Positions 1-64,000 of a stretch of 64,000 nt of DNA are shown in pieces. Below the pieces are notes generated by a model, which searched no databases, was not told the origin of the DNA, and saw only the letters and a program-made list of their open reading frames with translations. Positions within the stretch are counted from its first letter, which is position 1, and each line of letters opens with the position of its first letter. The stretch comes from Betaproteobacteria bacterium (GTDB taxonomy: Bacteria > Pseudomonadota > Gammaproteobacteria > Burkholderiales > Burkholderiaceae_F). The stretch is from the NCBI GenBank assembly GCA_046343415.1, contig JBKDNL010000028.1, positions 8,103 to 72,102 on the forward strand, given 5' to 3'. The position numbers were made by a program, and so were the translations under genes.

Positions 1-317
1 TCGCCTGCCCGTGGAACAAGTTTGCGCAGGTCGCCAGCCTGCCCGACTTTGAGGTGCGCCATGGGCTCGACAGCACCACGCTGATCGAGCTCTTTGCCTG
101 GACCGAGGTCGAGTTCGGGGCGCGCCATGCCGGCTCGGCGATCCGGCGCATCGGCCACGAGCGCTGGCTGCGCAACATCGCGGTGGCGCTGGGCAATGCG
201 CCGACCACGCCCGCGGTGATCGAGGCGCTGCGGGGTCGTGCGGGGCATCCATCCGCGCTGGTGCGCGAGCACGTGCGGTGGGCATTGGAGCGTCACGCCG
301 ACCGGACGATCGCTTGA
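1..317 (+). CDS. queG: epoxyqueuosine reductase QueG, C-terminal fragment (5' end outside window)
   Basis: The frame is open from base 3. The translation ACPWNKFAQ...HERWLRNIAVALGN...VREHVRWALERH matches the conserved QueG C-terminus. Stop at 315-317. Confidence 0.75.
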   Translation, partial: ACPWNKFAQVASLPDFEVRHGLDSTTLIELFAWTEVEFGARHAGSAIRRIGHERWLRNIAVALGNAPTTPAVIEALRGRAGHPSALVREHVRWALERHADRTIA

Positions 318-416
318 TTGATCGCGCGCTTGATGCCCCTCAAGCGGGCCGCAAGGCCACCCTCTAGCGTGCCGAGACTCGCGTCCGCGGGTTTGGTGCG
401 CGCCCGCGGAGGCCGC

Positions 417-1307
417 ATGGGCATGGAGCTTTACAACACCGGCGAGCACGCCTGCGTGCTCTTCACCAACCTGGTCGATGAGGGCGACGGTGAGGTTGTG
501 CAGGCCAACCAGTGCCTCATCGTGGACCACGGGCGCGGCATGTTGCTCGATCCGGGCGGCAACATGACCTACAACGAGTTGTTCATCGCGATGAGCCGGT
601 TCTCCGCTCCCAAGGAACTGCAGCACGTCTTCGCCTCGCACGCCGACCCGGACATCATCGCATCGTTGCAGCGCTGGCTGACTTCGTCCAACACACAGTG
701 CGTGATTTCTCGCGTGTGGTCGCGCTTCGTGCCGCACCTTTGCGGCAACGGCCGTACCGATGGGCGCATCCTCGCGGTGCCGGACCGTGGCGGTGTGCTA
801 CGCCTGGCCAAGGCGCGCCTTGTCCTGCTGCCTGCGCATTTCTTACATGCTGAAGGCAATCTGCCGGTCTATGACCCCGTGAGCCGGATCCTGTTCAGCG
901 GTGACCTCGGCGCATCAATGGTCAGTGCGTCGGCCGCCGGCCAGTTCATCGAGGACATCGAGCCGCACATCGGCGCCATGCTCGGCTTTCATCGTCGCTA
1001 CATGGTGAGCAACAAGATCTGCCGCTTCTGGGCCGAGATGGTGCGCGGGCTGGACATCGCCATGATCGTGCCGCAGCACGGGGCGCCGATGCGTGGGGCC
1101 GCCGTCGGGCAGTTCATTGATTGGATCAGCCAACTGCCCAGTGGCGTCGACCTGATGACGCAGGAAGCCTATCGATTGCCGGTTGCACTCTTTGAGCAGG
1201 GCCTGCAGCGCATCCCGGTCGACCTGATGACGCAGGAAGCCTATCGATTGCCGGACCCCAAGTGGATGCTGGATAGCCCGCCGGCCGCATCGGCCGAGGC
1301 GGCGTAG
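417..1307 (+). CDS. MBL-fold metallo-hydrolase (di-iron/FprA-like beta-lactamase domain)
   Basis: ORF 318..1307. The likely start is ATG 417 (MGMELYNTGEH). Motifs seen: FASHADPDIIASL, PAHFLHAEGN, IVPQHGAP. The C-terminus carries a 24-aa duplication. Confidence 0.6.
   Translation: MGMELYNTGEHACVLFTNLVDEGDGEVVQANQCLIVDHGRGMLLDPGGNMTYNELFIAMSRFSAPKELQHVFASHADPDIIASLQRWLTSSNTQCVISRVWSRFVPHLCGNGRTDGRILAVPDRGGVLRLAKARLVLLPAHFLHAEGNLPVYDPVSRILFSGDLGASMVSASAAGQFIEDIEPHIGAMLGFHRRYMVSNKICRFWAEMVRGLDIAMIVPQHGAPMRGAAVGQFIDWISQLPSGVDLMTQEAYRLPVALFEQGLQRIPVDLMTQEAYRLPDPKWMLDSPPAASAEAA
1146..1254. repeat. 72-bp tandem duplication (1.5 copies) inside the MBL-fold gene
   Basis: GTCGACCTGATGACGCAGGAAGCCTATCGATTGCCGG occurs at 1146-1182 and again at 1218-1254. 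The period is 72 nt and in frame (VDLMTQEAYRLP twice). Confidence 0.85.
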
Positions 1308-1319
1308 TCGCCGCAAGGA

Positions 1320-2237
1320 TCAGCGCGCTGTCAGCGCTTGCGCCGTGGCGAGCCAAACGGGCAGCGTCAGCATCGCCAGCACGGTCTGGAGCGTCACGAC
1401 GAAGGCCACGGGCGCGGCATTGCCGCCCATGCGCGCGGCCAGCACATAGGCGCTCGATGCCGTAGGGAGCGCGGCGAAGAGCATGAGCACCTGCGCCGGC
1501 ACACCGCGCAGCCCTGCCACGGTGATCAACGCCAGCGCCACTGCCGGAAACAGCAGCAGCTTCACCGCGCTGAAGTAGCCAAGCACGAGCCGCTGCGACT
1601 GGACGGCCGCCAGCGTGAGCCCCGCGCCGATGCACAGCAGGCCCAGGGCCAAGCTTGCGCCGCCCAGCCGGCCAAGCAAGTTCTGCACGATGCCTGGCAT
1701 GGTCCAGCCCAGCAGGTTGGTCACCAGCCCAGCCACGGTACCGATGATGAGCGGATTGGTCGCCAGTTCCTTGGCCAGACCGCGTTCCGCATGCCGCGCG
1801 AGCGCGAACACCGCGAACAGATTGGCCAGCGGCACGCACACCGAGATGATGAGCGCCAACAACGCCACCCCGCGCGCCCCGAACAGTGACTGCGCCAGGG
1901 CCAGCCCGATGTACGAGTTGTAGCGAAAGGCGGTTTGCACGCTGCTCGCAAACACCTCCGGTGCCGGCTTGAGCATCGGCCGCGCCGCAAACCCGGCTGC
2001 AACCGCGACGAGAAACGCGCCGACCGCCACGCCGAGGGTGACCAAATCGGTCGTGAGTGAAAAGCTGGCGCTGTTGATCGCGTTGAACAGGAGCGCTGGA
2101 AACAGCACGTAGTACACGAGCTTCTCCGCGCCGGTCCAGAAGGCGCGATCGAACGCCTTGGGCCAGGCCCGCGCCAGCACCAGCCCCACGAGGATGAGCG
2201 CGAAGTCCGACAGGATGACGAGGGTGTGGCTGAGCAT
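1320..2237 (-). CDS. AEC family (auxin efflux carrier-like) membrane transporter
   Basis: ORF 1320..2324. The likely start is Met30 (MLSHTLVILSDFALILVGL). It is polytopic and hydrophobic throughout, with the typical AEC N-terminus FWTGAEKLVYYVLFPALLF. Confidence 0.7.
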   Translation of the reverse strand: MLSHTLVILSDFALILVGLVLARAWPKAFDRAFWTGAEKLVYYVLFPALLFNAINSASFSLTTDLVTLGVAVGAFLVAVAAGFAARPMLKPAPEVFASSVQTAFRYNSYIGLALAQSLFGARGVALLALIISVCVPLANLFAVFALARHAERGLAKELATNPLIIGTVAGLVTNLLGWTMPGIVQNLLGRLGGASLALGLLCIGAGLTLAAVQSQRLVLGYFSAVKLLLFPAVALALITVAGLRGVPAQVLMLFAALPTASSAYVLAARMGGNAAPVAFVVTLQTVLAMLTLPVWLATAQALTAR

Positions 2238-2410
2238 CGGGGCGGGCGATAGGTCAGGCGCGATCGTAGCCGCGACGCGCGGCATGATCGGCGACTGGCC
2301 GCGCAAGCGGGCCGACCTCTGCAAGGCCCGAGGCGCGCACCGGTTTGGATCGCCCTGGCGCTGCCCCTATAATCCGTTGTTTTCCCGCCAGGCCTGCTCC
2401 TGTCGGATGT

Positions 2411-2486
<76 letters not shown>

Positions 2487-2947
2487 TCTTCGTGAGAGTG
2501 GATACTAACATTTTGCGGAGCGCTCCGCAATTTCTCCCAGGATGGCACCTTCAGTAGTTCGCGCATCTGCTTCACCGCATCGGCCACTTCCTTCTTGAAC
2601 TCGCGCCGGTTGCGGAACTTCAGGTCAAGCTCGACGTGCGGGATCGCCCACCCGTCGACCACGATGAACACCGCGCCCACGCCGCCCGGCTTGAAGCCGG
2701 CGTAGGCGAAATCCACGCGGCCGAACAGCGCCTTCTCGACCTTGCGCAGCTCGCGGGACATGAAGCCCTCCTTGGTCGACGGCAGGTACGACGGCCGCGC
2801 CCACTGCATGCGCAGCTTGCCCAGCGTCTCCAGTCGGCGGACGTGCGCACGACGACGGTCGAGCGCGGAGCCCTTGCGCAGCCTGCGGCGCCGGATGGCC
2901 CGCTGCACTGCGTAGAAGTTCGGTTCGTTGATGCCCGTCAGAGTCAT
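2487..2947 (-). CDS. hypothetical phage protein whose 3' end runs across the attachment site
   Basis: The start ATG 2945-2947 overlaps the integrase stop (ATGA). GC3-rich coding signal persists to about 2520. In the lysogen there is no stop until 1721, because the frame reads antisense through the tRNA. Confidence 0.45.
2513..2530 (+). terminator. 18-bp perfect palindrome TTGCGGAGCGCTCCGCAA followed by TTTCTCCC (weak terminator-like element after the tRNA)
   Basis: Perfect dyad read directly. The short stem and only a modest T-tract make the call weak. Confidence 0.3.
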
Positions 2948-3975
2948 TTGTTCGGCCTCACTTTCAACCCGCGTTGGCGGATGTAGATGTCGGTGGTGGT
3001 TGCCTTGCTGTGGCCCAGCAAGTTCTGCGCAGCGACGGTGCCCTCGGCCGCGGCCTTGTCGGTGCCGGCCTTCGCGCGCAGGTCACGGAACTGAAACTGC
3101 TTGATGTCGGCCGCGAGCTTCGGCAGTGCCGCCGCTGCAGCAGTGCGGGCGTCGTCGAAGCGATCCCGCAGCATGGTCTTGGTGAGCGGCTTGCCGTGCT
3201 CGTTGGTGAGCAGCGCCATCACGATCACCTTGCACGCGGCCTTGCGCTTGCGGCAGCGACCTATCACGGTCTTGAGCCGGCCCTCGACGACGATCCAGCG
3301 CACGGCGCCGGTCTTCTTCTGGTCGACGCCCAGGGCGCCGTCCTTGATGTCGCCCTCGCTCATCGTGAGCACGTCCTGGGGCCGCTGGCCGGTGAGATAG
3401 GCCAAGTCCATCGCGTCCTGCATCTCGGGGGCGGCGTGGTCGTACACGGCTCTGACCACTGCATCGCTAGCGTAGAACTTGCGCTGCGCCTTGCTGCCCT
3501 CGAACTTCACGCCCGCACAGGGGTTGGGCCGCGCGGTGTAGCCCTCGCGCCGCGCGAACTCGAAGATCGTCGACAGCGTGGCCTTGTCCCGTGCGGCCTG
3601 CACTTTGTGCTCGCGGTGCCGCGCACCGTACTGGTAGACGTGGGTGGACTCGATCTCGTCGAGCGGAGCGCCGTCGAAGAACGCCTGGAGCCGCTTGATC
3701 GCCAGCTTGTATTCGCGCTGAGTCTTCTCGGCTAGCGTGACCAGCTCGCGTGCCGTGTACTGCTCGACCACGTCCGCGAACGTGGTCTGTTTGGCGGCGG
3801 GCTTGCCCATCAGCTCCGACCACTTCTTCACCGCGAGCAGGTAGTCGCTGCCCAGCGGAATCTCCCGGCGGGGCCGCTCGGCGGTGTCGAAGTAGTAGAA
3901 GGTGCGGCCCGACTTCTGCACGCGTGCCCGCATGCGCACGGGCAGCGACAGATGGACGGTTGGCTTTCGCCCCAT
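2944..3975 (-). CDS. int: tyrosine recombinase / phage integrase
   Basis: 343 aa. The C-terminal catalytic region reads FRDLRAKAGTD...LLGHSKATTTDIYIRQRG (R..HxxR..Y type). It lies adjacent to the tRNA. Confidence 0.9.
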   Translation of the reverse strand: MGRKPTVHLSLPVRMRARVQKSGRTFYYFDTAERPRREIPLGSDYLLAVKKWSELMGKPAAKQTTFADVVEQYTARELVTLAEKTQREYKLAIKRLQAFFDGAPLDEIESTHVYQYGARHREHKVQAARDKATLSTIFEFARREGYTARPNPCAGVKFEGSKAQRKFYASDAVVRAVYDHAAPEMQDAMDLAYLTGQRPQDVLTMSEGDIKDGALGVDQKKTGAVRWIVVEGRLKTVIGRCRKRKAACKVIVMALLTNEHGKPLTKTMLRDRFDDARTAAAAALPKLAADIKQFQFRDLRAKAGTDKAAAEGTVAAQNLLGHSKATTTDIYIRQRGLKVRPNK

Positions 3976-3984
3976 GCGGCTCTC

Positions 3985-4191
3985 CTATGCGGGAGCCGGC
4001 TGCCACTTCGGCTTCGGCTCCTCTACTCGTTGATCCTCGCGCCCCTCAATGTGGACGCGGGCGACGATTATCTCGCCCACGTCGTTCACGCGGAAGGGCA
4101 CACCCATGCGCCGGAGCGCGGCGATCTGCTTGGATCGCCACGCCCGGCCCGTCAGCCGGCGAACTTCGTCCGGCTCCAAAAACGTCTTCAT
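3985..4191 (-). CDS. DUF4224 domain protein (excisionase-position small protein)
   Basis: 68 aa. LEPDEVRRLTGRAWRSKQIAALRRMGVPFRVN resembles DUF4224, a family commonly found next to integrases. Confidence 0.65.
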   Translation of the reverse strand: MKTFLEPDEVRRLTGRAWRSKQIAALRRMGVPFRVNDVGEIIVARVHIEGREDQRVEEPKPKWQPAPA

Positions 4192-4212
4192 GCCATGACC
4201 TCAAACTCGCGG

Positions 4213-4446
4213 TTAGGCTTTTGTGCCAAGGCCGCGCGTAGCGTCTTCCCAAGACTCGCGCGTGATCTGCGGCGCTTCGGCTGCTGGCTTGGCGCGTTCG
4301 TGGCATTCCTTCCATGCCTCCCACGCGCCGCATGTCCACGGGTGCGCATACTCGTCGGTGTAGCCCGGCCCCGTCTTTCGGTTCAGCATGTGCGGATTTT
4401 TCACCCACGATTCGAAGTCGTCACGCAGCTTGTAGCCTGTTGTCAT
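4213..4446 (-). CDS. hypothetical protein
   Basis: C-terminal part of ORF 4213..4731. Start chosen at MTTGYKLRDDF, preceded by AGGAAACGACG. Upstream ORF residues are Arg/Pro-rich and look non-coding. Confidence 0.5.
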   Translation of the reverse strand: MTTGYKLRDDFESWVKNPHMLNRKTGPGYTDEYAHPWTCGAWEAWKECHERAKPAAEAPQITRESWEDATRGLGTKA

Positions 4447-4463
4447 CGTCGTTTCCTTTGTCT

Positions 4464-4745
4464 TCATGCCCTGAACTCTCTGAACTCGACCTCGCGGATG
4501 TCTTCGACTTCGGCCTCGAGCACCGGCATCTGCTGGTACTTGCGGTAGAGCTTCTTGTACTTCTGATACAGGCCCCGCACGCTGGTGGGGGCCAGGGTGA
4601 TGAAACGTTGCCCCGGCGCGATCTGGTACTCGCGGTAAGGCGCGTCCGCGGTCTTCTGCGGCTGGCCCTCGGGCGAGGGCAGGTTGCGCTTCGGGGCTTG
4701 CTCGCGGGCGACGCGGCGCAGGTACTTGCACTTCTTGGCGTTCAT
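4464..4745 (-). CDS. hypothetical protein
   Basis: C-terminal 93 codons of ORF 4464..4898. Start MNAKKCKYLRR is preceded by AGGAGGTCGC. Confidence 0.55.
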   Translation of the reverse strand: MNAKKCKYLRRVAREQAPKRNLPSPEGQPQKTADAPYREYQIAPGQRFITLAPTSVRGLYQKYKKLYRKYQQMPVLEAEVEDIREVEFREFRA

Positions 4746-4753
4746 GCGACCTC

Positions 4754-5008
4754 CTACTTGATTTCGACTTTGTGCTCGTTGCGTTGGATGGTGCGGTAGT
4801 CGTCCAGCTTCATCGTGCGGCCGTCGACCGTGACAAAGCAGCCGGCCACCGTGTCGTACTCGGCGTTCACGCCAAGCATTCGGCCGTTGGTGGCGCATTC
4901 GGCCCGCCCGATGGTGGCCGACATGACGAACGCAAGGGCGAAGGTCACCGCGAACGCGCCGGCACTGACGATGGAAAGGCCGACAACAAACTCCAGTGCG
5001 TCTCTCAT
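4754..5008 (-). CDS. small membrane protein
   Basis: 84 aa with one hydrophobic helix (FVVGLSIVSAGAFAVTFALAFVM). An RBS TAGGAG lies upstream. Confidence 0.6.
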   Translation of the reverse strand: MRDALEFVVGLSIVSAGAFAVTFALAFVMSATIGRAECATNGRMLGVNAEYDTVAGCFVTVDGRTMKLDDYRTIQRNEHKVEIK

Positions 5009-5017
5009 GCGGCGCTC

Positions 5018-5587
5018 CTACTTACGGGTTAGCTCGTTAAACCGAGCAATGAAGTTGGCGCGTGCCGACTGCCAGGGCCACGGGATGATCGTGCCCAGCG
5101 TGGGCAGCGTGTCGATTGGCCCCCACGACGGGCCGGCCGTCATCAGGTCGCGCTTCTCCTGGCCCAGGATCAGCGCGTCGGCCTCGCTGACGCTCGCGGG
5201 TTGCTCCGGCTGCAGGCCGAACTTCTCGCAGATCGCCGCCATGACGAGCGCTTCGATGACGTGAAAGTCCGGCATGTCTTTCTTCAGCGGCCGGGCCACG
5301 TCGGGCAGGTACGCCTCGGCTGCATCATGCAGCAGGCCCCACAGTGCGTCCTCGGCGGGCACGAGGTAGCTCACGCAGTAGCTGTGCTGGCCCACGCTGT
5401 AGAACGTGTGGCAGTGGCCCGTGTAGCGGCACTTCAAGGCGAGGGCGTGGGCGATGTCCTCGATGCACACGTCCTCGGGGCGCGGGTCAAGCGGCCAGAA
5501 CTTGCGGCCGGTGAACGTCTGTATCCAGTCGCCACGCCGCGCGGGCGTCTCGGGCAGTTCAGGTTTGATCTCAGGCAAGGGAGACAT
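5018..5587 (-). CDS. HD-domain metal-dependent phosphohydrolase (YfbR/5'-deoxynucleotidase-like)
   Basis: 189 aa. Motifs: IEDIAHALALKCRYTGH, FYSVGQHS, LLHDAAEAYLPDVARPLKK. RBS GGAGAACCGC precedes the ATG. Confidence 0.75.
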   Translation of the reverse strand: MSPLPEIKPELPETPARRGDWIQTFTGRKFWPLDPRPEDVCIEDIAHALALKCRYTGHCHTFYSVGQHSYCVSYLVPAEDALWGLLHDAAEAYLPDVARPLKKDMPDFHVIEALVMAAICEKFGLQPEQPASVSEADALILGQEKRDLMTAGPSWGPIDTLPTLGTIIPWPWQSARANFIARFNELTRK

Positions 5588-5596
5588 GCGGTTCTC

Positions 5597-5608
5597 CTAA
5601 CAGGTTAG
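5597..5608. promoter_or_regulatory. related palindrome CTAACAGGTTAG (early operon)
   Basis: It lies immediately upstream (minus strand) of the RBS and start at 5587 and overlaps the stop at 5605. Confidence 0.6.
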
Positions 5609-5832
5609 TGGGGCTCTCGAACCCCGTTCTCGTAATCCTCTCGGCCATCCCAAGCGGCATGGACAAAGATGTTGTCCCCGTCGGGCTCCGCGCCGCAGGG
5701 GCAGGGGCGGTCAACGTAGTGCGCGAACAAGTCGCTGATGGGGATGATGTGCACCTCGGTGCGGCCTTTGTCGCTGACGCGGGGCATGTTGACCCATCCC
5801 GCGCCGAGGGTGCGGTTGCACTCCACGCGCAT
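5605..5832 (-). CDS. hypothetical protein
   Basis: ORF 5605..5862. The start is placed at Met11 (ATG 5830-5832), overlapping the upstream TGA (TGATG coupling). Confidence 0.45.
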   Translation of the reverse strand: MRVECNRTLGAGWVNMPRVSDKGRTEVHIIPISDLFAHYVDRPCPCGAEPDGDNIFVHAAWDGREDYENGVREPH

Positions 5833-6077
5833 CACCCGTAGCCCTTCTTGCCCTTGCGCCACCCGCTGTTGGTCTTCTCGTGCACCGCGCGCAGGTTCTT
5901 CGGGTCGTTGCCGCCGCCGTCCTTGATCATGCGTTTGTGGTCCACGTCCACGTTCGATGGCAGGTCGCCGTTGCGCGTCTCGTACTCGCGGCGGGCGGCG
6001 TTGCGCTGGGCGCGCTTCTTCACTTGCTCGGGCTTGCTGTGGTAGTCCCGGTACTCTTTCTTGTAGTCACGCGACAC
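5832..6077 (-). CDS. small HNH-like endonuclease-motif protein
   Basis: 81 aa with a GTG start after GGGAGAAGCGCC. NVDVDHKRMIKDGGGNDPKNLRAVHEKTN resembles an HNH core. Confidence 0.5.
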   Translation of the reverse strand: MSRDYKKEYRDYHSKPEQVKKRAQRNAARREYETRNGDLPSNVDVDHKRMIKDGGGNDPKNLRAVHEKTNSGWRKGKKGYG

Positions 6078-6291
6078 GGCGCTTCTCCCTCAGACTTTGG
6101 CAGTCCACGCAGCGCACCTTGCCCATCGCAAGCCGTGCTTCGGGTATCTCGATCTCGCAGTCGACGCAGTGCTTGCCGTCGAAGTCGGGGTGCTCCTCGA
6201 CCCGGTTCGCCGCAATCGAGTTAGCGGCGATGCCCCCGGCCCGCTCGGCTTCCTGCAGGCGCAGCGCCTTTTCAAACATCCATTCATCCAT
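6067..6291 (-). CDS. TraR/DksA family C4 zinc-finger protein
   Basis: 74 aa. CVDCEIEIPEARLAMGKVRCVDCQ is the C4 finger typical of phage TraR-like proteins. Confidence 0.75.
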   Translation of the reverse strand: MDEWMFEKALRLQEAERAGGIAANSIAANRVEEHPDFDGKHCVDCEIEIPEARLAMGKVRCVDCQSLREKRRVA

Positions 6292-6571
6292 CGAACACTC
6301 CGTCTAGCTGGCTAACACTGTCAACGACAAAATAAAGACCACCCGCAGCAAGGATGGCCTCCTGTTGAAACTTCTGCTTTTCTGAGAGATTTTCCCGTTT
6401 TCCTGGCGCCTTGGCCTCAATGCCGACGAAACGCCCCGCCCAACAGCAGACAAAGTCCGGGATGCCGTGCACCCCCATGCCGTTGCTGACCGGACAGAAA
6501 AACCACACGCCCTTACGGCGTAAGAACGCCTTGATGGCTGTCTTGACTTTCCCCTCGGGGGTCGTTGCCAC
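6284..6571 (-). CDS. VRR-NUC domain nuclease
   Basis: 95 aa with a GTG start after GAGGAG. EGKVKTAIKAFLRRKGVWFFCPV...GIPDFVCC...VGIEAKAPGKRENLSEKQKFQ fits VRR-NUC. Confidence 0.75.
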   Translation of the reverse strand: MATTPEGKVKTAIKAFLRRKGVWFFCPVSNGMGVHGIPDFVCCWAGRFVGIEAKAPGKRENLSEKQKFQQEAILAAGGLYFVVDSVSQLDGVFDG

Positions 6572-6701
6572 GATCCAACTCCTCGACCAGTTCCAGTGCG
6601 CGCCGCAGGCGATGCGCCAGTTCAGCCTCCAGCGGCGTCGCCGACTCCAACCCGATGATGAGGTTGCATAGCTCGCTGTCTGTCAGTGCTGTGGCTACCA
6701 T
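6513..6701 (-). CDS. hypothetical small protein (uncertain)
   Basis: C-terminal part of ORF 6513..7394. MVATALTDSELCNLIIGLES is preceded by AAGGAG. The 3' end overlaps the VRR-NUC start by 59 nt. Confidence 0.3.
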   Translation of the reverse strand: MVATALTDSELCNLIIGLESATPLEAELAHRLRRALELVEELDRGNDPRGESQDSHQGVLTP

Positions 6702-6745
6702 GAGTGCTCTACTCCTTAGTTTAGTCATGCCGGGGGAGCCCCGGC

Positions 6746-7423
6746 TCAAGTTCCGCAGTGCTCGCAGTTGCGCCGCCCGACCGGGCACCACTCGCGGCAC
6801 AGGCCGCTGGGGCGCTTGGGGAAGTTGTTCGTCTCGTATGCCTCCTTCATGCGCTCGACGCGAATCATGAAACCCTTCCACAGGGCGGGCTTGTTGTCGC
6901 GCTGATAGGTCTCCTGGTCGGTCTTGCCGGCGTGCAGCCACACGTAGCCCGTGCGAATCCGCTCGACCTTGGGGTAGACCTCGAAGCCCACGGCAGCGAA
7001 CAGTTCGAGCTGGTCGGTGTCGGGTTTGCGCTTGCCAGTCTTCCAGTCGAGCAGGATCGCCTCCTTCTCGCCGCGGATGCACACGTCGAAGACGACGCGC
7101 AGCCACACGTCCTTGCCGAAGTAGGTCGTCTCCTTCATGGCCTCGGTAAGCGCGACCTTGTGCTCGCAGCGGATGTCGCCCGGCATGCCCTTGACGCGGT
7201 CGGCGATGGCCCCCCACTGCTGGTACTTGTCCGGCAACCACTGCTTGCCCTCGACGTGGAGCTGCATCGCCTTGTGCACCGCCTGCCCTTCGGTGGTCGC
7301 CGTGGTCGGCGGCTCCGAGACGGTCTTGGCGACCTTGGTGAGGTAGTACCGCCAGGGGCACGTCTCGAACGCCTGGAGCGCGCTGTACGACCACGCGAAA
7401 GGCTTACTGGCTAACGTTGTCAT
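6746..7423 (-). CDS. PD-(D/E)XK nuclease, Cas4/RecB-like with Fe-S cysteine pattern
   Basis: 225 aa. One N-terminal Cys (ETCPWRYY), core IRCEHK...DVCIRGE...LLDWKTGK, and a C-terminal C-x3-C-x7-C-x2-C (CREWCPVGRRNCEHC). Confidence 0.7.
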   Translation of the reverse strand: MTTLASKPFAWSYSALQAFETCPWRYYLTKVAKTVSEPPTTATTEGQAVHKAMQLHVEGKQWLPDKYQQWGAIADRVKGMPGDIRCEHKVALTEAMKETTYFGKDVWLRVVFDVCIRGEKEAILLDWKTGKRKPDTDQLELFAAVGFEVYPKVERIRTGYVWLHAGKTDQETYQRDNKPALWKGFMIRVERMKEAYETNNFPKRPSGLCREWCPVGRRNCEHCGT

Positions 7424-7976
7424 GGATAGTGAAATGCTTCGGTGCGCGGTCGGCGTATTGCTCCTTGAGCTTCGCCATCAGCGTCTCGCATTCGCTGTAA
7501 ACATCTCGCAAGCCTACCACAGGCGGCCGATCATCTGTTAGCTTCCCCGCCGCTTTGGCGTCTAACAGAATCGCGGCGCAGGCCATGATGTTCCCCAGGT
7601 GATGCGTGCCGTCGACCGGGTCGTGCTCCTCGCCGCTCATGTACGCGTCCAGGTGGCGCTGCATGGCCGCAAGGTAGATCGACGTGCGCACGCCGGCCGC
7701 GCGCCAGTTCCACGCCCCGTACTTGAGCATGCCGGCGAACTGCGCCATCGCCCAGTACGCCTTGGCGATGGGCGAGCACAGGTTGAGCATGAGCTTGGTC
7801 ACGCCGACCATGTCCTTCGGGTTGGTGGGCTTGTTGCTAGCGACCTCGGGAACCAGCTTGGGGGCATCAACCCTCTCCGGCCCTGGCTTACGAACCGCGC
7901 GGGCGACCTGCAGGTAGATGTCGACGGCGCCGGACACCTCCGCGCCTCGCGGGGTTGTCCCTTCCATGTCGTTCAT
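7404..7976 (-). CDS. DUF5664 / dATP-dGTP diphosphohydrolase (MazZ-type N-terminal domain)-like protein
   Basis: Start at Met13 after AGGAGGTCAC. AKAYWAMAQFAGMLKYGAWNWR...YLAAMQRHLDAYMSGEEHDPVDGTHHLGNIMACAAILLD matches my recollection of the DUF5664 signature. Confidence 0.6.
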   Translation of the reverse strand: MNDMEGTTPRGAEVSGAVDIYLQVARAVRKPGPERVDAPKLVPEVASNKPTNPKDMVGVTKLMLNLCSPIAKAYWAMAQFAGMLKYGAWNWRAAGVRTSIYLAAMQRHLDAYMSGEEHDPVDGTHHLGNIMACAAILLDAKAAGKLTDDRPPVVGLRDVYSECETLMAKLKEQYADRAPKHFTIHDNVSQ

Positions 7977-8042
7977 GTGACCTCCTGTTAGAATGGTGTT
8001 GCGGTTCTCCAAACGGAGAATTTCAGGCCAGCTCCCGCTGGC

Positions 8043-8645
8043 CTACTTTTTTCCGATCTTCACTGGCCGGTTGCGTTCTGCACGGGCCAACTCCTCCAGC
8101 CCGTCCAGCTCCTTGTCGACCGTCGACCAGAAGGCGGTGATCACCGACTTCTGCTCGTCCAGCGTCAGCCGGTGCTGCAGTTGTTTGCGCTCGGCTTCAA
8201 GGGCCTTGTCCCGGCCCTTCTTCCACTTGTTGGCCTGCGCCTGCATGAAGTCCAGTCGCGCCCGCCCGCGTAGCTGGTTCCGCTCGCTGCGCATCATGTT
8301 CTCAATCTCGACTGCCCGGCGCTCACGCTCGCGCTTCTGCTGCATGAAGTCGCGCATGTACGCCGTCTTGTCGAACCGCTCGTCAGGGGGCGCGGCTAGC
8401 GGGGGCAACCCCGCGTCGGCGCGCTTGGCCTCGATAAGCGAAACGACTGCGTCGAATTTCTCTCGATCCGCCACTCCGAGTTCGAGCAGTGGATTTAGGA
8501 ACTCCCTGTCGCCGGAGAAACGCGCCTGCAGCGACTTGGCAGCAGGGAGTAGAGCGAGAACGTCCGAGTACACCTCGGATGCTTGCGGCAAAGCGATGAG
8601 CCTGTTAACCGCATCGAGCAGAGCTATACGTTCGGGGTTAGCCAT
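8043..8645 (-). CDS. hypothetical protein (coiled-coil, basic C-terminus)
   Basis: 200 aa. A strong RBS AGGAGGTCAAT precedes the ATG, and the ORF is GC3-rich. Confidence 0.65.
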   Translation of the reverse strand: MANPERIALLDAVNRLIALPQASEVYSDVLALLPAAKSLQARFSGDREFLNPLLELGVADREKFDAVVSLIEAKRADAGLPPLAAPPDERFDKTAYMRDFMQQKRERERRAVEIENMMRSERNQLRGRARLDFMQAQANKWKKGRDKALEAERKQLQHRLTLDEQKSVITAFWSTVDKELDGLEELARAERNRPVKIGKK

Positions 8646-8702
8646 ATTGACCTCCTAGTTTATGCCGTGTTATACACTTGATCTCCTGTAAAGAAAATTA
8701 TA

Positions 8703-9086
8703 TTACTCCTCATGCGTCGTCTGCGGCGCCTTTGGGATAGGCAGCAGCTTGCCGGTAGGCGTGCGCCACTTCCAGGCCATGCCCACGGCCAGCCGATGCA
8801 CGCCCATCGGGTAATCACCGCTGTGCGCGTGCTCGCGGATGTCTTCTTCAACCGCACCGTATAGCCAGCCGCCACACTCGTCGCTCAGCCAGTGCCGGGC
8901 CACCATGCAGTGCGCGCAGACCTTGTGGGTGTTCAGCGCGCCCTCCCACATGAATCGGTCAACGTGATAGCGCTCGCCGGGCGCAATCTCGCGCCCGCAC
9001 TCTTTGCACTAGTGCGTCTTGCGGGACACGGGGTCGGCCTGCGAGAGCATCGTCCCTCGGCCGTCGCCGTTTTCGAGCATGCACAT
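8703..9086 (-). pseudogene. zinc-ribbon protein ORF interrupted by one in-frame TAG (9009-9011)
   Basis: ATG 9084-9086 (GGAG lies 9 nt upstream) opens 25 GC3-rich codons. These are followed by TAG and then, in the same frame, CKECGREIAPGERYHVDRF-MWEG...CAHC (ORF 8703..8951). The first CxxC of the ribbon lies between the TAG and the annotated Met. Confidence 0.6.
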
Positions 9087-9091
9087 GCTTT

Positions 9092-9105
9092 CTAACTCCA
9101 GTTAG
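9092..9105. promoter_or_regulatory. related palindrome CTAAC-TCCA-GTTAG
   Basis: It lies between the stop at 9102 and the ATG at 9086 and contains the GGAG RBS on the minus strand. Confidence 0.45.
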
Positions 9106-9251
9106 GCCACAAAGCGAACGTGCGTGACCAGCCACCACCGCGCCCAGCCGGCCATGCATGCCAGCGCCAGGACACCCAGCGCGGCCAGTACCAGCAGCGT
9201 TTCAAAGATCACACGGTCGATGAACCCGCGTTGTTGGCGTTTCGTATTCAT
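9102..9251 (-). CDS. small membrane protein (49 aa)
   Basis: Hand translation: MNTKRQQRGFIDRVIFETLLVLAALGVLALACMAGWARWWLVTHVRFVA. GGAG lies upstream. It is below the ORF-track size cutoff. Confidence 0.4.
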   Translation of the reverse strand: MNTKRQQRGFIDRVIFETLLVLAALGVLALACMAGWARWWLVTHVRFVA

Positions 9252-9366
9252 AGTCTTCTTCGCTCCGGTTACAGCGCCTAACTTGGCGCTCCATCGGACG
9301 CCATGCTGGCGCCGATGATCTTGGTGTTAGCCGGCACCAATACCCTCGGTGCCGGCATCGCAGCGT

Positions 9367-9603
9367 TTAGGCCACTTGGTGCCAATCTTCGGCCAAGATG
9401 TCGGTCTGCGAGGCCAGCCACGGCACGCGGGCGCCCGGCGTGTTCTGCGCGTCGGCGGGGTAGTTCAGGTACAGGTAAGGCAGCGTCATCTTGCTGTGCG
9501 CGTCGGGCGTTTGCAGCTCCACCCAAAGCCCTTTGCCGTTCCACCCGCTGCGGGCGATCTTGCCGCCGCTTTTGGCGGCCTGAAGTGCGGTTCCAAAGTC
9601 CAT
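9367..9603 (-). CDS. DUF2829 domain protein (Tad2-like family)
   Basis: 78 aa. MDFGTALQAAKSGGKIARSGWNGKGLWVELQ...MTLPYLYL...VPWLASQTDILAEDW is the DUF2829 signature as I recall it. Confidence 0.7.
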   Translation of the reverse strand: MDFGTALQAAKSGGKIARSGWNGKGLWVELQTPDAHSKMTLPYLYLNYPADAQNTPGARVPWLASQTDILAEDWHQVA

Positions 9604-9656
9604 CTTTCGTCCTTCGTTGTGCCGGCGTTCAGCGGGTGCCGGCTAACCCTGCGTGC

Positions 9657-9687
9657 AAGCTGACCGGCCCTGGCGGGCCGGCAGCTT
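9657..9687 (-). other. intergenic GC-rich stem-loop
   Basis: AAGCTGACCGGCCC-TGGC-GGGCCGGCAGCTT lies between the stop at 9704 and the start at 9603. There is no U-tract. Confidence 0.4.
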
Positions 9688-9703
9688 CACTCCACGTTAG
9701 GTT

Positions 9704-10294
9704 TCACAAAGCAGCCCGCAGCGCCCGCACCCACTCGGTTCGCGTTGCAGCGCGGCTTACCTCGTCTGCATGCTCTTTCTCGTGGTACTGCACATCACGC
9801 GACAGGCTTGCGCGGCGCTCGGCCGCCCAGGCTTCGCCAGTCAGTCGCACGGTCGGCGTCTCGCCGTAGTCGCCGCCGCAGTCGAATTTGATGCTCTGCT
9901 CAATCTGCTCGCACATGAACTTGCGCAGTCCCTCATGGTCGGGGGTCGGTGCCTTCCATGCTACGGCCTTTGCCAGCATGGCCCCATAGGCTTCGCGCTG
10001 TTTGCGCTTGTCCTCCAGTCGCATCAAGCGGCTTGTCTCAGCGTCATCCCATGCACATGCGGCGGCGCGCTCCAAATCGGGCGGCGTCATGGCATCCAAC
10101 GCGGCCAGTTCGCCCCGCGCCTTCTCCACGGCTTTCAGGTGGTAGTCGCTGGGCTCAAAGGCTTCTGGTATGCGGTCGCCGCCGCCCGGTTCGTCGCGCA
10201 GCGTCACGCAAGCCCCGAAGGCGCGTGCGCAATTCATCGCGTAGGTTTTGAAGTCGATGCCGTCTTTGATGTCGGCGGTGTATCCAGTAGGCAT
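9704..10294 (-). CDS. hypothetical protein
   Basis: ORF 9704..10327. Start at Met12 (MPTGYTADIKDG) after GGGAGGACTTGAA. Confidence 0.6.
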   Translation of the reverse strand: MPTGYTADIKDGIDFKTYAMNCARAFGACVTLRDEPGGGDRIPEAFEPSDYHLKAVEKARGELAALDAMTPPDLERAAACAWDDAETSRLMRLEDKRKQREAYGAMLAKAVAWKAPTPDHEGLRKFMCEQIEQSIKFDCGGDYGETPTVRLTGEAWAAERRASLSRDVQYHEKEHADEVSRAATRTEWVRALRAAL

Positions 10295-10348
10295 TTCAAG
10301 TCCTCCCAGTGTTGTGGCTTCGTTCACCAGTGGAGCCGAACTGGCGGT

Positions 10349-10382
10349 TCAAGCGGACGCGCCAAAGGCGCGAGCCGCTTGA
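10349..10382 (-). other. intergenic stem-loop
   Basis: TCAAGCGGACGCGCC-AAA-GGCGCGAGCCGCTTGA (8+6 bp with a bulge) lies between the genes ending at 10391 and starting at 10294. Confidence 0.4.
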
Positions 10383-10390
10383 CCTAATCG

Positions 10391-10732
10391 TTAGGCCCAA
10401 GGGGTCCAGGTGCCGCGAATGACGCTGATGCAGTCGCCGCTGTCCAGCATGTAATCACCCTCGCTTGCCTTGTCGTCTGCGGCCTTGATCGCTGCACACA
10501 GCCGCTCGCGCTCTGCGGCCACGGCCTCATCAAGCGCCCGCTCGTCATACAGCGCCACCGCATGCGCGGACCCGCCGACAATCGCCGCATCGTCCTCCGC
10601 GTCCTGCTGGTTGTAGCGCAGGGTGTGCAGCAGCCCGCGTGGGCTGTATCGGTGCGCCCACGCGCAGGGCCTAACTGGCGTTTCGAGCCGACCTTCGTCG
10701 GCATGGGCGCTTTCGCGCTTCGGGTCATTCAT
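10391..10732 (-). CDS. hypothetical protein
   Basis: 113 aa. RBS AAGGAGGCCGAG precedes the ATG. Confidence 0.6.
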   Translation of the reverse strand: MNDPKRESAHADEGRLETPVRPCAWAHRYSPRGLLHTLRYNQQDAEDDAAIVGGSAHAVALYDERALDEAVAAERERLCAAIKAADDKASEGDYMLDSGDCISVIRGTWTPWA

Positions 10733-10761
10733 CTCGGCCTCCTTGTCGGCTCAAACTATCG

Positions 10762-12750
10762 TTACTTGGCGTCGCCGTAGCAGTCAGCCAAGTCGCCTTC
10801 ACTCCACACGACAAGCTCCGGCCACCACGCGAGCGGTGTCCGCAAGAGCGACTGCAGCTTGTCCAGGAGCATCTGTGCCAGGGCCTCGGGCACGACGTAG
10901 GCCAGCTCGTCGTGCACCCGCAGGGCCGGGCGAAGCCCGATCGTGCTGCGCAGTGTGTCCGGGATGCGCTCGGCCACCGTCCACCGGAAGAAGTCGATGC
11001 ACCGCTCCATGATGATGTCGCGCGCCAGGGCTTGCACGAGGTTCTCGCCGACCTTCGGGCCGTAGATGCGGGCGCGGTGCCGCCCCAGTGCGTACCACCA
11101 CTCCTGGCTGATGTACTCCTCGCCATCGGCGCTCACTTTCTTGACCGGCTCCTCGCGCAGGTGCGGGTAGCGGATCAGCCGCCCGTTGGGCAGCACGATG
11201 CCCTCGGGGTGCGTCTTGGTCAGGCCCCACGGGTCAATCGGGCGCACCACGCCTTTGTGGATGGCGCGCAGCGAGTCGTGGCAGGTCTTCCAGCCCTTCA
11301 CGATCTCGATGTGGCGCATGCGCCAGTCGGCCACGTCGGCGGCGGCCTGCTCCTCGGTGATGTCCAGGTCGTCCTCGCGCGCCTTGACGTAATACTTCTT
11401 GGCGCCCATGCCGAAGCCCAGCCCCAGGTTCTCGCGCTTGGACGCCTCCCGCTGCTCCTTGGTGATCTCCTCGGGCGTGCGGCCCAGCTTGATCGCGTAG
11501 GACGCCCGGTAGATGTCGGCCGTGGGGTTCTCCCGCCACAGCTTCGTCGAGTACGGCACTTTCCACAGGGAGTGATTCACCCGCAGCTCGATGCCCGACA
11601 AGTCGGCCACCACCACCTTGTAGCCATCCGGTGCGCGCAGCGACCGGCGCAGGGCGTCGCCGGGCTTGGGCTTGCCGGACCTGACGCTGGGGAAGTTCTG
11701 CGGGTTGTACTCCTCGCCCGAGTCACGGCCGGTGGTGTAGGCGCCCGAATACTTGAGCGGGATGGGCAGCCGGCCACTTGCCAGCTTGCCGGCGGTGACG
11801 ACCTTCTCGATGCGCGTCTCCACCAGGGTGCTCTTGGCCGACAGCCGTGCGCGCGCCGCGGCGGCGACCAGCTCGTTCTCGCTCTCCAGCAGGGCGACGA
11901 AGCCCTCGTCCTTCTTCGCCAGGGCAGGGATCATCTTGTCCGGGTCGCCGGGCGAGGGCTTCATCGGCACGGGCACGCCGAGCTTCTCCAGCAGGGCCGA
12001 GAACTGCGGCTGACTGGACAGGTTCTTGCGCACGTACTCGGCCGTGCCGGCGTCGTCGTGGGCGTTCCACTCCCCCTCGGCGCCCGCGTTTGTCAGCAGG
12101 GTGGCGAGCTGCAGCAGGGACTTGAGCTTGTTGCTGCGCTCGACAGACAGCGCCTGCTCCAGCAGCGGGAAGTCCAGCTCGAACACCGGCTCGGCCCGCA
12201 TGCGGGTCACGCAGTCGATCTGCCACAGCTCGTAGGCGCTGTAGCTCGGGCGCAGGCACTTGAACAGTTCGTAGCACTGGTCAGTGTCCTCGGTGTTGTA
12301 CGCGCGCATGTCGCGCAGCTCGTCGGGCGTGAAGTCCTTCAGCCGCTTGCCCTTGGTCTGGAGCAGGACGCGGTTGTTCTTCACGCCCAGGCCGTAGTGC
12401 TCAACCAGCTTGGCGAGGCTCACGCCCGTCGTCTTCGCGTGCAGCGGCCCGGCCATCGCCATCGTGCAGCCCCACATGCGGGGGCGGATGCCTAACCTGT
12501 AAGCGAAGATATACGAGTCGAACCCGCTCATGTTGTGGCCGAGCAGCATGGCCCGACTGAAGTCGATCTCGGCCAGGGCGCGCTTGATCTGCGGCAGTCC
12601 GAAGTGCACCTTGGTCGGCCCGTCGTTGACCTTCAGCGACAGGCAGATCAGCTCGAAGTGCGGCGACAGCACGTACTCCAGCGGGGACATACGGCTCAGG
12701 CTGTAGTCCGCCGCCCAGTACGTCTCGGCGTCGCTCGTGATGATGTCCAC
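10762..12750 (-). CDS. family A DNA polymerase with N-terminal 3'-5' exonuclease domain
   Basis: 662 aa with a GTG start overlapping the upstream TAG. Exonuclease motifs: SDAETYW, LLGHNMSGFDSYIF. Polymerase motif A VVADLSGIELRV, motif B REASKRENLGLGFGMG, motif C RVHDELAYVV. Confidence 0.9.
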   Translation of the reverse strand: MDIITSDAETYWAADYSLSRMSPLEYVLSPHFELICLSLKVNDGPTKVHFGLPQIKRALAEIDFSRAMLLGHNMSGFDSYIFAYRLGIRPRMWGCTMAMAGPLHAKTTGVSLAKLVEHYGLGVKNNRVLLQTKGKRLKDFTPDELRDMRAYNTEDTDQCYELFKCLRPSYSAYELWQIDCVTRMRAEPVFELDFPLLEQALSVERSNKLKSLLQLATLLTNAGAEGEWNAHDDAGTAEYVRKNLSSQPQFSALLEKLGVPVPMKPSPGDPDKMIPALAKKDEGFVALLESENELVAAAARARLSAKSTLVETRIEKVVTAGKLASGRLPIPLKYSGAYTTGRDSGEEYNPQNFPSVRSGKPKPGDALRRSLRAPDGYKVVVADLSGIELRVNHSLWKVPYSTKLWRENPTADIYRASYAIKLGRTPEEITKEQREASKRENLGLGFGMGAKKYYVKAREDDLDITEEQAAADVADWRMRHIEIVKGWKTCHDSLRAIHKGVVRPIDPWGLTKTHPEGIVLPNGRLIRYPHLREEPVKKVSADGEEYISQEWWYALGRHRARIYGPKVGENLVQALARDIIMERCIDFFRWTVAERIPDTLRSTIGLRPALRVHDELAYVVPEALAQMLLDKLQSLLRTPLAWWPELVVWSEGDLADCYGDAK

Positions 12751-13073
12751 TACTTGCTCCTGAGTGCGCTGTCAGCGAGGCCGCGCAGAATGATGGCGGT
12801 GGTATGGGGTGCGTCGCGGATGCAGCGCAGAGCTGCTTCGAGATCGCGCACCCGCTTCTCTAAAGCGGGGGCCGTTTGCAAATCGGATGGGCGGGTGTAG
12901 AGCTTCACTTCTTGGCCCTCTTGCATGCCGCCGCCCGGCGGATACATTGGGTCGCTCGTTAGCCACCCGCTTTCGTCGTTGAACCAGCGCCACTCCAACA
13001 CTATCGGCTCGTCGCGCGACTCGCCGCCCGCTGCGCCCTGGTCTGTATCTTGTGTTTTGTGTTTGCTAGTCAT
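12750..13073 (-). CDS. hypothetical protein
   Basis: C-terminal 107 codons of ORF 12750..13280. The start MTSKHKTQD overlaps the upstream stop (ATGA). Confidence 0.5.
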   Translation of the reverse strand: MTSKHKTQDTDQGAAGGESRDEPIVLEWRWFNDESGWLTSDPMYPPGGGMQEGQEVKLYTRPSDLQTAPALEKRVRDLEAALRCIRDAPHTTAIILRGLADSALRSK

Positions 13074-13723
13074 CGCTCTGCTCCTAGTAGGTTTGCCCAG
13101 GGGTTGATCTGGCGGGCGAGAAACACGCTCTCGCTTCGGCGCTGCTGACGCACCTTGTCCATGTGCCGGCGGACGGTGGCCTTGCGGTCGTGCTTGGGGC
13201 ACGGCACGTCGGGCTTGTCGCCGAGGGCGAAGACCGCCGCCATCCGGCCGCGCGTGCCGAAGCTGTTCTTCCAGCCGCACACGTAGATTTCCTTCGCCTT
13301 GCGCAGCCGGCGCACCGTCCGGTACACGGTGTCGTCCGGCACGCCAAGCAGGCTCGCGCAGTGCGGGGCGGTGAGGCGGCGGTGCTGCCGGAGCATTGCC
13401 CGGACTTCCAGCAGGTGCTTGTCCTTGGCGCCTGTCCTGCGGTTCTTCGGGTTGGGCTTCGGGGCGTCAACCCCCTTGCCCGCAGCAAACACCCGCACCC
13501 ACGGCGAGTTCGGCCGGGCGTTGCCGCGCTCCCACCGCGCGACGTACAGAAGGCCCCGCTGGTGCATCAGCCTGACGCTCGTGGTCAGTGCCCGCCGTCC
13601 GCTCCTGTCCATCAGCTTCGCCAGGACGTTTACACGCTGCGGGCCGTAGCTCAGCAGGCAGGCCAGGATCGCTCGACGCGCGGAGGTCATAACCCGGCGC
13701 TTCACAGTCGAATCAGTTGTCAT
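13070..13723 (-). CDS. putative DNA-binding protein with two winged-helix-like repeats
   Basis: 217 aa. Two similar modules are present (ILACLLSYGPQRVNVLAKLMDRS...VRVFAAG and VRAMLRQHRRLTAPHCASLLGVPDDTVYRTVRRLRK...AAVFALG). Confidence 0.5.
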   Translation of the reverse strand: MTTDSTVKRRVMTSARRAILACLLSYGPQRVNVLAKLMDRSGRRALTTSVRLMHQRGLLYVARWERGNARPNSPWVRVFAAGKGVDAPKPNPKNRRTGAKDKHLLEVRAMLRQHRRLTAPHCASLLGVPDDTVYRTVRRLRKAKEIYVCGWKNSFGTRGRMAAVFALGDKPDVPCPKHDRKATVRRHMDKVRQQRRSESVFLARQINPWANLLGAER

Positions 13724-13751
13724 TCGTCCTCCAAATCACCTATCACGGGGT

Positions 13752-13780
13752 GGACAATCCCGCAGGGCGCGGGATTGTCT
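13752..13780 (-). repeat. GGACA-N2-CCCGC...GCGGG-N2-TGTCC stem-loop family, copy 1
   Basis: GGACAATCCCGC-AGGGC-GCGGGATTGTCT. It lies 29 nt upstream of the start at 13723. Confidence 0.75.
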
Positions 13781-13787
13781 CACACAC

Positions 13788-13979
13788 TTACATTACGGAA
13801 ATCGAGCGATAGAACACGAGGGGCCACACGGGCACCTCCTGCACCACGCGCTTGTCCAGCAGCGCCTTCTGCAGGCGCTCGGCGTCAGGCGTCATCGCCG
13901 GCCGCAGGCATGAATACGTCATGGGCGTGCGGTGCTCGAAGCGCTGCGGCTGGTATGCCGATCCGATTCTGACTTTCAT
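13788..13979 (-). CDS. hypothetical protein
   Basis: 63 aa. The start overlaps the upstream stop (ATGA). Confidence 0.45.
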   Translation of the reverse strand: MKVRIGSAYQPQRFEHRTPMTYSCLRPAMTPDAERLQKALLDKRVVQEVPVWPLVFYRSISVM

Positions 13980-14218
13980 GCCGCCTCCTTCTCGCGGTCT
14001 TTCAGTGGGTTGCGCCCGTCCGTCTGCATGCCGCAGAAGATCATCAGGCGGATCAGCCGGGCCTCGACCCTGGGCAGGATCACGTCGTCGGGCTGTGGGT
14101 GCTTCGAGGTACGCGCCTCAGCGGCAACGATCTCAGCCGTGGGCATGCCCTCATGCCGCATCAGGGCGCACAGGCGTGCCTCAACACGGCGCAGGCGGGC
14201 GGCCGCCTCGGCCGTCAC
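13976..14218 (-). CDS. hypothetical protein with internal RVEARL-x-LM repeat
   Basis: 80 aa. The GTG start overlaps the upstream TGA (GTGA). Confidence 0.45.
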   Translation of the reverse strand: MTAEAAARLRRVEARLCALMRHEGMPTAEIVAAEARTSKHPQPDDVILPRVEARLIRLMIFCGMQTDGRNPLKDREKEAA

Positions 14219-15690
14219 AGTGCACCTCGCAGGAACTTGATCTTCTCGCGCAGGGCGGCCACCTCCGAGGCGAGGTCGAGGATCAAGATGGCCGCCTCCT
14301 CGGCGTTGCCCTCGACGAAGTCGATGACCTCCTGAGTCTTCAAGCCCTCGACCTCGGCGACGGAGTCCAAGACCGGGTCGTTGATGTCCGGCGACCCGCC
14401 GCGCAGCTTCTCGCCCGCGGTCGGCTTCTTGTTGTGCTTCTTCTTGCCGCCCCCGTGGTTGTGCCCGTCGCGCCAGTCCCGGCCGTACTTATGGTCGAGG
14501 AAGTTGTTGAACGCGTTCGCGCCGTGGCTGCCGTGGCTGCCGTAGTGCCCGCCACCCATCGCGGTGTAGTCGTCCTTGGTGCAGTCGCGGTCGATGGGCA
14601 GGCTCTCCCAGTCAACCTTGATGCACGCATCGCGCAGCGCCACGGCGTGTGCGTAGTCTTGGAACTCCTGCGTGCCGTGCTGGTTCTCGTAGCCCACGCC
14701 CAGGTTGATGCACTCGTGGATCAGCTTGCGGTAGTTCGCCGTGTCCGTGAACACGCCGCGGTCCGAGGGCTTGTATTCAAGGCCGAACACGTTCAGTCGC
14801 TCGGCCAGGGCTGCCGCGTACTTGTCCGAGGCGCACCGCTGCCCGCGCTGATGCGTGATGACCTCGTCGGTGCAGGGTCGGTCGAACGCCACCGCTGCGT
14901 CGAACTTCTGCAAGAACAGCTTGTCCTTCGCGGCCATCTCCTGCGAGCCCAAGCCCCCGCGCTCCTCGCCACGGTGAAAGACATACGTGCCGGGCACTTT
15001 GGCCTTGATCATCTCCAGCATGATCCACACGCCGATGCCGTCGTCAGCCCCCAGGCAGTTGGACTTCGGCGCGTCCTTGCCCGTGTCGAGGAAGATGTGG
15101 CCGAAGTTCGAGTCGTACACGATCTGCTGCTTGCCGTCGTCGCCGTGCACGGTGTCGGTGTGGCACGAGAACAGGGTCGTCGAGTCCTTGCCGTCCGGCC
15201 GGCGGACATGCGCAGCAACACAGCCGAGCTTGCGACTCTCGATCTTGTTCTTCGGCACACCGCGCTGCATGAGTTCGCCCCGCAGCCAGCCCATGAACTC
15301 AATCTCGGTCTTGCTGTCGTACGGCCGCTTGAGCGAGAGGATGTAGGCCAGCGTCTTGTCGACCTCCTCCGGGATCAGGTGCTGAGTCTGCGTGATGAGC
15401 GACTGCTGCACCGGGGCGGGCGAGGGCGACGGCAGCGACGGCGTGCCGTACACAACGATGCGGCCGGTGCCGTCGCAGTTCGCGCAGGGAATCTGCGCGC
15501 CGGTGTGCTCGCAGGTGATCTCGCCCCTGCCCAGGCACATGGCGCACTCGATGGTGCGTCTGGTGGTACCCCCCGTCGCAGCGTTAGCGGCTGCGTTGCC
15601 CGTGTTGATCGCCGCGCCGACCTGTTCCATCAGCCGCGCAGGGTTCGGGAACAGCGTTTCGTGCGTGGCGTCTTCGTCAGTGAAGTGCAT
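14215..15690 (-). CDS. M28-like zinc peptidase domain protein with N-terminal DnaJ-type CxxCxGxG zinc finger
   Basis: 491 aa. Finger: CAMCLGRGEITC...CANCDGTGR. Peptidase motifs: FSCHTDTVH, LGADDGIGVWIMLE, FHRGEERGGLGS. Confidence 0.55.
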   Translation of the reverse strand: MHFTDEDATHETLFPNPARLMEQVGAAINTGNAAANAATGGTTRRTIECAMCLGRGEITCEHTGAQIPCANCDGTGRIVVYGTPSLPSPSPAPVQQSLITQTQHLIPEEVDKTLAYILSLKRPYDSKTEIEFMGWLRGELMQRGVPKNKIESRKLGCVAAHVRRPDGKDSTTLFSCHTDTVHGDDGKQQIVYDSNFGHIFLDTGKDAPKSNCLGADDGIGVWIMLEMIKAKVPGTYVFHRGEERGGLGSQEMAAKDKLFLQKFDAAVAFDRPCTDEVITHQRGQRCASDKYAAALAERLNVFGLEYKPSDRGVFTDTANYRKLIHECINLGVGYENQHGTQEFQDYAHAVALRDACIKVDWESLPIDRDCTKDDYTAMGGGHYGSHGSHGANAFNNFLDHKYGRDWRDGHNHGGGKKKHNKKPTAGEKLRGGSPDINDPVLDSVAEVEGLKTQEVIDFVEGNAEEAAILILDLASEVAALREKIKFLRGAL

Positions 15691-15708
15691 GTGGTTCTCC
15701 GAGTTAGC

Positions 15709-15738
15709 GGGACAAGCCCGCGGGTTGCGGGAATGTCC
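15709..15738 (-). repeat. GGACA...TGTCC stem-loop family, copy 2
   Basis: GGACAAGCCCGC-GGGTT-GCGGGAATGTCC. It lies between the stop at 15741 and the start at 15690. Confidence 0.75.
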
Positions 15739-15740
15739 GG

Positions 15741-18155
15741 TTATTCAGCGGCGAGGACAAATTCCTCGTCCGTCGCAGCCTCAGCCTCAGCCTCAGCCTC
15801 AGCCTCAGCCTCAGCCTCAGCCTCAGCCTCAGCCTCAGCCTCAGCCTCAGCCTCAGCCTCAGCCTCAGCCTCAGCCTCAGCCTCAGCCTCAGCCTCAGCC
15901 TGCGCCTGCGCCATGAGGGCAAGGCCCATCTCTGACGCAACCTCGGCGGCCAGCTCGTAGCAGAGCTTGTAGTTCTGGCACATGATCTTGGCGTGGTCAC
16001 TGTCCGCGTGCCAGTTGACAGCGCTGCCAGGGTGCATGACCAGCTCGCCGCTAATGATGCGGTTAGCGTTCACAAGCCCCGACTCCAGATAACTCGTCGC
16101 ATCGCGCATGAATCGGTCGTCGTGGGCCGAAATCTCGAAGTGGAAGCCGTCCAACCAACGCGGTCTGCTGTCTGGGCAAACGAAGGTGTCGGTGAACAGG
16201 CCGCAGCCAAGCGACCGCATCAGGCGCACCATCGAGTTGAAGACGCCCAGGCGGTTCGAGCAGCGCCGGAAGGAATGCTTCTTCAGCGCAGCTCTGAGCA
16301 GTGGGCGCCAGTAGTCGCTGTTCAGCGTCGGACTGCCGTTGTCGGACTCCCGGTAGTAGAAGCGCAGGCCGTAGCGGCTGTCCAAGATCAGATTGCGGGT
16401 GTAGTCGACCACGCCGTCGAGGGTCTCCGCCACCGCATGCACGCCCAACACCACCTTGCGCCCGCTCGGCGTGACGTGCACGGGCACGCCCGGCAGAGCA
16501 AACAGCTCCTGGTCGCGTGTGAGGCGGGCAAGGCGCACGAGGCGGTCCCGGAACGGCGCGAGATGCGCTGTGTGCACACGGATCGAATAGCCAGCTTCGG
16601 CCTCGCGATCCCACACGACCGCCCGCTCAGTGTCCGCCGACCGGACGGCAAGTTGCACGGTGAGGCCGGCTTCGTCGTACACAACGCGGCCCTCGGCGTC
16701 GAGCTTGACGGCGTATTCCATCTCCCACGCCTGGAAATACTGCTGCTGCTCGGTCGGGTACAGCTCGGCGTCCAAGCGCGAGTAGCCATACGACTCGCGA
16801 GTCTGCGGGTTGTCGACGGCTATGGCGCCGGACGCCCCGAACGTGGGCGTGTCGTCGCCGACCCACACCTGATGGCGTTTGCCGCTGTCGGCGACCCAGG
16901 CTTGGCGCACGAAGCCCGCCTCGGTCGCGGCTTTAGCGGTGGCGCGCTTGACTGTGCCCTCGTGCCACACATCGACCGTCTCCGTGACGAGGAGGTCGAA
17001 CTCGGCGCCAGTCAGGGCGCACGTACCTATCATCCCTTTGAACTCCTCCAGCCAATAGCGAGGGTCGTACACGAAGCCCCACCCGCTAGATGTGGAGATT
17101 TCGTTCGGGGATTTGTTGAGCGCGGAGCGAACTTTCGCCTTCTGCTCCGCAGAGAGCAGCCGCCACCACTCGCCCTCGGGCACGACGCCCCGCACATGAG
17201 ACTGGTCGTTGACCCCCTCCGGCCCGCTCGGCGGGTCGATGTACGGGAACAGTGCAACGCGCCGCAGGAAATCGTTCTCCGGGTGCTCGTCGAGCATGAT
17301 GCGCTTCAGGCGCGCGCCGGCCAGCCCTTTGAGCTTGAAGCCACGACGCTGCAGGCGCCGCGTCAGCGCCGAGTCGCCGTACACGCGCACGTACCGCTTG
17401 TCCTCGGGGTTATCGGGGTTGACGTAGCACAGGGCGCGAGCGTTGATCCGACCGTCGCCGTCGAACAGCACGGCCAGGGACATCTCGGGCGTCTCGGCGT
17501 ACACCCGAGCGGGGTGGTGCCCTTGCGTCTTGAAGTAATGAGCGGGCTTCGCCATGCAAGACTCAGGGCGCCCTTGCACGTAAGCGGCAGTGATGGCGTC
17601 GCCGACCAGGAACGTGACGTCGTCGCTCAGGTCCGAGCGGTGCTTGGCCTCGACGTCGCGGATGTAGTCGTCCGTGAGCACGAGACAGGTCTTGCGCAGG
17701 AACTTGCCGAGGCTCGTGCGCACCTGCCGGTCGCGCATGCCGTCGTCAACGGTCGGCGTGTAGGCGATCATGGTCTTGTCTTCGCCGTCGAGCGCGATGT
17801 GCGGCGCGCACTGGGCGACGCTGTCCACGAGCGACGCCCATTCCCACATGTCGTCGGTCAGCTCGTACACGCCATAGAAGGCGCGCAGCCACTCGCGGAC
17901 GAGCCACCACTGCGAGCCCGGAATCTTCGCGCCAACGCCGCCTTGGACGAGGTCGCGGCGCAGGGCAGGCCAGCGCCTGCCTGCGATCGCCTTGCGTAGC
18001 GGCTGCAGGGGGTGATCCAGAGTGTACTGGACGCGTTCGGCGCCCCAGTAATTTATGTTGTCCGGGTTCGCCTGCCGCAGCACTTCGGTGAACTGTTCAC
18101 GCGAGGTGATCTTCTGACGCAGCGCGTCTTGGAACTGCTCGTAGGTCATTGCCAT
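15741..18155 (-). CDS. large hypothetical early protein (804 aa) with C-terminal (Ala-Glu)21 tract
   Basis: The ORF has a GGAGGA RBS. No catalytic motif was recognised. The C-terminus reads AQAQ(AE)21 [11 protein letters not shown]. Confidence 0.7.
15776..15901. repeat. perfect hexanucleotide microsatellite (CAGCCT)21
   Basis: Read directly: 126 nt with no interruption. It encodes (AE)21 on the minus strand. Confidence 0.95.
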
Positions 18156-18187
18156 TTGGCAAGTCCTCCAGTGAAGTTAGAGAGAAA

Positions 18188-18216
18188 GGACAAACCCGCA
18201 TCGCACGGGCTTGTCC
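18188..18216 (-). repeat. GGACA...TGTCC stem-loop family, copy 3
   Basis: GGACAAACCCG-CATCGCA-CGGGCTTGTCC. It lies between the stop at 18240 and the start at 18155. Confidence 0.75.
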
Positions 18217-18239
18217 AGAGGCTAACGGACTTACGCGCC

Positions 18240-18839
18240 CTAGTCCCCGCGGAAGTACACGTCGCCCGTGGCGTTGTCCACCACGATGTCGTCGCTGTCG
18301 AACTCCGGCATGCCGGCCGGCAGCGGGCCGACGGGCCGTGCTGGGTGAAGAGCCACTTCGCCGGCCTCGTCGCGCAGCAGAAAGAGCAGGTCTTCTTTGC
18401 TGACTTTGTAGACCACGGTCTTCATCTGCGCGCGAATCACCGTTAAGCCCCGAATGTTTCGGGCGGCGGGCGCAGCCGGAGTGACGTTCGGGTCGCTGTC
18501 GACCGGCACGTCTGCTGCGGCCGGGGCGGCGGCGGGCGCGCCAGCTACGGGATCGGGCGCGTCGCCCGGCCGCGGCTTCGTCTCGTCGCTCAGGCCCGAG
18601 AACCTGCCCGTGATCGGGCTGACTAGCAGGAACTGGCGCGTGTACTTGTCGTACACGGCGCCGAAGTTCGGGTCGCCCGTCTCGTCGATCTCGACCCCGA
18701 GCTTGCGCACGTGGGGCGAGATGCTGAAGGCCGAGCGGATCGCGCTCCACGCCGCCTTCTGGGCCGACTGGACGAAGGGGCCGCTGCGTGCGGCGACCAG
18801 GGAGGCGATCTGCGTCGTGTTCAGGGTTAGTTTGCTCAT
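18240..18839 (-). CDS. hypothetical protein
   Basis: ORF 18240..18899. Start at Met21 (MSKLTLNTTQ) after AGGAGAACCGC. Confidence 0.6.
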   Translation of the reverse strand: MSKLTLNTTQIASLVAARSGPFVQSAQKAAWSAIRSAFSISPHVRKLGVEIDETGDPNFGAVYDKYTRQFLLVSPITGRFSGLSDETKPRPGDAPDPVAGAPAAAPAAADVPVDSDPNVTPAAPAARNIRGLTVIRAQMKTVVYKVSKEDLLFLLRDEAGEVALHPARPVGPLPAGMPEFDSDDIVVDNATGDVYFRGD

Positions 18840-18868
18840 GCGGTTCTCCTGTGAAGGGAGTTGAGTTG

Positions 18869-18897
18869 GGACAATCCCGCGAGCAGCGGGGCTGTCC
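18869..18897 (-). repeat. GGACA...TGTCC stem-loop family, copy 4
   Basis: GGACAATCCCGC-GAGCA-GCGGGGCTGTCC. It lies in the leader between the promoter at 18937-18965 and the start at 18839. Confidence 0.75.
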
Positions 18898-18936
18898 AAG
18901 AAGAAGTTAGCGACCTTCGGCCACTAACTGAAAAGC

Positions 18937-18965
18937 ATTTTACACTTACGGACTTACCTTGTCAA
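18937..18965 (-). promoter_or_regulatory. sigma70-type promoter (TTGACA-17-TAAAAT) reading leftward
   Basis: On the minus strand, TTGACA (18965-18960), a 17-nt spacer AGGTAAGTCCGTAAGTG, then TAAAAT (18942-18937). It lies upstream of the stem-loop at 18869-18897 and the gene at 18839. Confidence 0.7.
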
Positions 18966-19039
18966 GTTCCTCCGGGCTGGACAAGGTGGTAAATCGGCCG
19001 AGCGCACCTATCATCAACGCGCTTGGAACACCCGCGGCT

Positions 19040-19330
19040 CTATGTTGATCCAACCGCAGCGAAGTGCTGTCTGATAACGCACCGGCATGTGTCGCAGGAC
19101 AGCGCGCAGCCGCCACCGAATACCGGCAGATCGGCGCGGGCCTCGTCAGTCGAGAACACGGGGCACACTTCACGGCCCTCTCGGTCGCGGGCATTCGAGG
19201 GGATGCCGTGCTCGTCGCTGTAGGCGTCGGGATCGTCCGCCCACCAGAAGCGAGCCGCGGCCAGGGCGGCGCGCGTGCAGGCGGGGCAGTGCACTGCCGC
19301 CTCGTAGGTGTAGGCAATGATGGCCGGCAT
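19040..19330 (-). CDS. hypothetical Cys-rich protein
   Basis: C-terminal 96 codons of ORF 19040..19909 (MPAIIAYTYEAAVHCPACTRAA...CDTCRC). Confidence 0.55.
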   Translation of the reverse strand: MPAIIAYTYEAAVHCPACTRAALAAARFWWADDPDAYSDEHGIPSNARDREGREVCPVFSTDEARADLPVFGGGCALSCDTCRCVIRQHFAAVGST

Positions 19331-19332
19331 CG

Positions 19333-20052
19333 TCAGGCTCCTCCAGTCACCGGCCCCTTGGGCTGCCAGTGGTCGCCGTAGAGCTTGAGGCCGTGCTTGG
19401 TGATGCACGCTTCGGCCTCGGCCTTCCAACGGGGGCGCATCGCCTCGATGACGCCGGTCATGTACTCGCGGTACTTGTGCGCCTCGGGTGGGGGGCCGGG
19501 GTGTACGGCGATGCCGCTCGATTTCTCCGCATCGAAGCGGCGCTTGCGCTCCTCGTAGTCGCGCAGGGCGATCTCGTGCTCGACCTCGGCCTTGCCGGCG
19601 GCGCGCAGCGCCCTGGCAGTCACCCGGCCGCAGCGCAGGTGCCGCATCAGGCAACCGATCAGGTACTCGTCGCTTGCCTGCTCCTCGCTGCCGTACTTCT
19701 CCTCGATCGGCAGCCACATGCGACTCAACTTGCCCAGCCACTGCCCGCCCCGGGCGTAGTAGATGGCATTGGCGCCGCCATGTGACGGCACGCCGTCGAT
19801 GTCGCTCAGATGCAGGGCGATGAGGCCGGTGAACCACCCGGGGAACAGGCGCTCGATCAGCTCGTGCTGCGCACCGAAGCTGTCCTCCTCCAGCCGGCCA
19901 TCCCGGCACTTTCGGTATTGGTCGGCGGTGATGGAAAAGTACGGCGCCGAGTTGCCGCGGATGTAGTGCAGTCCGCCATGCACTTGGATGCTGTATTTGA
20001 TGCCGCCTTTGGTGTAAACGCGGCTGGCCAGCAGGGGTTCTCGTTCGCTCAT
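19333..20052 (-). CDS. hypothetical protein
   Basis: 239 aa with RBS GGAGAGCCGC and good GC3. Confidence 0.65.
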   Translation of the reverse strand: MSEREPLLASRVYTKGGIKYSIQVHGGLHYIRGNSAPYFSITADQYRKCRDGRLEEDSFGAQHELIERLFPGWFTGLIALHLSDIDGVPSHGGANAIYYARGGQWLGKLSRMWLPIEEKYGSEEQASDEYLIGCLMRHLRCGRVTARALRAAGKAEVEHEIALRDYEERKRRFDAEKSSGIAVHPGPPPEAHKYREYMTGVIEAMRPRWKAEAEACITKHGLKLYGDHWQPKGPVTGGA

Positions 20053-20152
20053 GCGGCTCTCCTATGCTTGGGTGTGATGTGGCTGTGGTACTTCGGTTGC
20101 GGCCAGTCGTACCAGATGGACGCCACGCTCGGTGACTTCGATGAGCGTCGGG

Positions 20153-20347
20153 TCAGCCACGGCGCACCGCCCGAGCAGCGACAGCGACGGCCTTCTTGTG
20201 CGCTTCCTTGGCGCGGTGCGAGAGCATGCGCAGGTAGCGGTGCTGGCACGAGCGGTCGCAGAAGCCCTGGTCTTTCGCCAAGGCGGTCTGCAGGGGCTTG
20301 CCGCACTCGTCGCAGGTTTCGTTCAGAGCGGTCGTCAGGGTATTCAT
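20153..20347 (-). CDS. small zinc-ribbon-like protein
   Basis: 64 aa. CDECGKP...CDRSCQHRY. Confidence 0.5.
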   Translation of the reverse strand: MNTLTTALNETCDECGKPLQTALAKDQGFCDRSCQHRYLRMLSHRAKEAHKKAVAVAARAVRRG

Positions 20348-20373
20348 TGCAGTTCCTTCGTGGGGTGAATGAG

Positions 20374-20898
20374 TTAGCGGGGCCGGACAGAACCGCGCCC
20401 CGCGGGGTTGTCCTGAGCGGCTTCATTCAGCCGCCGGCGGACGTCATCGGCGCGCAGGTAGAAGGCGAAGCTGCCGCACGCATCGCCCATGAGGACATGG
20501 GTGTCGCCGGCGTGCTTGAACGAGAACGCGCCGTCGGCGTCGATGTACGACTCGATGCCGGGGATCTCGTCCTCGGCAAGCGCCATCATGAGTTGCTGGT
20601 AGCGCGTGCCAAAGTCGGTTGGAGCCCGACCTATCATCAGATCGGCGACCGTGAGGCCGTCCATCAGGGGATGACCGATCCGCTTGAGCCGCATTGCGGC
20701 ATTGCGCGCCTTGCGCTCGTACTTCAGATCGGCGTCGAGGTAGATGTACACCGGGGCCACCAGGTCGAACTCTTCGTCGATCGTTAGCGACGGATGCTCC
20801 ACGAAATCGACCGTGACATCGAAGTGTTGAGGCGTGGTGTAGACGCACAGGGCCGAGGAGAGATCGGACAGCGTGCGCGTAACGGCGGGAGTCAACAT
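20374..20898 (-). CDS. hypothetical protein
   Basis: ORF 20374..20994. Start at Met33 (MLTPAVTRTL). Confidence 0.55.
   Translation of the reverse strand: MLTPAVTRTLSDLSSALCVYTTPQHFDVTVDFVEHPSLTIDEEFDLVAPVYIYLDADLKYERKARNAAMRLKRIGHPLMDGLTVADLMIGRAPTDFGTRYQQLMMALAEDEIPGIESYIDADGAFSFKHAGDTHVLMGDACGSFAFYLRADDVRRRLNEAAQDNPAGRGSVRPR
20385..20413 (-). repeat. GGACA...TGTCC stem-loop family, copy 5
   Basis: GGACAGAACCGCG-CCC-CGCGGGGTTGTCC. It overlaps the last codons of 20374..20898 and lies 38 nt upstream of the start at 20347. Confidence 0.65.
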
Positions 20899-20924
20899 GG
20901 TGTCCTCTGTGTAGTTGAAGTGTC

Positions 20925-21428
20925 TTACAGGAAAGCAAGGGATTGGGCTCGGGCTTCGCCCAGGGTGAGAAAGAAGTGAATACCCGCTTGGCACGACATT
21001 TTGTTCAGGCTAAACGGCGTGCCCTGTGGGACGACCTCCTCCCCCGCGACGTAGCTGAACTCGCGGACGTAGTATGAGCAGGCCCAGTCCGCCGGCTCAC
21101 CGCGCACGGTCACAACCGAGTGCACAACCGCCTTGCTCGCACGCAGCTTTTCGAGGGGGCCGCGCCGCGTGCGGTGCTCGCCGAGGCGCCGGCTTTGGAG
21201 GCGCTGCGCTACGCCCCATCCTACGTAGATCATCGCGTCTGCGGGGATGGTGATGTTAGCGATGCCCCTTTCTTGCCCCGGTACCGCGTTGCGGGAGACA
21301 ACGACCGCCTTGAAGGCCCGCAGGTCACGGGCGACGGTGTAGAAGCGGCCCTCTATTCCGTGCGCGAAGTCGCCCTGCCCGCTACTCAAGTCCAGGTGGG
21401 CTTTCAGGTAATCAGCTAGCGTTTGCAT
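20925..21428 (-). CDS. hypothetical protein (C-terminal GIHFF motif)
   Basis: ORF 20925..21458. Start at Met11 (MQTLADYLK) after AGGAGAACGTCT. Confidence 0.55.
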   Translation of the reverse strand: MQTLADYLKAHLDLSSGQGDFAHGIEGRFYTVARDLRAFKAVVVSRNAVPGQERGIANITIPADAMIYVGWGVAQRLQSRRLGEHRTRRGPLEKLRASKAVVHSVVTVRGEPADWACSYYVREFSYVAGEEVVPQGTPFSLNKMSCQAGIHFFLTLGEARAQSLAFL

Positions 21429-21477
21429 AGACGTTCTCCTGCCCCGGCGACCTATCATCGCGGGGCTAGCGGGTTAG

Positions 21478-21903
21478 TTAGGCCCGGGGTTCAGCTTCTG
21501 CGCCCGGGGTGTAGATCAGGCCGTGCTTCTCGGCAACATCTGCCATAGCGCCCTCGAAGCGCTCCATCCCGTTGTCTGCGCTGTCGTCGTGGGCGACCTG
21601 CAATGCCTTGAGAAACCACCAGTCGTCCTCCGTCAGGGTCGGGTAGACCCGGTCCATCGTGGCCTTGAGCGCATGGCTGCGGCCGGTGCACGGGGGATAT
21701 GTAAACGTGTGCGCAACCAAGCCGCACGAGCCCCCCTCGATGTCCGGGTCGTACATATCGTCGGGGATGAGCACGCCCACGGCGCAGCGCTTGCCTTCGG
21801 CGGTGCGGTAGACGCACTCTCCACGGTCGTCGGTGGCAGGTCCCTGCTTGCGCAGGTGGTTCAGCACGGTGTCGAACACGTCTTGCCGGATGAACAGGCT
21901 CAT
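21478..21903 (-). CDS. hypothetical protein
   Basis: 141 aa. The start overlaps the upstream stop (ATGA). Confidence 0.6.
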   Translation of the reverse strand: MSLFIRQDVFDTVLNHLRKQGPATDDRGECVYRTAEGKRCAVGVLIPDDMYDPDIEGGSCGLVAHTFTYPPCTGRSHALKATMDRVYPTLTEDDWWFLKALQVAHDDSADNGMERFEGAMADVAEKHGLIYTPGAEAEPRA

Positions 21904-22175
21904 CGCGCCTCTCCCGTGATGACGACGGACTCACTGCGGCGTGCGTTGCGCACGATCTCGTAGTACCTGTCGGCCGGCTCGATGCCCCAAAAAACTGGAT
22001 TGGAGGCGCCGTCCTCAAAGATCAGCACGGCCCTTTCGGCGGGTCGGTGCGTGAACACCACCATCGCCAGCCCCTGGTGGCCGCCTAATTTCTCGCGCAC
22101 CACCAGCAGGGCGCCAGTGGCCGCGGCGCCGAAGCCGGCCAACTCGGGGCCGTCGATTTTCGTCTTGCAAGTCAT
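21900..22175 (-). CDS. hypothetical protein
   Basis: 91 aa. It is preceded by CTAACCTGTTAGGAGAGAAACG. Confidence 0.55.
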   Translation of the reverse strand: MTCKTKIDGPELAGFGAAATGALLVVREKLGGHQGLAMVVFTHRPAERAVLIFEDGASNPVFWGIEPADRYYEIVRNARRSESVVITGEAR

Positions 22176-22185
22176 CGTTTCTCTC

Positions 22186-22197
22186 CTAACAGGTTAG
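22186..22197. promoter_or_regulatory. related palindrome CTAACAGGTTAG (early operon)
   Basis: It lies immediately upstream (minus strand) of the RBS and start at 22175. Confidence 0.6.
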
Positions 22198-22205
22198 TGC
22201 GGGGC

Positions 22206-22451
22206 CTACCGCCACCGCGTCAGCTCATCAATCGCAGCCAGCACGACCAGCCCCACGAGCCACGCCAGTCCGACCAGGGTGAACACGAGCGCCGCACTGG
22301 CGGCGTACTGCATCAGACCGAACGTGATCAGCACGCCCACCAGCCAGACCATCGTGAGCAGGGCCAGCGTGCCCAGAATCACGCACACAACGTGAAAACC
22401 GAGTTCGTTATCGAGCAGCCTGTCCACGGCGGCACCTATCATATTTCGCAT
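22206..22451 (-). CDS. small polytopic membrane protein
   Basis: 81 aa with two or three hydrophobic helices. Confidence 0.55.
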   Translation of the reverse strand: MRNMIGAAVDRLLDNELGFHVVCVILGTLALLTMVWLVGVLITFGLMQYAASAALVFTLVGLAWLVGLVVLAAIDELTRWR

Positions 22452-22452
22452 G

Positions 22453-22944
22453 TCAGGCCCCCAGGACGTGCGCCGCTCGCTCGGCTAGCTGGTGCAGTTG
22501 ATACGGAAGGTGCGCCCTGCAGTGACTCGACCACAGCGTCGGTATCGGGTCGCCGGGGAACTTGGGCATGGCCTCGCGGATGTCGACGCTAGCTGTGGGC
22601 ATGCGCACGCCATCGAGCACGAGGATCGCGCGCCACTGCACGCCGCACGCGAGGTCGTCGGGCGTGAACCCGTTGCAGAACAGCACGAGGTCTTGCATGT
22701 CCATCTCGACCTTCGCGCCGTCGCCATCGGTCAGCGCTTCCCACGGCCCCTTGTAGCCGTCGCGCGTCTCGATGGTGAAGCGCACCTTGCGCATGTCCGG
22801 CCTGCGCGGGGTGAGTGCTTGCCGCAGGTCGATGGCCCTGCGGATCACGTCGGCGCGCTCATGTGCGATCTGCGCAGCGTTGGGCTTGGCACGCGGCTCC
22901 GGCTCAAGGGCCAGGGTGTCAACGTGCAGGATGTCGGCGAGCAT
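22453..22944 (-). CDS. hypothetical protein, first gene of the leftward early operon
   Basis: ORF 22453..23088. Start at Met49 (MLADILHVD) after GGAGAACCGCA. Upstream ORF codons cover the promoter. Confidence 0.55.
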   Translation of the reverse strand: MLADILHVDTLALEPEPRAKPNAAQIAHERADVIRRAIDLRQALTPRRPDMRKVRFTIETRDGYKGPWEALTDGDGAKVEMDMQDLVLFCNGFTPDDLACGVQWRAILVLDGVRMPTASVDIREAMPKFPGDPIPTLWSSHCRAHLPYQLHQLAERAAHVLGA

Positions 22945-22976
22945 TGCGGTTCTCCATGAAGTGATCTGTTGGGGGC

Positions 22977-23005
22977 GGACAACCCCGCGGGGTGCGGGTC
23001 TGTCC
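22977..23005 (-). repeat. GGACA...TGTCC stem-loop family, copy 6
   Basis: GGACAACCCCGC-GGGGT-GCGGGTCTGTCC. It lies in the leader of the early-left promoter, 33 nt upstream of the start at 22944. Confidence 0.75.
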
Positions 23006-23037
23006 GGGTTGTTGAGCGGGTTGTTGAGCGGGTTGAC
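23006..23037. repeat. direct repeats GGGTTGTTGAGC x2 plus partial GGGTTGAC between promoter and first gene (operator-like)
   Basis: Read directly at 23006-23017, 23018-23029 and 23030-23037. Confidence 0.8.
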
Positions 23038-23059
23038 GGATTTCCACACAACAGGGCTC

Positions 23060-23088
23060 ATTATATAACAAGTGATACAGAATGTCAA
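23060..23088 (-). promoter_or_regulatory. consensus sigma70 promoter TTGACA-17-TATAAT reading leftward (early-left promoter)
   Basis: On the minus strand, TTGACA (23088-23083), a 17-nt spacer, then TATAAT (23065-23060). It heads roughly 20 kb of co-oriented genes. Confidence 0.8.
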
Positions 23089-23551
23089 GCTAACAGGGTG
23101 ACATTATTCATGGATCATTAGCAGAGATTTGGGGGGTCGAAAACAGGCCCCGAATTGGTAAAAATCTCTAGCACTTCGTTGGCCCGGCTAGCGGCGCCAG
23201 TCTATGCATGTTTTGAGTGCGGCGCGCGCGGGGCGGGGCGGGGCGGCAACTATCATCGAGCGCGCGCGAGGCTGGCGGAAATAATAAAGCTAGCGTCGCA
23301 GAGAACGTGAGTCATGCAGACAAAGCACTTTCATAAATCGGGGGCTTTATCGAAGTTTTGTCTTTCGGCTCGCGGGGTTAGCGCGACTATTCTGCGACGG
23401 TATTGAATAAGCACTTTACCAATTTTAGAGAGGCGGGGTTACGGAGGCGTTGGTGTGCTAGACTAGCGCAGCGCGTCCGGGCACTCACTCGATTTTCCTT
23501 ATGCGCCTTATGAATTGGTAGATGTATTTCTTTAATAACACTAGGAAAGCC

Positions 23552-24376
23552 ATGCAGACCACAGACCCCTACACCCCACCCCTCGATGAGGGCTCGAAAC
23601 AGCTCGCCCAAGGCGTAATTCTGCATAAAGGTGGCGACCTGTCCCTGCAATTCAGCTACCGTCGCCGGCTCACGCCGTGGGAGCGGCGCCACGTCCTTGA
23701 TTGGGCGGCTGCCAACGGCCTCGAACCCGCTGAGCTAGTGCGGCGGATCAAAGACCCGAAAGGGTGCTGGCCTTCCCGCACGCTGCTAGCCCAGCCGGTC
23801 GAGGCCACGATGTACGTACTGGAGCGCGACGGCTACAACGGCGTGCCGCTAGCTGAGCACCTGCGCTCACTCGGCCTGACCCTGGCCGGCTTGCGCTACC
23901 GGGTCACCAAGCACTTCCGCCCGTCGCGCGACAAACTCGGCAACGTGGTTGTGTCGTGGACGCTTGACACTGCGCTAACCGTGCCCGCTAACAAGGAGGG
24001 ATCAGCCCGGCTAGCGACGGTGGCTGTGCGACCCGAGGCCAAAGACGCCCGCATCCGCGCGTTCGCGTTCGACGGCGTTGTGGATACGCTCAAGGGCCAC
24101 TGCGCGCGCATTGGGCTCAACTACAACACCTGCCTGAGCCGCATCTATGGCCGCACGGTCGGCGACGTGTTCTATCCCGGCATGTCAGTGCACGACGCGC
24201 TGCGTTACGGGCGCACGCGCCGCCCGCGCTGCGACCGGGGCAAGAAGCGGGCTAAGTACGTCCGCACGCCCGCGTCCAAGTTCTTCAGCGAGCCGACCAA
24301 GAAGGAGCTAGCTGCGCGCGCCAAGAAGGAGGAGGTTGACCGCAACCGAGCGCTTGATGTCGCGTGCGGTTCTTAG
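23552..24376 (+). CDS. hypothetical protein with three HTH-like repeats (possible DNA-binding protein)
   Basis: ORF 23522..24376. Start at Met11 after AGGAAAGCC. Repeated ...GL.xxxLxxRI/RV... modules are present (AANGLEPAELVRRIK; SLGLTLAGLRYRVTKH; RIGLNYNTCLSRIYGR...VHDALRYG). It has five CTA Leu codons. Confidence 0.55.
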   Translation: MQTTDPYTPPLDEGSKQLAQGVILHKGGDLSLQFSYRRRLTPWERRHVLDWAAANGLEPAELVRRIKDPKGCWPSRTLLAQPVEATMYVLERDGYNGVPLAEHLRSLGLTLAGLRYRVTKHFRPSRDKLGNVVVSWTLDTALTVPANKEGSARLATVAVRPEAKDARIRAFAFDGVVDTLKGHCARIGLNYNTCLSRIYGRTVGDVFYPGMSVHDALRYGRTRRPRCDRGKKRAKYVRTPASKFFSEPTKKELAARAKKEEVDRNRALDVACGS

Positions 24377-24405
24377 CACCTATCATCCACGCCGCTAGCC
24401 TCGCC

Positions 24406-24434
24406 GGACAAACCCGTGAAGCGCGGGAATGTCC
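24406..24434. repeat. GGACA...TGTCC stem-loop family, copy 7
   Basis: GGACAAACCCG-TGAAGCG-CGGGAATGTCC. It lies 30 nt after the stop of 23552..24376. Confidence 0.7.
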
Positions 24435-24500
24435 AGCGGGGCTAGCGGCGCGAACGGCGCGGCCGACAGTGAGCGCGTACTAACACGCTAACGATGGGCG

Positions 24501-24526
24501 AAAAAAAGCCCCGCACAAGGCGGGGC
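24501..24526 (-). terminator. Rho-independent terminator
   Basis: The minus strand reads GCCCCGC-CTTGT-GCGGGGC followed by TTTTTTT. It lies 17 nt after the stop of 24543..25316. Confidence 0.8.
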
Positions 24527-24542
24527 AAAGGGGCAAAGCGGG

Positions 24543-25316
24543 TTAGAGGGTTGCGGCTAGCGCGGCGGCTTTCTTGGGCGTGGCTTTGCGGAGGGCAGCC
24601 AGTGCGGCCTTGATCGCCTTCGCGTCATCGGTCGCCAACAGGTCACGCAACGCTTCGCGCGCTTCGTTTTTCAGCGCTGAGAGTTCCTCGCGCGCCTTGC
24701 CCTTTGCGGCCTTGTCGGCGGCCTCTCGTAACCGCTTGGCGTTGGTCGCAGCGGTTGCAGCCTCGTCGACCTTGCCGCTAGCAATCAACTCGGCCGCGCG
24801 CGCAGTCCATTGCTCGGGCGTGCCATCTGGCAGCGCCCGCGATGCGGCCTTGCGCTGCGCATCTTGCGCCTGACTGCGCGGAATGTCGCCTTGCAGCCGC
24901 GCGGCGCCGAGTGCGTCCTCGGAACGCGCGGCCTTCATTCTGCGCTCGAAGGCGTCCAGCGATTTATCGGACGGAACAAGCTTTTCAATTGCATCAGCAT
25001 CACGCACGTTGCCCCGCGCGGCATCATACCCGCGGCGCCATGCGGCCTGCATCACGCGGAAGCACGCGTAGTCGCCCTTGTTGCCCTCGCGCGCCATGAC
25101 CGGCGCAAAGAGCGTGGCAAAGGCGAGAAGGGCCGCCTCACCCTCATACGCGCTAGCGCCATCCGCGAGCAAAGACGCGGCCACGTTTGGCGCAATGGTG
25201 GGCGCAATGGTGGGCTCAATGGTGGGCGAAGGCAGCACGGGAGCCGGAGCCGGAGCCGCTTTCGGCTTCTTGGCCCTTGGCGCGGCGGCGGTAGCAAGAG
25301 CAGTAGCATTAGCCAT
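24543..25316 (-). CDS. Ala-rich hypothetical protein in a self-contained transcription unit
   Basis: 257 aa. It has its own promoter (25365-25392), an AAGGA RBS and its own terminator (24501-24526). It is oriented opposite to both rightward neighbours. Confidence 0.65.
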   Translation of the reverse strand: MANATALATAAAPRAKKPKAAPAPAPVLPSPTIEPTIAPTIAPNVAASLLADGASAYEGEAALLAFATLFAPVMAREGNKGDYACFRVMQAAWRRGYDAARGNVRDADAIEKLVPSDKSLDAFERRMKAARSEDALGAARLQGDIPRSQAQDAQRKAASRALPDGTPEQWTARAAELIASGKVDEAATAATNAKRLREAADKAAKGKAREELSALKNEAREALRDLLATDDAKAIKAALAALRKATPKKAAALAATL

Positions 25317-25364
25317 GATTAATCCTTGGAGTAAGACGCTAGCGTTATTGCTAGCGTGGAACAG

Positions 25365-25392
25365 ATTTTACACTAACAGGCTTACTCGTCAA
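25365..25392 (-). promoter_or_regulatory. sigma70-type promoter TTGACG-16-TAAAAT reading leftward
   Basis: On the minus strand, TTGACG (25392-25387), spacer AGTAAGCCTGTTAGTG, then TAAAAT (25370-25365). It is nearly identical in layout to the promoter at 18937-18965. Confidence 0.7.
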
Positions 25393-25405
25393 GTTTCTAG
25401 ACGGC

Positions 25406-25434
25406 GGACAAGTCCGCGCGGCGCGGCGTTGTCC
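25406..25434. repeat. GGACA...TGTCC stem-loop family, copy 8
   Basis: GGACAAGTCCGCG-CGG-CGCGGCGTTGTCC. It lies just outside the -35 of the promoter at 25365-25392. Confidence 0.65.
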
Positions 25435-25609
25435 GGGCTGGCACGGATAGCGGGGCTAGCCCCCACCCCCGGGGCATGGACAAACTCATGCGGCCCCCTG
25501 GCCCCCCTTATCTCTGCGCCAAAATGGAAAACCCACTTTTAGACACTGTAAAAACTGATACACGGCCCATACCGCTCGAAGCCCCGCTAGCCCCGCAAGC
25601 TTCATCGTG

Positions 25610-25621
25610 CTAACATGTAAG
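25610..25621. promoter_or_regulatory. 12-bp palindrome family CTAAC-RT-GTWAG, copy 0
   Basis: CTAACATGTAAG at the head of the rightward genes. Confidence 0.6.
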
Positions 25622-25642
25622 CTCATCACTATGGAGCCCATC

Positions 25643-25792
25643 ATGGAATACGTCATCGCTGCGCTGATCGTCGCTGCCGTCGCCTTCGTGGCGTTCCGCA
25701 AGCGCAAGTCGAGCAACCCGTTCGAGGGCAAGGATGTCGTCGACGGCGGGGCTGACGACCGCGACAACCGCGGCCACAAAGACCTGTTCTAA
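25643..25792 (+). CDS. small membrane protein
   Basis: Within ORF 25607..25792. ATG 25643 is preceded by GGAG at 6 nt. One TM helix (YVIAALIVAAVAFVAF) is followed by RKRK. Confidence 0.45.
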   Translation: MEYVIAALIVAAVAFVAFRKRKSSNPFEGKDVVDGGADDRDNRGHKDLF

Positions 25793-25795
25793 CCG

Positions 25796-26146
25796 ATGGG
25801 GAGCCCCGACGCTGCAACGCTAGCCAAGCAGCTCAAACAAAAGCTGCTTGAGGGGGCTCCTCACGTCGCTGAAGACCTTCTGACGCTTGTCCGCCAGTCG
25901 GAGAACCCGAAGGACTACATCGACTACCTGCAGCTCACATCCAGGCTAAACGGCCTGGAGCCGAAGCCCGACCAGAACGCCAACCTGCCCACCTTCAACA
26001 TCACGTTCCAGATGGGTGCGGTGCAGGCCGAGGTCAGTGCAGAGGTCATCGAGCACGCCTCTGCAGAGCAGCCGAAGCTAGCGGAGCCAGAAACGCAGGC
26101 GCCGGTAGTGGAGCCGTTTGTGCTCGACATCCAACCCATCGACTAG
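25796..26146 (+). CDS. hypothetical protein
   Basis: 116 aa with good GC3. It is closely coupled to the upstream stop. Confidence 0.55.
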   Translation: MGSPDAATLAKQLKQKLLEGAPHVAEDLLTLVRQSENPKDYIDYLQLTSRLNGLEPKPDQNANLPTFNITFQMGAVQAEVSAEVIEHASAEQPKLAEPETQAPVVEPFVLDIQPID

Positions 26147-26154
26147 GACTCACC

Positions 26155-26283
26155 ATGATGCCGTTTCAGCCGAAAGGCAAACCGCCGATGCCCAAAGGCA
26201 AAGGCCCCGTCGCCCCCGCCCCCGGAAAGAAAGCCCCTGGCGGCAAGCCGCCGATGCGCAAAGCCGCCGGCCGCGGCCGGTAA
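26155..26283 (+). CDS. very basic Lys/Pro/Gly-rich 42-aa peptide (uncertain)
   Basis: Hand translation: MMPFQPKGKPPMPKGKGPVAPAPGKKAPGGKPPMRKAAGRGR. It is below the ORF-track cutoff. Confidence 0.3.
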   Translation: MMPFQPKGKPPMPKGKGPVAPAPGKKAPGGKPPMRKAAGRGR

Positions 26284-26414
26284 TCAACGAGCACCACAGT
26301 ACGCCGGGCCTGCTGGACAGGCCGCAAGGTCGAAGGTGTGATCCGGGCAACCGGGGACTGGCCCGCAAGGGCTGCCTGACAGCCGGCGTGCTGCCTAGAG
26401 TTAGCAGGTAAGCC

Positions 26415-26831
26415 ATGCTTGCGATCCGTGAAGTCGACCCGCTCAAGTTCGGCGCCGTGCTGGAGTCCATGCACGCGGCCTGTTTTCCCGAAGACCAGAT
26501 GCCCGACTTCAAGCGGGGCTGGTGGTGGGTCGGGTTCGAGCGCGGGGAGCCCGCCGCGTTTTGCGGAATGCGCCACGTCGAGTCCTGGGATCGCACGGCA
26601 TACCTGAAACGTGCAGGGGTGCTGCGCGCGTACCGGGGCAGGGGTTACCAGCGGCGGCTAATCCGCGTGCGCCTGCAGAAGGCCAGAGCCCTCGGGTACG
26701 AGCGCGTCGTTACCGACACCACCGACAACCCCGCTAGCGCCAACAACCTCATGGAGTGCGGATTCCGGCTGTACACGCCGCATCAGCCGTGGGGGTATCG
26801 CCGCACTTTGTATTGGATTCGGACGCTATGA
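26415..26831 (+). CDS. GNAT family N-acetyltransferase
   Basis: 138 aa. VLRAYRGRGYQRRLI (acetyl-CoA binding R/Q-x-x-G-x-G/A type) and ...NLMECGFRLY. Confidence 0.7.
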   Translation: MLAIREVDPLKFGAVLESMHAACFPEDQMPDFKRGWWWVGFERGEPAAFCGMRHVESWDRTAYLKRAGVLRAYRGRGYQRRLIRVRLQKARALGYERVVTDTTDNPASANNLMECGFRLYTPHQPWGYRRTLYWIRTL

Positions 26832-27586
26832 AAATTCTTCTGCTGGACATCGAAACGGCGCCCAACGTAGCGCATGTTTGGAGTTTGTGGCGTCAAACAG
26901 TGAGTCTAAGTCAGCTCATCGACGCGAGCTACGTCATGTGTTGGGCGGCGAAATGGTTTGGTGAGAGCGAGGTAATGTTCGATAGCATGCACCACTCGTC
27001 GACGAAGACGATGCTCAAGGGCGTCCACAAGCTGCTCGATGCAGCCGACGCCGTGATCACTTACAACGGCGATCACTTCGACCTGCCGACCCTGAACAAG
27101 GAGTTCTTGCAGGCGCGCACGGCGCCGCCTAGTCCGTACAAGTCAATCGACCTGTACCAGACGGCCAAACGACGGTTCCGCTTTCCGAGCGCGAAGCTGG
27201 AGTACCTTGCCCGCGCGCTGGGCCTGCCGAAGCAGAAGATCAAGCACGCCGGGCACCAGCTCTGGATTGACACGATGGCTGGCGACAAAGCCGCATGGGA
27301 GCAGATGCGCGCGTACAACATGGGCGACGTGGAGGTGCTGGAGGAGGTGTACCTGCGCATGCGTCCGTGGGTGAAGCAGCACCCGAACCTCGCCACGCAC
27401 CTCGAACCTGGCGTGACCATGTGCATCCACTGCGGCTCGACGCACCTGCAGCGGCGGGGCTTCTACCGCACCGATGTCAACAAGTACCAGCGCTGGCAGT
27501 GCCAGGACTGCGGCACCTGGATGCGCGACGCGGTGAGCGAGTTCGGGCGCGCGGATCGCGCCTCGATCCTGCGGCGAGTCGCATGA
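26828..27586 (+). CDS. RNase H-fold (DEDD-like) exonuclease with C-terminal zinc ribbon
   Basis: The start ATG 26828 overlaps the GNAT stop (ATGA). Motifs: KILLLDIETAPN, ITYNGDHFDLPTL, YNMGDVEVLEEVY, then CIHCGS...CQDCG. Confidence 0.6.
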   Translation: MKILLLDIETAPNVAHVWSLWRQTVSLSQLIDASYVMCWAAKWFGESEVMFDSMHHSSTKTMLKGVHKLLDAADAVITYNGDHFDLPTLNKEFLQARTAPPSPYKSIDLYQTAKRRFRFPSAKLEYLARALGLPKQKIKHAGHQLWIDTMAGDKAAWEQMRAYNMGDVEVLEEVYLRMRPWVKQHPNLATHLEPGVTMCIHCGSTHLQRRGFYRTDVNKYQRWQCQDCGTWMRDAVSEFGRADRASILRRVA

Positions 27587-29022
27587 AGCTGAACTTCGTG
27601 CCGGGGCCGGTGGGGGCCGCGTTCCTCCAGTCCCGCGCGTACATCAAGCTCATCATGGGGCCGGTGGGTGGCGGCAAGTCGACCGACGCCCTGATGGACT
27701 TGCTCCAGCGCAGCGTGCGCCAGCAGGCGTTCAACGGCGTGCGGCGGACAAAGCATGGCATCCTGCGCAACACGATGCAGCAGTTGAAGTCGACGGTGAA
27801 GCCGCTGATCGACCACTGGTTCTGCACGATGACCAACAACACGATGGGCGCGTGGAAGCTCACGGACAACACGTTCGAGATGCGCTTTCGCCTGCCGGAC
27901 GGCACCATCGTGCATTCGGACTTCATTCTCCTGGCGGCCGACACGCCGGACGACGTGCGGCGCCTGCTCTCGTTGGAGTTGAGCGATGCGTGGGTGGAGG
28001 AGGCGCGTGAGGTCGATTCGGCGGTGTTTGAAGGTCTGCAAGGTCGTGTGGCGCGCTTTCCTAACCGCGCGTCAGGAGGGGTGACGTACCCCGGGGTGAT
28101 CTGCTCGACCAACCCGCCGCCGATGGGCACCTACTGGCAGGAAAAGGCCAGCACTCCGCCGAAGAACATGGAGGTGTTCATCCAGCCGCCCGCGCTGCTG
28201 GAGGACGGCACGCTGAACCCCGACGCCGAGAACCTGGACAACCTCGACCCGAACTACTACTCCAACCTCGTCGAAGGCAAGACCGAGGACTGGATCAACG
28301 TCTACCTGAAGAATCGCTTCGGCTCCGGCGGCTGGGGCGAGCCGATCTTTGCCAGCACGTTCCGGCAGAGCTTTCACGTCGCCAAGGAGACGCTGAAGCC
28401 CATCTTCAGCTCGATTCACCCGCTGATCGTGGGCATGGACAACGGGCTGCAGGCGGCGTGCGTGATCGGCCAGCAAGACATGCGGGGCCGCGTGAACCTC
28501 CTGGGGGAGTGCTACGTCCCGGAGAAGGAGACGATGGGCGTGGAGACGTTCATCGACCGCTACCTCACGCCGTACCTGCTCGCCAAGTTCCCGGTCAAGC
28601 CCGAGCACATTCTGTTCGTCCTCGACCCGGCGTGCTGGCAGCGGTCGCAGGTCAACGAAGTGACCATCGCGCAGGCGGTGGCCGCGCGCAAGTACAACGT
28701 CCGCCGGGCGGCGACCAACGACCCGGAGCGCCGCATCGCGGCCGTGGAGGGGCTGTTGCAGCGGGCCATCGACGGCGGGCCGGGCCTGCTGATCAGCCCG
28801 GAGTGCAAGCACCTCATCAACGCCCTGGACTGGGGCTACCGCAACAAGAGGCAAAAGGACGGCAGCATCGTGGCGACGCCGGAGAAGAACCACTTCAGCC
28901 ACATTGCCGACGCCGCCCAGTATTTTTCGCTGCACTACAACACGATCATGCACCCCGCCGCTGGGCAGCTCATCCCCCAGGCGCACACGATTGAGCCGGT
29001 GGCCTTCCGCTACATCGTCTAA
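27583..29022 (+). CDS. terminase large subunit
   Basis: The start overlaps the upstream stop (ATGA). Walker A is GPVGGGKS, Walker B-like is LSLELSDAWVEEARE, and the STNPP motif is present. The nuclease half follows. Confidence 0.85.
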   Translation: MKLNFVPGPVGAAFLQSRAYIKLIMGPVGGGKSTDALMDLLQRSVRQQAFNGVRRTKHGILRNTMQQLKSTVKPLIDHWFCTMTNNTMGAWKLTDNTFEMRFRLPDGTIVHSDFILLAADTPDDVRRLLSLELSDAWVEEAREVDSAVFEGLQGRVARFPNRASGGVTYPGVICSTNPPPMGTYWQEKASTPPKNMEVFIQPPALLEDGTLNPDAENLDNLDPNYYSNLVEGKTEDWINVYLKNRFGSGGWGEPIFASTFRQSFHVAKETLKPIFSSIHPLIVGMDNGLQAACVIGQQDMRGRVNLLGECYVPEKETMGVETFIDRYLTPYLLAKFPVKPEHILFVLDPACWQRSQVNEVTIAQAVAARKYNVRRAATNDPERRIAAVEGLLQRAIDGGPGLLISPECKHLINALDWGYRNKRQKDGSIVATPEKNHFSHIADAAQYFSLHYNTIMHPAAGQLIPQAHTIEPVAFRYIV

Positions 29023-29030
29023 CGTGTTAG
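29019..29030. promoter_or_regulatory. 12-bp palindrome family, copy 1
   Basis: CTAACGTGTTAG overlaps the TerL stop and lies upstream of the portal gene. Confidence 0.7.
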
Positions 29031-29068
29031 AGTATGTGAGCCCCCGCTAACCTAGCCCCCGTGCACTC

Positions 29069-31213
29069 ATGATCCAACTCGGCCTGTCTGCGCAAACCGC
29101 CGCTCCCGCGGCGCCCGGCGTGCCTGCGGCGCCGATCCCCGCCCCGGTCAACGTCGGCGGCTTCCTGCCGATGGCGTCCGCCGCGGCGGTGCTAGATCAG
29201 CAGAAAAAGGAAGCCGAGGCCAAGTTTCAGGCCGAGCAAGGCCAGCCGCAGATCGTTGGCTTGGCAAACCACGTCCGCAAGTTCTTCGAGACGGCGCGGC
29301 AGGCCCGCGAAACGGTCGAGCGCGGCATGCTGGAGGCGACGTACGCCCGGCGCGGCGAGTACACGGCGGCGCAGCTCGCCGACATCAGCGCCAACGGGCA
29401 GGTGCCCATCTACATGATGCTGTTCAGCATGAAGTGCCGGCAGGCCGAAAGCTTGCTGCGCGACGTGTTGATCGGCGCCGGCAGCGAAAAACCGTGGACG
29501 GCGCGGCCGTCGGCGAAGCCCGACCTGCCGCTGAACGTGGTGGCCGAAATTATGCAGGGCGTGGCCTCCGAGGTGCAGCAAGCGCAGATGCTGGGCTTGA
29601 TGCCCACCATCGAGATGATCAAGCAGCGCCTCCGCGACGCCCGCGAGCAGGCCGAAGCGCAGATCATGGAAGAAGCCCGTGCCCGCGCCGAGCGCATGGA
29701 AACGAAGATGGAAGACCAGCTCCAGGAAGGCGACTTCCTAGAGGCGCTCGACCAGTTCATCACCGACCTGCCGCAGTTCAAGGCGGCGTTTATCAAGGGG
29801 CCGGAGCTGCGCCAGCGGCGCGTGCTCAAGTACAACGACGCCGGCAAGCTGGAGCCGGCGACTGAAATCAAGCTGGAGTGGGACCGGGTCGACCCGTTCA
29901 ACGTGTACCCGGCGCCCTGGGCGCGCGATCTGCAGACCGCGCCGTTCGTCGAGCGCTACAAGCTTACCCGCAGCGACCTGAACGCCCTGATGGGCACGCC
30001 GGGCTTCAGCGACGAGGCCATCCGCAAGACGCTGACTGAGTACGACTCGGGCATGACCGGCCTGTGGCTGACCATCGACCAGCAAAAAGCCAGCGCCCTC
30101 GGCCAAGACCAGCTCAGCGCCACGACCAACACGGGCGAGATCAACGCGTTCCGCTACTGGGGCTCGATCAGCGGCCAGATGCTCCGCGAGTGGGGCATGA
30201 AGCCCGAGCAGGTGCCCGACGAGGCCAAGGAGTACGAGTGCGAGTGCTGGCTGGTCGGCACCACGATCATCAAGGCGGTGCTCAACCCCGACCCGCTGGG
30301 CCGCCGGCCGTACTACACCACCAGCTACGAGCGCATCCCCGGCACGCTGTGGGGCAACTCGATGTACGACCTGATGCGCGACTGCCAGATGATGTGCAAC
30401 GCCGCGGCGCGCGCCCTGGCGCAGAACATGGCGATTGCCTCTGGCCCGCAGGTGGTCGTCTACAGCGACCGTGTGCCCAGCGGCCAGCAGGTCACGCAGA
30501 TGTACCCGTGGAAAATCTGGCAGGCCACGAGCGACCCGATGGGCGGCACGGCCAAGCCGGTCGACTTCTTCCAGCCCGCGAGCAACGCTCAAGAGCTGAT
30601 GAACATTTACGAGCGGTTCAGCATTCTGGCCGACGAATACACCGGCATCCCGCGCTACATGACGGGCACCGAGGGCACGCCGGGCGCCGGGCGCACCGCG
30701 TCGGGCCTGTCCATGATGATCGGCAACGCGAGCAAGGTCATCAAGGCGGTGGTCGGCGGCATCGACACGTACATCCTGAAGCCCCTGCTGGAGCGCCTGT
30801 TCCAGTACAACATGCTCAAGGGCGACGACCCCGAGTCGTACGGCGACGTAAACATCGTCGTGCGGGGCGCGCTGTCGCTCACAGCCAAAGAGTCGGCGAT
30901 GGTTCGCCGCAACGAGTTCCTGCAGATCACTGCCAACCCCATCGACATGCAGATCATCGGCATGGAAGGTCGCGCGGAAGTGCTGCGGGAAACGGCCAAG
31001 TTGCTCGACATGAACACCGACAAAGTCGTGCCGCCGGTCAGCGTCATCAAACAGCGCATGGCCCAACAGCAAATGGCGGCGATGGCCCAGGCGCAAGCCC
31101 AGGGTGGCGACAAAAATGAGTCCGGCAAGGGCGGGGCGAACAACGCCGAGCAGTCCGGCGGCGGCAAGCAGCTCATGGACGGGGCACCCGCCACCGACAA
31201 CTTCGCAAGTTAG
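29069..31213 (+). CDS. portal protein (by position and size)
   Basis: 714 aa, immediately after TerL, with an acidic/Gly-rich C-terminus. No motif-level proof. Confidence 0.6.
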   Translation: MIQLGLSAQTAAPAAPGVPAAPIPAPVNVGGFLPMASAAAVLDQQKKEAEAKFQAEQGQPQIVGLANHVRKFFETARQARETVERGMLEATYARRGEYTAAQLADISANGQVPIYMMLFSMKCRQAESLLRDVLIGAGSEKPWTARPSAKPDLPLNVVAEIMQGVASEVQQAQMLGLMPTIEMIKQRLRDAREQAEAQIMEEARARAERMETKMEDQLQEGDFLEALDQFITDLPQFKAAFIKGPELRQRRVLKYNDAGKLEPATEIKLEWDRVDPFNVYPAPWARDLQTAPFVERYKLTRSDLNALMGTPGFSDEAIRKTLTEYDSGMTGLWLTIDQQKASALGQDQLSATTNTGEINAFRYWGSISGQMLREWGMKPEQVPDEAKEYECECWLVGTTIIKAVLNPDPLGRRPYYTTSYERIPGTLWGNSMYDLMRDCQMMCNAAARALAQNMAIASGPQVVVYSDRVPSGQQVTQMYPWKIWQATSDPMGGTAKPVDFFQPASNAQELMNIYERFSILADEYTGIPRYMTGTEGTPGAGRTASGLSMMIGNASKVIKAVVGGIDTYILKPLLERLFQYNMLKGDDPESYGDVNIVVRGALSLTAKESAMVRRNEFLQITANPIDMQIIGMEGRAEVLRETAKLLDMNTDKVVPPVSVIKQRMAQQQMAAMAQAQAQGGDKNESGKGGANNAEQSGGGKQLMDGAPATDNFAS

Positions 31214-31240
31214 TGCTTACTTGACAGATAACAGGCTTAC

Positions 31241-31447
31241 ATGTCAGACTCTGCGCAACGAGACTTAGAGCTGTTCAAACGGCTGTCGGTCACCGAACCG
31301 CACTTGCGTGCTTTCCTCACGCGACTGTTTGAACAGGAACTCAAAATTCTGCTCGTCAACCCTGTCGACACGACATTGCACGTCGCCCAAGGAAAAGGGC
31401 AGGCGTACAAGAGGCTGATCGACATGTTAGACGGCAAGACGGTTTAA
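31241..31447 (+). CDS. hypothetical protein
   Basis: 68 aa ORF between the portal and scaffold genes. Confidence 0.45.
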   Translation: MSDSAQRDLELFKRLSVTEPHLRAFLTRLFEQELKILLVNPVDTTLHVAQGKGQAYKRLIDMLDGKTV

Positions 31448-31511
31448 CCCGTCGCGGGGGCGACCCCCCGCATCCACCACCAACAAGCCGCCAGTCGGCC
31501 TTGGAGAAGCA

Positions 31512-32501
31512 ATGGCAACACGCATGCCGCGACCCGTACAGGAGCAGTTGAAAGCCGCCGAGAAATTGGAGGCGCAACTGAAAGCAGAGGTAGAGGCCCC
31601 GGCCCCCGCCCCGCTCCCCTCTCTGGAGCAAGTTCTGGCAACACCAGAGCCCGCCCCCGAGCCCACTCCAGCCCCGGCACCTGTTGCCGCACCGGCCCCG
31701 GCCCCCGCGCCGACGCCGGCCCCGACGCCTCCGCAACCCGATCCGTGGGAGCACAAGTACCGAGTCCTGCAGGGCCTGTTCAACCAGCGGGTGCCTGAAC
31801 TCCAAGGGCAGGTCAAGACGCTCTCGCAGCAGATCGAAAAGCTGCAGAAGCAACCGGAGCCCGCGCCGCAGAAGGCCCAGCCGGATGCGAAGGACATCGA
31901 GGACTTCGGCAAGGAGCTAGTCGAGATGGTTAGCCGCAACGCCCAGCGTCATATCGACGCGGCGCTTGGCACTCTCGGCCACCGAATCGACGCCCTCGAA
32001 GCACTGGCGACCGAGCTGCAGCAAGGCGTCCAAGTCACGTCAAAGCAGATTGCGATGACGGCCGAAGACAACTTCTGGCAGACGCTTGCCGGCGAGGTGC
32101 CGGACTACGAGACCGTCAACCAGAGCCCCACGTTTCTGCAGTGGCTCGCGGTGGTGGACAAGGTGTACCGGAAACCGCGCCAGCACGCGCTCGATCAAGC
32201 CTGTGACTCGCTTGACGCAAAAGCCGCAGCAGCGGTGTTCAAAGCGTTCAAGGAGGAGCAGGCGCGGCAGCCCGCCAGTGCCGCACTAACGGAAACGGTC
32301 AGTCCGCTTTCGAGTTCCGGTGGCGCCGCGCCGCCCATGCAGCAGAAGCCGGTGATCTACGCATCGCAGATCACCGCCTTCTACGAGCGCCAGCGTCGCG
32401 GCCACTACCGGAATAACCCGGCGGAAATGAACCGACTAGAAGCAGAAATCAACTCTGCTGTTCAGGAAGGACGCGTAATCGACGACACGGGAGCCCGTTA
32501 G
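31512..32501 (+). CDS. scaffolding protein (inferred)
   Basis: 329 aa. It has coiled-coil and Pro/Ala-rich segments and lies directly upstream of the capsid gene. Confidence 0.55.
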   Translation: MATRMPRPVQEQLKAAEKLEAQLKAEVEAPAPAPLPSLEQVLATPEPAPEPTPAPAPVAAPAPAPAPTPAPTPPQPDPWEHKYRVLQGLFNQRVPELQGQVKTLSQQIEKLQKQPEPAPQKAQPDAKDIEDFGKELVEMVSRNAQRHIDAALGTLGHRIDALEALATELQQGVQVTSKQIAMTAEDNFWQTLAGEVPDYETVNQSPTFLQWLAVVDKVYRKPRQHALDQACDSLDAKAAAAVFKAFKEEQARQPASAALTETVSPLSSSGGAAPPMQQKPVIYASQITAFYERQRRGHYRNNPAEMNRLEAEINSAVQEGRVIDDTGAR

Positions 32502-32583
32502 TCGGTAAGTGAGCACCTCCTGAATGGCCTTTAACGCGCGCCTCGGCGCGCGGATTGAAACAACCACTCAGGAGGTGCTCTAA

Positions 32584-33597
32584 ATGGCAACCGTAACCCC
32601 CGCAGCCCTTTACCCGATCAACGCGGGTAACGGCACCACGACCGGCTCGTCTTTCAACACGACGCCGTCGCACTCCGGCACGTTCATCCCGACCATCTGG
32701 TCGGCCAAGATGAACGCCAAGTTCTATGCCGCGTCCGTGTACGCGAGCATCATGAACACTGACTGGCAGGGCGACATCAGCGGCCTCGGCGACAAGGTGA
32801 TCATCAACACCGCGCCGGACATCACGATCAGCAACTACACGGTCGGTCAGAACCTGACCTACCAGTCGCCGACGCCGTCCACCGTCGAGCTGAACATCGA
32901 CAAAGGCAAGGTCTTCGCCTTCGCCGTGTCGGACGTGCTCGCGTATCAGGCCAAACCTGACCTGATGGACACGTTCAGCAACGACGCCGCCGAGCAGATG
33001 AAGGTCAACATTGACCGCGACTGCCTGCGCGACGTGCTGGTGGACTTCCTGGGCATGGCATCGGGCGCTGCCAACCGCGGCGCAACGGCCGGCGTGCGTT
33101 CTGGCGCGTTCAACCTCGGCACGGACAACGTCCCCATCGTCCTGACGGGTGCGAACGTCCTCGCGAAAATTCTGGAACTGGCCTCGGTACTGGACGAGCA
33201 GAACGTCCCCGAGTCGGATCGCTGGCTGGTGATCGACCCACTCACCCGCACGCTGCTGATGCAGTCGAACCTCGCCCAGGCGCAGTTCATGGGCGACGCG
33301 ACGAGCCCGGTGCGCAACGGCATGATCGGCCGCATCGACCGCTTCACGGTGTACGTGAGCAACCAGCTCCCGCGTGCGCTCGCCGGCCAGAACTTCACTG
33401 GCGGCGCGCAGGCTGGTGCGGTAGCCCGCCGGGCGATTCTCGCCGGCCATCGCAGCGCCGCGTGCTTCGCGTCGCAGATGACCAAGACCGAGACGCTGCG
33501 CAACCCGAACGACTTCGGCGATCTGGTGCGTGGTCTGCAGGTCTACGGCCACAAGGTCGTGCGAGCTGAGGCATTCGCCGTCCTGCTCGCGGCCTAA
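32584..33597 (+). CDS. major capsid protein
   Basis: 337 aa with RBS AGGAGGTGCTCTAA. The N-terminus ...IPTIWSAKMNAKFYAASVYASIMNTDWQGDISGLGDKVII resembles podovirus-type coat proteins. Confidence 0.7.
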   Translation: MATVTPAALYPINAGNGTTTGSSFNTTPSHSGTFIPTIWSAKMNAKFYAASVYASIMNTDWQGDISGLGDKVIINTAPDITISNYTVGQNLTYQSPTPSTVELNIDKGKVFAFAVSDVLAYQAKPDLMDTFSNDAAEQMKVNIDRDCLRDVLVDFLGMASGAANRGATAGVRSGAFNLGTDNVPIVLTGANVLAKILELASVLDEQNVPESDRWLVIDPLTRTLLMQSNLAQAQFMGDATSPVRNGMIGRIDRFTVYVSNQLPRALAGQNFTGGAQAGAVARRAILAGHRSAACFASQMTKTETLRNPNDFGDLVRGLQVYGHKVVRAEAFAVLLAA

Positions 33598-33648
33598 TGA
33601 GTTGGGTGGGGGCTAACACCCCCACCCTCTCTAACCAAGGAGATCGAC

Positions 33649-34005
33649 ATGCCTTTCGCATCAACCCTCATCGCCTCGGGCCTGCACACCACGCAGATTA
33701 CCCCCGGCTCGGTTGCCGTTAACCTCACGGCCGCTGGCGCCACCCAGGCGACCGCCTTGGTGCTCCGTGACGAAGTCAACATCATCGGCACGGCGGCGGC
33801 CTCGACGGGCGTGCTGCTGCCGCAGACTGGCGTCGGCGACGACATCGTCGTCGTCAATGGCGGCGCGAACGCGGTGCTGGTGTACCCGCCCGTAGGCCAC
33901 CAGATCAACAGCCTTGCGGCCAACGCCGGCTACTCGCTGGCCGTGGCAAAAGCGGCCCGCTGCCTCCGCGTCTCCGAGACGCGATGGGTGGTGATCGCCG
34001 CCTAG
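33649..34005 (+). CDS. hypothetical virion protein (capsid-associated by position)
   Basis: 118 aa with RBS AAGGAG. It is followed by a stem-loop. Confidence 0.5.
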   Translation: MPFASTLIASGLHTTQITPGSVAVNLTAAGATQATALVLRDEVNIIGTAAASTGVLLPQTGVGDDIVVVNGGANAVLVYPPVGHQINSLAANAGYSLAVAKAARCLRVSETRWVVIAA

Positions 34006-34016
34006 GCGAGCGCTAA

Positions 34017-34028
34017 CTAACGTGTTAG
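34017..34028. promoter_or_regulatory. 12-bp palindrome family, copy 2
   Basis: CTAACGTGTTAG lies between the stop at 34005 and the stem-loop at 34033. Confidence 0.7.
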
Positions 34029-34032
34029 ACTG

Positions 34033-34060
34033 AAAGGGCAGGCTGCGAGGCTTGCCCTTT
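34033..34060 (+). terminator. stem-loop / probable intrinsic terminator after the capsid module
   Basis: AAAGGGCAGG-CTGCGAGG-CTTGCCCTTT followed by CCCTTTG. Confidence 0.55.
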
Positions 34061-34076
34061 CCCTTTGTGAGCGACC

Positions 34077-34721
34077 ATGCCGACCATCACCGCGCAGTCC
34101 ATCGTTGACAAGGCGCAGACCATCCTGCAGGACACGCCTGGCATGCGCTGGTCGGACTCAGAGCTGCTGGGCTGGCTTAATGACGGCCAGCGCGAAATCT
34201 GCTCGCTGCGGCCCTCCGCGAAGACGCGCTCGGCCACGCTGACGCTCGTCGCCGGCACGCGCCAGACGCTGCCCGACTCGGCCACCATGCTCATCGAGGT
34301 GATGCGCAACATGCCAGGCGGCTCGCCCGGCGCGGCCATCCGCAAGACCGACCGCGAGACGCTCGACTCGTTTGTCCCCGGCTGGCACACGCTGTCGCCG
34401 GTCGCGACCTTGCAGAACTTCGCGTACGACCCGAGCGTGCCGGAGCAGTTTTGGGTCTACCCGCCGGCCGTCGCCAGCACGCAGATCGAAGCGGTGATCG
34501 CGGAGCGCCCGACCGACGTGGCGCTTGCCAACCCTATCGACCTGGACGACATGTACTCGAACGCGCTTATGGACTACGTGCTGTATCGCGGCTACAGCAA
34601 GGACGCCGAGCACGAGGGCAACCGCGCCCTGGCGGTTGCGTACCGCCAGTCGTTCGAGAACACCCTGGGCCTGAAGGCCACGGGCGACGCCGCCGCTGTC
34701 AAGAAGCCCTCGGTGGAGTAA
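34077..34721 (+). CDS. hypothetical virion protein
   Basis: 214 aa ORF in the head-to-tail region. Confidence 0.55.
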   Translation: MPTITAQSIVDKAQTILQDTPGMRWSDSELLGWLNDGQREICSLRPSAKTRSATLTLVAGTRQTLPDSATMLIEVMRNMPGGSPGAAIRKTDRETLDSFVPGWHTLSPVATLQNFAYDPSVPEQFWVYPPAVASTQIEAVIAERPTDVALANPIDLDDMYSNALMDYVLYRGYSKDAEHEGNRALAVAYRQSFENTLGLKATGDAAAVKKPSVE

Positions 34722-34724
34722 ACG

Positions 34725-35384
34725 ATGGCCGCACTGTCCGCTTTCTACGCCGAGATCGAGCTGCAGGCCCCCTCGGTGCCGCGGCCGGTGATCGACCACG
34801 CCGCGCGCAACGCGTGCATCGAGTTCGCCGACCGCTCCAAGGTGCTGCAGGTGACAAGCGACCCGCAGGACTTGCAGGCCAACGTCGCCGACTATGACCT
34901 TGACCTGCCGCCCGGCACGCAACTCGTGAAGCTGATGGCCGTGTGGGTCTACGACGATCCGCCGCTGGCGCTTGTTTCGCCTGAGCAGGTGTACGCCGCC
35001 GCCGAGCTGTACGGGACGGGCGACGCCAGCCGGCCGCGCTACGCCTTCGTGCGCACGCCGGAGTCATCCATCGTCACGCTCGCACCGCGACCGGCGGTAA
35101 ATGCGGCCGGCGCGCTGCGCTGCCGCTTCTCGTACAAGCCAACTCGCACAGCGACCGCCGTGGATGACACGCTGGTCAACAACTGGTACGAGGAAATCTG
35201 TGCTGGCGCCCTCGCGCGCTTGCGCATGATTCCCAACAAGTCGTGGAGCAACCCGACGCAGGCGGCGGTCGACCGGCAGGTGTTCATGGCCGGCGTCTCG
35301 CGCGCCGTGGCGCAAGCGCATACGAGCGGCACCGTGACGCAGGGCGCGGTGATCGGCCCGCGCATCTTCTGGAGCAAACGATAA
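34725..35384 (+). CDS. hypothetical virion protein
   Basis: 219 aa ORF. Confidence 0.55.
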   Translation: MAALSAFYAEIELQAPSVPRPVIDHAARNACIEFADRSKVLQVTSDPQDLQANVADYDLDLPPGTQLVKLMAVWVYDDPPLALVSPEQVYAAAELYGTGDASRPRYAFVRTPESSIVTLAPRPAVNAAGALRCRFSYKPTRTATAVDDTLVNNWYEEICAGALARLRMIPNKSWSNPTQAAVDRQVFMAGVSRAVAQAHTSGTVTQGAVIGPRIFWSKR

Positions 35385-35731
35385 TGCCGGCCACCTACGA
35401 CCTCACGATCTACAACGGCGCGACCTTCAACCAACAGTTCATCTGGCGCGACAGCGCCGGAGCGCTGGTCAACCTGACGGGCTTCTCCGCGCGCATGCAA
35501 ATTCGCGCGAACAAGGCGGCGACGACCTTCATCCACGAGCTAACCAACCTGAACGGCGGCATCGCCCTGGGCGACGCGGCCGGCACGATCAACTTGACGA
35601 TCCCCGCCGCTACCACGGCCGGGTTCACGGTCAAGAAGGGCGTCTACGACCTTGAGCTGGTGTCCGGCTCCGGCGTCGTGACCCGACTGGTCGAAGGCGC
35701 AGTGGTCTTCTCGCCGGAGGTGACGCGGTGA
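35384..35731 (+). CDS. hypothetical virion protein
   Basis: C-terminal 115 codons of ORF 35243..35731. The ATG overlaps the upstream TAA (TAATG). Confidence 0.5.
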   Translation: MPATYDLTIYNGATFNQQFIWRDSAGALVNLTGFSARMQIRANKAATTFIHELTNLNGGIALGDAAGTINLTIPAATTAGFTVKKGVYDLELVSGSGVVTRLVEGAVVFSPEVTR

Positions 35732-38433
35732 CGGACACCGTCATCGTCACCGAAACCAACACCGTCCTCAGTGTCATCGGCAGCGAACCGCAGGTCATCG
35801 TTGCCGACCCGCAGGTTGAGACGGTCGCGGTTTCGACGACCGACACCGTGGTGGCCGTGCAGGACGCCACGCCGTCGCTCGCGGTCAGCGATCAGACCGG
35901 CGTCGTCACCGTCGTCCAAGAGCTGTTCCAGACCGTCGAAGTTGTTGCCCAGGGGCCACAAGGCCCGCCGGGCAGCGGCAGCGTGTGGGGCAGCATCACC
36001 GGCACGCTGTCGAACCAGACCGACCTGCAGAACGCCCTGAACGCCAAGGCCGACGCCTCGGCGCTGGCGGGCTACGCGCTTGTCTCGCGGCTGATCTCCG
36101 CCGGCACCGGCCTGACCGGCGGGGGCTCGCTCGCGGCCGACCGCGCGCTGGCGTTTGATACCGCCTGGGGCGACGCGCGGTACGTGCAGCCGGCTGCTTT
36201 GTCTGTCTACGCGCTTGTCTCGCGGCTGATCTCCGCCGGCACCGGCCTGACCGGCGGGGGCTCGCTTGCGGCCGACCGCACGCTCTCCGTGGTGGACGAC
36301 ACCACAACGCAGCGCGTGCAGGTTGCGCTTGCCGGGACGCTGGTGGGTACACGCCGCCGGCTGAACTTCATCCAAGGTGCGAACGTCACGCTGTCGGTGG
36401 TGGACGACACGGTCAACAACGATGTGGATGTCACCATCGCGGCCACTGGCGGGGGTGGGGGCGGCACTCCGGGCGGCAGCAGCCAGCAGGTGCAGGTCAA
36501 TAACGCAGGCGCGTTTGCTGGCTTTGCTGGCTTCACCTACGACAGTGTTGGCGGCAGACTCACCATTGGAAATGGATCAGGATTCTCGTCTACTGTTGAC
36601 GGAGTGCGCCTTGGCAGCGCCGACGCCGCACAACAATACGCGGTGCGCGTCTCCGGCGGGCAAGAGGCTTACTTTGGTGCTTGGGCCACTGGCGGTTACG
36701 TCGGCACCCGGACGAACCACCCGTTCGAGTTCTACACGAACAATTTAATGCGTGGGTCGATTAGCGCCGCTGGGGTCTGGACGTTTGGCGGCGATGTCTC
36801 CATTACCGGAGCGTCACGCCGCATCATCATCGGCAGTGCCAATGACGGCACGGCCACGCTGTTCCAGGGCTCGACCCTGAACGCCAGCACGATCTTCGGC
36901 GCGGTGCCCAACGGCGCGAGCACGGTGGGCGGCATCCGCGTCTACGGCGGCTCGTCCGGGACGAACACGACCTTCGCGCAAATCGCCATCGACGGAGCGG
37001 GCGGCTTCGCTTCGGTCGATTCAAGCCACAACGCCATAGGCGGCTTTTCCCTGCCCCTCCGCTTTCGGATGACGACGGCGGGCGCGGTCACCACGCGGGC
37101 CACGCTGTTCAACAACGGCAACTTCAACATCGGCCCGACGCTGACTGATCCGAACGTGATGCTCCGGGTCGAGGGCAGTGTGCGATTCGATCCGCCAGGA
37201 GGCAAGCTGCTCGGGCTGAACGTCGCATCATCGGCGTGGATGTCCACCACCAGCGGCATCGAGTTCGCGCGCGCTGGCAACGCCATCATCTCATACAACA
37301 ACGGCCCGGCCGTTCAGATCAGCAGCAACACGTTCTTCGACGGCACGTCGTGGGTCTACGCGAACACGGGCGTCGCCGGGGTGCTGAACATCAACGGCGG
37401 CACGCTCAACTGGCTCAATGCGCCCAGCGGGACGGGCGGCGCGAACCTGACGCTGGCTTCGCGGTTCAGCGTCAACGGCAACGGCAACGCGGTGATCGGC
37501 GCCCCCGTCGCGGGCAACGCACTGTCGCTGTTCTCGGGCGCCCTGTTCACGCCGGGCGCCAACCCCACGGGCGCAGCCCTGCGCGTGCAAGGCTCGTTCG
37601 GCGGCGGCATCGTCATCGAGGACACGTCGTTTTGGGGCTTTTGGGCGGACGGCGCCGGCGCAAACCTGCGCTTCGGCAGCTCGCCGGACATCGCAACCGG
37701 GTTCACGATTCGCGCGACGCTGTCGTCGCTCGGCAACTTCACCACGGCTAACTACTTCGCCACGGGAGCGACCGGCTTCCGGCACACCGATGGCGGAACG
37801 GGAGCGTACTTCGAGCTCCGAGCGTGGGATGCGGGCGGTGGGTGGCGCCCGACCAGCTTTTTCGTCAGCAACGCCGGAGAAGCGGCGACCCGCCGCTTCG
37901 ACTTCAGCTCAAGCGGCAATCTCGTTGCGTGGGCGCAATCAAACTTTAACGGCTTCGAGGTGATCGCCGGCACGTCAAACGTCCCAGCGATCACACTGCA
38001 CAAGAGCGGCAACTACGCCGCCCGCATGTACTTGAACGGCAACAACCGCTTCTCGTTCGGCTCGTTCAGTGCCCCCGAAGACGTGTTCATGATCGACTTC
38101 GGCGGGACGACTTTCCTGCGCAGCACGGGGCCGACGCACTGGTGGTGGGACACCGACCACCGCACGTTCGGCATCCACGTCAACAGCAACCTCGCGTACT
38201 TCATGCGCGGGGGTGTGAACGACCCCAACTGGACGACGGTCACGGACCGCTACGGCACTTCGCGCTGGCCGATGGTGATGGACTTGAACAGCGGCAACAT
38301 GGAGATGGGCAACGACCTGCGCACGGGCGGCAAGTTCTTCGGTCGCTACGCCGGCAACGGGCTGGCGGCGGTGATCCTCTCGACGGCCAGCCCCTCGGGC
38401 GGCGCGGACGGCGATCTGTGGCTACGGTACTGA
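35728..38433 (+). CDS. tail fibre / tail spike-like protein
   Basis: 901 aa, Gly/Thr/Asn-rich, with an internal 45-aa duplication (ALVSRLISAGTGLTGGGSLAADR). Confidence 0.6.
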   Translation: MTDTVIVTETNTVLSVIGSEPQVIVADPQVETVAVSTTDTVVAVQDATPSLAVSDQTGVVTVVQELFQTVEVVAQGPQGPPGSGSVWGSITGTLSNQTDLQNALNAKADASALAGYALVSRLISAGTGLTGGGSLAADRALAFDTAWGDARYVQPAALSVYALVSRLISAGTGLTGGGSLAADRTLSVVDDTTTQRVQVALAGTLVGTRRRLNFIQGANVTLSVVDDTVNNDVDVTIAATGGGGGGTPGGSSQQVQVNNAGAFAGFAGFTYDSVGGRLTIGNGSGFSSTVDGVRLGSADAAQQYAVRVSGGQEAYFGAWATGGYVGTRTNHPFEFYTNNLMRGSISAAGVWTFGGDVSITGASRRIIIGSANDGTATLFQGSTLNASTIFGAVPNGASTVGGIRVYGGSSGTNTTFAQIAIDGAGGFASVDSSHNAIGGFSLPLRFRMTTAGAVTTRATLFNNGNFNIGPTLTDPNVMLRVEGSVRFDPPGGKLLGLNVASSAWMSTTSGIEFARAGNAIISYNNGPAVQISSNTFFDGTSWVYANTGVAGVLNINGGTLNWLNAPSGTGGANLTLASRFSVNGNGNAVIGAPVAGNALSLFSGALFTPGANPTGAALRVQGSFGGGIVIEDTSFWGFWADGAGANLRFGSSPDIATGFTIRATLSSLGNFTTANYFATGATGFRHTDGGTGAYFELRAWDAGGGWRPTSFFVSNAGEAATRRFDFSSSGNLVAWAQSNFNGFEVIAGTSNVPAITLHKSGNYAARMYLNGNNRFSFGSFSAPEDVFMIDFGGTTFLRSTGPTHWWWDTDHRTFGIHVNSNLAYFMRGGVNDPNWTTVTDRYGTSRWPMVMDLNSGNMEMGNDLRTGGKFFGRYAGNGLAAVILSTASPSGGADGDLWLRY
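36073..36279. repeat. two 72-nt copies (1 mismatch) spaced 135 nt inside the fibre gene
   Basis: 36073-36144 and 36208-36279 were read directly. Confidence 0.85.
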
Positions 38434-38436
38434 CCC

Positions 38437-38901
38437 ATGCCGATGAGCTACAACGACAACGGGACGTGGCGCACCATCACGGGCCTGTTTTACAACGACA
38501 ACGGGACGTGGCGCACGATCAACGCGGCTTGGTACAACGACAACGGAACGTGGCGGCAGGTCTACTCGTCGGCCGCGCCGATGTCGCTGTCCAAGGACGG
38601 CGACGCGTCGGGCACTTACTTCGGCTCGTTCAACGGAGACAGCGGCAACGCCGAGACCAACACCGTCACGATTTCTGTCTCGGGCGGCGTGGGGCCGTTC
38701 ACGTACTCGTGGTCGTATGTCAGCGGCGACCCGGCCACCGTCAACAGCCCTAGCAGCGCCAGCACGTCGTTTACCCGAGTCGGCACGGTGCCCAGCAGCG
38801 CCGGCGGCACGTACCGATGCACGGTGACGGACACGGGCAATGGCGGCGCGACCGCCACCATTGACGTAATCGTCTTTACAGATTACGAACTGAACTTCTA
38901 A
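38437..38901 (+). CDS. hypothetical protein with three YNDNGTWR repeats
   Basis: 154 aa. A 42-nt period repeat lies at 38449-38559. Confidence 0.55.
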   Translation: MPMSYNDNGTWRTITGLFYNDNGTWRTINAAWYNDNGTWRQVYSSAAPMSLSKDGDASGTYFGSFNGDSGNAETNTVTISVSGGVGPFTYSWSYVSGDPATVNSPSSASTSFTRVGTVPSSAGGTYRCTVTDTGNGGATATIDVIVFTDYELNF

Positions 38902-38913
38902 CTAACGTGTAAG
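38902..38913. promoter_or_regulatory. 12-bp palindrome family, copy 3
   Basis: CTAACGTGTAAG lies directly after the stop at 38901. Confidence 0.65.
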
Positions 38914-38940
38914 ATAATGACTCCCCAAGGAGAACCGACG

Positions 38941-39147
38941 ATGCAACAGCAGCTCAAAGTGCCCCCGCAGCTCACCGTGACCCTAGCGCCGGACGCGTGG
39001 AACTTGGCCGAGCAGCTCATTACCAACGCGCCGATGAATCAGGTCGAGGGGCTGGTCAACACCATTCGCGGCCAACTGCACCAGCAGGTCGTGGCGTTTA
39101 ACGCGCCGCCGGCAGCACCCGACGCCCCGGTCGCGCCGAAGGAGTAA
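38941..39147 (+). CDS. hypothetical protein
   Basis: ORF 38917..39147. The second ATG is preceded by AAGGAGAACCGACG. Confidence 0.45.
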   Translation: MQQQLKVPPQLTVTLAPDAWNLAEQLITNAPMNQVEGLVNTIRGQLHQQVVAFNAPPAAPDAPVAPKE

Positions 39148-39150
39148 GCG

Positions 39151-40791
39151 ATGGCGGTGGCCGGCACCCGCAGCTTTACGGGGCTGATGCCCCGTAAAAC
39201 CACGGACATGCTGCCGGCCGCAGCAGGGCAGGTCGCGTCCAACGCGAAGTTCAGTCAGGGGGTGCTCGACCCCTGGCGCGCGCCCGCCACGATCCTGGCG
39301 CTGTCGTCGGTGGGGGTTGTGCAGACGGTCTACCGTTTCGGGCAGAACAACCCGAACGAGAACCAGTTCTGGTTCGAGTGGACGACCGACGTGAACGTCG
39401 TCAAGGGGCCGGTGCCGGGCGACACGCAGGAGCGCACGTACTGGACGGACGGCACCTTCCCGAAGAAGACCGACGCGACCATCGCCACAGTCGCGCCGCC
39501 GTACCCGACCAACTCGTATCGCCTCGCGGTGCCCGGCCCTGGCCGCGCACCGTTCGGCGCGTACACGCCCTCGGTGAGCGTCGGGGGCACGCCCACCAAT
39601 GCCAACGACCCGCAGACCTCAGCCGTCTACGCAGTGACCTACGTCACCGCGTGGGACGAGGAGAGCCAGCCGTCGGCCGTCAGCAGCCTCGTGGCGTTCC
39701 GGCCGGGGCAGACGGTCACGGTGACGCTGCCGACCGCACCGGGCGGCGCCTACAACATCAACCGGGTGCGCATCTACCGCTCAAACACCGGCACCAGCCG
39801 CACGAGCTTCCAGTTCGTTGACGAGCGCCCGGTCGGCACCGTGAGCTACGCCGACACCAAGGCGTCGAGCGCGCTGGGCGAAGTGATGCAGACGTTCGAC
39901 TGGATCGCCCTGCCGGACAACGCCATCGGCTTGCGCTACCACGGCAACGAGATCATGTCGGCGTTCTTCGGCAACACGCTGGCCTTCAGCGAGCCGGGCG
40001 TGCCGTACGCGTGGCCGGCGAAGTACTACCAAGCCTTCGACGCACCCATCGTCGGCACGGGCTCGTTTCAGCAGTCGACGTTCGTGGGCACCACGCGCGG
40101 CTGTTTCCTCGTGACCGGCGTCGATCCTGGCGCCATGTCGGTCGAGCAGATCAAGGATGCGCCCTCGTGCGTGGCGAAGAACTCCGTGGTCGAGATGCTC
40201 GGCGGCGTGGTGTGGGCCTCGGCGGACGGCCTGTGGTACGTCGGGCCGGGCGGCATGCGCAGCCTGACCGAGGACATCCTCACCAGCGATCAGTGGAAGA
40301 CGTACACCCCGGCGTCGATCAAGGCGTACGTCTACGGCAGCCTGTACATCGCCAGCTTCAACAACGGCTCGCCGGGCACGCTGATCTTCGACTTCGACCA
40401 AAAGGGCGCCAGCTTCACGACCAGCGACCAGTTGTTCAGCGCCGGGTACTGGGAGCGCCAGCGCGATGCGCTGTACGTCGTGCAGTCGAACACCAGCCTG
40501 CGGCGCTGGGACGCCGGCGCTGCGCTCACGTTTACGTGGCGCAGCAAGGAGTTCCGCTTCCCTATGACCAAGGCGATGAGCTGCGCCAAGGTGGAGGCCG
40601 ACGCCTACCCCATCACGTTTCGCCTGTTCGCCGACGGCGTGCAGCGCGGCTCTGACATCACCGTCAGCAACGCGCGCTCGTTCCGCCTGCCGGCCGGCCG
40701 CGCCACGACGTACTCGTTCCTCCTGACCGGCTCTGCCCGCGTGATCGGCGCGTTCATAGCTGAGTCGCCGGAGGAGCTGGGGCAAGCATGA
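39151..40791 (+). CDS. virion structural protein (tail-associated, function unassigned)
   Basis: 546 aa ORF in the tail module. Confidence 0.55.
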   Translation: MAVAGTRSFTGLMPRKTTDMLPAAAGQVASNAKFSQGVLDPWRAPATILALSSVGVVQTVYRFGQNNPNENQFWFEWTTDVNVVKGPVPGDTQERTYWTDGTFPKKTDATIATVAPPYPTNSYRLAVPGPGRAPFGAYTPSVSVGGTPTNANDPQTSAVYAVTYVTAWDEESQPSAVSSLVAFRPGQTVTVTLPTAPGGAYNINRVRIYRSNTGTSRTSFQFVDERPVGTVSYADTKASSALGEVMQTFDWIALPDNAIGLRYHGNEIMSAFFGNTLAFSEPGVPYAWPAKYYQAFDAPIVGTGSFQQSTFVGTTRGCFLVTGVDPGAMSVEQIKDAPSCVAKNSVVEMLGGVVWASADGLWYVGPGGMRSLTEDILTSDQWKTYTPASIKAYVYGSLYIASFNNGSPGTLIFDFDQKGASFTTSDQLFSAGYWERQRDALYVVQSNTSLRRWDAGAALTFTWRSKEFRFPMTKAMSCAKVEADAYPITFRLFADGVQRGSDITVSNARSFRLPAGRATTYSFLLTGSARVIGAFIAESPEELGQA

Positions 40792-42584
40792 GCGATGTCA
40801 AGACGACCATCGTCGAGCGACTGGCCGATGACGCCGCCGCGGGCATTTTTCTAGACCGCCGCGCGCTCCTGCCGGCGGTGCCGCCGCCGGTCGAGGACTT
40901 GGCCGCGCTGACGAAGTCCGTCCGTGCGATCAAGACGATCCTGGATGCGCGCGAGGGCCAGGGCTCGTCCGCGCTCGAAGAAGCCGTCACCGTGCGCAAG
41001 CTGGTCGAGCTGGGCGTGCAAATCCAGATCGGCAACGTCACCCTCGGCGACCCACTGAACCGGCCGGAGCCTCCACCCACGGTGTCGGTGGGCTTTCCCA
41101 TCGCGGGCAACGTCGGCTACGTCGACCCGCGCCCGGTGTTGACCAGCGCGCCGCTGCCCACGAACCTCACCGTGCAGGGTGCCGTCCAGACGATCTTCGT
41201 GTCGTGGGACTTGATCGACTACCAGAACCACGCCTTCATCGAGGTGTGGCGCAACACCACGAACAACGTCGCCACCGCGACCAAGCTCGGCAACTCGACC
41301 GGGCTGCAGTACGTGGACGTGACCGGCGCGATGGGCGTGACCTACTGGTACTTCGTCCGCGCGATTGCCGTTGCGGAAGACGGCAGCCTGCTGACCGGCG
41401 CCTACACACTGGGCGTCTCCGGCGGGCGCGGGCAGGTGGGCGGCGTCGACCTGGGGCCGCTGATCGTGGAGGCGGGCAACCTCGCCAACGGCTCGGTCGG
41501 CACGACCAAGATCACCGACGACGCCGTCACCTCGCAGAAGATCGTGGCGAACGCCGTGGTGGCGGGCAAGATCGCAGCCAACGCCATCGGCGCCACGCAG
41601 ATCATCGCCGACTCGATCACGGGCGACCGCATTGCGGCGGCCACTATCGCGGGCGATCGCATCCAGGCCAACACGATCACGGCGAGCAACATTCAGGCCG
41701 GCAGCATCACGGGCGACCGGCTGCAGGCCAACACGATCACCGCGGGGCAGATCGCGGCCAACACGATCACGGGCAGCCGCATCGCGGGCTCGACCATCAC
41801 CGCCGACAAGATGAGCGTCACGTCGCTGTCAGCCATCACCGGCACGATGGGCACGCTCAACGCGGGCGTGCTCACGCTCGACAACGCGGGCGGCTGGTCG
41901 TACGTGCGCAGCGCGAACAAGTGGTGGGCCGATGCGACCAACGGCTTCGTCTTCGCGGGGTACGCGCCCGATTCGTCGAGCTTCATGGACGTGCGCTCGG
42001 GCAACAGCTACATCCGCATGTCCGCCGGCGCGTCGGTGGGCGCGACGCAAGAGATCAGCTTCAACAGCGGCCAGATTCTGCTGCGCGGCACCGACGGCTA
42101 CTTCTCGGCGACGAACGCGTACGTCCGGGGCGACATCCAAGCCACGAGCATCAACGCAAGCTCGGTGGGCATCGTCAACACGCTGAACCTCGCGGGCGAG
42201 GCTGTGATCGTGCCGCGCTCGACATCGTGCGGCCTCGTGCAGGTGGGCGCCCTCGTGGGGCGGCAGATCATGGCCGTGGCGCTGAACCCCGGCAACGGCT
42301 CGGTGTTCCTGAGCGCCACCATCGAGGTGATGGGCGGCGGCTTCACCCCGGCGGTGACGTTCCAGTTCCGCCGCGACGGCACCCCGCTGCGCACCTTTGC
42401 GCTGGCGGACTCCTCGGGCCCCGGATACAACCAGACGCAGTGCATCACCTACGTCGACCCGGCGCCCGGCGCTGCCAGCTACACCTACGACCTCTTTGTG
42501 ATCCGGCAAGCGGCTGGCGACGTTGTTAGCGGTGTGGCTTCGGGAACGCTGTTCGCGCTCGGCGTTAAGAACACGGGAAGCTGA
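40788..42584 (+). CDS. tail protein with FN3-like domain and ITG/ANTIT repeats (host-specificity J-like)
   Basis: 598 aa. The segment NLTVQGAVQTIFVSWD...YWYFVRA looks FN3-like. It is followed by repeats such as IADSITGDRIAAATIAGDRIQANTITASNIQAGSITGDRLQANTITAGQIAANTITGSRIAGSTITADKM. Confidence 0.55.
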   Translation: MSDVKTTIVERLADDAAAGIFLDRRALLPAVPPPVEDLAALTKSVRAIKTILDAREGQGSSALEEAVTVRKLVELGVQIQIGNVTLGDPLNRPEPPPTVSVGFPIAGNVGYVDPRPVLTSAPLPTNLTVQGAVQTIFVSWDLIDYQNHAFIEVWRNTTNNVATATKLGNSTGLQYVDVTGAMGVTYWYFVRAIAVAEDGSLLTGAYTLGVSGGRGQVGGVDLGPLIVEAGNLANGSVGTTKITDDAVTSQKIVANAVVAGKIAANAIGATQIIADSITGDRIAAATIAGDRIQANTITASNIQAGSITGDRLQANTITAGQIAANTITGSRIAGSTITADKMSVTSLSAITGTMGTLNAGVLTLDNAGGWSYVRSANKWWADATNGFVFAGYAPDSSSFMDVRSGNSYIRMSAGASVGATQEISFNSGQILLRGTDGYFSATNAYVRGDIQATSINASSVGIVNTLNLAGEAVIVPRSTSCGLVQVGALVGRQIMAVALNPGNGSVFLSATIEVMGGGFTPAVTFQFRRDGTPLRTFALADSSGPGYNQTQCITYVDPAPGAASYTYDLFVIRQAAGDVVSGVASGTLFALGVKNTGS

Positions 42585-43093
42585 TGAAGTATTACGCACG
42601 ATTCCAGCCCGACGGTCGGGTGCTCGACGTGAGCACGCTGCCGGACGAAGACCCGGCGCCTGGCGCCGCGTACGAGGAAGTGGCGAACGATGTCACGCCG
42701 TTCTCGCACGTCAAGCGCGGGGGCCAACTTGTCGCCCTCACGCCCGACGAGGAGGCGCGGCTGCGCGCGTACAAGCACAACGCGGTATGGGACAGCAACG
42801 CGCTCGACTGGGTGGACGCCCGCTCAGCCGCCGACTACGGGCGCGACAAGGCCAAGGCTGTCCGCGCGGAAGCGCTCACGCGCATCCAAGCTGAGATGCC
42901 GGGCATCAACGACTTCGAGGCGCTGCAGCTAGTCCGTGAGCTGTGGCTGTCAATCGCGCCGGCCGCGCGTCAGCCCACGGCCAAGCTCGCCAAGGTGCTC
43001 GCCATCCACCAGGCGGCGCGGCAGGCCATTACCGCTATCCAATCTGCCACCGACCGCCCCGCCGTTGATGCAGTCGTCGTGACGTGGCCGTAG
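42584..43093 (+). CDS. hypothetical protein
   Basis: 169 aa with a TGATG overlap. Confidence 0.5.
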   Translation: MKYYARFQPDGRVLDVSTLPDEDPAPGAAYEEVANDVTPFSHVKRGGQLVALTPDEEARLRAYKHNAVWDSNALDWVDARSAADYGRDKAKAVRAEALTRIQAEMPGINDFEALQLVRELWLSIAPAARQPTAKLAKVLAIHQAARQAITAIQSATDRPAVDAVVVTWP

Positions 43094-43124
43094 TTTACTG
43101 ACCCACCCCTATAGGAGAACTGCA

Positions 43125-43496
43125 ATGGCAATGCAGAAAGACATCGAGTTTCCCTCGGGTGTGGTGGCGACTTACCACCGCATCCTGCGGGCCAGCGCCG
43201 ACTTCGTGAGCCGGCCCGGCTACACCATCCTCTACGTCGAGGTGGGGTGCTACCTGAGCAAAGAGGCGCGCGAGGCGGGCAAAGCCCCTGTCACGACCGA
43301 GCAACGCACCATCGCGCTGCAGGGCAACGAGCCCAGCCGCGACACGCTTTACAGCGTCCTGTCCCAGCCGGTGCGCAAGAAGACGATCAACGTGCCGGTC
43401 GGCGCCGACCCCACGACGCCGCAGCCAATCACCGAGGCAGTCGAAGTGGATGACCCGGAAAGCATCACCGGCTTCAACGGCGCGACCCTCTGCTAA
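43125..43496 (+). CDS. hypothetical protein
   Basis: 123 aa with RBS AGGAGAACTGCA. Confidence 0.5.
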   Translation: MAMQKDIEFPSGVVATYHRILRASADFVSRPGYTILYVEVGCYLSKEAREAGKAPVTTEQRTIALQGNEPSRDTLYSVLSQPVRKKTINVPVGADPTTPQPITEAVEVDDPESITGFNGATLC

Positions 43497-43510
43497 GGGG
43501 CTAGCGCTCA

Positions 43511-43522
43511 CTAACGTGTTAG
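43511..43522. promoter_or_regulatory. 12-bp palindrome family, copy 4
   Basis: CTAACGTGTTAG is preceded by GCTAGCGCTCA and followed by CCATAATCCATAATCC. Confidence 0.7.
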
Positions 43523-43557
43523 TGCCATAATCCATAATCCAACCTGAAGGAGCGCAT

Positions 43558-43872
43558 ATGTCTCACGCTGAGAAACTGATGAAAGCCGGCGCCGAGTGCG
43601 TCGGGGGCTTCATGTACCTGAACCGCGTCCATGTCGGCACGTACAAGGACAGCGGCTTCGTACTCACCGAGGCGGGCGTGGAAGCCGCCCTCGCCCTGGC
43701 GGAACCGAAGGCTGAGGCTCCGGCGCCCGCCCCCGCGCCCGCTCCGGCGGAACCGGAGGCTGAGGCCCCGGCGCCCGCCCCGAAAACCAAGACGTCAAAA
43801 GCGGCTGCGGCCCCGGCGCCCGCGCCCGCGCCCGACGAAGACCCGCTGGCTGGGCTCGACTTCGACGTGTAA
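43558..43872 (+). CDS. hypothetical protein with Pro/Ala-rich linker
   Basis: 104 aa with RBS AAGGAGCGCAT. Confidence 0.5.
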   Translation: MSHAEKLMKAGAECVGGFMYLNRVHVGTYKDSGFVLTEAGVEAALALAEPKAEAPAPAPAPAPAEPEAEAPAPAPKTKTSKAAAAPAPAPAPDEDPLAGLDFDV

Positions 43873-44294
43873 TGGGCGCGCTCGTCTACGGCCAAGACGA
43901 ACGAGTGACGGCGTGGGTGGCGGCGCAGTCGGGAGACGCCCCGCCGCCACCCACCGCCGCGGTTGGCTACGAGCGGAATGGCGAGCTTGCCGCCGGCACC
44001 TACTTCGACGGGTGCAGCGACAACAACATCTTCTGCCACATCGCCAGCACCGGCTTGCTGCCCCGCGAGCTGCTGCAGGCGGCGATGGCGTATGCGTACC
44101 GGCAGCTTGAGCTGGAGCGCATGACGTTGATAGTGCACGACGACAACGAGCGGTGCATCAACTTGTGCCTGGGACTCGGGGCAGAGCTGGAAGGCGTGAT
44201 GGCGCGGGCTCGCAAGGGCGGCGACATCCTGTTGTTTGTGCTGTGGAACACGAATCGGTTTTGGAGGCGTCTGTGCGAATCTGGTCGAGCCTAG
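43872..44294 (+). CDS. GNAT-like acetyltransferase fold protein (tentative)
   Basis: 140 aa. The layout ...IFCHIAS...LLQAAMAYAYRQLELERMTLIVHDDNERCINLCLGLGAELEGV resembles short phage GNATs. Confidence 0.4.
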   Translation: MGALVYGQDERVTAWVAAQSGDAPPPPTAAVGYERNGELAAGTYFDGCSDNNIFCHIASTGLLPRELLQAAMAYAYRQLELERMTLIVHDDNERCINLCLGLGAELEGVMARARKGGDILLFVLWNTNRFWRRLCESGRA

Positions 44295-45385
44295 TCATTG
44301 CCGCGCTGGCCCTGTTTGCGCCTGCGCTGGCCCATCGCCGGAGGCCAACCCCGGTCACGTGGCACGCGCGCCGGCAGAAGGCGCCCGCGCCCGACCCCAA
44401 CATCGGCATCGCCCAGCGCGAGCAGACCGAGCTGGCCCGCCGCCAGCAGGAGTTCTTCGAGTCAAACTTTGCGCCGCGCTACATGCAGCAGATGGACGAC
44501 CAGCTCGCGCTTGGGCGCCGTCAGGTCGAGAGCATGGAGGAGCTGCAGGACTTCGAGATGGGCCGGTCGCGCCGCTTCGACGAGCGCTACTGGGACACCC
44601 AGGTGCCGCTTGAAGATCAGTTGATCGACCGGGCTAAGAAATTCAACGAGGCCGGCGAACAAGAGCGCATGGCCGGTCAGGCCGGCGCGGACGTGTCGCA
44701 ATCGTTCGACATCAGCCGCCAGAACACCGGCCGCTCGCTGTCCCGCCGCGGCATTTCAATGTCGTCCGGCGCGGGCCTTGCGGCCGTGATGGACAATTCC
44801 ACCGAGGAGGCGCTGGCGCGTGCCGGCGCGGTGAACATGACGCGCGAAGCGGCCCGGCAGATGGGCTGGACGCGCCTGGGCGAGGCCGCCGCACTGGGCC
44901 GGGGCCTGCCGGGCTTCGGCGCGCAGTCGTCGCAGCTTGCGATGGGGGCGGGCCAGGGCGCTGTCGGCGCAGGCCAGTCCGGCATGGGGGCCATCAGTGC
45001 CGCGCAGGGCGGCTTCCAGAGCAACAACAGCTCGCTGTCGAACATGTGGCAGAACGTCGGCAACCTGGGCGTGCAGCGCACGCGGCTGGGCATCGACGCG
45101 GCCAACTCCAACAACAGCCTGTTCGACGGCATTGCCGGCATGGCCGCTGGCGGCGCGATGCGCTGGGCGCTGTCGGACAAGCGCGCGAAGACAGACATCA
45201 AGAAGGTCGGCAAGCTCGACAACGGGCTGCCGGTGTACACGTACCGCTACAAGGGTGACGGCCGTCCGCAGCTCGGCCTGATGGCCCAGGACGTGAAGAA
45301 GAAAGTGCCGGAGGCCGTGCGCAAGGCCGATGACGGCCTGTACCGCGTGAACTACGCACTTGCTGCCAAAGGAGCCACCAAGTGA
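44273..45385 (+). CDS. virion protein with C-terminal intramolecular chaperone (peptidase S74) domain
   Basis: GTG start after GGAGG and an N-terminal TM helix. The C-terminus SDKRAKTDIKKVGKLDNGLPVYTYRYK...GLMAQDVKKKVPEAV...YRVNY matches the S74 signature. Confidence 0.6.
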   Translation: MRIWSSLVIAALALFAPALAHRRRPTPVTWHARRQKAPAPDPNIGIAQREQTELARRQQEFFESNFAPRYMQQMDDQLALGRRQVESMEELQDFEMGRSRRFDERYWDTQVPLEDQLIDRAKKFNEAGEQERMAGQAGADVSQSFDISRQNTGRSLSRRGISMSSGAGLAAVMDNSTEEALARAGAVNMTREAARQMGWTRLGEAAALGRGLPGFGAQSSQLAMGAGQGAVGAGQSGMGAISAAQGGFQSNNSSLSNMWQNVGNLGVQRTRLGIDAANSNNSLFDGIAGMAAGGAMRWALSDKRAKTDIKKVGKLDNGLPVYTYRYKGDGRPQLGLMAQDVKKKVPEAVRKADDGLYRVNYALAAKGATK

Positions 45386-46653
45386 GCGCATTTCTCCGCG
45401 GAGTCCAGCTCGGCAACTCGATCTATGACGACGTGCAGCGCGAGGAGCTGCTGAAAAAGCAGGAGGCCCGCGCCGCGCAAGACGCGCAGTGGAAGGCCGA
45501 GGATCGCAACCGCGAACAAGGCATCCGCCAGCAGTGGGAGCAGCTTGGTGCCGACCTGCGCGACGGCCAAACGCCCGCGGTGCCGGTGGACGACGACGGC
45601 AACGCACAGCCGCGCGTCGCCGTGTCGCCGGAGCAACTGCACCGCCGGTCGGGCGCGCTGTTCCTCTCGCAGGGCCGCTACGCCGACGCCGTGGGCGCGC
45701 TGGAAAACGAGCGCGCCTCCGGCTTCCGCCGCCAGGACGCTGACCTGGGCGCGACGCTGGCCCAACTCTCGCCGCAGGAAAAGCTGGAGCGCTACGGCCG
45801 CCCGCTGCTCAACGAGAACATGGGCATGCGGGGCGCAATTGGATGGGACGAGAAGACCAAGAAGTACGTCGTCACCGACTTCGACGGCAGTGGGGGCGTG
45901 GACTACCTGACCGACGCCGAGGTCAACGACTACATCATGCAGCAGCACGAGCTGCGCACGGGCCGCACCAGCGAGGGCGCGCAGCGGGGCCTAAAGCGCG
46001 ACGAGCGCGTCCGGGGCCGCGTGCGCCAGGATGTGCAGGATCAAAACGCCGCGGTGGCGGCCGCACACACGATGGACCACCAGAGCGCGATGCTGCAGAA
46101 CGACCGCACCCGCCTGGGCTGGCAGGGGCAGGACCGTCGTCGCCTGGACGCGCAGCTTGAGCTGGGGCGCCGCGCGGCGGGGCTGTACGAAGGCATGGTG
46201 GCCGCGCGCGGCGCCGGCCCGGCGGGCCAGCAGGCCGCTGCGATCTACGGGCAGCAGCTCGCTGGCATCAACGCCCAACTGCAGGCGCTCGGCCTGCCGG
46301 GCGTGGGTGCGCGCGACCGCTCGGCGCAGCCGCTCAACCCGCTACAGCGTGCGCAGGCTGCGAAGGCGTACGCCGATATGGGCTACTCACCCGCCCAGGC
46401 GCAGATGTTGGTCGACACGAACGGCGACATGGGTGCGGTGCTCGACGGGGCGTTTGCGGGTGGCGGGCAGGCTGGCGGCGCTCCGGCGGCGGCCCCGGCG
46501 GCCCCGGCGGCCCCGCGCCGGCCAGCCGCGCCGCCGATGCACCCTGACTACATCGCCTCGCTACGCGAGCGGGCTGCGCGTGGCGACCGCGCTGCCACGG
46601 CAGAACTGCGCGCTCTCGACAAAGACCGCCCCGGCGGACACCTGCAGCGGTAG
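45382..46653 (+). CDS. hypothetical virion protein
   Basis: 423 aa ORF with a start/stop overlap. Confidence 0.55.
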   Translation: MSAFLRGVQLGNSIYDDVQREELLKKQEARAAQDAQWKAEDRNREQGIRQQWEQLGADLRDGQTPAVPVDDDGNAQPRVAVSPEQLHRRSGALFLSQGRYADAVGALENERASGFRRQDADLGATLAQLSPQEKLERYGRPLLNENMGMRGAIGWDEKTKKYVVTDFDGSGGVDYLTDAEVNDYIMQQHELRTGRTSEGAQRGLKRDERVRGRVRQDVQDQNAAVAAAHTMDHQSAMLQNDRTRLGWQGQDRRRLDAQLELGRRAAGLYEGMVAARGAGPAGQQAAAIYGQQLAGINAQLQALGLPGVGARDRSAQPLNPLQRAQAAKAYADMGYSPAQAQMLVDTNGDMGAVLDGAFAGGGQAGGAPAAAPAAPAAPRRPAAPPMHPDYIASLRERAARGDRAATAELRALDKDRPGGHLQR

Positions 46654-46656
46654 CCC

Positions 46657-48903
46657 ATGCTGACCATTCAAGAAATCCGCGCCCGTTACGGCGGCCTGCC
46701 CGATCTGACGGACGAGCAGGTCGTCCAGCGCGCCTACACGGCGCTGCAGCGGTACTACCCGGACTTCCAGAGCTTCGCCAAGGAGGTCGGGTACGACCCG
46801 GAGTGGGACTTCGGTCGGGGCTTGCGCATCGCCGGCCGCAACACGCTGGCCGCAGGTGCCGGCGCAGGCGCGGCGCTGGCGAGCGCGGTCGGCGCGACCG
46901 GCGTGCGGGACAACCTGCTGGACTACGCTGGCACGCAGAGCCAGCGCGCGGTCGAGCTGGGGCGCACGTCCGATGACGTGGACAATTTCTTCAGCGACCC
47001 CGGCTCGTTCCTCGCGGCCGGCGCGGGTCAGGCTGTCGGCTACGCCGCGCCGTCCCTGCTGGCTGGCGGTGTCGGGGGCCTGGGCCTGCGCGGCGCTGCG
47101 GCGCTCGGCACGCGCTCAATGGGCGGGCAGCTCGGTGCCCAGGCCGCGCGGCAGGCGACGATGGCCGGCGCGGCCGGCGGGGCGTACGCCTCGAACTACG
47201 CGCAGGCCACGGGCGGCATCTACAACGAACTGATGGAGCAGGGCATCGACGACCCAGGCCGCGCAGCGGTCTACGGCGCCGGGGTGGCCGCGCTTGACAC
47301 CGCGCCCGAACTGCTGGGCGTCGGCCGGCTTATGAAGGGTGGCGTCGGCGGCCTGCGCGGTGCCGGTCGCGCGGCCCTGGTGCAGGCGGGCGCTGAAGGC
47401 GCCACCGAGGCCGGGCAGACCGCCATCGAGCGGCAGGCGGCGTACAAGCCGCTGCTTGACGACGAGGCGATGAAGGAGTACCGCAACGCGGCCGCGCTGG
47501 GCGCGCTGGGCGGCGGCCTGTTCGGCGGGGCGACCGGCTGGCGCCGCTCACCGCAGATCACCAACGTGGACGCGCCGCAGACCGACCTGCTGCAGGGCGA
47601 GCGCCCGGACTTCGCGCTGACGAACCCGACCCTGCCGACCGACCCCGACATGCAAATGCCGGGGATGGGCGCCGAGGTCATCAGCGCCGACCCGCGCCAG
47701 ATCAACATGTTCGACCCGCAGGGCGAGCCGACGTACTTCGCCGACCCGAGCTTCGGCTTCGGCTATGGCGCGGACGCCGCGGCCAACCCGACGCGCGATC
47801 CGACGTTCGCCCCCGCCGGCACCGGGCTGGGCACGCCGGGCTTCCAGATGGAGGCGTTCGCACCGGGCGGGCAGACCGAACTGTTCAGCTACGACCAGCT
47901 TCCGCCAGGCGGCCCCGAGAGCGTCGCGGCAATGCCTGACGAGGGCGCGGCGCCGATGGCCGATACGGCCACGGGCGACATCTTTGCCGACCGCCCCACG
48001 GCGACGGTGCAGACGGACTTCGGATCGAACAACATCACGCGCGAGCTGCGCGTCGCCAACGAGGGCAAGACCGACTCGTGGCTGGCGAAGTTCTCCAACG
48101 CCCTGTCGGGGGTCATCACCGACCCGGCCAAGACCGCCGAGTTCCTGGAGAACGCGCAGGAGGACAACGTCAACAGCCGCGCGAGCCAAGCGACCACGGC
48201 CCGCCGCGACAAAGTGCTTGCCGCCGCGCGCCAGGTCGCCCAGCGGTTCCAGAGCCGCATGGTCGGCGCCCAGGCGCAGGAAGGCGCGGCGCGCGGCCGA
48301 CCGGGGGTTCGTGTGGGCCAGCAGCCGGCCAGCACCACGGCCGACGACATGCGCGCCCGCAACGAGCGCGACGCGTTCAACGAGCAACTGTCGTCGACCG
48401 ACGAGCGCGTGCTGGCGTCGCGCCGCCGGGGCCTGCTGGACGCCGTGCTGGAAGACGCAACCACGCGCAACCCGCTGGGGCGCTTCACGGCGATGCTCAA
48501 GCGCAACGGACTTGGCGCGACCGCCAGCGCCGAGGAGCAGCAGCGCATCAGCCGCTACATGGACGCCAAGGCGGGCCTGACCGGCCAAGGCCAGGGCCAA
48601 GGCCAGGGCGAGCAGCTTGGCGAGCGCACACTGCCGACCGCCGAGCCAAACGTGCCGGCCACCGAGAAAGCCGGCCGAGGCCCGCCGAAGACGCAAACAG
48701 AGCTCGACTTCGAGGGCAAAGCGACTCCGGCCCCGGCCCCGGCCCCCGCAGAGCCCAGCTACGACGGCGTCGCCGTCGAGCTGACGGTGGATGCGGGCGG
48801 CAAGACACGCAAACTGAAGATCGCGGATGCTGGCAAGAAGCTCCGCGAGCTGCAGACCAAGCGTGACAAGTACCAGCAACTCTTTGTCTGTCTTACACGT
48901 TAG
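46657..48903 (+). CDS. large Gly/Ala-rich virion (internal/ejection-type) protein
   Basis: 748 aa ORF. No catalytic motif was recognised. Confidence 0.55.
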   Translation: MLTIQEIRARYGGLPDLTDEQVVQRAYTALQRYYPDFQSFAKEVGYDPEWDFGRGLRIAGRNTLAAGAGAGAALASAVGATGVRDNLLDYAGTQSQRAVELGRTSDDVDNFFSDPGSFLAAGAGQAVGYAAPSLLAGGVGGLGLRGAAALGTRSMGGQLGAQAARQATMAGAAGGAYASNYAQATGGIYNELMEQGIDDPGRAAVYGAGVAALDTAPELLGVGRLMKGGVGGLRGAGRAALVQAGAEGATEAGQTAIERQAAYKPLLDDEAMKEYRNAAALGALGGGLFGGATGWRRSPQITNVDAPQTDLLQGERPDFALTNPTLPTDPDMQMPGMGAEVISADPRQINMFDPQGEPTYFADPSFGFGYGADAAANPTRDPTFAPAGTGLGTPGFQMEAFAPGGQTELFSYDQLPPGGPESVAAMPDEGAAPMADTATGDIFADRPTATVQTDFGSNNITRELRVANEGKTDSWLAKFSNALSGVITDPAKTAEFLENAQEDNVNSRASQATTARRDKVLAAARQVAQRFQSRMVGAQAQEGAARGRPGVRVGQQPASTTADDMRARNERDAFNEQLSSTDERVLASRRRGLLDAVLEDATTRNPLGRFTAMLKRNGLGATASAEEQQRISRYMDAKAGLTGQGQGQGQGEQLGERTLPTAEPNVPATEKAGRGPPKTQTELDFEGKATPAPAPAPAEPSYDGVAVELTVDAGGKTRKLKIADAGKKLRELQTKRDKYQQLFVCLTR
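48892..48903. promoter_or_regulatory. 12-bp palindrome family, copy 5
   Basis: CTTACACGTTAG is the reverse complement of copy 3. It overlaps the stop at 48903 and lies upstream of the holin. Confidence 0.65.
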
Positions 48904-48912
48904 GATGTAAAC

Positions 48913-49107
48913 ATGAACGACCACACCAAACACGCCGTCGACGCTCTTGCCGTCACGACCACCGTCGCCACCGTGTTTCAGTGGCTCCCCGCCATTGCGG
49001 CGCTGCTGTCGATTGTGTGGACGATCATCCGGCTTTACGAGACAAAAACTGTGCAAGGGATTTTCGAATGGCTCAAGACAAAATTCGCCTCGCTGTTGGG
49101 GCGCTGA
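48913..49107 (+). CDS. holin (inferred)
   Basis: 64 aa with TM segments ALAVTTTVATVF and LPAIAALLSIVWTII and a charged C-terminus. It lies directly upstream of the endolysin. Confidence 0.6.
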   Translation: MNDHTKHAVDALAVTTTVATVFQWLPAIAALLSIVWTIIRLYETKTVQGIFEWLKTKFASLLGR

Positions 49108-49535
49108 CCATCTCGGGCTCACTGCTGGTGAGCTTGGCGTTGCACGAGGGCTACCGGGGACAGGCGTACGTCCCCGTGCCCGGCGACGTGCCAACCATCG
49201 GCTTCGGCACGACCGGCGGCGTCAAGATGGGCGATACGACCACGCCCGAGCGCGCTCTCGTGCGCCTGCTCGCGGACGCGGATCGCTTTGCCCAGGCCGT
49301 GCGCCGCTGCGCGCCCGTGCCGATGTTCCAGCACGAGTTCGACGCCTACGTCAGCCTGACCTACAACATCGGCGAGGGAGCGTTCTGCCGCTCGACCCTG
49401 GCGCGCCGGCTGAACGCAGGCGACTACAAAGGCGCCTGCGATGAAATCCTGCGCATGGACAAGTTCCAAGGCCAGCCACTGCCGGGCCTGACTGCCCGGC
49501 GCCAAAAGGAGCATCGCAAATGCTTGGGCCGGTAG
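49068..49535 (+). CDS. GH24 lysozyme-type endolysin, possibly signal-anchor-release (SAR) type
   Basis: Start at Met30 of ORF 48981..49535. A hydrophobic N-terminus (LAVGALTISGSLLVSLAL) is followed by HEGYRGQAYVPVPGDVPTIGFGTT...YVSLTYNIGEGAF. Confidence 0.8.
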   Translation: MAQDKIRLAVGALTISGSLLVSLALHEGYRGQAYVPVPGDVPTIGFGTTGGVKMGDTTTPERALVRLLADADRFAQAVRRCAPVPMFQHEFDAYVSLTYNIGEGAFCRSTLARRLNAGDYKGACDEILRMDKFQGQPLPGLTARRQKEHRKCLGR

Positions 49536-50023
49536 GACTGCGCAACATCGAGCGCGGGCTGTGGATCGCGCTCATCGGCGTCAGCGGGCTGTTCTGCTTC
49601 AGCCTGTACGCGGAAAACGCGAAGCTCAAGCTCGAAATCGCCGAGCGTGAGAACGACATCATCATGCATATCGCCGAGAGCGAAGCCAAGCTGCGCCAGC
49701 AGGAAGCCGCGGCGGTAAAGCGCGTAAACCAACTGGAGATCGAACATGCCGCGCAATCTCAAGATCGTGACCGCGCTCTGTCTGCTGCTCTTGGCCGGCT
49801 GCGCGACGCAGAAGCCCGTGCCGCCCGTAAGCCCGCCGCGGATGCCCCCGCCACCTGCCGCGATTACGGCGCCAGTCCAGACCAACTTTCTGTGTCTGAC
49901 CGAGAAATTCTTGTACGGCTCGGAGCAGCAGCGGACGAAGTTGCTGGACGACTTGCGCTCTGTCGCGCCTACGTCGATACCTTGCGAGAGCTAGCACACA
50001 CTAACATGTTAGACGTACAATAG
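49520..50023 (+). CDS. i-spanin (Rz-like)
   Basis: 167 aa with an N-terminal TM helix and a coiled-coil periplasmic domain. It follows the endolysin. Confidence 0.7.
   Translation: MLGPVGLRNIERGLWIALIGVSGLFCFSLYAENAKLKLEIAERENDIIMHIAESEAKLRQQEAAAVKRVNQLEIEHAAQSQDRDRALSAALGRLRDAEARAARKPAADAPATCRDYGASPDQLSVSDREILVRLGAAADEVAGRLALCRAYVDTLRELAHTNMLDVQ
49746..49994 (+). CDS. o-spanin (Rz1-like lipoprotein) embedded in the i-spanin gene
   Basis: 82 aa in the +1 frame inside 49520..50023. It has a lipobox LLLAGC and a Pro-rich mature part. Confidence 0.7.
   Translation: MPRNLKIVTALCLLLLAGCATQKPVPPVSPPRMPPPPAAITAPVQTNFLCLTEKFLYGSEQQRTKLLDDLRSVAPTSIPCES
50001..50012. promoter_or_regulatory. 12-bp palindrome family, copy 6
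   Basis: CTAACATGTTAG is preceded by GCTAGCACACA and followed by ACGTACAAT. Confidence 0.7.
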
Positions 50024-50026
50024 GCG

Positions 50027-50497
50027 ATGGCGCTCAAGATCACATCAGACGAGGAGCTGCAGGAACTCGCCCTCGAACTCGGCGCGACCGTCGATTTCGG
50101 CGATGGGCGGGTGTTCAACGCGGCCAGCCGGCAGGGCGCGCGCCGCCGCAAGGCGGCCGAGCCGGCCGCGCCGCCCCCTGCGCCGCCCACAGCCCCGGCG
50201 GTGGACATGGCGCCCGTCCTGAAGGTACTGGAGGGCCAGCAAGAGCTGGTGCGCAGCCTCGCGGCCCTGGCTGAGCGGCCCGCCCCTCCTCCCGCCCCGG
50301 CCCCCGTGGTGGTGAAGGAGACGACGGTGGTCACAGGCTGGACGTTTCAGATCGAGCGCGCCGGCCCGATGGGGCTGGCGAAGCAAATCACCGCAGTGCC
50401 GACGCTGGGCGTGGCCCCGCCGGGCAAGAAGCTGCAGCATGTTTTCGAGATCGAGCGGGACGCCAACGGCGCCATCTCCGCTCTTGTCTGTAAGTAG
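50027..50497 (+). CDS. hypothetical protein
   Basis: 156 aa ORF. Confidence 0.5.
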   Translation: MALKITSDEELQELALELGATVDFGDGRVFNAASRQGARRRKAAEPAAPPPAPPTAPAVDMAPVLKVLEGQQELVRSLAALAERPAPPPAPAPVVVKETTVVTGWTFQIERAGPMGLAKQITAVPTLGVAPPGKKLQHVFEIERDANGAISALVCK

Positions 50498-50505
50498 GAG
50501 AAACA

Positions 50506-50991
50506 ATGCCCATCCTCACAAGCGAAATTGAGGCGCGCTTTTCCGGCGGCGCCGGCAACTCGAACCCCTTGCTGTCCATCGGCGGGGTGAAGTCCAGCGT
50601 CCAAGTCACGGCGGCGCTGTTTGACGACGTGGACAGCGCCGAGTCAGCGGCCGGCGACACGGAGTACCGCTGCGTCTACATCCACAACGCCAACGGCACG
50701 CTGACGCTGCAGAACCCGGTGATCTGGCTGACGGCTGAGTCGCCGAACTACATCGACATCGGCGTCGGGGCGAGCGCGGTCAACGCGACCGAGACGGCCG
50801 TGGCGAACGAAAACACCGCGCCGGCCGGCGTGTCGTTCTCCAGTCCCGGCAATAAGGGCGCGGGCCTCGCGCTGGGCAACATCCCGCCGGGCCAGCACAA
50901 AGCGGTGTGGGTGCGCCGCACGATCCCGGCCGCGGCCGGCGCCGCGGCCGGCTCGTTCTCGTTCCGTGTCGAAGGCGACACGCTGCCGTAA
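50506..50991 (+). CDS. hypothetical virion protein
   Basis: 161 aa with RBS AGGAGAAACA. Confidence 0.5.
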   Translation: MPILTSEIEARFSGGAGNSNPLLSIGGVKSSVQVTAALFDDVDSAESAAGDTEYRCVYIHNANGTLTLQNPVIWLTAESPNYIDIGVGASAVNATETAVANENTAPAGVSFSSPGNKGAGLALGNIPPGQHKAVWVRRTIPAAAGAAAGSFSFRVEGDTLP

Positions 50992-51000
50992 GGACTAGAG

Positions 51001-51459
51001 ATGTCAACTGACGTTGGGCTTGGATACACGGAAGGCTCGGGCCGGCAAGTCGCCGCCCTGCGCGACGCGGGCAACGTCGACCACCAAAAGGCGCTGGTCG
51101 AGTTCGAGGGCGCCGACACCGAGCCGCGCAAAGTCTCGGCTGCGAGCCCGCTGCCCGTGGAGGCGTACGGCGAGGTGGTCGAGGCCATCGAGGCGATGCG
51201 CATGGCGGTGCAAGCGATGACCCGCACTATCGGCCTGATGCAGCCGGACGCTGCCGCGCGCATGCGCGTGGCCGTCGATGCGATCTCATCGGGCCTGACG
51301 CTCGCCACGGTGACCGCAGTGGGCACGGTCACCACGGTCACCACGGTCAACACGGTGACCAACCAGGCGCAGATGGGCGGCCTTTCGACGCAAGACCAAG
51401 TGCCGGCGCTCATGCGCATGGCCGCAAACAGCCTTCGCTCTAACATCCTGGTGACCTGA
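51001..51459 (+). CDS. hypothetical virion protein
   Basis: 152 aa ORF. Confidence 0.5.
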   Translation: MSTDVGLGYTEGSGRQVAALRDAGNVDHQKALVEFEGADTEPRKVSAASPLPVEAYGEVVEAIEAMRMAVQAMTRTIGLMQPDAAARMRVAVDAISSGLTLATVTAVGTVTTVTTVNTVTNQAQMGGLSTQDQVPALMRMAANSLRSNILVT

Positions 51460-51460
51460 C

Positions 51461-52894
51461 ATGGCAACGACCAACGGCAACCGCAAAATCCTCGACCTGA
51501 AGCGCTGGGAGTTCTGCACCCCGGCGCCGACCGCCAAGGTGGCGGGCGCATTCGTCGCATCCTCGCGCCACTACCGACAGCAGCAGTTATTCGTCGCCAG
51601 TAACTCAGCCGCTTGGCTCTACAACCCGAACGAGGATGGCTGGGTGGCGCTTCCGTCGCCGGCGCTGGCCGGCACGTTTGGCGCGGGCGCCTCGGGCTGT
51701 GCCGCGGGCCACTCCATCGGCACGACGGTGGGCGCACAGGCGCTCACGGCGACGGGCGGCACGGTCAACACAATCGGCACCAACCAGTCGCTTGCGCGCG
51801 ATCTGCGCGGGTACAAGGTGCAAATCCTCGCCGGCCCGAATGCGGGCGCCACGCTCGATATCGTCTCGAACACCATTGGCGCGGCCGCCACGATCACGGT
51901 GCCGACGCAGGGCGCGGCGTTCACTGCCTCGACCGTCTACCGTCTGCTGACGCCGACCTTCTACGTGGTGGGCGCGGGCACGCTCGCAGCGGGCTCGTTT
52001 CGCAAATACTGCTTCGCCACGAATATCTGGACGACGCTGGCGAACACCGGCCTGCCGGCTTCGCTCGGCACGGACGGCAAGCTAATCTCCACGCCCTCGT
52101 GGATGGACAACGGCTACCTGAACTTTGGCTCGGGCACCGCAACCGCTGGCGCAGCGGCCGCTCTGACGCAGACTGGCAAGACCTGGGCGGTGAACCAGTG
52201 GACGAATTCGCAGGCGCAGATCGTCGCCGGCCCGGGCGCGGGCCAGATTCGGACGATTGCCTCCAACACCGCCGACACGCTGACGGTTAGCCCGGCCTGG
52301 GCCACCGCCCCGGGCGCCGGCTCGGTCTATCAAATCCAGGCCAACGACGACTTCATCTACTACATCGGCAACAACGCGGTCACCATGTTCCGCTACTCGA
52401 TCAGCGCGAACACCTGGACGACGCTGGCCCCCGGTGTCGCACGCGCCGGTGCGCCGGGCGCGGGCATGAGCGGCCACTGGGTGTGGGGCGCGACCGAGTC
52501 GGACTGGAACGCCGAGAGCACGATCCAGAACGGGCGCTACATCTACTCGTTCCGTGGCGCCGGCGGCGCCGCGATCGACCGCTACGACATCGCCGCGAAC
52601 GCCTGGGCCGCGGTTACCTACGCGCCAGCGACCGAGACGTTCGGCGCGGGGTCGACGTACACCTTGATCGAGGGCGATATCTTCGTCTGCAAAGAAGCGA
52701 CCGGCCGCTGGTTCCGCTTCAAGTGCGCAACGAACGAGATGGACGGCTGGACCACACAGCTCTACCCGCACGGTGCCGCGCTGGTGGGCGACACAGCCTT
52801 CGACGCGACGTACTTCGACGGCGCCACCAAAATCCACTACGTCTACTCGATCCTCAACACGAGCGCAATCACGTTGCGCCAAATGGTGATCTGA
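51461..52894 (+). CDS. hypothetical virion protein (repeat/propeller-like)
   Basis: 477 aa, Gly/Ala/Thr-rich, with recurring W-containing segments. Confidence 0.5.
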   Translation: MATTNGNRKILDLKRWEFCTPAPTAKVAGAFVASSRHYRQQQLFVASNSAAWLYNPNEDGWVALPSPALAGTFGAGASGCAAGHSIGTTVGAQALTATGGTVNTIGTNQSLARDLRGYKVQILAGPNAGATLDIVSNTIGAAATITVPTQGAAFTASTVYRLLTPTFYVVGAGTLAAGSFRKYCFATNIWTTLANTGLPASLGTDGKLISTPSWMDNGYLNFGSGTATAGAAAALTQTGKTWAVNQWTNSQAQIVAGPGAGQIRTIASNTADTLTVSPAWATAPGAGSVYQIQANDDFIYYIGNNAVTMFRYSISANTWTTLAPGVARAGAPGAGMSGHWVWGATESDWNAESTIQNGRYIYSFRGAGGAAIDRYDIAANAWAAVTYAPATETFGAGSTYTLIEGDIFVCKEATGRWFRFKCATNEMDGWTTQLYPHGAALVGDTAFDATYFDGATKIHYVYSILNTSAITLRQMVI

Positions 52895-53058
52895 TGACCA
52901 CGCTCGCTGAACTGATCGGGGTGCTCCAGGGCAAGCTGGCGAACCTGTCGACGCTTCGCACTTCGGCCGAGAGGCTGGGGGATTTGGAGCGGGTCGCCGC
53001 GCTCGACGCGGAACTGACAGAAACGCAAGTCACGCTGGACGCGCTGCTCGCGGAGTAA
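52894..53058 (+). CDS. small coiled-coil protein (54 aa)
   Basis: Hand-called. The ATG overlaps the upstream TGA (TGATG). Sequence: MTTLAELIGVLQGKLANLSTL... Confidence 0.4.
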   Translation: MTTLAELIGVLQGKLANLSTLRTSAERLGDLERVAALDAELTETQVTLDALLAE

Positions 53059-53061
53059 CGA

Positions 53062-53820
53062 ATGCTGCTCACGCTGCTCCAGAGTCAGAGCGGCGGCGGC
53101 ACGACAGTCGTTGGCCGGACTTATTCGTTCGGCTACTCGGTCACGGGCGTCGTCGGGCGGGACTTCGCCTTCACCTACACGGTGCAGGACGGGTCGACCT
53201 CGGCTGTCGGCCGCGACTTCTCGTTCAATTACAACGTCGTCACGGCGGCCGGCCAGACGTTTACGTTCACCTACAGCATCGTCGCCCCGGTCGGGCGCGA
53301 GTTCGCGTTCAACTACAACGTCGTCGCCCCGGCCGGGCGCGAGTTCGCGTTCAGCTACAACGTCGGCGCCCCGGCCGGGCGCGGGGTCGCGTGCACCTAC
53401 GCGGTGCACGATGGCTCGACCGCGGCGGTCGGGCGCGAGTTCGCGTTCAGCTACAACGTCGTCGCCCCGGTCGGGCAGGACTTCTCGTTCACGTACAACG
53501 TCGTCGCCCTGGTCGGGCAGGACTTCGAGTTCACTTACAGCGTCGCCGGGCCGGCGCTCTCGGTGGCCGGCCGCGACTTCAGTTTCAGCTACGGGGTGGC
53601 CGGGCCGGTCGGCCGGGAGTTCGCTTTCACTTACAACGTGCAGGGCTTCGGCCTGCCGTTCATGGGCTGGGACTTCTCTAACGGCAGCGCCCCCAAGAAG
53701 AAAAAACAGACTTACAATGCAGACTTGGTACTCCGCGACGATGAGGAGGTGCTGTCCCTCATCGCCTCTTTGATGGCACAGGGCTACTTCAATGGCGAAG
53801 TTCAACGCGAAACTGTCTAA
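53062..53820 (+). CDS. tandem-repeat protein, about 12 copies of a G-R-D/E-F-x-F-x-Y-x-V unit
   Basis: 252 aa. Units of 13-19 aa were read directly, e.g. VGREFAFNYNVVAP, AGREFAFSYNVGAP, VGQDFSFTYNVVAL. Confidence 0.6.
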   Translation: MLLTLLQSQSGGGTTVVGRTYSFGYSVTGVVGRDFAFTYTVQDGSTSAVGRDFSFNYNVVTAAGQTFTFTYSIVAPVGREFAFNYNVVAPAGREFAFSYNVGAPAGRGVACTYAVHDGSTAAVGREFAFSYNVVAPVGQDFSFTYNVVALVGQDFEFTYSVAGPALSVAGRDFSFSYGVAGPVGREFAFTYNVQGFGLPFMGWDFSNGSAPKKKKQTYNADLVLRDDEEVLSLIASLMAQGYFNGEVQRETV

Positions 53821-56800
53821 CTGCGTAAAGACGGCGGGCAAGTTCACCCCGTCCGAGATCGCCAAGCTGGACGACGCTGCTGCGGCCTACGGCGAGGACA
53901 CCGACGCCTACATCGCTGCGGTGCAAGACGCCATCGCCAGCACCGAGGCCATGATGGGCCTGATCCGGGAGCAGGCACAAGCTGCCGCCGCCCTGGCGCC
54001 CACCGCCGAAAGCAGCGTGCAGGGCGCCCGCCCCGCGCGCCGCGTGAGCAAGGTCGAGCTGGCCGACATGCAGGAGATCGACTCCGCTGTCGAACGCTAC
54101 GAGGGCGCCCGCAAGCAGAAGGACGCCGACGAGGCCGCCCGCTGGCTGTACGACGAGGCGCGCGAGAACGAGAGCCCGCGCGTGCGGGAGTACGCCCGCC
54201 AGAAGTTCGAGGAGGCGGTCGACCCGATCACCCGCGAGGGCATCGAGCGCACGTCCAACAACAACGCCGGCCGCAAGTCGAGCTGGAACCACTTCGTCGA
54301 AACGAACACCGAGACGGCCGCGCTGCCTGACTCGCTCGACAGCGCGCCGGGCCAGGACAACGCTATCCCGGCCAGCGAGCTGAAGTACGACAACTGGGCG
54401 CTGACGCCCGAGGAGTCGCAGATCGTGGGCGGCGCGCTCGCTGACGTGCAGCAAAGCCCCGCGGGCAAGCTGATGTCGGTGGCTGCAAAGATGATCGACG
54501 GCGTCGTCGGCATGCAGCACAGGGAGGGAGAACACTACGCGGCGGCCATCACGGGCGGGCGCTGGGGGCAGGCGTATATCGGCTTCACGCGCCTGCTACT
54601 GGACTCGCTCGCTGCAAACGCGGACGGCGCGAAGGCTGACCTGCGCCTGACGCTCGCGCACGAGCTGACGCACGTCGTGGACGCCAAAGCCGCGGAGGGC
54701 ACAAGCCGCTTTGCTTCAGACAGCGAAACGAGCCCGGTCTACTCGGACGGCACTACGCACGGCCCGGTGATGCAGGAGGCGCTCGACTACTTTGCGCGGG
54801 GCGGCGGCAACGAGTCGATCACTGCAGCACTGGAATACGCCATCGTGCGGCTCGCGTTCGGCGACAAGAGTGCGGGCGTGTTCGGCCGCCGCGAACTGAC
54901 GCCCCGGCTGATCGAGCTTTACTACAATGACGCCGATACCCTCGAAGCAGAGCTGCCGCAGGCGCATGCCTTCGTCAAGGCCCTGGTCGAGGCCCCCAAC
55001 TTCACGGCAATCAAGGACACCTTCAATGGGCGACGGGCTGCAAGCAGCGATGAACGCGTTCAAGGATCGGTTCGGGTACTACCCGCAGATCGGAGCGCGA
55101 ATGACTCGGGATCAATTTCTGGAAGCAATCGACAAATCGGTGCGCGCGGGCGAAGTGGTGCAAGCCCTGCGCCGGCCGGAGCCGGAAGTGGCGGGGGGTC
55201 GGACGGCACTGGCCGACTAGAGTTCAGCATCCCCGAGCCGGACGAGTCCGGCCGGATGGGCCACGCTTTGAACACCATCAAGGGCGCGCTCACCAACTGG
55301 CGCAACCTGCCCGGCGCCCTAGGCTGGCTGTCGCTGCGGCAGATCGCCGACCGCTTCCAGGCGTACCCCAGCGTCAAGCGGTTCGTGGGCGCCTCCCTGC
55401 AGATGGGGCAGCGCGCCGAGCAGATCATGGGCGAGGTCAACAACGCCCTGAAGCCGTGGCGCAACCTGCAGGCCGACACGCAGCGTCAGCTTGGCAAAGT
55501 CATGCTCGAAGCGACGATGGAGCAGGTGCACGTCGACCAGAGCTGGGACAGCGAGGCCAACGCGCACCTGCGCGTGGAAGACCCCGACCTGAGGGCCTCG
55601 AACCGCCGCACCTACGAGCGGCTGCGCGCCGCCTACGTGGCGCTGCCGGAGCGGGCCACGCAGGTCTACAAGCAAGTCCGCGAGACGGGCAAGAAGCAGT
55701 GGGGGGCGCTGGCCGAGGCGCGCGCCACGGACATCATGCGCGCGTACAAGCAAGACCTCGCGCCGATCTTCAGCGACGAGGAGCTGCGCAAGCTGGTCGC
55801 CGACAAGAAGGAGCGCGACCGCATCGCCAGCCAGTTGAAGTCGATGCCGATGACGGTCACGCAGCGCGCGGCCACCAAGCGGCTGATCGAGCATGCGGAG
55901 ACGAACTTCATGGAGCAGGTGGCCATGAAGGGGCCGTACTTCCCGCTGGTGCGTCATGGCGATCACGTCGTGGTCGCCAAGAGCAACGACTTCAACAGCG
56001 CCGCCGACGCCTACCGCGCCAGCCGCGACAAGCTGCAGGCGCTCTACGACCGTGAGCCGCCGACCACCGAGGCCGAGGAGCGCCAGCTCGACACCGACAT
56101 CAAGGCCGCGCGGGGCGAGATGCAGGCTGCGAAGACGCGCCTGGACGCGCTCAAGACGAGCGAGCAGCACTACCTCGTGTCGTTTTTCGAGCACGACTGG
56201 GAGGCGCAGGCGTACAAGCGCAAACTGGACGCCGACCCGGATGTTCAAAAAGCGAGCCTGTCCACGAAAGTTGAACAGCGCGCCCAGCATGAGCAGCGGT
56301 TCGACGGCGCCAGCCCGCAGTTCGTGCGCAAGCTGGAAGACGAGCTGGTGCGCTCGCTCGGCAAAGCCGACTCCAGCGCCGTGCGCAACGCCGTGCGGGA
56401 GATTTACCTGCGGGCCGCGCCCGACCGCTCTGCCCTGAAGTCGGAGCTGCGCCGCCTGAACGTGCCCGGCGCCAAGTCCACCGAGATGATGCGCGGCTTC
56501 GCCGCCCGCAGCATGGGCAACGCGTTCCGCATCAGCCGCATGGAGTTCGGCGGCGACCTGCAGGACGCCCTGGCCGAGATGAAGGCGTCGGACAGCCGCG
56601 ACGAGGTGCTGGTCGCCAACGAGCTGCAGGCCCGCATGCTGTCGGCGTTCACCCCGCCGCAGCAGAACATGGTCATCGACTCGCTGGCGCAGATGGCGCA
56701 CCTGACGTACCTGGGCCTGTCGCCGTCGTACCTGCTGATCAACGCCACGCAGCCGTGGGTGATCTCGGCGCCGATGATGGCCGCGCGGCACGGCTGGAGC

Positions 56801-58258
56801 CGGGCCAGCAAGGCGCTCGGCGACGCTAGCCTTGAAGTCATGGCGAACGTGCGCACCCTGCGGGCCGAGGAGTCCAAGCGGCTGGCCGATGCGGGCGACA
56901 GGCTGGCCTCGGTGAAGTCGTGGCGCTTCGACATCCAGCCCGAACAGCTTGGCAAGACCGACGCCGAGCGCCGCATGCTGCGCGAGCTGTTCAACGGCGG
57001 GCTCATCAACATCACCATCGAGCACGACCTGGGCGCGGTGTCGCGCGGCGCGAACCAGACGCCGCTGGGCATGGCCTCGGAGTTCGCCAGCACCCCGGCG
57101 CACGTCATCGAGATCGTCAACCGGGTGTCGACGGCGCTCGCGGCGTTCCGCCTGCAGCAGCAGGCCGACCGCAACTTCCAGCGCAGCGTGGACTACGCGA
57201 CGCAGGTGGTGGCCGACACGCACTTCGACTACAGCGCCGAGAACGCGCCGCGCCTGATGCGCAGCGAGTCACTGGGCGGCCTGGGCCGGCTGGTGTGGCA
57301 GTTCAAGAAGTACATGCAGGGCATGATCTTCCTGATCGGCAAACTGTCGAAGGAATCCCTCGCGGGCGACAAGGAAGCACAGAAGGGGCTGGCGTACCTG
57401 ATCGGCATGACGGTCGGCGTCTCCGGCGCCGTGGGCCTGCCCATCGCCGGCGGCGTGGGTGTCGTGTTCAAGGCGCTGTCGCAACTGTGGGAGGACGACG
57501 ACGAGCCCGAGATTGGACAGATGCTCTACAACGGCCTGCAGGACGTTCTCGGCGAGACGGGTGCCCGTCTGGTCGCCAAGGGCCTGCCGGCGGCCGTGGG
57601 CGTCGATCTGAGCGGCCGGATGGGCCTCGGCTCGCTGACCAACCCGCTGCAGTTCGCGCAGACCGGCGGCAAGGAGGGCAAGGACTTGTATGGCTCGCTC
57701 CTGGTGGCCGCACTCGGCCCCGCCAGCGGCATGCTTGCCAACTGGTTCGACGCCGCTAGTCTCGCCAGCACCGACCCGGTGCGGGCGTGGGGCGCGGTGC
57801 TGCCCAAGGTGTTCAAAGACCCGCTGATGGCGATGGACCGCACGGATCGCGGCATCACCTCGCGCAGCGGCGACCCGCTGGTGGGCGAGGATGAGTTCGG
57901 CCTGCTGCGCACGCTCATGAAGGGCGCGGGCTTTGAGTCGACCGACGTGACCGACATGTTCGACAACCGCAGTGCGTTCCAGTCCGCCAAGGGCCGGGCC
58001 GACAACGCACGGCGCAAGCTGATCCGCGCCTACACCGAGGCGCGGAAAGCCGGCGAGCCGACCGGGGAGATCATGGACGACATCGCCGGCTTCAACCGCC
58101 GCAACCCGGACAACCGGATCACAATGGTTACCCTTCAGCGGGGGCTGCAGGCCCGGCAGCAGGCGGCGCAGCAAACCAGGCAGGGTATCCGTCTGCGTCC
58201 TCAAGATGCAGGCGTGCTAGATCAACTTGGACTGAACGAGGAAGACCTAGATCAGTGA
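53792..58258 (+). CDS. 1488-aa virion-associated protein with HExxH zincin motif and PLxRxG motif
   Basis: LTLAHELTHVVD near residue 290 and GPYFPLVRHGDHVV near residue 715. It is the last gene of the rightward block. Confidence 0.65.
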   Translation: MAKFNAKLSNCVKTAGKFTPSEIAKLDDAAAAYGEDTDAYIAAVQDAIASTEAMMGLIREQAQAAAALAPTAESSVQGARPARRVSKVELADMQEIDSAVERYEGARKQKDADEAARWLYDEARENESPRVREYARQKFEEAVDPITREGIERTSNNNAGRKSSWNHFVETNTETAALPDSLDSAPGQDNAIPASELKYDNWALTPEESQIVGGALADVQQSPAGKLMSVAAKMIDGVVGMQHREGEHYAAAITGGRWGQAYIGFTRLLLDSLAANADGAKADLRLTLAHELTHVVDAKAAEGTSRFASDSETSPVYSDGTTHGPVMQEALDYFARGGGNESITAALEYAIVRLAFGDKSAGVFGRRELTPRLIELYYNDADTLEAELPQAHAFVKALVEAPNFTAIKDTFNGRRAASSDERVQGSVRVLPADRSANDSGSISGSNRQIGARGRSGASPAPAGAGSGGGSDGTGRLEFSIPEPDESGRMGHALNTIKGALTNWRNLPGALGWLSLRQIADRFQAYPSVKRFVGASLQMGQRAEQIMGEVNNALKPWRNLQADTQRQLGKVMLEATMEQVHVDQSWDSEANAHLRVEDPDLRASNRRTYERLRAAYVALPERATQVYKQVRETGKKQWGALAEARATDIMRAYKQDLAPIFSDEELRKLVADKKERDRIASQLKSMPMTVTQRAATKRLIEHAETNFMEQVAMKGPYFPLVRHGDHVVVAKSNDFNSAADAYRASRDKLQALYDREPPTTEAEERQLDTDIKAARGEMQAAKTRLDALKTSEQHYLVSFFEHDWEAQAYKRKLDADPDVQKASLSTKVEQRAQHEQRFDGASPQFVRKLEDELVRSLGKADSSAVRNAVREIYLRAAPDRSALKSELRRLNVPGAKSTEMMRGFAARSMGNAFRISRMEFGGDLQDALAEMKASDSRDEVLVANELQARMLSAFTPPQQNMVIDSLAQMAHLTYLGLSPSYLLINATQPWVISAPMMAARHGWSRASKALGDASLEVMANVRTLRAEESKRLADAGDRLASVKSWRFDIQPEQLGKTDAERRMLRELFNGGLINITIEHDLGAVSRGANQTPLGMASEFASTPAHVIEIVNRVSTALAAFRLQQQADRNFQRSVDYATQVVADTHFDYSAENAPRLMRSESLGGLGRLVWQFKKYMQGMIFLIGKLSKESLAGDKEAQKGLAYLIGMTVGVSGAVGLPIAGGVGVVFKALSQLWEDDDEPEIGQMLYNGLQDVLGETGARLVAKGLPAAVGVDLSGRMGLGSLTNPLQFAQTGGKEGKDLYGSLLVAALGPASGMLANWFDAASLASTDPVRAWGAVLPKVFKDPLMAMDRTDRGITSRSGDPLVGEDEFGLLRTLMKGAGFESTDVTDMFDNRSAFQSAKGRADNARRKLIRAYTEARKAGEPTGEIMDDIAGFNRRNPDNRITMVTLQRGLQARQQAAQQTRQGIRLRPQDAGVLDQLGLNEEDLDQ

Positions 58259-58919
58259 GGTACAGGTCGTTGACCGCCTGCGGGGTCAGCGAGCACTGCT
58301 GGTCGTCCCAGGCGTTCGCGGCGATGTCGTAGCGGCCGATCGTGCGCGTGACCCCCGAGTTGAAGGCGAAGGGGAGCGACGTGCCGGTCGTGAAGACCGG
58401 CCGGGAAACCAGCCCCGCCACGAGGCGGCTTGCGTCATCGTCGATGATCCGCAAACGAGAGATCGGTAAGTCACTCCAGCGCTGGGCTAGTTCGCCCCCA
58501 AGGACGCGCAGGGCCGCGTTTACTTTTTGGATGAGGATGCTGTCAATGTTTCGTTCAACGACTTCGTCCGGCACCTCGATTACCTCACACGCCCGCCAGA
58601 GCGTTCCGGGCAGGCTCGCGTTCACGCTGTACCGCTCGGTGAAGCGCGCGATGGTGTCCAACGTGGAGAATTGCTTCTCGATGCTCTCGATCCGCAGGCA
58701 GTCGCGCAGGAAGTGGGCACGGGGCGCGGATGTCACGCGCACAGGGACGTCGAGCAGCGTGCACACCCTGTCCGCGGAGTCGACCGACGCTGGAGGGCGC
58801 ATGCTCATGCTGTTGACGCACTCGTAGAACGGGCGCGGCTTGACGTACAGCCGCCGGGGCGCTCGCCCCTCAGCCTGCGCTCGCGCTATTTCCCGCCCGA
58901 CTTGTATCAGTAGACTCAT
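58128..58919 (-). CDS. hypothetical protein (start uncertain)
   Basis: 263-aa ORF. Codon quality is good in the middle and poor in the first ~13 and last ~40 codons. The 3' end overlaps the convergent 1488-aa gene by 131 nt. Confidence 0.45.
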   Translation of the reverse strand: MSLLIQVGREIARAQAEGRAPRRLYVKPRPFYECVNSMSMRPPASVDSADRVCTLLDVPVRVTSAPRAHFLRDCLRIESIEKQFSTLDTIARFTERYSVNASLPGTLWRACEVIEVPDEVVERNIDSILIQKVNAALRVLGGELAQRWSDLPISRLRIIDDDASRLVAGLVSRPVFTTGTSLPFAFNSGVTRTIGRYDIAANAWDDQQCSLTPQAVNDLYLTDLGLPRSVQVDLARLHLEDADGYPAWFAAPPAAGPAAPAEG

Positions 58920-61900
58920 TGCGGCTCCTTTGGAGAGATACGACGTTGTGCGGGATTTGCCCCGTCTCGTCTTCGATAAACAGGCGGCCCTCGTCGATCT
59001 TGATGGCGGGGCCTTGCACGGTGCCCAGCGTCGTGCCCTTGGTGATGGTCACGTTCGCCTTGGTGTCGCCGCGCAGGGTAATCGGGCGCAGCAGTTCGTT
59101 GCGCTTCAGCTCGTTCATCAGCTCGATGTAGCTGAAGCTGTTCTCGCGTGCCCACTCCTTCATGGAGTCGACTAACAGGTAAACGTGGCGGCTGGTGGTG
59201 ATGCGCCGCCCGGCCCACGGGGCCTTCAGCGTGGTGACGTTCTCCACCGGCAGCAGGCGGCCAACGGCGGGCGCCTCGTCGCTGGTGTTGATGATGTTTG
59301 GCGCGAGGTCGGAGATCATCTTGCGGGCCATCTCCACCGGGCTGCGGCTGACGGTGGCAGCGAAGTCCTGCGCGGCGCGCGCCGCGGCGGCGTATTCGCG
59401 GATCAGCACGTTGCGGTCGAAGAACGCGACGCCCAGGGCCTTGAGCAGGTCGAACGCGGCCAGGGCGCAGGCCATGCCCCGCTGCAGGAACCGCTGGCGC
59501 TGCGTGGCGCCGGGCACGACGCCAGCGGCCTCGGCGTAGCGCTTCTGCATCACGTTGCGCACCCACTCGACGCCGCGCTGGACGATCAGCAGGTGCAGCA
59601 GCGCACCGATGGCGCCGTGGTTGGGCGTCATCAGCTCAGCGAGCTTCTCCTTGTACGTGATCTGCTCGCCCTCGGAGAGGTCGGCGAACTCGCAGTTCAG
59701 CTCCAACAGGCGCATCTGCAGCGCGTCGGAGGACTTCTGGAACGCCGCCAGCATCTCCCGCTGCGGGATGTTGGTCGACACGCAGCCGACCAGCGCCCAG
59801 GTGTGCGCCTCGCGCGGGTTGCCATTGCGGTCGGCCCTGCGCCGGTCGGTGCCGTTCGCCAGCCGGTTGATCATGGCGCCGACTTCCTGCGCCGTGTTGC
59901 CCGTGACCTCGTCGCCGAAGAACGGCAGCGTGCCCAGCGCAGCGATGAAGCCGGACTGGTAGTTGGCCGTGGCGTCTTGGTTGGCGGCCGACAGCACCAC
60001 GTTCTCGGGGTTGCCGAACGCGGCCGCGGCGGCCTTCTGCATCGAGGTCTTGCCCTTGCCCGACCCGCTGCTGTAGAGCGACACGGTCAGGCCCGCAGCG
60101 GGGAGCTGCTCGCCCGGCACGAACGCGCCGTCCGCGACAAACAGCAGCAGGGGGCTGGCGATGGACAGCATGATGGCGAGCTGGGCGACCTCGTAGCCCG
60201 GCTTCGTGTAGTACATGCGGTAGAACTCAGCCTGCTTCTGCGCCGCCGGGATGACGTGCGACTTCCATACGGAGGGCTCCCACCGGCCCGCGGGCGAGTA
60301 CGGCAAGGGCGCGATGTTGAACAGGGTGCGGTAGCCCTTGAGCTTGTTGCCAAGCATGGCCTCCTCGATGCGGCCATCGGGGAAGATGACGTAGCGGCCG
60401 TGCGCGCAGATGAGCTTGGAGTCGCGGTCGTCCGTCTGGTACTGCACGCCGAAGCGGTTGCGCACGACGATGCGTGACGCCACCTCTTTGACCCGGTTGA
60501 ATTGCTGGTTCATAAAGTCGTGTACCCGTTGAGTGGCTGCAGCGGTGACGGACATCGACGTGATGCCCTTGTCGGTGAGGAACTGCAGCAGCGTTTGCTT
60601 GGCGCCGAGCAGCTTGGTCGGCATGTCGTAGTGGCTGCGCTTGCCGTCCTTGAACAGCACAAGGCCGACCATCGCGCCGTCGTTCTCGTCGCGCCCCGCG
60701 CCCGTCCAGGTTTCGAGCCAGAACACGTCGTTGGACAGGACTTCCCACTTGTAGACGGTCGTCTTGCCGTCCTCGCCGTCCTGCTCGACCGCAGCGCGAT
60801 ACCATAGCCGGTTGACGCCCTTGTCGTCCTTCTCGATCTTGTAGTCGCGGCCCAGGTCAGGGAACGGGATCGGCACGTCTTTCGGCACGGGCGCGGGCTC
60901 GGCCTTGGGTTTCTTGTCCTCGGGGAGCTGCTCGACCTGCTTGTCGGTCAGTCGCCCCAGGGAGAGCGGGGTCGACACCTTTCCGCGATAAACGCAAGAC
61001 TGGCAAGCCTCTGCGTTAAAGCGCTCAAAAGTGCCGCACAGAGTCGGGCCAGTGCCCTCGTAGCGGTCGAACTTGCGCTGCGTCTCGTCGTAGCTGTAGC
61101 CGTCATAGCCGCCACTCCACTCGTGCGCGAGGTCTGCCCCCTCGGTGCTGAACTTGACGATGCCCAACATCGCCCGCCACTCGGGCTCGGGCACGTCGCC
61201 CTTGAGCACGGCGATGCGGTTCAGGGCGGCGCACTTGCTCGCGGCCTTCACCGCCGACGACGGCGACGGCTCCCACAGGGTCAGCGCGTCGTTGACGTTA
61301 AGCTTGGCCCGGCCGGCGGGCGCGGACAAACCCGCGTCTTGCGGGGCTGTCCCGACGATCTCCTGCAGTGCGGCGAGCGACCAGCGCACGCCGGTGTCCT
61401 TGAGCAGCACCACCGTCTGCCCGTTCTTGTGCTTGGCGCCCAGCGGCCGCAGCACGCGCGCCGAGTCGGTGGTGCACGCCGGGTCGGCCTTCAGGCCGTG
61501 GTGCTGCGCTAGCTTGCCCAGGCCCACGGCCACGGAGCGCCACGCGTCGGCGGCCACGTCCTCGGTGAGGGCGAAGTACGCGTGCAGGCCGGCGCCACTG
61601 CTCACGATCAGCGAGGGGCGCAGGTCGACCTTGGCGCTGAACTCCAGCAGCGCCGCGACCCCATCCCGCTGCGTCGGGTACGCCGACTCGGGGTGCTTGG
61701 CGAACTTGTCGGCGCCGCAGTCGATGTCGAGGTAGAAGCACCGTTTGGCCCGCACCGTGGACTGCTTGCGCTCCCCCGCCGAGAATGTGGCCAGCGCGAA
61801 GTACCACGAGTGCTCGACGTTCACGCGCTCGGTCAGCTCGACCAGCTTGGCGAGGCTGCCACACCACAGATGCTGCTTGCGAGGCACCGAGAACAAGGCG

Positions 61901-61950
61901 TAATCGCCGCCTTCGGGCAGCAGCGCCCGGTAGAAATCCAGAAGCGTCAT
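58870..61950 (-). CDS. bifunctional primase-polymerase / SF3 (D5-like) helicase
   Basis: 1026 aa. The N-terminal prim-pol motifs are CFYLDIDCG and SSGAGLHAYF. Walker A is SSGSGKGKTS, in the C-terminal half. Confidence 0.8.
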   Translation of the reverse strand: MTLLDFYRALLPEGGDYALFSVPRKQHLWCGSLAKLVELTERVNVEHSWYFALATFSAGERKQSTVRAKRCFYLDIDCGADKFAKHPESAYPTQRDGVAALLEFSAKVDLRPSLIVSSGAGLHAYFALTEDVAADAWRSVAVGLGKLAQHHGLKADPACTTDSARVLRPLGAKHKNGQTVVLLKDTGVRWSLAALQEIVGTAPQDAGLSAPAGRAKLNVNDALTLWEPSPSSAVKAASKCAALNRIAVLKGDVPEPEWRAMLGIVKFSTEGADLAHEWSGGYDGYSYDETQRKFDRYEGTGPTLCGTFERFNAEACQSCVYRGKVSTPLSLGRLTDKQVEQLPEDKKPKAEPAPVPKDVPIPFPDLGRDYKIEKDDKGVNRLWYRAAVEQDGEDGKTTVYKWEVLSNDVFWLETWTGAGRDENDGAMVGLVLFKDGKRSHYDMPTKLLGAKQTLLQFLTDKGITSMSVTAAATQRVHDFMNQQFNRVKEVASRIVVRNRFGVQYQTDDRDSKLICAHGRYVIFPDGRIEEAMLGNKLKGYRTLFNIAPLPYSPAGRWEPSVWKSHVIPAAQKQAEFYRMYYTKPGYEVAQLAIMLSIASPLLLFVADGAFVPGEQLPAAGLTVSLYSSGSGKGKTSMQKAAAAAFGNPENVVLSAANQDATANYQSGFIAALGTLPFFGDEVTGNTAQEVGAMINRLANGTDRRRADRNGNPREAHTWALVGCVSTNIPQREMLAAFQKSSDALQMRLLELNCEFADLSEGEQITYKEKLAELMTPNHGAIGALLHLLIVQRGVEWVRNVMQKRYAEAAGVVPGATQRQRFLQRGMACALAAFDLLKALGVAFFDRNVLIREYAAAARAAQDFAATVSRSPVEMARKMISDLAPNIINTSDEAPAVGRLLPVENVTTLKAPWAGRRITTSRHVYLLVDSMKEWARENSFSYIELMNELKRNELLRPITLRGDTKANVTITKGTTLGTVQGPAIKIDEGRLFIEDETGQIPHNVVSLQRSRNESTDTSRAGNSASAG

Positions 61951-61952
61951 GC

Positions 61953-62228
61953 CTAGCCCTTGAGTGCTGTGAGAACCGCCTTGTACCGCTCGCCGCCGCG
62001 TCCAACGCGGGGCAAGGGCAAGCGTCCATCAGCCAGGGCCTTGTCGATGAGCTTGAGGATTTGGAGCACACGCTGCCGGTACAGGCCGCGCGGTTGCAGT
62101 TTGCGCTCGGCGTTGTTAGTCAAGTAGCGCGACGCACTAACACGACTGCAGCCGCAAAGAAGCGCGAAGTGGGTGACGGCGATACCCGCCTTGCGCACTG
62201 GCGCGAAGTCGATAGTTTTCTTGGACAT
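61953..62228 (-). CDS. small HTH-like protein
   Basis: 91 aa. HFALLCGCSRVSASRYLTNN is a helix-turn-helix-like segment. Confidence 0.5.
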   Translation of the reverse strand: MSKKTIDFAPVRKAGIAVTHFALLCGCSRVSASRYLTNNAERKLQPRGLYRQRVLQILKLIDKALADGRLPLPRVGRGGERYKAVLTALKG

Positions 62229-62243
62229 AGAAACCTCTCAGAT

Positions 62244-62265
62244 GGGGGCGGCCGAAGCCGCCCCC
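62244..62265 (-). other. 9-bp GC stem with UUCG tetraloop (minus-strand RNA) between SSB-like gene and next gene
   Basis: GGGGGCGGC-CGAA-GCCGCCCCC on the plus strand. There is no U-tract. Confidence 0.5.
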
Positions 62266-62273
62266 GTGTTGCA

Positions 62274-63305
62274 TCAGGCGTCGAAGCCGCCGAGCAGGTC
62301 GTCCAGCTCGCCCATCAGGCCGCCCTCGGCGGGCGCCGCTGCGGCGGGGGCGGCGGGGGCGGGCGCCGCGGCTTTCGACTTGGCCGCCCTCGCCGGGGCA
62401 GGGGCCGGCGCCGGCGCCGGTGCGGCGACAGCCTCGTCCAGCTCGTCTGCGGTCACGGCCGGGGCCGCCTTGGCGGCGGGCGCCGCGGCAGCGGCCTTGC
62501 GGGTGGCGTCACGCGCGGCCAGCGCAGCGTCCAGCTCGTCAGCCTCGACGGCCGGGGCCGGCGCAGCGTGGGCAGCGGCAGCGGCATCCTCGTCGGCGCC
62601 CACGATGGCGCGCACGACCTCGCTGTCGAACATCTCACACGCCTTGGCGTACGTGGCGTCGTCGAGCACGGCGGCCGGCTTGAAGGTCAGCACGGGCGAC
62701 GCCTCGGCGGCGACGAAGCCGACCTTCAGGATCACCTCGTTGTACTGGATGCCCTTCTGCTTGACCAGCTTGAGCGCGTCCTTCAGCGGGCGCAGCGACT
62801 TAGGCGGCACCCGCAGGAGGAACGGCTTGTCGAGCTTGTCGGGCGCGGCGATGGCGACGCGCGCGTGGTCGGAGCACGCCTTACCGGAGCCGGTGCCGTC
62901 TTCGCTAACGCGTGAGCCCCACGCGTTGTGCGGGCACAGGGCGCACTTCTCGGCCTGCTTCTTGGGCGAGGTCGCAGACGGGGCGACGCCGTCGAACGAG
63001 TAGCAGTCCGGGCGCACGCCATCCGACTCACCCTCCTTGAACTGCTTGGAGTAGTAGGTCTTGGCCTTCATGTTGATGCGCAGGGGCACCAGAGTAACCG
63101 ACTGCAGCACCTCATCGGGGTCGTCCGGCTTGGTCAGCACCTTTTTCTCGTTGTCCTGCACGAGCGTGAAGACCTTGCCCTTGATCGACAGCGACGGAAA
63201 AGGTGCCGTGGTGACGATGTCCTTGTTGACATCAATCAGGCGTTGGCGGTTGATGATGGTGGGTGGCAGCGCGCCTTCGGCGTTGAATGGAACAAGATTG
63301 CTCAT
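62274..63305 (-). CDS. ssDNA-binding protein candidate (Cys-cluster, Ala/Pro linker, acidic C-terminal tail)
   Basis: Start at Met110 of ORF 62274..63632 after AAGGAG. Cys cluster: CYSF...CALCPHN...C. There is a long Ala/Pro-rich linker, and the C-terminus is GELDDLLGGFDA. Confidence 0.45.
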   Translation of the reverse strand: MSNLVPFNAEGALPPTIINRQRLIDVNKDIVTTAPFPSLSIKGKVFTLVQDNEKKVLTKPDDPDEVLQSVTLVPLRINMKAKTYYSKQFKEGESDGVRPDCYSFDGVAPSATSPKKQAEKCALCPHNAWGSRVSEDGTGSGKACSDHARVAIAAPDKLDKPFLLRVPPKSLRPLKDALKLVKQKGIQYNEVILKVGFVAAEASPVLTFKPAAVLDDATYAKACEMFDSEVVRAIVGADEDAAAAAHAAPAPAVEADELDAALAARDATRKAAAAAPAAKAAPAVTADELDEAVAAPAPAPAPAPARAAKSKAAAPAPAAPAAAAPAEGGLMGELDDLLGGFDA

Positions 63306-63538
63306 ACGGACTCCTTGGAATTGTCGAGAAGGTAGGTGGCGAGGTTGCGCGCGATCTTCTTGCCGGTCTTGCGCTCGTACTCGAAGATCGCCTCGGCGAA
63401 CGCCTCGCACAGGATGTCGTTGGCGCGGCTGCTGTGCGGCCGGTCGAACAACCCCTCGACGTAGCTCTTGATGTACGTGGACAGGCCCACGCGTACGTGA
63501 TGAATCATGTTTTTGCGGACTATGGCCTCTTTGTTCAT
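63302..63538 (-). CDS. hypothetical protein
   Basis: 78 aa with an ATGA overlap with the downstream gene. Confidence 0.5.
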   Translation of the reverse strand: MNKEAIVRKNMIHHVRVGLSTYIKSYVEGLFDRPHSSRANDILCEAFAEAIFEYERKTGKKIARNLATYLLDNSKESV

Positions 63539-63546
63539 GCGGCTCC

Positions 63547-63957
63547 TTAGCTTCGGCGAATGTTGACGACCCAGAACTCGGAATAGTTGATGCCGGGGGG
63601 CAGGTCGTTCTTCTCGTCCCGGTACTCCTCAACAGCCTTCTTGCCGACCCGCACGTCGATCAGGTGCATGAGGCTGTTAGTTTGGCAGAAGTTTACGAAA
63701 CTGTCGCGGTCGGCCACCGTGGCGGACGTGCGGCGCTGCTTGTAGGCGGTGCCGAACGGCGTCTTGACAGAGTCCGCGCCCGTCATGTTGAAGTGGTTGA
63801 GCAGGAAATTCTCCACCTTCTCCATCGCGGCGTCGAGGGCGGCGGCGTCCTCGTCGAACTTCTTCTTGAGCGCGTCCTTTTTGTCGCGCAGCTTCACGTA
63901 CCTACCGATCAGGTCGTCCAGCTTGATCGCGGGGCGTTCGGCAACGGCGTCGGTCAT
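63547..63957 (-). CDS. hypothetical coiled-coil protein (Gam/Gp157-like layout, tentative)
   Basis: 136 aa with RBS AAGGAGAACCGCC. An N-terminal coiled coil is followed by ...KTPFGTAYKQRR... Confidence 0.45.
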   Translation of the reverse strand: MTDAVAERPAIKLDDLIGRYVKLRDKKDALKKKFDEDAAALDAAMEKVENFLLNHFNMTGADSVKTPFGTAYKQRRTSATVADRDSFVNFCQTNSLMHLIDVRVGKKAVEEYRDEKNDLPPGINYSEFWVVNIRRS

Positions 63958-63981
63958 GGCGGTTCTCCTTTCTCATGAGTC

Positions 63982-64000
63982 GGACAGACCCGCGCGACGC
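63982..64000 (-). repeat. GGACA...TGTCC stem-loop family, copy 9 (left arm only, cut by window end)
   Basis: GGACAGACCCGCGCGACGC... It lies 25 nt upstream of the start at 63957. Confidence 0.5.

Follow-up and report, generated by a model that had tools for sequence, protein, structure and literature searches.

Why does a prophage repeat one 29-nt palindrome among its early genes, and is this palindrome read as DNA or as RNA? The window discussed here is the whole stretch of 64,000 nucleotides that was analysed, part of contig C28. The palindrome family in it is real, and it is larger than first described. Pattern searches identified 11 copies of 29 nt with the consensus GGACA-N2-CCCGC-N5-GCGGG-N2-TGTCC. 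All nine copies listed in an earlier note were recovered, including the truncated copy at 63982, however, nine is too low a total as the copies at 7932-7960 and 61324-61352 had been missed. The copy given at 15709 exists but its position is corrected to 15710. The layout is identical in every copy, with a 12-nt arm, a 5-nt centre and a second 12-nt arm. The loop described before as 3-7 nt long is actually a fixed N5, whose outer pair sometimes lengthens the stem. A search for the pattern GGACA-N8-22-TGTCC found nine matches, whereas 0.95 are expected by chance.

All 11 copies are located inside a 63.4-kb podovirus-like prophage that is integrated at tRNA-Thr (Table 1). Matches with two or fewer mismatches in the whole 3.79-Mb assembly are all on contig C28, at window positions 7932 to 64010. 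A weight matrix trained only on the copies from relatives was run on the host genome, and the 11 sites scored 27.6-40.8 bits while the next best site in the genome scored 18.7 bits. A single match, ascribed to chance, was found in 200 genomes of the same family. The earlier note had warned that its finding would fail if the element were a generic host repeat. A REP/BIME-type repeat of the host is rejected, since 11/11 copies are in the prophage and none is elsewhere in the 3.79-Mb genome. In an Rfam search at gathering score the element matches no family, and the sole match is the tRNA at 2411-2483. Within the prophage the copies are restricted to the leftward early gene clusters and the control region, and no copy was found in the late operon (32 kb).

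Table 1. Copies of the 29-nt palindrome and associated features, in window coordinates.
Feature	Position	Strand	Description
attL	2438..2486	+	direct repeat, 49 bp; 3' part of tRNA-Thr(CGT)
attL partner repeat	window-equivalent 65811-65859		bounds the 63.4-kb prophage together with attL
Integrase gene	2944-3975		confirmed
Copy 1	7932..7960	-	1 mismatch; inside dGTP diphosphohydrolase-like gene, 16 nt past ATG 7976
Copy 2	13752..13780	-	AGACA variant; 7 nt past stop of gene 13788-13979
Copy 3	15710..15738	-	2 nt past TAA of 804-aa gene; 19 nt before ATG of peptidase gene
Copy 4	18188..18216	-	23 nt past stop codon; 32 nt before ATG of 804-aa gene
Copy 5	18869..18897	-	P2 leader, about +34 to +62; 29 nt before ATG 18839
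Promoter P2	18937..18965	-	TTGACA-17-TAAAAT, 11/12 sigma-70 matches; internal early promoter
Copy 6	20385..20413	-	37 nt before ATG of 64-aa zinc-ribbon basic protein gene (20153-20347)
Copy 7	22977..23005	-	P1 leader, about +49 to +77; 32 nt before ATG 22944
Promoter P1	23060..23088	-	TTGACA-17-TATAAT, 12/12 sigma-70 matches; start of leftward early operon
Copy 8	24406..24434	no strand	between convergent genes 23522-24376 (+) and 24543-25316 (-)
Intrinsic terminator	24508..24526	-	canonical; GC stem then T7; after 257-aa gene
Promoter P3	25365..25392	-	TTGACG-16-TAAAAT, 10/12 matches; drives 257-aa Ala-rich gene
Copy 9	25406..25434	no strand	2 mismatches; divergent control region; 13 nt upstream of P3 -35 box
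Copy 10	61324..61352	-	perfect consensus; inside primase-helicase gene
Copy 11	63982..64000	-	cut by window end; full copy C28:72084-72112; P4 leader
Promoter P4	just beyond window end		TTGACG-17-TATAAT; early promoter; copy 11 in its leader

In seven cases the palindrome is 19-37 nt from a downstream start codon and either follows a stop codon or lies in the leader of a promoter, in agreement with the placement first proposed. The copies associated with stop codons are 2-23 nt past the stop. Those near start codons often have GGAGAACC downstream, and the initiation region has the form GGAGAACCGC-ATG after G-poor spacers. Four of the 11 copies adjoin a promoter (18869, 22977, 25406 and 63982), and the two that had been assigned to the leaders of the promoters at 23060-23088 and 18937-18965 do lie there, behind strong sigma-70 matches. 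Copy 2 is 28 nt before ATG 13723 of a double winged-helix gene, with GTGATAGGTG in between, and copy 11 is 24 nt before ATG 63957 of a Gam/Gp157-like gene. Tandem CGCTCAACAA motifs at 23009-23030 precede copy 7. Copy 8 is enclosed by an outer inverted repeat, GCCGCTAGCC / GGCTAGCGGC, and a decayed initiation region comes after it. The centre of copy 9 is at about -62 relative to P3, and its spacing to the CTTGAC -35 box is the same in two related phages (L004:2647 and L005:2193). It had been said that no minus-strand gene follows copy 9, but one does (start 25316), with P3 between.

Are the copies ordinary factor-independent terminators or attenuators that are alike only by common descent? The stems are GC-rich, copy 4 is followed by TTTCTCTCT, a T-rich run flagged as terminator-like, and the copies at 24406 and 25406 lie where they would insulate the late operon from rightward read-through. 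However, 10/11 copies have no U-tract, the copies lie within operons, and the terminator at 24508-24526 indicates that the phage uses ordinary terminators elsewhere, unlike the 29-mers. Common descent also cannot account for frozen arms beside saturated loops. This explanation is very improbable, and the intrinsic (Rho-independent) terminator class is rejected. The earlier statement that the copies are not canonical terminators is upheld for 10/11 copies, the exception being 18188 with its T-rich tail.

The same 29-mer occurs at syntenic sites in five related metagenomic phages, and a sixth related phage has a variant with an altered inner arm. The variant consensus of L007 is slightly asymmetric and is found in both orientations relative to transcription. 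Orthologues were identified for copy 2 (L003:3653, L004:14091, L005:14221 and L007:6101), copy 8 (L004:4318 and L005:3156) and copy 11 (L172:4126), and also for copy 3 in L003, L004, L005 and L170, where the loop AACC(C/T) is shared as well. The 29-mer is a lineage-specific cis-element that is read by sequence. It is absent from the distant relative L006, where a 16-bp palindrome with no spacer, GTTAACCC(G/A)GGTTAAC, is found instead in four or five slots between genes (four sites with at most 1 mismatch and a fifth with 2). One of these slots precedes the 804-aa gene. In the distant phages L008, L009, L168 and L169 this slot has unrelated, unique hairpins, and that of L168 resembles a true terminator. 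These hairpins suggest that the slot may have had an ancestral RNA or terminator role.

Sequence conservation and base pairing were compared in 42 copies from 7 phage genomes. The length is constant in 42/42 copies and the alignment is free of gaps although the loops are saturated with substitutions. Positions G2-A5, G11, C19 and T25-C28 are invariant. When the window was compared with the orthologous copies of L005, a hand count gave 10/180 changes in the arms and 31/81 in the N2 and loop positions, so the arms change about 7 times slower. Pairing is 84.8% versus 85.1% in shuffles, the covariation score is 0.105 versus 0.103, and pairing at positions 6/24, 7/23 and 13/17 is at the level of chance. 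Departures from the consensus are one-sided, and those that would put A-C into the sense RNA (12 cells) are no rarer than those that would put G-U there (9 cells). The earlier note had also taken a lack of covariation in relatives as grounds for rejecting its finding, and no covariation was found beyond the shuffles; there are only two isolated compensatory events, at pair 1-29 in L005:14221 and at pair 9-21 in all three L007 copies. A structured RNA kept by base pairing is rejected, as pairing and covariation equal the shuffled controls. The lack of covariation makes a purely structural RNA less likely, but it does not call the element itself into question, given its strong conservation at syntenic sites. 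Judging from the slow arms, the constant length and one-sided departures that pair no better than shuffles, the element is recognised by sequence and not maintained merely as a hairpin. A specific protein probably docks on the 29-mer, as its letters are so strictly kept.

Such a protein could act on RNA. It is possible, and we hold this tentatively, that the element is an intercistronic or leader hairpin on the polycistronic early mRNAs, where it may serve as a processing site, a decay barrier, a pause or attenuation signal, or an insulator of the downstream initiation region. The stem could be recognised by a sequence-specific RNA-binding protein, for which one candidate is a small, Arg-rich zinc-ribbon early protein that could read a groove widened by the N2 internal loop. 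The predicted hairpin is stable in every copy (-13 to -20 kcal/mol, with z-scores down to -7), with a stem of 12-13 bp and a 1x1 or 2x2 internal loop. The spacing from stops and starts, followed by the G-poor spacers and GGAGAACCGC-ATG, points the same way, as do three copies in leaders of strong promoters, the restriction to early operons with none in the late operon, the unrelated hairpins of distant relatives at the same slot, the two compensatory events and the nesting of copy 8 in a longer dyad between convergent genes. Phages that share the 29-mer have the 64-aa zinc-ribbon protein at 80-89% identity; in L007, with the variant element, the identity is 39%, and in L006 and L008 the protein was not found. 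However, this protein is conserved no better than several of its neighbours, covariation is not above chance, sense-strand A-C mismatches are not depleted, and the loop is free in sequence but constant in length. One conserved copy is upstream of a promoter. The copy in the primase gene lies about 200 codons from the start, and ribosomes translating this gene would melt its hairpin again and again. The 12-13 bp stem is also short for RNase III.

The RNase III sites of the T7 early region are similar-looking hairpins with an internal loop, which separate early cistrons on a polycistronic transcript of the host polymerase. The T7 sites have a helix of about 20 bp, roughly two turns, and are cleaved at or close to an internal loop, compared with 12-13 bp for the 29-mer, and some 29-mers are outside likely transcripts. 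The conserved boxB loop of a lambda-type nut site is lacking, as the loop differs in every paralogue; a boxA-like CGCTCAACAA occurs twice, before copy 7 only. An N4-type hairpin promoter would need an RNA polymerase encoded by the phage and is rejected, as none turned up among the large proteins. That of 1488 aa is DarB/LPD39-like and that of 1026 aa is a DUF927 primase-helicase.

The reading that we favour, with a probability of roughly 45%, is that the 29-mer is a duplex-DNA site for a dimeric phage regulator and resembles the stoperators or ESAS. The earlier note had proposed an mRNA hairpin, a regulator site or an operator, and had left open an inverted-repeat protein site on DNA. That site is now the better-supported option, as the arms are kept by sequence with no covariation, and the pure RNA-structure candidate is weakened. 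The site would consist of two 12-bp half-sites, GGACA-NN-CCCGC, inverted relative to each other on either side of a fixed 5-bp centre that the protein does not contact. The duplex would be occupied by a dimeric regulator that the phage encodes, or by a two-domain protein that binds in pairs. Bound copies in the early-promoter leaders, between early cistrons and flanking the small transcription unit of the control region may stop or gate read-through by the host RNA polymerase in the manner of the Cluster A stoperators, and the copy at about -62 of P3 might modulate that promoter when bound. The transcript hairpin would be an unavoidable effect of a GC-rich palindrome, with probably a secondary role in pausing or protection of mRNA ends. 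What the analysis shows is that the element exists, is confined to the phage and its early region, keeps its sequence and spacing and lacks compensatory pairing; that it is bound as DNA and not as RNA, that it acts as a roadblock and which protein binds it are inferred.

Several observations argue for a DNA site. The arms are kept by sequence in the 42 copies from 7 genomes, with no copy-specific compensation and no RNA signature on the sense strand (A-C is not depleted). The length is fixed, and spacing matters for half-sites on B-form DNA but should not for an uncontacted RNA loop. Copy 9 is outside known transcripts, upstream of the P3 -35 box, and has the same position in L004 and L005. 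The orientation is free, as the L007 variant occurs in both. The L006 palindrome in intergenic slots provides a parallel, copy 1 is retained within a gene at synonymous positions, and the element is not a host repeat. Precedents exist in the stoperators (PMC9283540) and in the ESAS repeats of Cluster K (PMC3203893). Among the candidate binders, the recognition helix of the adjacent double winged-helix protein is not conserved and a 284-aa protein gave no family match and no usable fold, and both results count against a DNA site. P4 has a different operator-like palindrome between its -35 and -10 boxes, so the sites of the main repressor may already be accounted for, which also counts against the 29-mer. 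Stable hairpins everywhere, the seven copies placed where RNA elements act (after a stop or in a leader, before a start), the unrelated hairpins upstream of the 804-aa gene in distant relatives and the two compensatory events stand on the same side.

To our knowledge, regulatory sites repeated genome-wide are known in only a few groups of actinobacteriophages, as stoperators, phiC31 CIRs and SAS/ESAS. The 29-mer is an independent case in a high-GC prophage lineage of proteobacterial type, and a cleaner one, with its rigid 12-5-12 palindrome, its restriction to early genes, the changed consensus in L007 and the other palindrome in L006. This natural variation offers a direct handle on the cognate protein by co-variation and a test of DNA versus RNA. 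If the roadblock is true, repression of elongation from many sites is not peculiar to mycobacteriophages. The 29-bp element is also a compact, portable part that could serve synthetic circuits. The conserved inverted repeat (CIR) operators of the Streptomyces phage phiC31 are reportedly repressor operators of about 17 bp. They too are present in many highly conserved copies in early intergenic regions, some away from promoters, but their sequence is unrelated to the 29-mer.

Stoperators have been characterized in Cluster A mycobacteriophages for L5 gp71 and the TipsytheTRex repressor (PMC9283540). Like the 29-mer, they are many copies of one short conserved site in the short intergenic spaces and promoter regions of a temperate phage, with two conserved blocks around a variable middle and a proposed stop of elongation. 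However, stoperators are 13-bp, asymmetric, orientation-dependent and monomer-bound sites in both genome arms, while the 29-mer is a palindrome of the early region only. The site does not have the stoperator form, as it is a 29-bp palindrome whose L007 variant occurs in both orientations and not an asymmetric 13-bp site oriented with transcription.

The SAS/ESAS repeats belong to Cluster K mycobacteriophages (PMC3203893; PMC12699233). In ESAS the centre of the inverted repeat is not conserved, and a conserved start-associated motif, which includes the ribosome-binding site, follows directly downstream. SAS/ESAS occur only in the non-structural half of the genome, are retained at orthologous genes and differ in consensus between sub-lineages. 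The 29-mer shares these features, with 7/11 copies 19-37 nt before a start, an empty late operon and the L007 variant consensus. In both elements the departures in the arms do not support RNA pairing, and DNA binding was favoured for ESAS by the same argument (PMC3203893). What ESAS do is still unsolved, 15 years on from their first description (PMC3203893; PMC12699233). The resemblance is one of analogy only, as the sequences are not homologous. The host phylum is different, and ESAS have 17-bp arms and a 4-13-bp spacer in place of 12-bp arms and a fixed 5-bp centre. The 29-mer arms are near-perfect, and its RNA hairpin would be very stable. Not every copy is start-associated, as one precedes a promoter, one is located between convergent genes and two are intragenic.

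It is improbable that the element is instead a recombination or mobility signal, in which the hairpin and the conserved initiation region would form a portable cassette edge for swaps of early genes, as in the PeSL cassettes of T4-type phages, with the element also planted at new places. Several homology breaks are at hairpin edges. A break is found at 13752 in all three comparisons, with L005 exactly at the end of the copy, and the break at 20413/20414 is also seen with L005, whose homology starts exactly at copy 6. An 81-aa gene of the window is replaced in L004 by a hairpin (6176), and an ORF together with copy 6 in the window has no counterpart in L004. A perfect-consensus copy in the variable primase linker is found only in the window and the L172 lineage, the initiation region behind copy 8 is decayed, and PeSL is a precedent (PMC2839356). 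However, orthologous copies hold their own loops and positions over deep divergence with no sign of frequent movement, and the shared tracts are only about 12 bp. Neither a transposase nor a dedicated recombinase was found besides the integrase. Other indels lack hairpins at their edges, and mosaic joints are intergenic in any phage, so part of the coincidence is expected. PeSLs are likewise repeated stem-loop regulatory modules between small early genes, some linked to gene gain, loss or replacement, but a strong early promoter is part of every PeSL unit, and the stem-loop functions as a terminator (PMC2839356). A PeSL cassette is rejected here, as promoters adjoin only 4/11 copies and U-tracts are missing.

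We also consider it unlikely that a dedicated phage system both gates every early cistron and marks the borders where early genes are gained, lost or swapped. Its cognate would be a small conserved early protein, such as the zinc-ribbon basic protein of 64 aa, which is found together with the element. Such a system would be a phage analogue of integron attC sites or PeSL mini-circles, and new copies could even be planted in coding linkers that tolerate them, among them the primase linker and the dGTP diphosphohydrolase N-terminus.

The copies at 7932 and 61324 sit within coding sequence. At the first, the reading frame is preserved in L003, L004 and L005 with different loops, and the copy is held at synonymous positions in four phages. 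The second encodes GTAPQDAGLS, aa 200-209, in the variable linker of the primase-helicase. Its counterpart is at L172:6797, and the L005-type linker peptide implies its absence in that phage.

The palindrome GGACA-N2-CCCGC-N5-GCGGG-N2-TGTCC (the 29-mer; N2, a variable dinucleotide in each arm) occurs eleven times in the window. The earlier note had listed nine stem-loops, and all nine were recovered, but its count was too low as the copies starting at 7932 and 61324 had been overlooked. The total includes copy 13752, which has the outer arm AGACA, and copy 63982, which is cut by the window end. Every copy is exactly 29 nt long and consists of two 12-nt arms around a 5-nt centre. A pattern search of the window gave 35 half-site matches to GGACA-N2-CCCGC and its inverted partner, where 11.6 were expected; exact GGACA...TGTCC pairs numbered 9, against a chance expectation of 0.95. 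The Rfam search proposed in that note matched only a tRNA at gathering thresholds, and the 29-mer belongs to no Rfam family.

The window (C28:8103-72102) comes from a 3.79-Mb assembly of 300 contigs and contains most of a 63.4-kb prophage bounded by a 49-bp direct repeat. The prophage has a podovirus-like gene set (portal, major head protein, internal virion protein and a DarB/LPD39-like protein of 1488 aa), and its replication genes encode a family-A DNA polymerase, a DUF927 primase-helicase and a SNF2 helicase. No phage RNA polymerase was found among the large prophage proteins, and for this reason a promoter for such a polymerase, or an N4-like hairpin promoter, was dropped as an explanation. 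When the whole 3.79-Mb genome was searched with up to two mismatches, all matches fell within the prophage. A weight matrix built only from the copies of related phages scored the 11 copies at 27.6-40.8 bits, and no other site in the genome exceeded 18.7 bits. The site with that score, G000:C155:2164-2192 on another contig of the host assembly (AGACAACCACGCTGTACGCGGCGCTGTCC), may be a chance match or a remnant. Two hundred genomes of the same family contained one isolated match. The 29-mer is therefore not a REP-like repeat of the host, the case that the earlier note had set against a phage element; the prophage-only matches, the weight-matrix gap and the single match in the family genomes exclude it. 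Neither the exact pattern nor the 804-aa early protein used to find relatives had a match in IMG/VR. Among the matches listed for a loose pattern in the genome contig collection there were only single chance matches in unrelated taxa. In metagenome contigs the exact pattern found 38 chance singletons; in most of them the hairpin was perfect and N2 was paired, and tblastx related none to the phage.

Within the prophage the copies are limited to the control region at 24400-25450 and to the early clusters of the minus strand, which span about 23000 to 4000 and 65700 to 58870; the 32-kb plus-strand late operon has none. Three near-consensus sigma-70 promoters, P1, P2 and P3, are found on the minus strand within the window, and P4 lies just beyond its end, overlapping the point where the SNF2 helicase gene has its stop codon. 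Between the -35 and -10 boxes of P4 there is an operator-like palindrome, CTAAC-GT-GTTAG, that is unlike the 29-mer; the 29-mer is thus probably not the primary operator. A start codon follows 19-37 nt downstream of copies 22977, 18869, 63982, 15710, 13752, 18188 and 20385, and the spacer often reads GGAGAACC(G/A)C-ATG.

Copies of the 29-mer, promoters and selected genes of the prophage
Feature	Position	Strand	Context
49-bp direct repeat	2438-2486; window-equivalent 65811-65859		3' part of tRNA-Thr(CGT) (2438-2486); bounds the prophage
Tyrosine integrase	2944-3975		
P1	23088-23060	minus	near-consensus sigma-70
P2	18965-18937	minus	near-consensus sigma-70
P3	25392-25365	minus	near-consensus sigma-70
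P4	window-equivalent 64114-64086 (G000:C28:72188-72216)	minus	TTGACG-17-TATAAT; leftward, strong
Copy 7932	7932		intragenic, 16 nt past ATG of dGTP diphosphohydrolase-like gene
Copy 13752	13752		7 nt past stop codon
Copy 15710	15710		2 nt past stop codon
Copy 18188	18188		23 nt past stop codon
Copy 18869	18869		P2 leader, about +34 to +62
Copy 20385	20385		13 or 30 nt past stop codon, by choice of real upstream ORF
Copy 22977	22977		P1 leader, about +49 to +77
Copy 24406	24406		between convergent genes, inside outer inverted repeat, 75 nt from textbook terminator 24526-24508
Copy 25406	25406		13 nt upstream of P3 -35 box, centre about -62
Copy 61324	61324		intragenic, primase linker
Copy 63982	63982		P4 leader, about +70 to +98
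Double winged-helix protein	13070-13723		downstream of copy 13752
64-aa treble-clef zinc-ribbon protein	20153-20347	minus	Arg/Lys-rich tail
284-aa protein	23522-24376		divergent from P1

Nucleotide and protein searches of the annotated phage collection returned nothing close to the prophage, and the best DNA polymerase identity there was at most 31%, to Rhizobium and Pseudomonas phages. Relatives were reached as syntenic metagenomic contigs through homologues of the 804-aa protein and the primase; identity to the window refers to the 804-aa protein for L003 and to the primase for L172 and L171. The same 29-mer is present in L172 (91%, 2 copies), L003 (79%, 3 copies at syntenic sites), L004 (57%, 9 copies), L170 (57%, 5 copies) and L005 (46%, 11 copies). 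L007 (36%) has three copies of a 29-nt variant, GGACA-AC-CTYGC-N5-GCRAG-GT-TGTCC, one of them in the opposite orientation. L006 (NCBI GCA_040960375.1, 31%), a more distant relative, lacks the 29-mer and has its own 16-bp palindrome, GTTAACCC(G/A)GGTTAAC (GTTAACCCRGGTTAAC), in 4 or 5 intergenic slots between early genes (1522, 3650, 8711, 9943 and 14009), one of which is the slot upstream of the 804-aa homologue. L008, L009, L168 and L169 (31-34%) carry unrelated, unique hairpins ahead of this homologue, and one L168 hairpin looks like a true terminator. Nothing comparable was found in L171 (56%). The early operons of relatives also carry Acb2/Tad1-type anti-defence genes (L005:21420-21743 and L006:16143-16439).

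Forty-two copies can be aligned without gaps, with positions 2-5, 11, 19 and 25-28 invariant. By hand count, orthologous copies of the window and L005 differ at 10 of 180 arm positions (5.6%) but at 31 of 81 positions (38%) in N2 and the centre. The frozen arms, the centre and N2 that are free in sequence but invariant in length, and a consensus that has changed in concert in L007 show that something reads the 29-mer by its sequence, and a generic structural hairpin alone would not be enough. The most likely reading, with a probability of about 0.45, is a DNA-level roadblock or gating site, at which a putative symmetric protein would recognise the 29-mer on duplex DNA. Compensatory changes, which the earlier note had proposed to look for in relatives, are absent, and this favours duplex DNA: over 13 hairpin pairs, 84.8% of cells are paired compared with 85.1% when the 3' partners are shuffled, and the covariation score is 0.105 compared with 0.103. 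Pairing is at chance for positions 6/24, 7/23 and 13/17. Only two events changed both partners of a pair: one at 9-21, shared by all L007 copies and counted as a single lineage event, and the other at 1-29 in L005:14221. A sense-strand bias towards G-U is also absent, which points the same way; transitions in one partner of a pair produce A-C in the sense RNA (12 cells) at least as often as G-U (9 cells). Further points for duplex-DNA recognition are that the 12-5-12 spacing is rigid, that a copy is conserved upstream of P3, that the L007 variant is free in its orientation, that the L006 palindrome has no spacer, and that the copy in the dGTP diphosphohydrolase-like gene is kept at synonymous sites in four phages. 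The same reasoning was used by Pope et al. for ESAS (PMC3203893), and the distribution of the 29-mer copies resembles that of stoperators (PMC9283540).

A serious rival is that the 29-mer acts in RNA and is bound there by a sequence-specific protein. The hairpins are stable (every copy is predicted to fold at -13.4 to -20.3 kcal/mol), they are placed past stop codons and ahead of initiation regions, and they are restricted to operons that the host polymerase transcribes starting at P1, P2 and P4. That the same slot holds unrelated hairpins in distant relatives also favours a role in RNA, while the missing compensation and G-U bias favour the duplex.

It is improbable that the copies are cassette edges like those of PeSL cassettes (PMC2839356), which are matched by the homology breaks and the gain and loss of genes at the 29-mer. 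Homology among relatives breaks at or beside copies 13752 and 20385, an L004 hairpin occupies the place of the window's 81-aa gene, and copy 20385 together with an ORF has no counterpart in L004. The perfect copy in the variable primase linker is found only in the window and the L172 lineage, and is uninformative about deep conservation. Against the cassette-edge reading, hairpins are missing at other indels, and apart from these cases the orthologous copies are stable.

Three proteins are candidate binders of the 29-mer, none of them established. The double winged-helix protein is unlikely because phages sharing an identical 29-mer have versions of it that are no more than 35-39% identical and differ in the recognition helix. 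The 284-aa protein retains an HTH-like motif, LKGHCxRxGxxYxTxxSR; neither Pfam nor PDB sequences gave a match to it, its model is poor (pLDDT 61.6), and Foldseek returned nothing under E = 1. For the 64-aa zinc-ribbon protein, which is basic, identity is 80-89% in phages that share the 29-mer and 39% in L007, and no counterpart turned up in L006 or L008. It accompanies the 29-mer, but its conservation is unexceptional, as several neighbouring proteins are equally conserved.

Other motifs occur in the early and control regions. A boxA-resembling tandem of CGCTCAACAA at 23009-23030 (-) immediately precedes copy 22977 in the P1 leader, and L004 and L170 have a single such motif in the corresponding position. 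Of the window's 30 GCTAGC sites, 23 fall in the 5.3-kb control region (21415-26738), a density about 20 times that of the genome as a whole, and two of these sites form the outer inverted repeat around copy 24406. Strand-specific GATGATAGGT repeats are located in the early region at 24387, 23257, 21459, 20638, 19015 and 17034 (-), and also in the 13740 region. This motif follows the hairpins of copies 13752 and 24406, as well as the orthologous variant hairpin of L007 (6101). At copy 24406 it is itself followed, antisense to the end of the 284-aa protein gene, by TAAGAACCGCACG (24368-24385, minus strand), which resembles a GGAGAACCGC-ATG initiation region that has decayed. The 804-aa protein ends in a long C-terminal (Ala-Glu)n tract (15776-15901, minus strand), across which homology with relatives breaks. 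A canonical terminator with a GC stem and a T-run at 8025-8044 (+) is oriented against the early operon and would stop antisense (rightward) transcription.

Follow-up and report, generated by a model that had tools for sequence, protein, structure and literature searches.

The GCTAGC island and its setting

The analysed stretch of DNA (64,000 nucleotides, referred to as the window) originated from an uncultured temperate prophage of ~64 kb, which is HMO-2011-like, has an SU10-type portal and was found in a betaproteobacterial MAG. The palindrome GCTAGC was crowded in one part of the window, which comprised the divergent control region and the first 1-1.7 kb of both outgoing operons (Table 1). 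Each of the 22 coordinates given for this island in an earlier reading of the sequence alone (the sequence-only reading) was found to be an exact GCTAGC. The mean spacing of the sites was 253 bp over 5,324 bp, and no helical phasing of the inter-site spacing in the island was detected (Rayleigh p=0.27). Nine sites were intergenic (6.7 per kb), and 13 were located in coding sequences (3.3 per kb).

Table 1. Sites, genes and regulatory features of the island and two outlying sites (window coordinates)
Feature	Coordinates	Strand	Remarks
GCTAGC island	21415..26738	.	22 exact sites in 5,324 bp
Sites 21415, 21465, 22484, 22588	21415..22593	.	First 1.65 kb of the P_L-driven leftward early operon
P_L	23060..23088	-	TTGACA-17-TATAAT, a perfect sigma-70-type promoter that drives the leftward early operon
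Sites 23187, 23289	23187..23294	.	Divergent intergenic region
Central gene	23552..24376	+	274 aa; carries sites 23785, 23848, 24010, 24307
Long inverted repeat	24394..24446	.	GCTAGCCYCGCYGGACA-N19-TGTCCRGCGRGGCTAGC; directly 3' of the central gene, with two sites at its base
Intrinsic terminator	24508..24526	-	Of the leftward 257-aa gene
AK257 gene	24543..25316	-	257-aa Ala/Lys-rich all-helical protein; monocistronic; carries sites 24556, 24777, 25152
P_AK	25392..25365	-	Promoter TTGACG-16-TAAAAT; element with sites, 25338..25392
Sites 25455, 25586	25455..25591	.	Flank a conserved region, presumed late-operon promoter
Sites 25819, 26077, 26733	25819..26738	.	First 1.2 kb of the rightward late operon
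Outlying site 43500	43500..43532	+	GCTAGC-6 nt-palindrome TAACGTGTTAG-CATAAT; GCTAGC at the -35 position of a phage-type late promoter
Outlying site 49990	49990..50025	+	GCTAGC-6 nt-TAACATGTTAG-TACAAT; spacing as at 43500

The -35 edge of P_L (23088) was also the left boundary of a hypervariable cassette, and the divergent intergenic region to its right contained a split variant of the word, GCTAG-A-CTAGC, at 23457-23467. Site 26733, located in a GNAT gene, formed the right edge of the island. The inverted repeat that follows the central gene was the best-conserved non-coding element in the island, and the corresponding hairpin had a folding energy of -88.7 kcal/mol (z=-7.5). Pairs of sites flanked this hairpin in 6 of 9 lineages, and lineage L018 retained the pair despite replacement of the stem sequence.

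Sites 25350 and 25338, 12 bp apart, were located at about +3 to +20 of P_AK, between the sigma-70-like -10 box (25370..25365) and the start codon of the AK257 gene. This arrangement was the one described in the sequence-only reading, and by its position the pair may be called operator-like. Promoter overlap of the lambda operator type was found only for this pair. Since the other 20 sites did not occupy such positions, the lambda-type operator model fails for the island as a whole.

Enrichment, selection and symmetry of the word

GCTAGC occurred 30 times in the window, and 22 of these copies fell within the island, which makes up 8% of its length (4.1 per kb versus 0.14 per kb in the rest of the window; Poisson p~1e-24 for 22 inside versus 8 outside). 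The three late-region copies previously noted at 43500, 49990 and 56825 were correct, and five additional ones were found outside the island at 3466, 3731, 7836, 8395 and 61508. Apart from a tandem repeat at 15778-15900, no hexamer showed stronger local enrichment. Dinucleotide shuffles of the whole window yielded 16.7+-3.7 copies (maximum 25), and Markov models trained on the island itself predicted 2.2 (first-order) or 4.3 (second-order) copies versus the 22 observed. The tetramer CTAG was approximately 3-fold under-represented in the window (67 copies), and 30 of its 67 copies belonged to GCTAGC. It may be regarded as confirmed that the dense GCTAGC island is genuine. The one-off variants reported earlier were indeed present at their positions, but variants with one mismatch were not enriched as a class (35 observed versus 36 expected).

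Codon usage indicated the level at which selection acts. Synonymous-codon shuffles of 12 local genes gave 1.78+-1.21 coding copies (maximum 7, n=1000), whereas 13 were observed. The dipeptide Leu-Ala was encoded as G-CTA-GC in 9 of 26 cases (35%) in island genes and in 3 of 133 cases (2%) elsewhere (Fisher p=3e-6); for Ala-Ser encoded as GCT-AGC, the corresponding values were 4 of 11 and 3 of 99. The bias recurred in related phages (8/20 versus 2/41 in L005 and 4/13 versus 1/44 in L006). Therefore, selection targets the DNA word rather than the protein, as the sequence-only reading had proposed, and the local excess of GCTAGC survived the codon-preserving shuffling that had been suggested there as a check.

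The sequence context of the word was analysed using 80 unique sites. Each site was a quasi-palindrome of 14-16 bp, GC-N3-GCTAGC-N3-GC, so that the two-fold symmetry extended past the hexamer. Counted outward, G was found at +4 in 70% and C at +5 in 50% of cases, and A at +1 in only 4%; farther from the hexamer than about +-5, the flanks of these sites held no information, and a -10-like box did not occur at any constant distance. The extension to GCTAGCNNNGC, which had been attributed to two thirds of the copies, was present on at least one strand at 15 of the 22 island sites. The preferred G at +4 was equally frequent on the transcription-upstream (28 of 45) and downstream (31 of 45) sides, and thus the symmetry is a property of duplex DNA and not of the transcript or the codon phase.

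Conservation in relatives and candidate binders

Eight related lineages had a high density of GCTAGC at the syntenic locus, with an extent of 5.1-5.5 kb in the two complete loci. Within 6.5 kb of L005 there were 18 sites, as against 3 in its remaining 14 kb; the 14 sites of L006 covered 5.1 kb, and no copy lay beyond this span. In L016, 8 sites in 3.9 kb were followed by 3.6 kb without any. Other loci showed 10 sites in 2.5 kb (L014), 7 in 1.6 kb (L015), 6 in 1.2 kb (L018) and 9 in 1.2 kb upstream of TerL (L054, 50% GC). The word was unchanged across hosts and across GC contents of 50 to 65%. In every relative, less than 1 kb separated the end of the island from the terminase large-subunit gene, and in L016 and L054 the island abutted this gene. 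In contrast, four TerL relatives in which the local gene module was missing (L002, L003, L019 and L020) had no island. The finding thus also survived comparison with relatives, another check named in advance.

Individual positions were shared by few lineages: 22484 was conserved in L005 and L006, 21415 in L006, and 25819 and 26077 in L001, L005 and L006. When the central genes were aligned, only one site column was common to three lineages, and the other sites were all in different columns. Site number is kept between lineages and site position is not; positions turn over. The arrangement at outlying site 43500 recurred in the L005 phage (at L028 9267). The hypervariable cassette (23089..24367) was exchanged between genomes that were otherwise 90% identical, with a sharp break at 23088 in all relatives and a return of similarity at 24368, which is 26 bp from a site.

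The product of the central gene, named in the sequence-only reading as a candidate DNA binder beside the product of 13070..13723, is a plausible one. The protein has three tandem beta-hairpin/HTH-like modules and a confident model (pLDDT 82), family members gave weak Pfam HTH matches, and the BFVD entries matched by fold were homing endonucleases of the HNH, GIY-YIG and HTH types (best E=6e-4), the model resembling their DNA-binding parts. Neither a nuclease motif nor a nuclease domain was detected in this protein. The gene family accompanied the island in seven lineages. However, the gene evolved rapidly (43-52% identity versus 88-94% for its neighbours), and such divergence beside an invariant word would count against the central protein as the binder; moreover, an asymmetric site would be expected of a three-module protein more naturally than a palindrome. 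No central homologue was detectable in the 2 kb available for L054, though the island was present there. Because two distant homologues (L031 and L034, 28-31% identity) were found on contigs of 1.3-1.7 kb with zero GCTAGC, the product of 23552..24376 is a candidate binder only. Among the proteins encoded here, none matched a family known to read GCTAGC. The multi-HTH central protein is the likeliest binder, although this assignment is itself doubtful; the Ala/Lys-rich protein AK257, a second candidate trans factor, or an unseen factor comes next.

Interpretation and comparison with known systems

Considering that selection acts on the DNA and that the island is conserved in related phages, its most likely role is that of a landing array on which a DNA-binding regulator assembles. 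We favour, with somewhat less than even confidence, the view that its approximately 22 sites act in cis and are bound by a symmetric, sequence-specific protein that governs the lysis-lysogeny domain. The array would mark this domain, which comprises the divergent promoter region, a convergent pair of single-gene units and, for both the early and the late operon, the promoter-proximal 1-1.7 kb. The protein presumed to bind GCTAGC would control transcription throughout the domain. This could occur by promoter occlusion, for example by the pair at +3 to +20 of P_AK, by a block of elongation just downstream of promoters or by bridging of sites into a higher-order complex. A few extra sites beside late promoters would couple late transcription to the same factor. 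A repressive effect may be supposed, but whether the factor represses or activates is purely conjectural.

An unlikely alternative is that the sites are targets of a GCTAGC-specific methyltransferase of the host or phage, or of an NheI-type restriction-modification system, and that the island is epigenetically gated. The methylation state that follows replication or infection would then time transcription, packaging or immunity, in the manner of the GATC clusters at oriC and P1 pac. An exact 6-bp palindrome without one-mismatch enrichment looks like an enzyme word, and such an all-or-none pattern is more typical of enzyme recognition than of a transcription-factor motif. The constancy of the word across hosts and GC contents, the otherwise strong avoidance of CTAG in these genomes and the betaproteobacterial source of NheI point in the same direction. 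However, domain scans and precomputed Pfam hits revealed no DNA methyltransferase domain in about 60 prophage proteins, including those of the right arm beyond the window, and the flank preferences reach +-7-8 from the dyad, which a 6-bp enzyme does not need; this reading is thereby weakened. The 5.3-kb width of the island, which is no tight cluster of a few hundred bp or less, also argues against it. Slightly less likely still is a role in DNA metabolism, either as a packaging-recognition region beside the terminase genes or as origin or enhancer repeats for a P4-alpha-like primase-helicase. The constant proximity to the terminase large-subunit gene is consistent with packaging, as are the lack of an identified small terminase and the DNA-binding architecture of the central protein, and the phage does encode a DUF927 primase-helicase (58870..61950), whose P4 counterpart recognises short repeats both at ori and, 4.5 kb away, at crr. 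Nevertheless, known pac sites and iterons are compact and fixed in position, whereas the GCTAGC sites extend across 5 kb, left and right of the divergent promoter, and drift between relatives, so that the packaging proposal of the sequence-only reading was not supported. In addition, the sites are palindromes and not direct repeats, and outlying ones lie at late promoters.

It is improbable that the central protein or a partner nuclease cuts, nicks or recombines DNA at GCTAGC and thereby promotes exchange of immunity cassettes between related phages. The homing endonuclease matches, the swapped cassette with its right junction close to a site, and the fact that 14 of the 22 sites are intergenic or no more than 8% from a gene end would fit such an activity; but the central protein shows no detectable nuclease signature, the left breakpoint falls on a GCTAAC variant and the -35 box of a promoter rather than on a true site, and most sites are away from mosaic boundaries. 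Least probable is that the word acts in RNA. GCUAGC is self-complementary, and therefore copies within or between transcripts could pair, or an RNA-binding protein or RNase could read them, shaping the folding or decay of early transcripts. The very stable hairpin with two copies at its base, its retention in L018 with a different stem and the comparable GCTAGCGG-loop-CCGCTAGC hairpin that Rhizobium phage RHph_TM3_14A carries in its control region speak for this possibility. On the other hand, the flank preference is symmetric relative to transcription, most sites have no nearby partner, and sites 23187, 23289 and 25455 are in promoter regions that are probably untranscribed.

Four roles had been proposed in the sequence-only reading: an operator or spreading array, a packaging-recognition region, a centromere-like set and a methylation-gated region. 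The data do not single out one of them, but an operator or regulator array is the best explanation. In the repressor arrays of Cluster A mycobacteriophages (L5 gp71, Bxb1 and TipsytheTRex), copies of one short word are located at and downstream of promoters and are believed to shut off transcription in the lysogen at the stage of initiation as well as of elongation; the stoperators, asymmetric 13-mers to which a monomer binds, are oriented with transcription and placed in short intergenic gaps genome-wide (PMC9283540). The present prophage likewise carries one short word more than 20 times at and downstream of promoters. Unlike stoperators, the core of this word is a perfect palindrome without orientation, its flanks are symmetric with G at outward +4 on both sides (28 and 31 of 45), 22 of its 30 copies are confined to 5.3 kb, and 13 of these 22 are accommodated inside genes via synonymous codons.

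The KorB OB sites of RK2, ParB-parS clusters and matS/MatP are multi-copy palindromes of 13-16 bp, located partly inside genes, that mark a domain; the proteins bound to them bridge sites or spread, and are able to repress distant promoters. The 14-16-bp quasi-palindrome with 22 copies, 13 of them coding, is similar to ParB-parS and KorB-OB arrays, but its scale is 5 kb in an integrated prophage and not a replicon or macrodomain. Scans of prophage proteins (Pfam, PHROG and NCBIfam) revealed neither a ParB, KorB or MatP domain nor a ParA partner, and the centromere-like proposal gained no support from them. P1 pac spans about 160 bp and depends on Dam methylation. Like P1 pac and the GATC clusters of oriC, the island is a local crowd of an exact short palindrome near packaging genes; it differs from P1 pac in being 30 times wider and in the absence of a methyltransferase from the scanned proteins, and from methylation-gated clusters in general in being constrained beyond the word, at outward +1, +4 and +5. 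Iteron-type origins such as P4 ori/crr differ in that the GCTAGC sites are palindromic, dispersed and non-homologous in position between relatives. The P1 C1 operators, the conserved inverted repeats of phiC31 and the repeated element of SPbeta are 16-17 bp or longer, intergenic, genome-wide and positionally conserved, whereas the GCTAGC array has a 6-bp invariant core, is regional and shows position turnover; as in those phages, many copies of one site would serve a repressor, here a putative one, of several transcription units.

Enrichment of GCTAGC and layout of the control domain

Exact GCTAGC occurred 30 times in the window, and 22 of these copies lay within 21415-26738, giving a density of 4.1 per kb inside the island vs 0.14 per kb outside it. 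All 22 coordinates that the sequence-only reading had assigned to the island proved to be exact copies. When all hexamers were compared inside and outside the island, GCTAGC ranked at the top (22 vs 8, Poisson p ~1e-24), and the runners-up, CGCTAG, CTAGCC and AGCTAG, were its own overlapping neighbours. For the whole window, dinucleotide shuffles gave an expectation of 16.7±3.7 copies; for the island, Markov models fitted to its own sequence predicted 2.2 (first order) or 4.3 (second order). CTAG itself was scarce in the prophage, with 67 copies in 64 kb, about one third of the composition-based expectation; GCTAGC made up 30 of these 67 copies. Chance and base composition were ruled out as causes of the island. 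In an unbiased local scan, a stronger signal was given by GCCTCAGC at 11-16 kb, which was rejected as part of the (GCCTCA)n repeat. Because this sole stronger word signal was a simple tandem repeat, GCTAGC was considered the top dispersed island.

The window comes from a betaproteobacterial MAG, and the prophage, whose right end lies about 2.5 kb past the window, encodes a family A DNA polymerase, a DUF927 primase-helicase, a PolB-exonuclease-like protein, the terminase large subunit and an SU10-type portal. As far as 23088 its genes are oriented leftward; from 23552 onward they are oriented rightward. Two strong sigma-70-type promoters, P_L and P_AK, were found in the island, both directed leftward. 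The single gene predicted to be served by P_AK (24543..25316) encodes a 257-aa Ala/Lys-rich protein (AK257) and has a clean terminator at its end. The central gene (23552..24376, 274 aa) is directed rightward between the two promoters, and the late operon begins near 25640. It follows from this layout that the island takes in the divergent control region, a convergent pair of single-gene units and the opening stretches of the early operon (1.65 kb) and the late operon (1.2 kb). In some phages, enzymes of the kinds encoded in the nucleotide-metabolism cluster go with replacement of bases or manipulation of the nucleotide pool; neither PurZ nor any other modification enzyme was seen.

Coordinates of features of the prophage and its control domain
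Feature	Position	Strand	Description
tRNA-Thr	2411-2486		prophage integrated next to it
Integrase	2944..3975		
Nucleotide-metabolism cluster	5018-5587, 6746-7423, 7404-8012		dNMP phosphatase-like protein; PD-(D/E)XK nuclease; MazZ-type dATP/dGTP diphosphohydrolase N-terminal domain
Early operon genes	6067-6291, 5832-6077		TraR/DksA-type zinc-finger protein; small ORF with weak HNH matches
Tad2-like anti-Thoeris protein	9367-9603		early operon; E=2e-22
Double winged-helix protein	13070-13723		
(GCCTCA)n repeat	15778-15900		perfect, about 20 units, encodes Ala-Glu repeat; within 804-aa gene 15741..18155 (-)
8-mer CTATCATC, usually inside (C)ACCTATCATC	17027, 19008, 20631, 21452, 23250, 24380	+	six copies; variant at 22436
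Palindrome (C)TAAC-NN-GTTA(G)	5598, 22187, 29020, 34018, 43512, 50002		10-12 bp, at gene junctions
GGACA-(GC-rich inner stem)-TGTCC hairpins	22977-23005, 24406-24434, 25406-25434		P_L leader; after central gene; just upstream of P_AK -35
Tandem GGGTTGTTGAGC repeats	23007-23040		leader of P_L operon
P_L	23088..23060	-	TTGACA-17-TATAAT; predicted promoter of early operon
Long inverted repeat	24394-24446		directly after central gene; two GCTAGC form its base
P_AK	25392..25365	-	TTGACG-16-TAAAAT; predicted promoter of 24543..25316
Conserved 42-aa ORF	26155-26283		hyper-basic Pro/Lys/Gly peptide MMPFQPKGKPPMPKGKGPVAPAPGKKAPGGKPPMRKAAGRGR, between small late genes and GNAT gene

At P_AK, a pair of GCTAGC sites 12 bp apart was located at about +3 to +20; in the related contig L006, one of the pair was kept together with one decayed copy. 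As RNA, the long inverted repeat after the central gene gave -88.7 kcal/mol (z=-7.5). This non-coding repeat was more conserved than the adjacent central protein, and in L018 a wholly different stem sequence followed the central gene, still with GCTAGC on both sides. Two of the eight outside sites (43500 and 49990) lay exactly 6 nt upstream of the palindrome TAAC-RT-GTTAG, followed by a -10-like box, and the L005 phage had a matching arrangement at its homologue of 43500. This palindrome is a promoter-associated motif separate from GCTAGC and is also present in relatives without the island. GCTAGC as a general promoter element was rejected since no -10-like box stood at a constant distance from 80 unique sites. 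A literature search on GCTAGC in phage or methylome contexts and on the TAACRTGTTA motif returned nothing relevant.

Several other repeated elements were observed. The form (C)TAAC-NN-GTTA(G) usually had a -10-like TAnAAT 1-3 nt downstream; its half-sites abutted the -10 of P_AK (TGTTAG) and of P_L (TTGTTA). It was also found in L002, L003 and L019, and in relatives without the island it was abundant (7-9 copies per 13-21 kb). The motif has the look of a promoter or regulator site that is phage-specific and common to the wider group. All copies of CTATCATC fell within a 7.4-kb part of the leftward early region, several of them at gene junctions, and the copy at 24380 was kept in L005, L006 and L014. 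The GGACA...TGTCC hairpins were conserved in relatives, often adjoined a GCTAGC site, and might act as U-less terminators or as sites for a protein. CCCTGTT boxes flanked the -35 and -10 of P_L.

Selection on the DNA word and turnover of its positions

Intergenic DNA accounted for 25% of the island and bore 9 of its 22 sites. For the 13 coding sites, two reading frames were possible because the third gives a TAG stop: nine were read as xxG-CTA-GCx (Leu-Ala, with the rare CTA codon) and four as GCT-AGC (Ala-Ser). Shuffling of synonymous codons within each gene produced 1.78±1.21 coding copies (maximum of 7 in 1000 shuffles) vs the 13 observed. Leu-Ala was spelled G-CTA-GC in 9 of 26 cases in island genes vs 3 of 133 in 32 other prophage genes (Fisher p=3.5e-6), and Ala-Ser was spelled GCT-AGC in 4 of 11 cases vs 3 of 99 elsewhere (p=0.002). 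The same bias was found independently in the relatives L005 (8/20 vs 2/41) and L006 (4/13 vs 1/44). The target of selection is therefore DNA and not protein, as the sequence-only reading had proposed; its claim of word-level selection withstood the codon-preserving shuffles.

The flanks of 80 unique sites (160 half-flanks) were examined outward from the hexamer. G was found at +4 in 70%, C at +5 in 50% and at +3 in 48%, and A at +1 in 4% only; there was no information beyond +5. Based on these preferences, the full site is GC-N3-GCTAGC-N3-GC, 14-16 bp long; a probe for it is GCGCCGCTAGCGGCGC, with GCGCCGCTGGCGGCGC as its mutated counterpart (CTAG to CTGG). The +4 G occurred on the upstream and downstream sides relative to transcription in 28 and 31 of 45 cases, respectively. 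Because it was equally frequent on both sides, in different codon positions, the symmetry of the site is a property of duplex DNA. Hexamer variants with one mismatch were not enriched (35 vs 36 expected). Neighbouring sites showed no helical phasing, and the 7-mer GCTAGCG showed no orientation bias with transcription at the four P_L operon sites inspected by eye.

Syntenic contigs were reached through homologues of the central protein. GCTAGC was dense in every lineage reached in this way, down to 30% identity, except for L031 and L034. At 46% identity, 18 copies were present in 6.5 kb and 3 in the remaining 14 kb (L005); at 52%, 14 over 5.1 kb and none outside in 20.7 kb (L006); at 43%, 10 in 2.5 kb (L014); at 34%, in a contig of 58% GC, 7 in 1.6 kb (L015); at 33%, 8 in 3.9 kb and then none in 3.6 kb (L016); and at 30%, 6 in 1.2 kb (L018). 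The exceptions, two short contigs with homologues at 28-31% identity, had no GCTAGC, which weakens a simple link between the central protein and the word. In L031, GCTACC was in mild excess (7 vs 0.9 expected) and was judged unconvincing as a changed word. A pattern scan for viral contigs with three close GCTAGC copies returned mostly unrelated contigs. Its sole true relative was L054 (terminase 58% identical, 50% GC), in which the terminase gene was preceded by 9 copies within 1.2 kb and the following 8.7 kb had none. Its top match, a 323-kb IMG/VR contig with 22 copies in 2 kb, was rejected as a 63-bp coding tandem repeat of an unrelated large virus.

In the three genomes with full coverage, the island spanned 5.1-5.5 kb and had the same edges: on the left it reached about 1.5-2 kb into the early operon, and on the right it ended within the GNAT gene or shortly before it. 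Close relatives kept about half of the sites at homologous positions. In the alignment of the central gene, one site column was common to three lineages, and the remaining sites all fell in differing columns. Thus, comparison of these loci indicates that the number and density of sites are maintained and their positions turn over; the island first described in a single sequence recurs at syntenic loci in this form. At 10788-10850 of L006, the site after the central gene had been amplified as short tandem repeats, (GCTAGCGGCGCAGCGGG)n, adding three GCTAGC copies.

No island was found in terminase relatives (53-64% identity) without the local gene module, namely L002, L003, L019 (Thiobacillus MAG) and L020 (Pigmentiphaga MAG). 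Scans of genomes and metagenomes with the terminase and the central-protein alignment gave nothing or relatives without the island. The phage collection yielded no DNA-level match and no close cultured relative; by portal matches, the nearest cultured phages were distant (Rhizobium phage RHph_TM3_14A at 39.5% identity, roseophage CRP, HMO-2011 and pelagiphages). RHph_TM3_14A, the closest, was without the island; its divergent control region carried a hairpin, GCTAGCGG-CTAACC-CCGCTAGC, at 18154-18175, immediately before the first of the rightward genes.

Candidate readers of the array

The family of the central protein is small (19 representatives among 1.8 billion proteins). Its alignment contains three tandem modules, G-x-x-T-L-x-E-H-C-x-R-L-G-L-x-Y-x-T-V-x-x-R, each preceded by a beta-hairpin. 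No family was found for it in Pfam, PHROGs, NCBIfam or PADLOC, and a sequence-profile search of the PDB gave no match; family members showed weak, sub-threshold matches to several HTH families. The AlphaFold model was confident (pLDDT 82). Against a viral structure library, it matched HNH, GIY-YIG and HTH homing endonucleases via their modular DNA-binding parts (best E=6e-4), and against PDB folds nothing had E <0.001, with weak matches to AP2, I-TevI and RacA only. No nuclease domain was detectable.

A hypervariable cassette (23089-24367), with flanks about 90% identical, is made up of the central gene and the 460 bp upstream of it. In all relatives, similarity ended exactly at 23088, the P_L -35, and resumed at 24368, and the central protein was 43-52% identical where its neighbours were 88-94% identical. 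To judge from these sequences, this is a pattern typical of an exchangeable immunity module. AK257, which is all-helical and better conserved (45-89%), co-occurs with the island as well; it has only three homologues, and its model (pLDDT 58) was too poor for a fold search. The double winged-helix protein, also put forward by the sequence-only reading, is fast-evolving (38% identity in L006 vs about 80% for its neighbours). Among the prophage proteins examined, none was found to have a DNA methyltransferase, ParB or ParA domain. As the binder, the central protein is the leading, though doubtful, guess.

Interpretation and comparison with known systems

The reading that we tentatively favour, at somewhat less than even confidence, is that a symmetric DNA-binding protein binds the island as an array of sites and acts on the control domain as a whole. 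It fits the dyad-symmetric 14-16-bp site, the roughly 20 copies, their confinement to the control domain with higher density in non-coding DNA and spill-over into the promoter-proximal parts of the operons, the operator-like pair at one promoter, and the turnover of positions at constant density. The bound protein would most likely repress through occlusion, roadblock or bridging. More speculatively, and on balance improbably, a clade of temperate phages may mark the entire lysis-lysogeny domain with this array, with a rare Leu codon used to place the word in coding DNA too. Its dedicated reader, which may descend from the DNA-binding modules of homing endonucleases and have no nuclease, would silence or insulate every promoter in the domain together in a "chromatin-like" manner, distinct from operator-based repressors and stoperators.

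That an enzyme reads GCTAGC, in methylation or restriction, is unlikely: the sharp all-or-none core would suit it, but the flanks are constrained and no methyltransferase was found in the prophage proteins examined. Slightly less likely still is a role in packaging or replication, to which the nearby terminase gene and the encoded P4-like primase-helicase point; the width of the island, the drift of positions and the palindromic form do not fit it. The endonuclease-like central protein and the swapped cassette lend partial support to a role in cutting or recombination, which we regard as quite improbable, and a role of the word at the RNA level, also partially supported, has the smallest chance.

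Over a 5-kb control domain with sharp boundaries, about 4 copies per kb of a 6-bp palindrome are maintained, inside genes by synonymous codons, and the word is renewed at new positions even where the central protein has diverged to 30% identity. Together, these features are a signature of selection on the number of sites and not on their position, which to our knowledge has seldom been seen at such a scale in phage. Both the unusual clarity of this signature and the experimental accessibility of the trans factor make the island of real interest. Read by a protein, the array would define a new regulatory module in uncultured betaproteobacterial prophages (SU10-type portal, HMO-2011-like), and GCTAGC density would be a simple sequence marker for their control regions; read by an enzyme, it would add a new instance of epigenetic gating in a prophage.

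A few model phages are known to have multi-site regulator arrays. Functionally, the island comes closest to the operator/stoperator system of Cluster A mycobacteriophages, in which more than 20 13-mers at promoters and in intergenic gaps halt initiation and elongation (PMC9283540). However, the island does not share the hallmarks of stoperators, whose sites are asymmetric, depend on orientation, and are spread genome-wide in intergenic DNA. The site sets of KorB, ParB and MatP are, like the island, palindromic and mark a domain, but none of these proteins was found among the prophage proteins scanned. The analogy with P1 pac drawn from the sequence alone holds for the crowding of a palindrome and goes no further. 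Because the hallmarks of stoperators fail, the KorB, ParB and MatP proteins were not found and the likeness to P1 pac is limited to crowding, we regard the island as a new variation on the multi-site regulator array.
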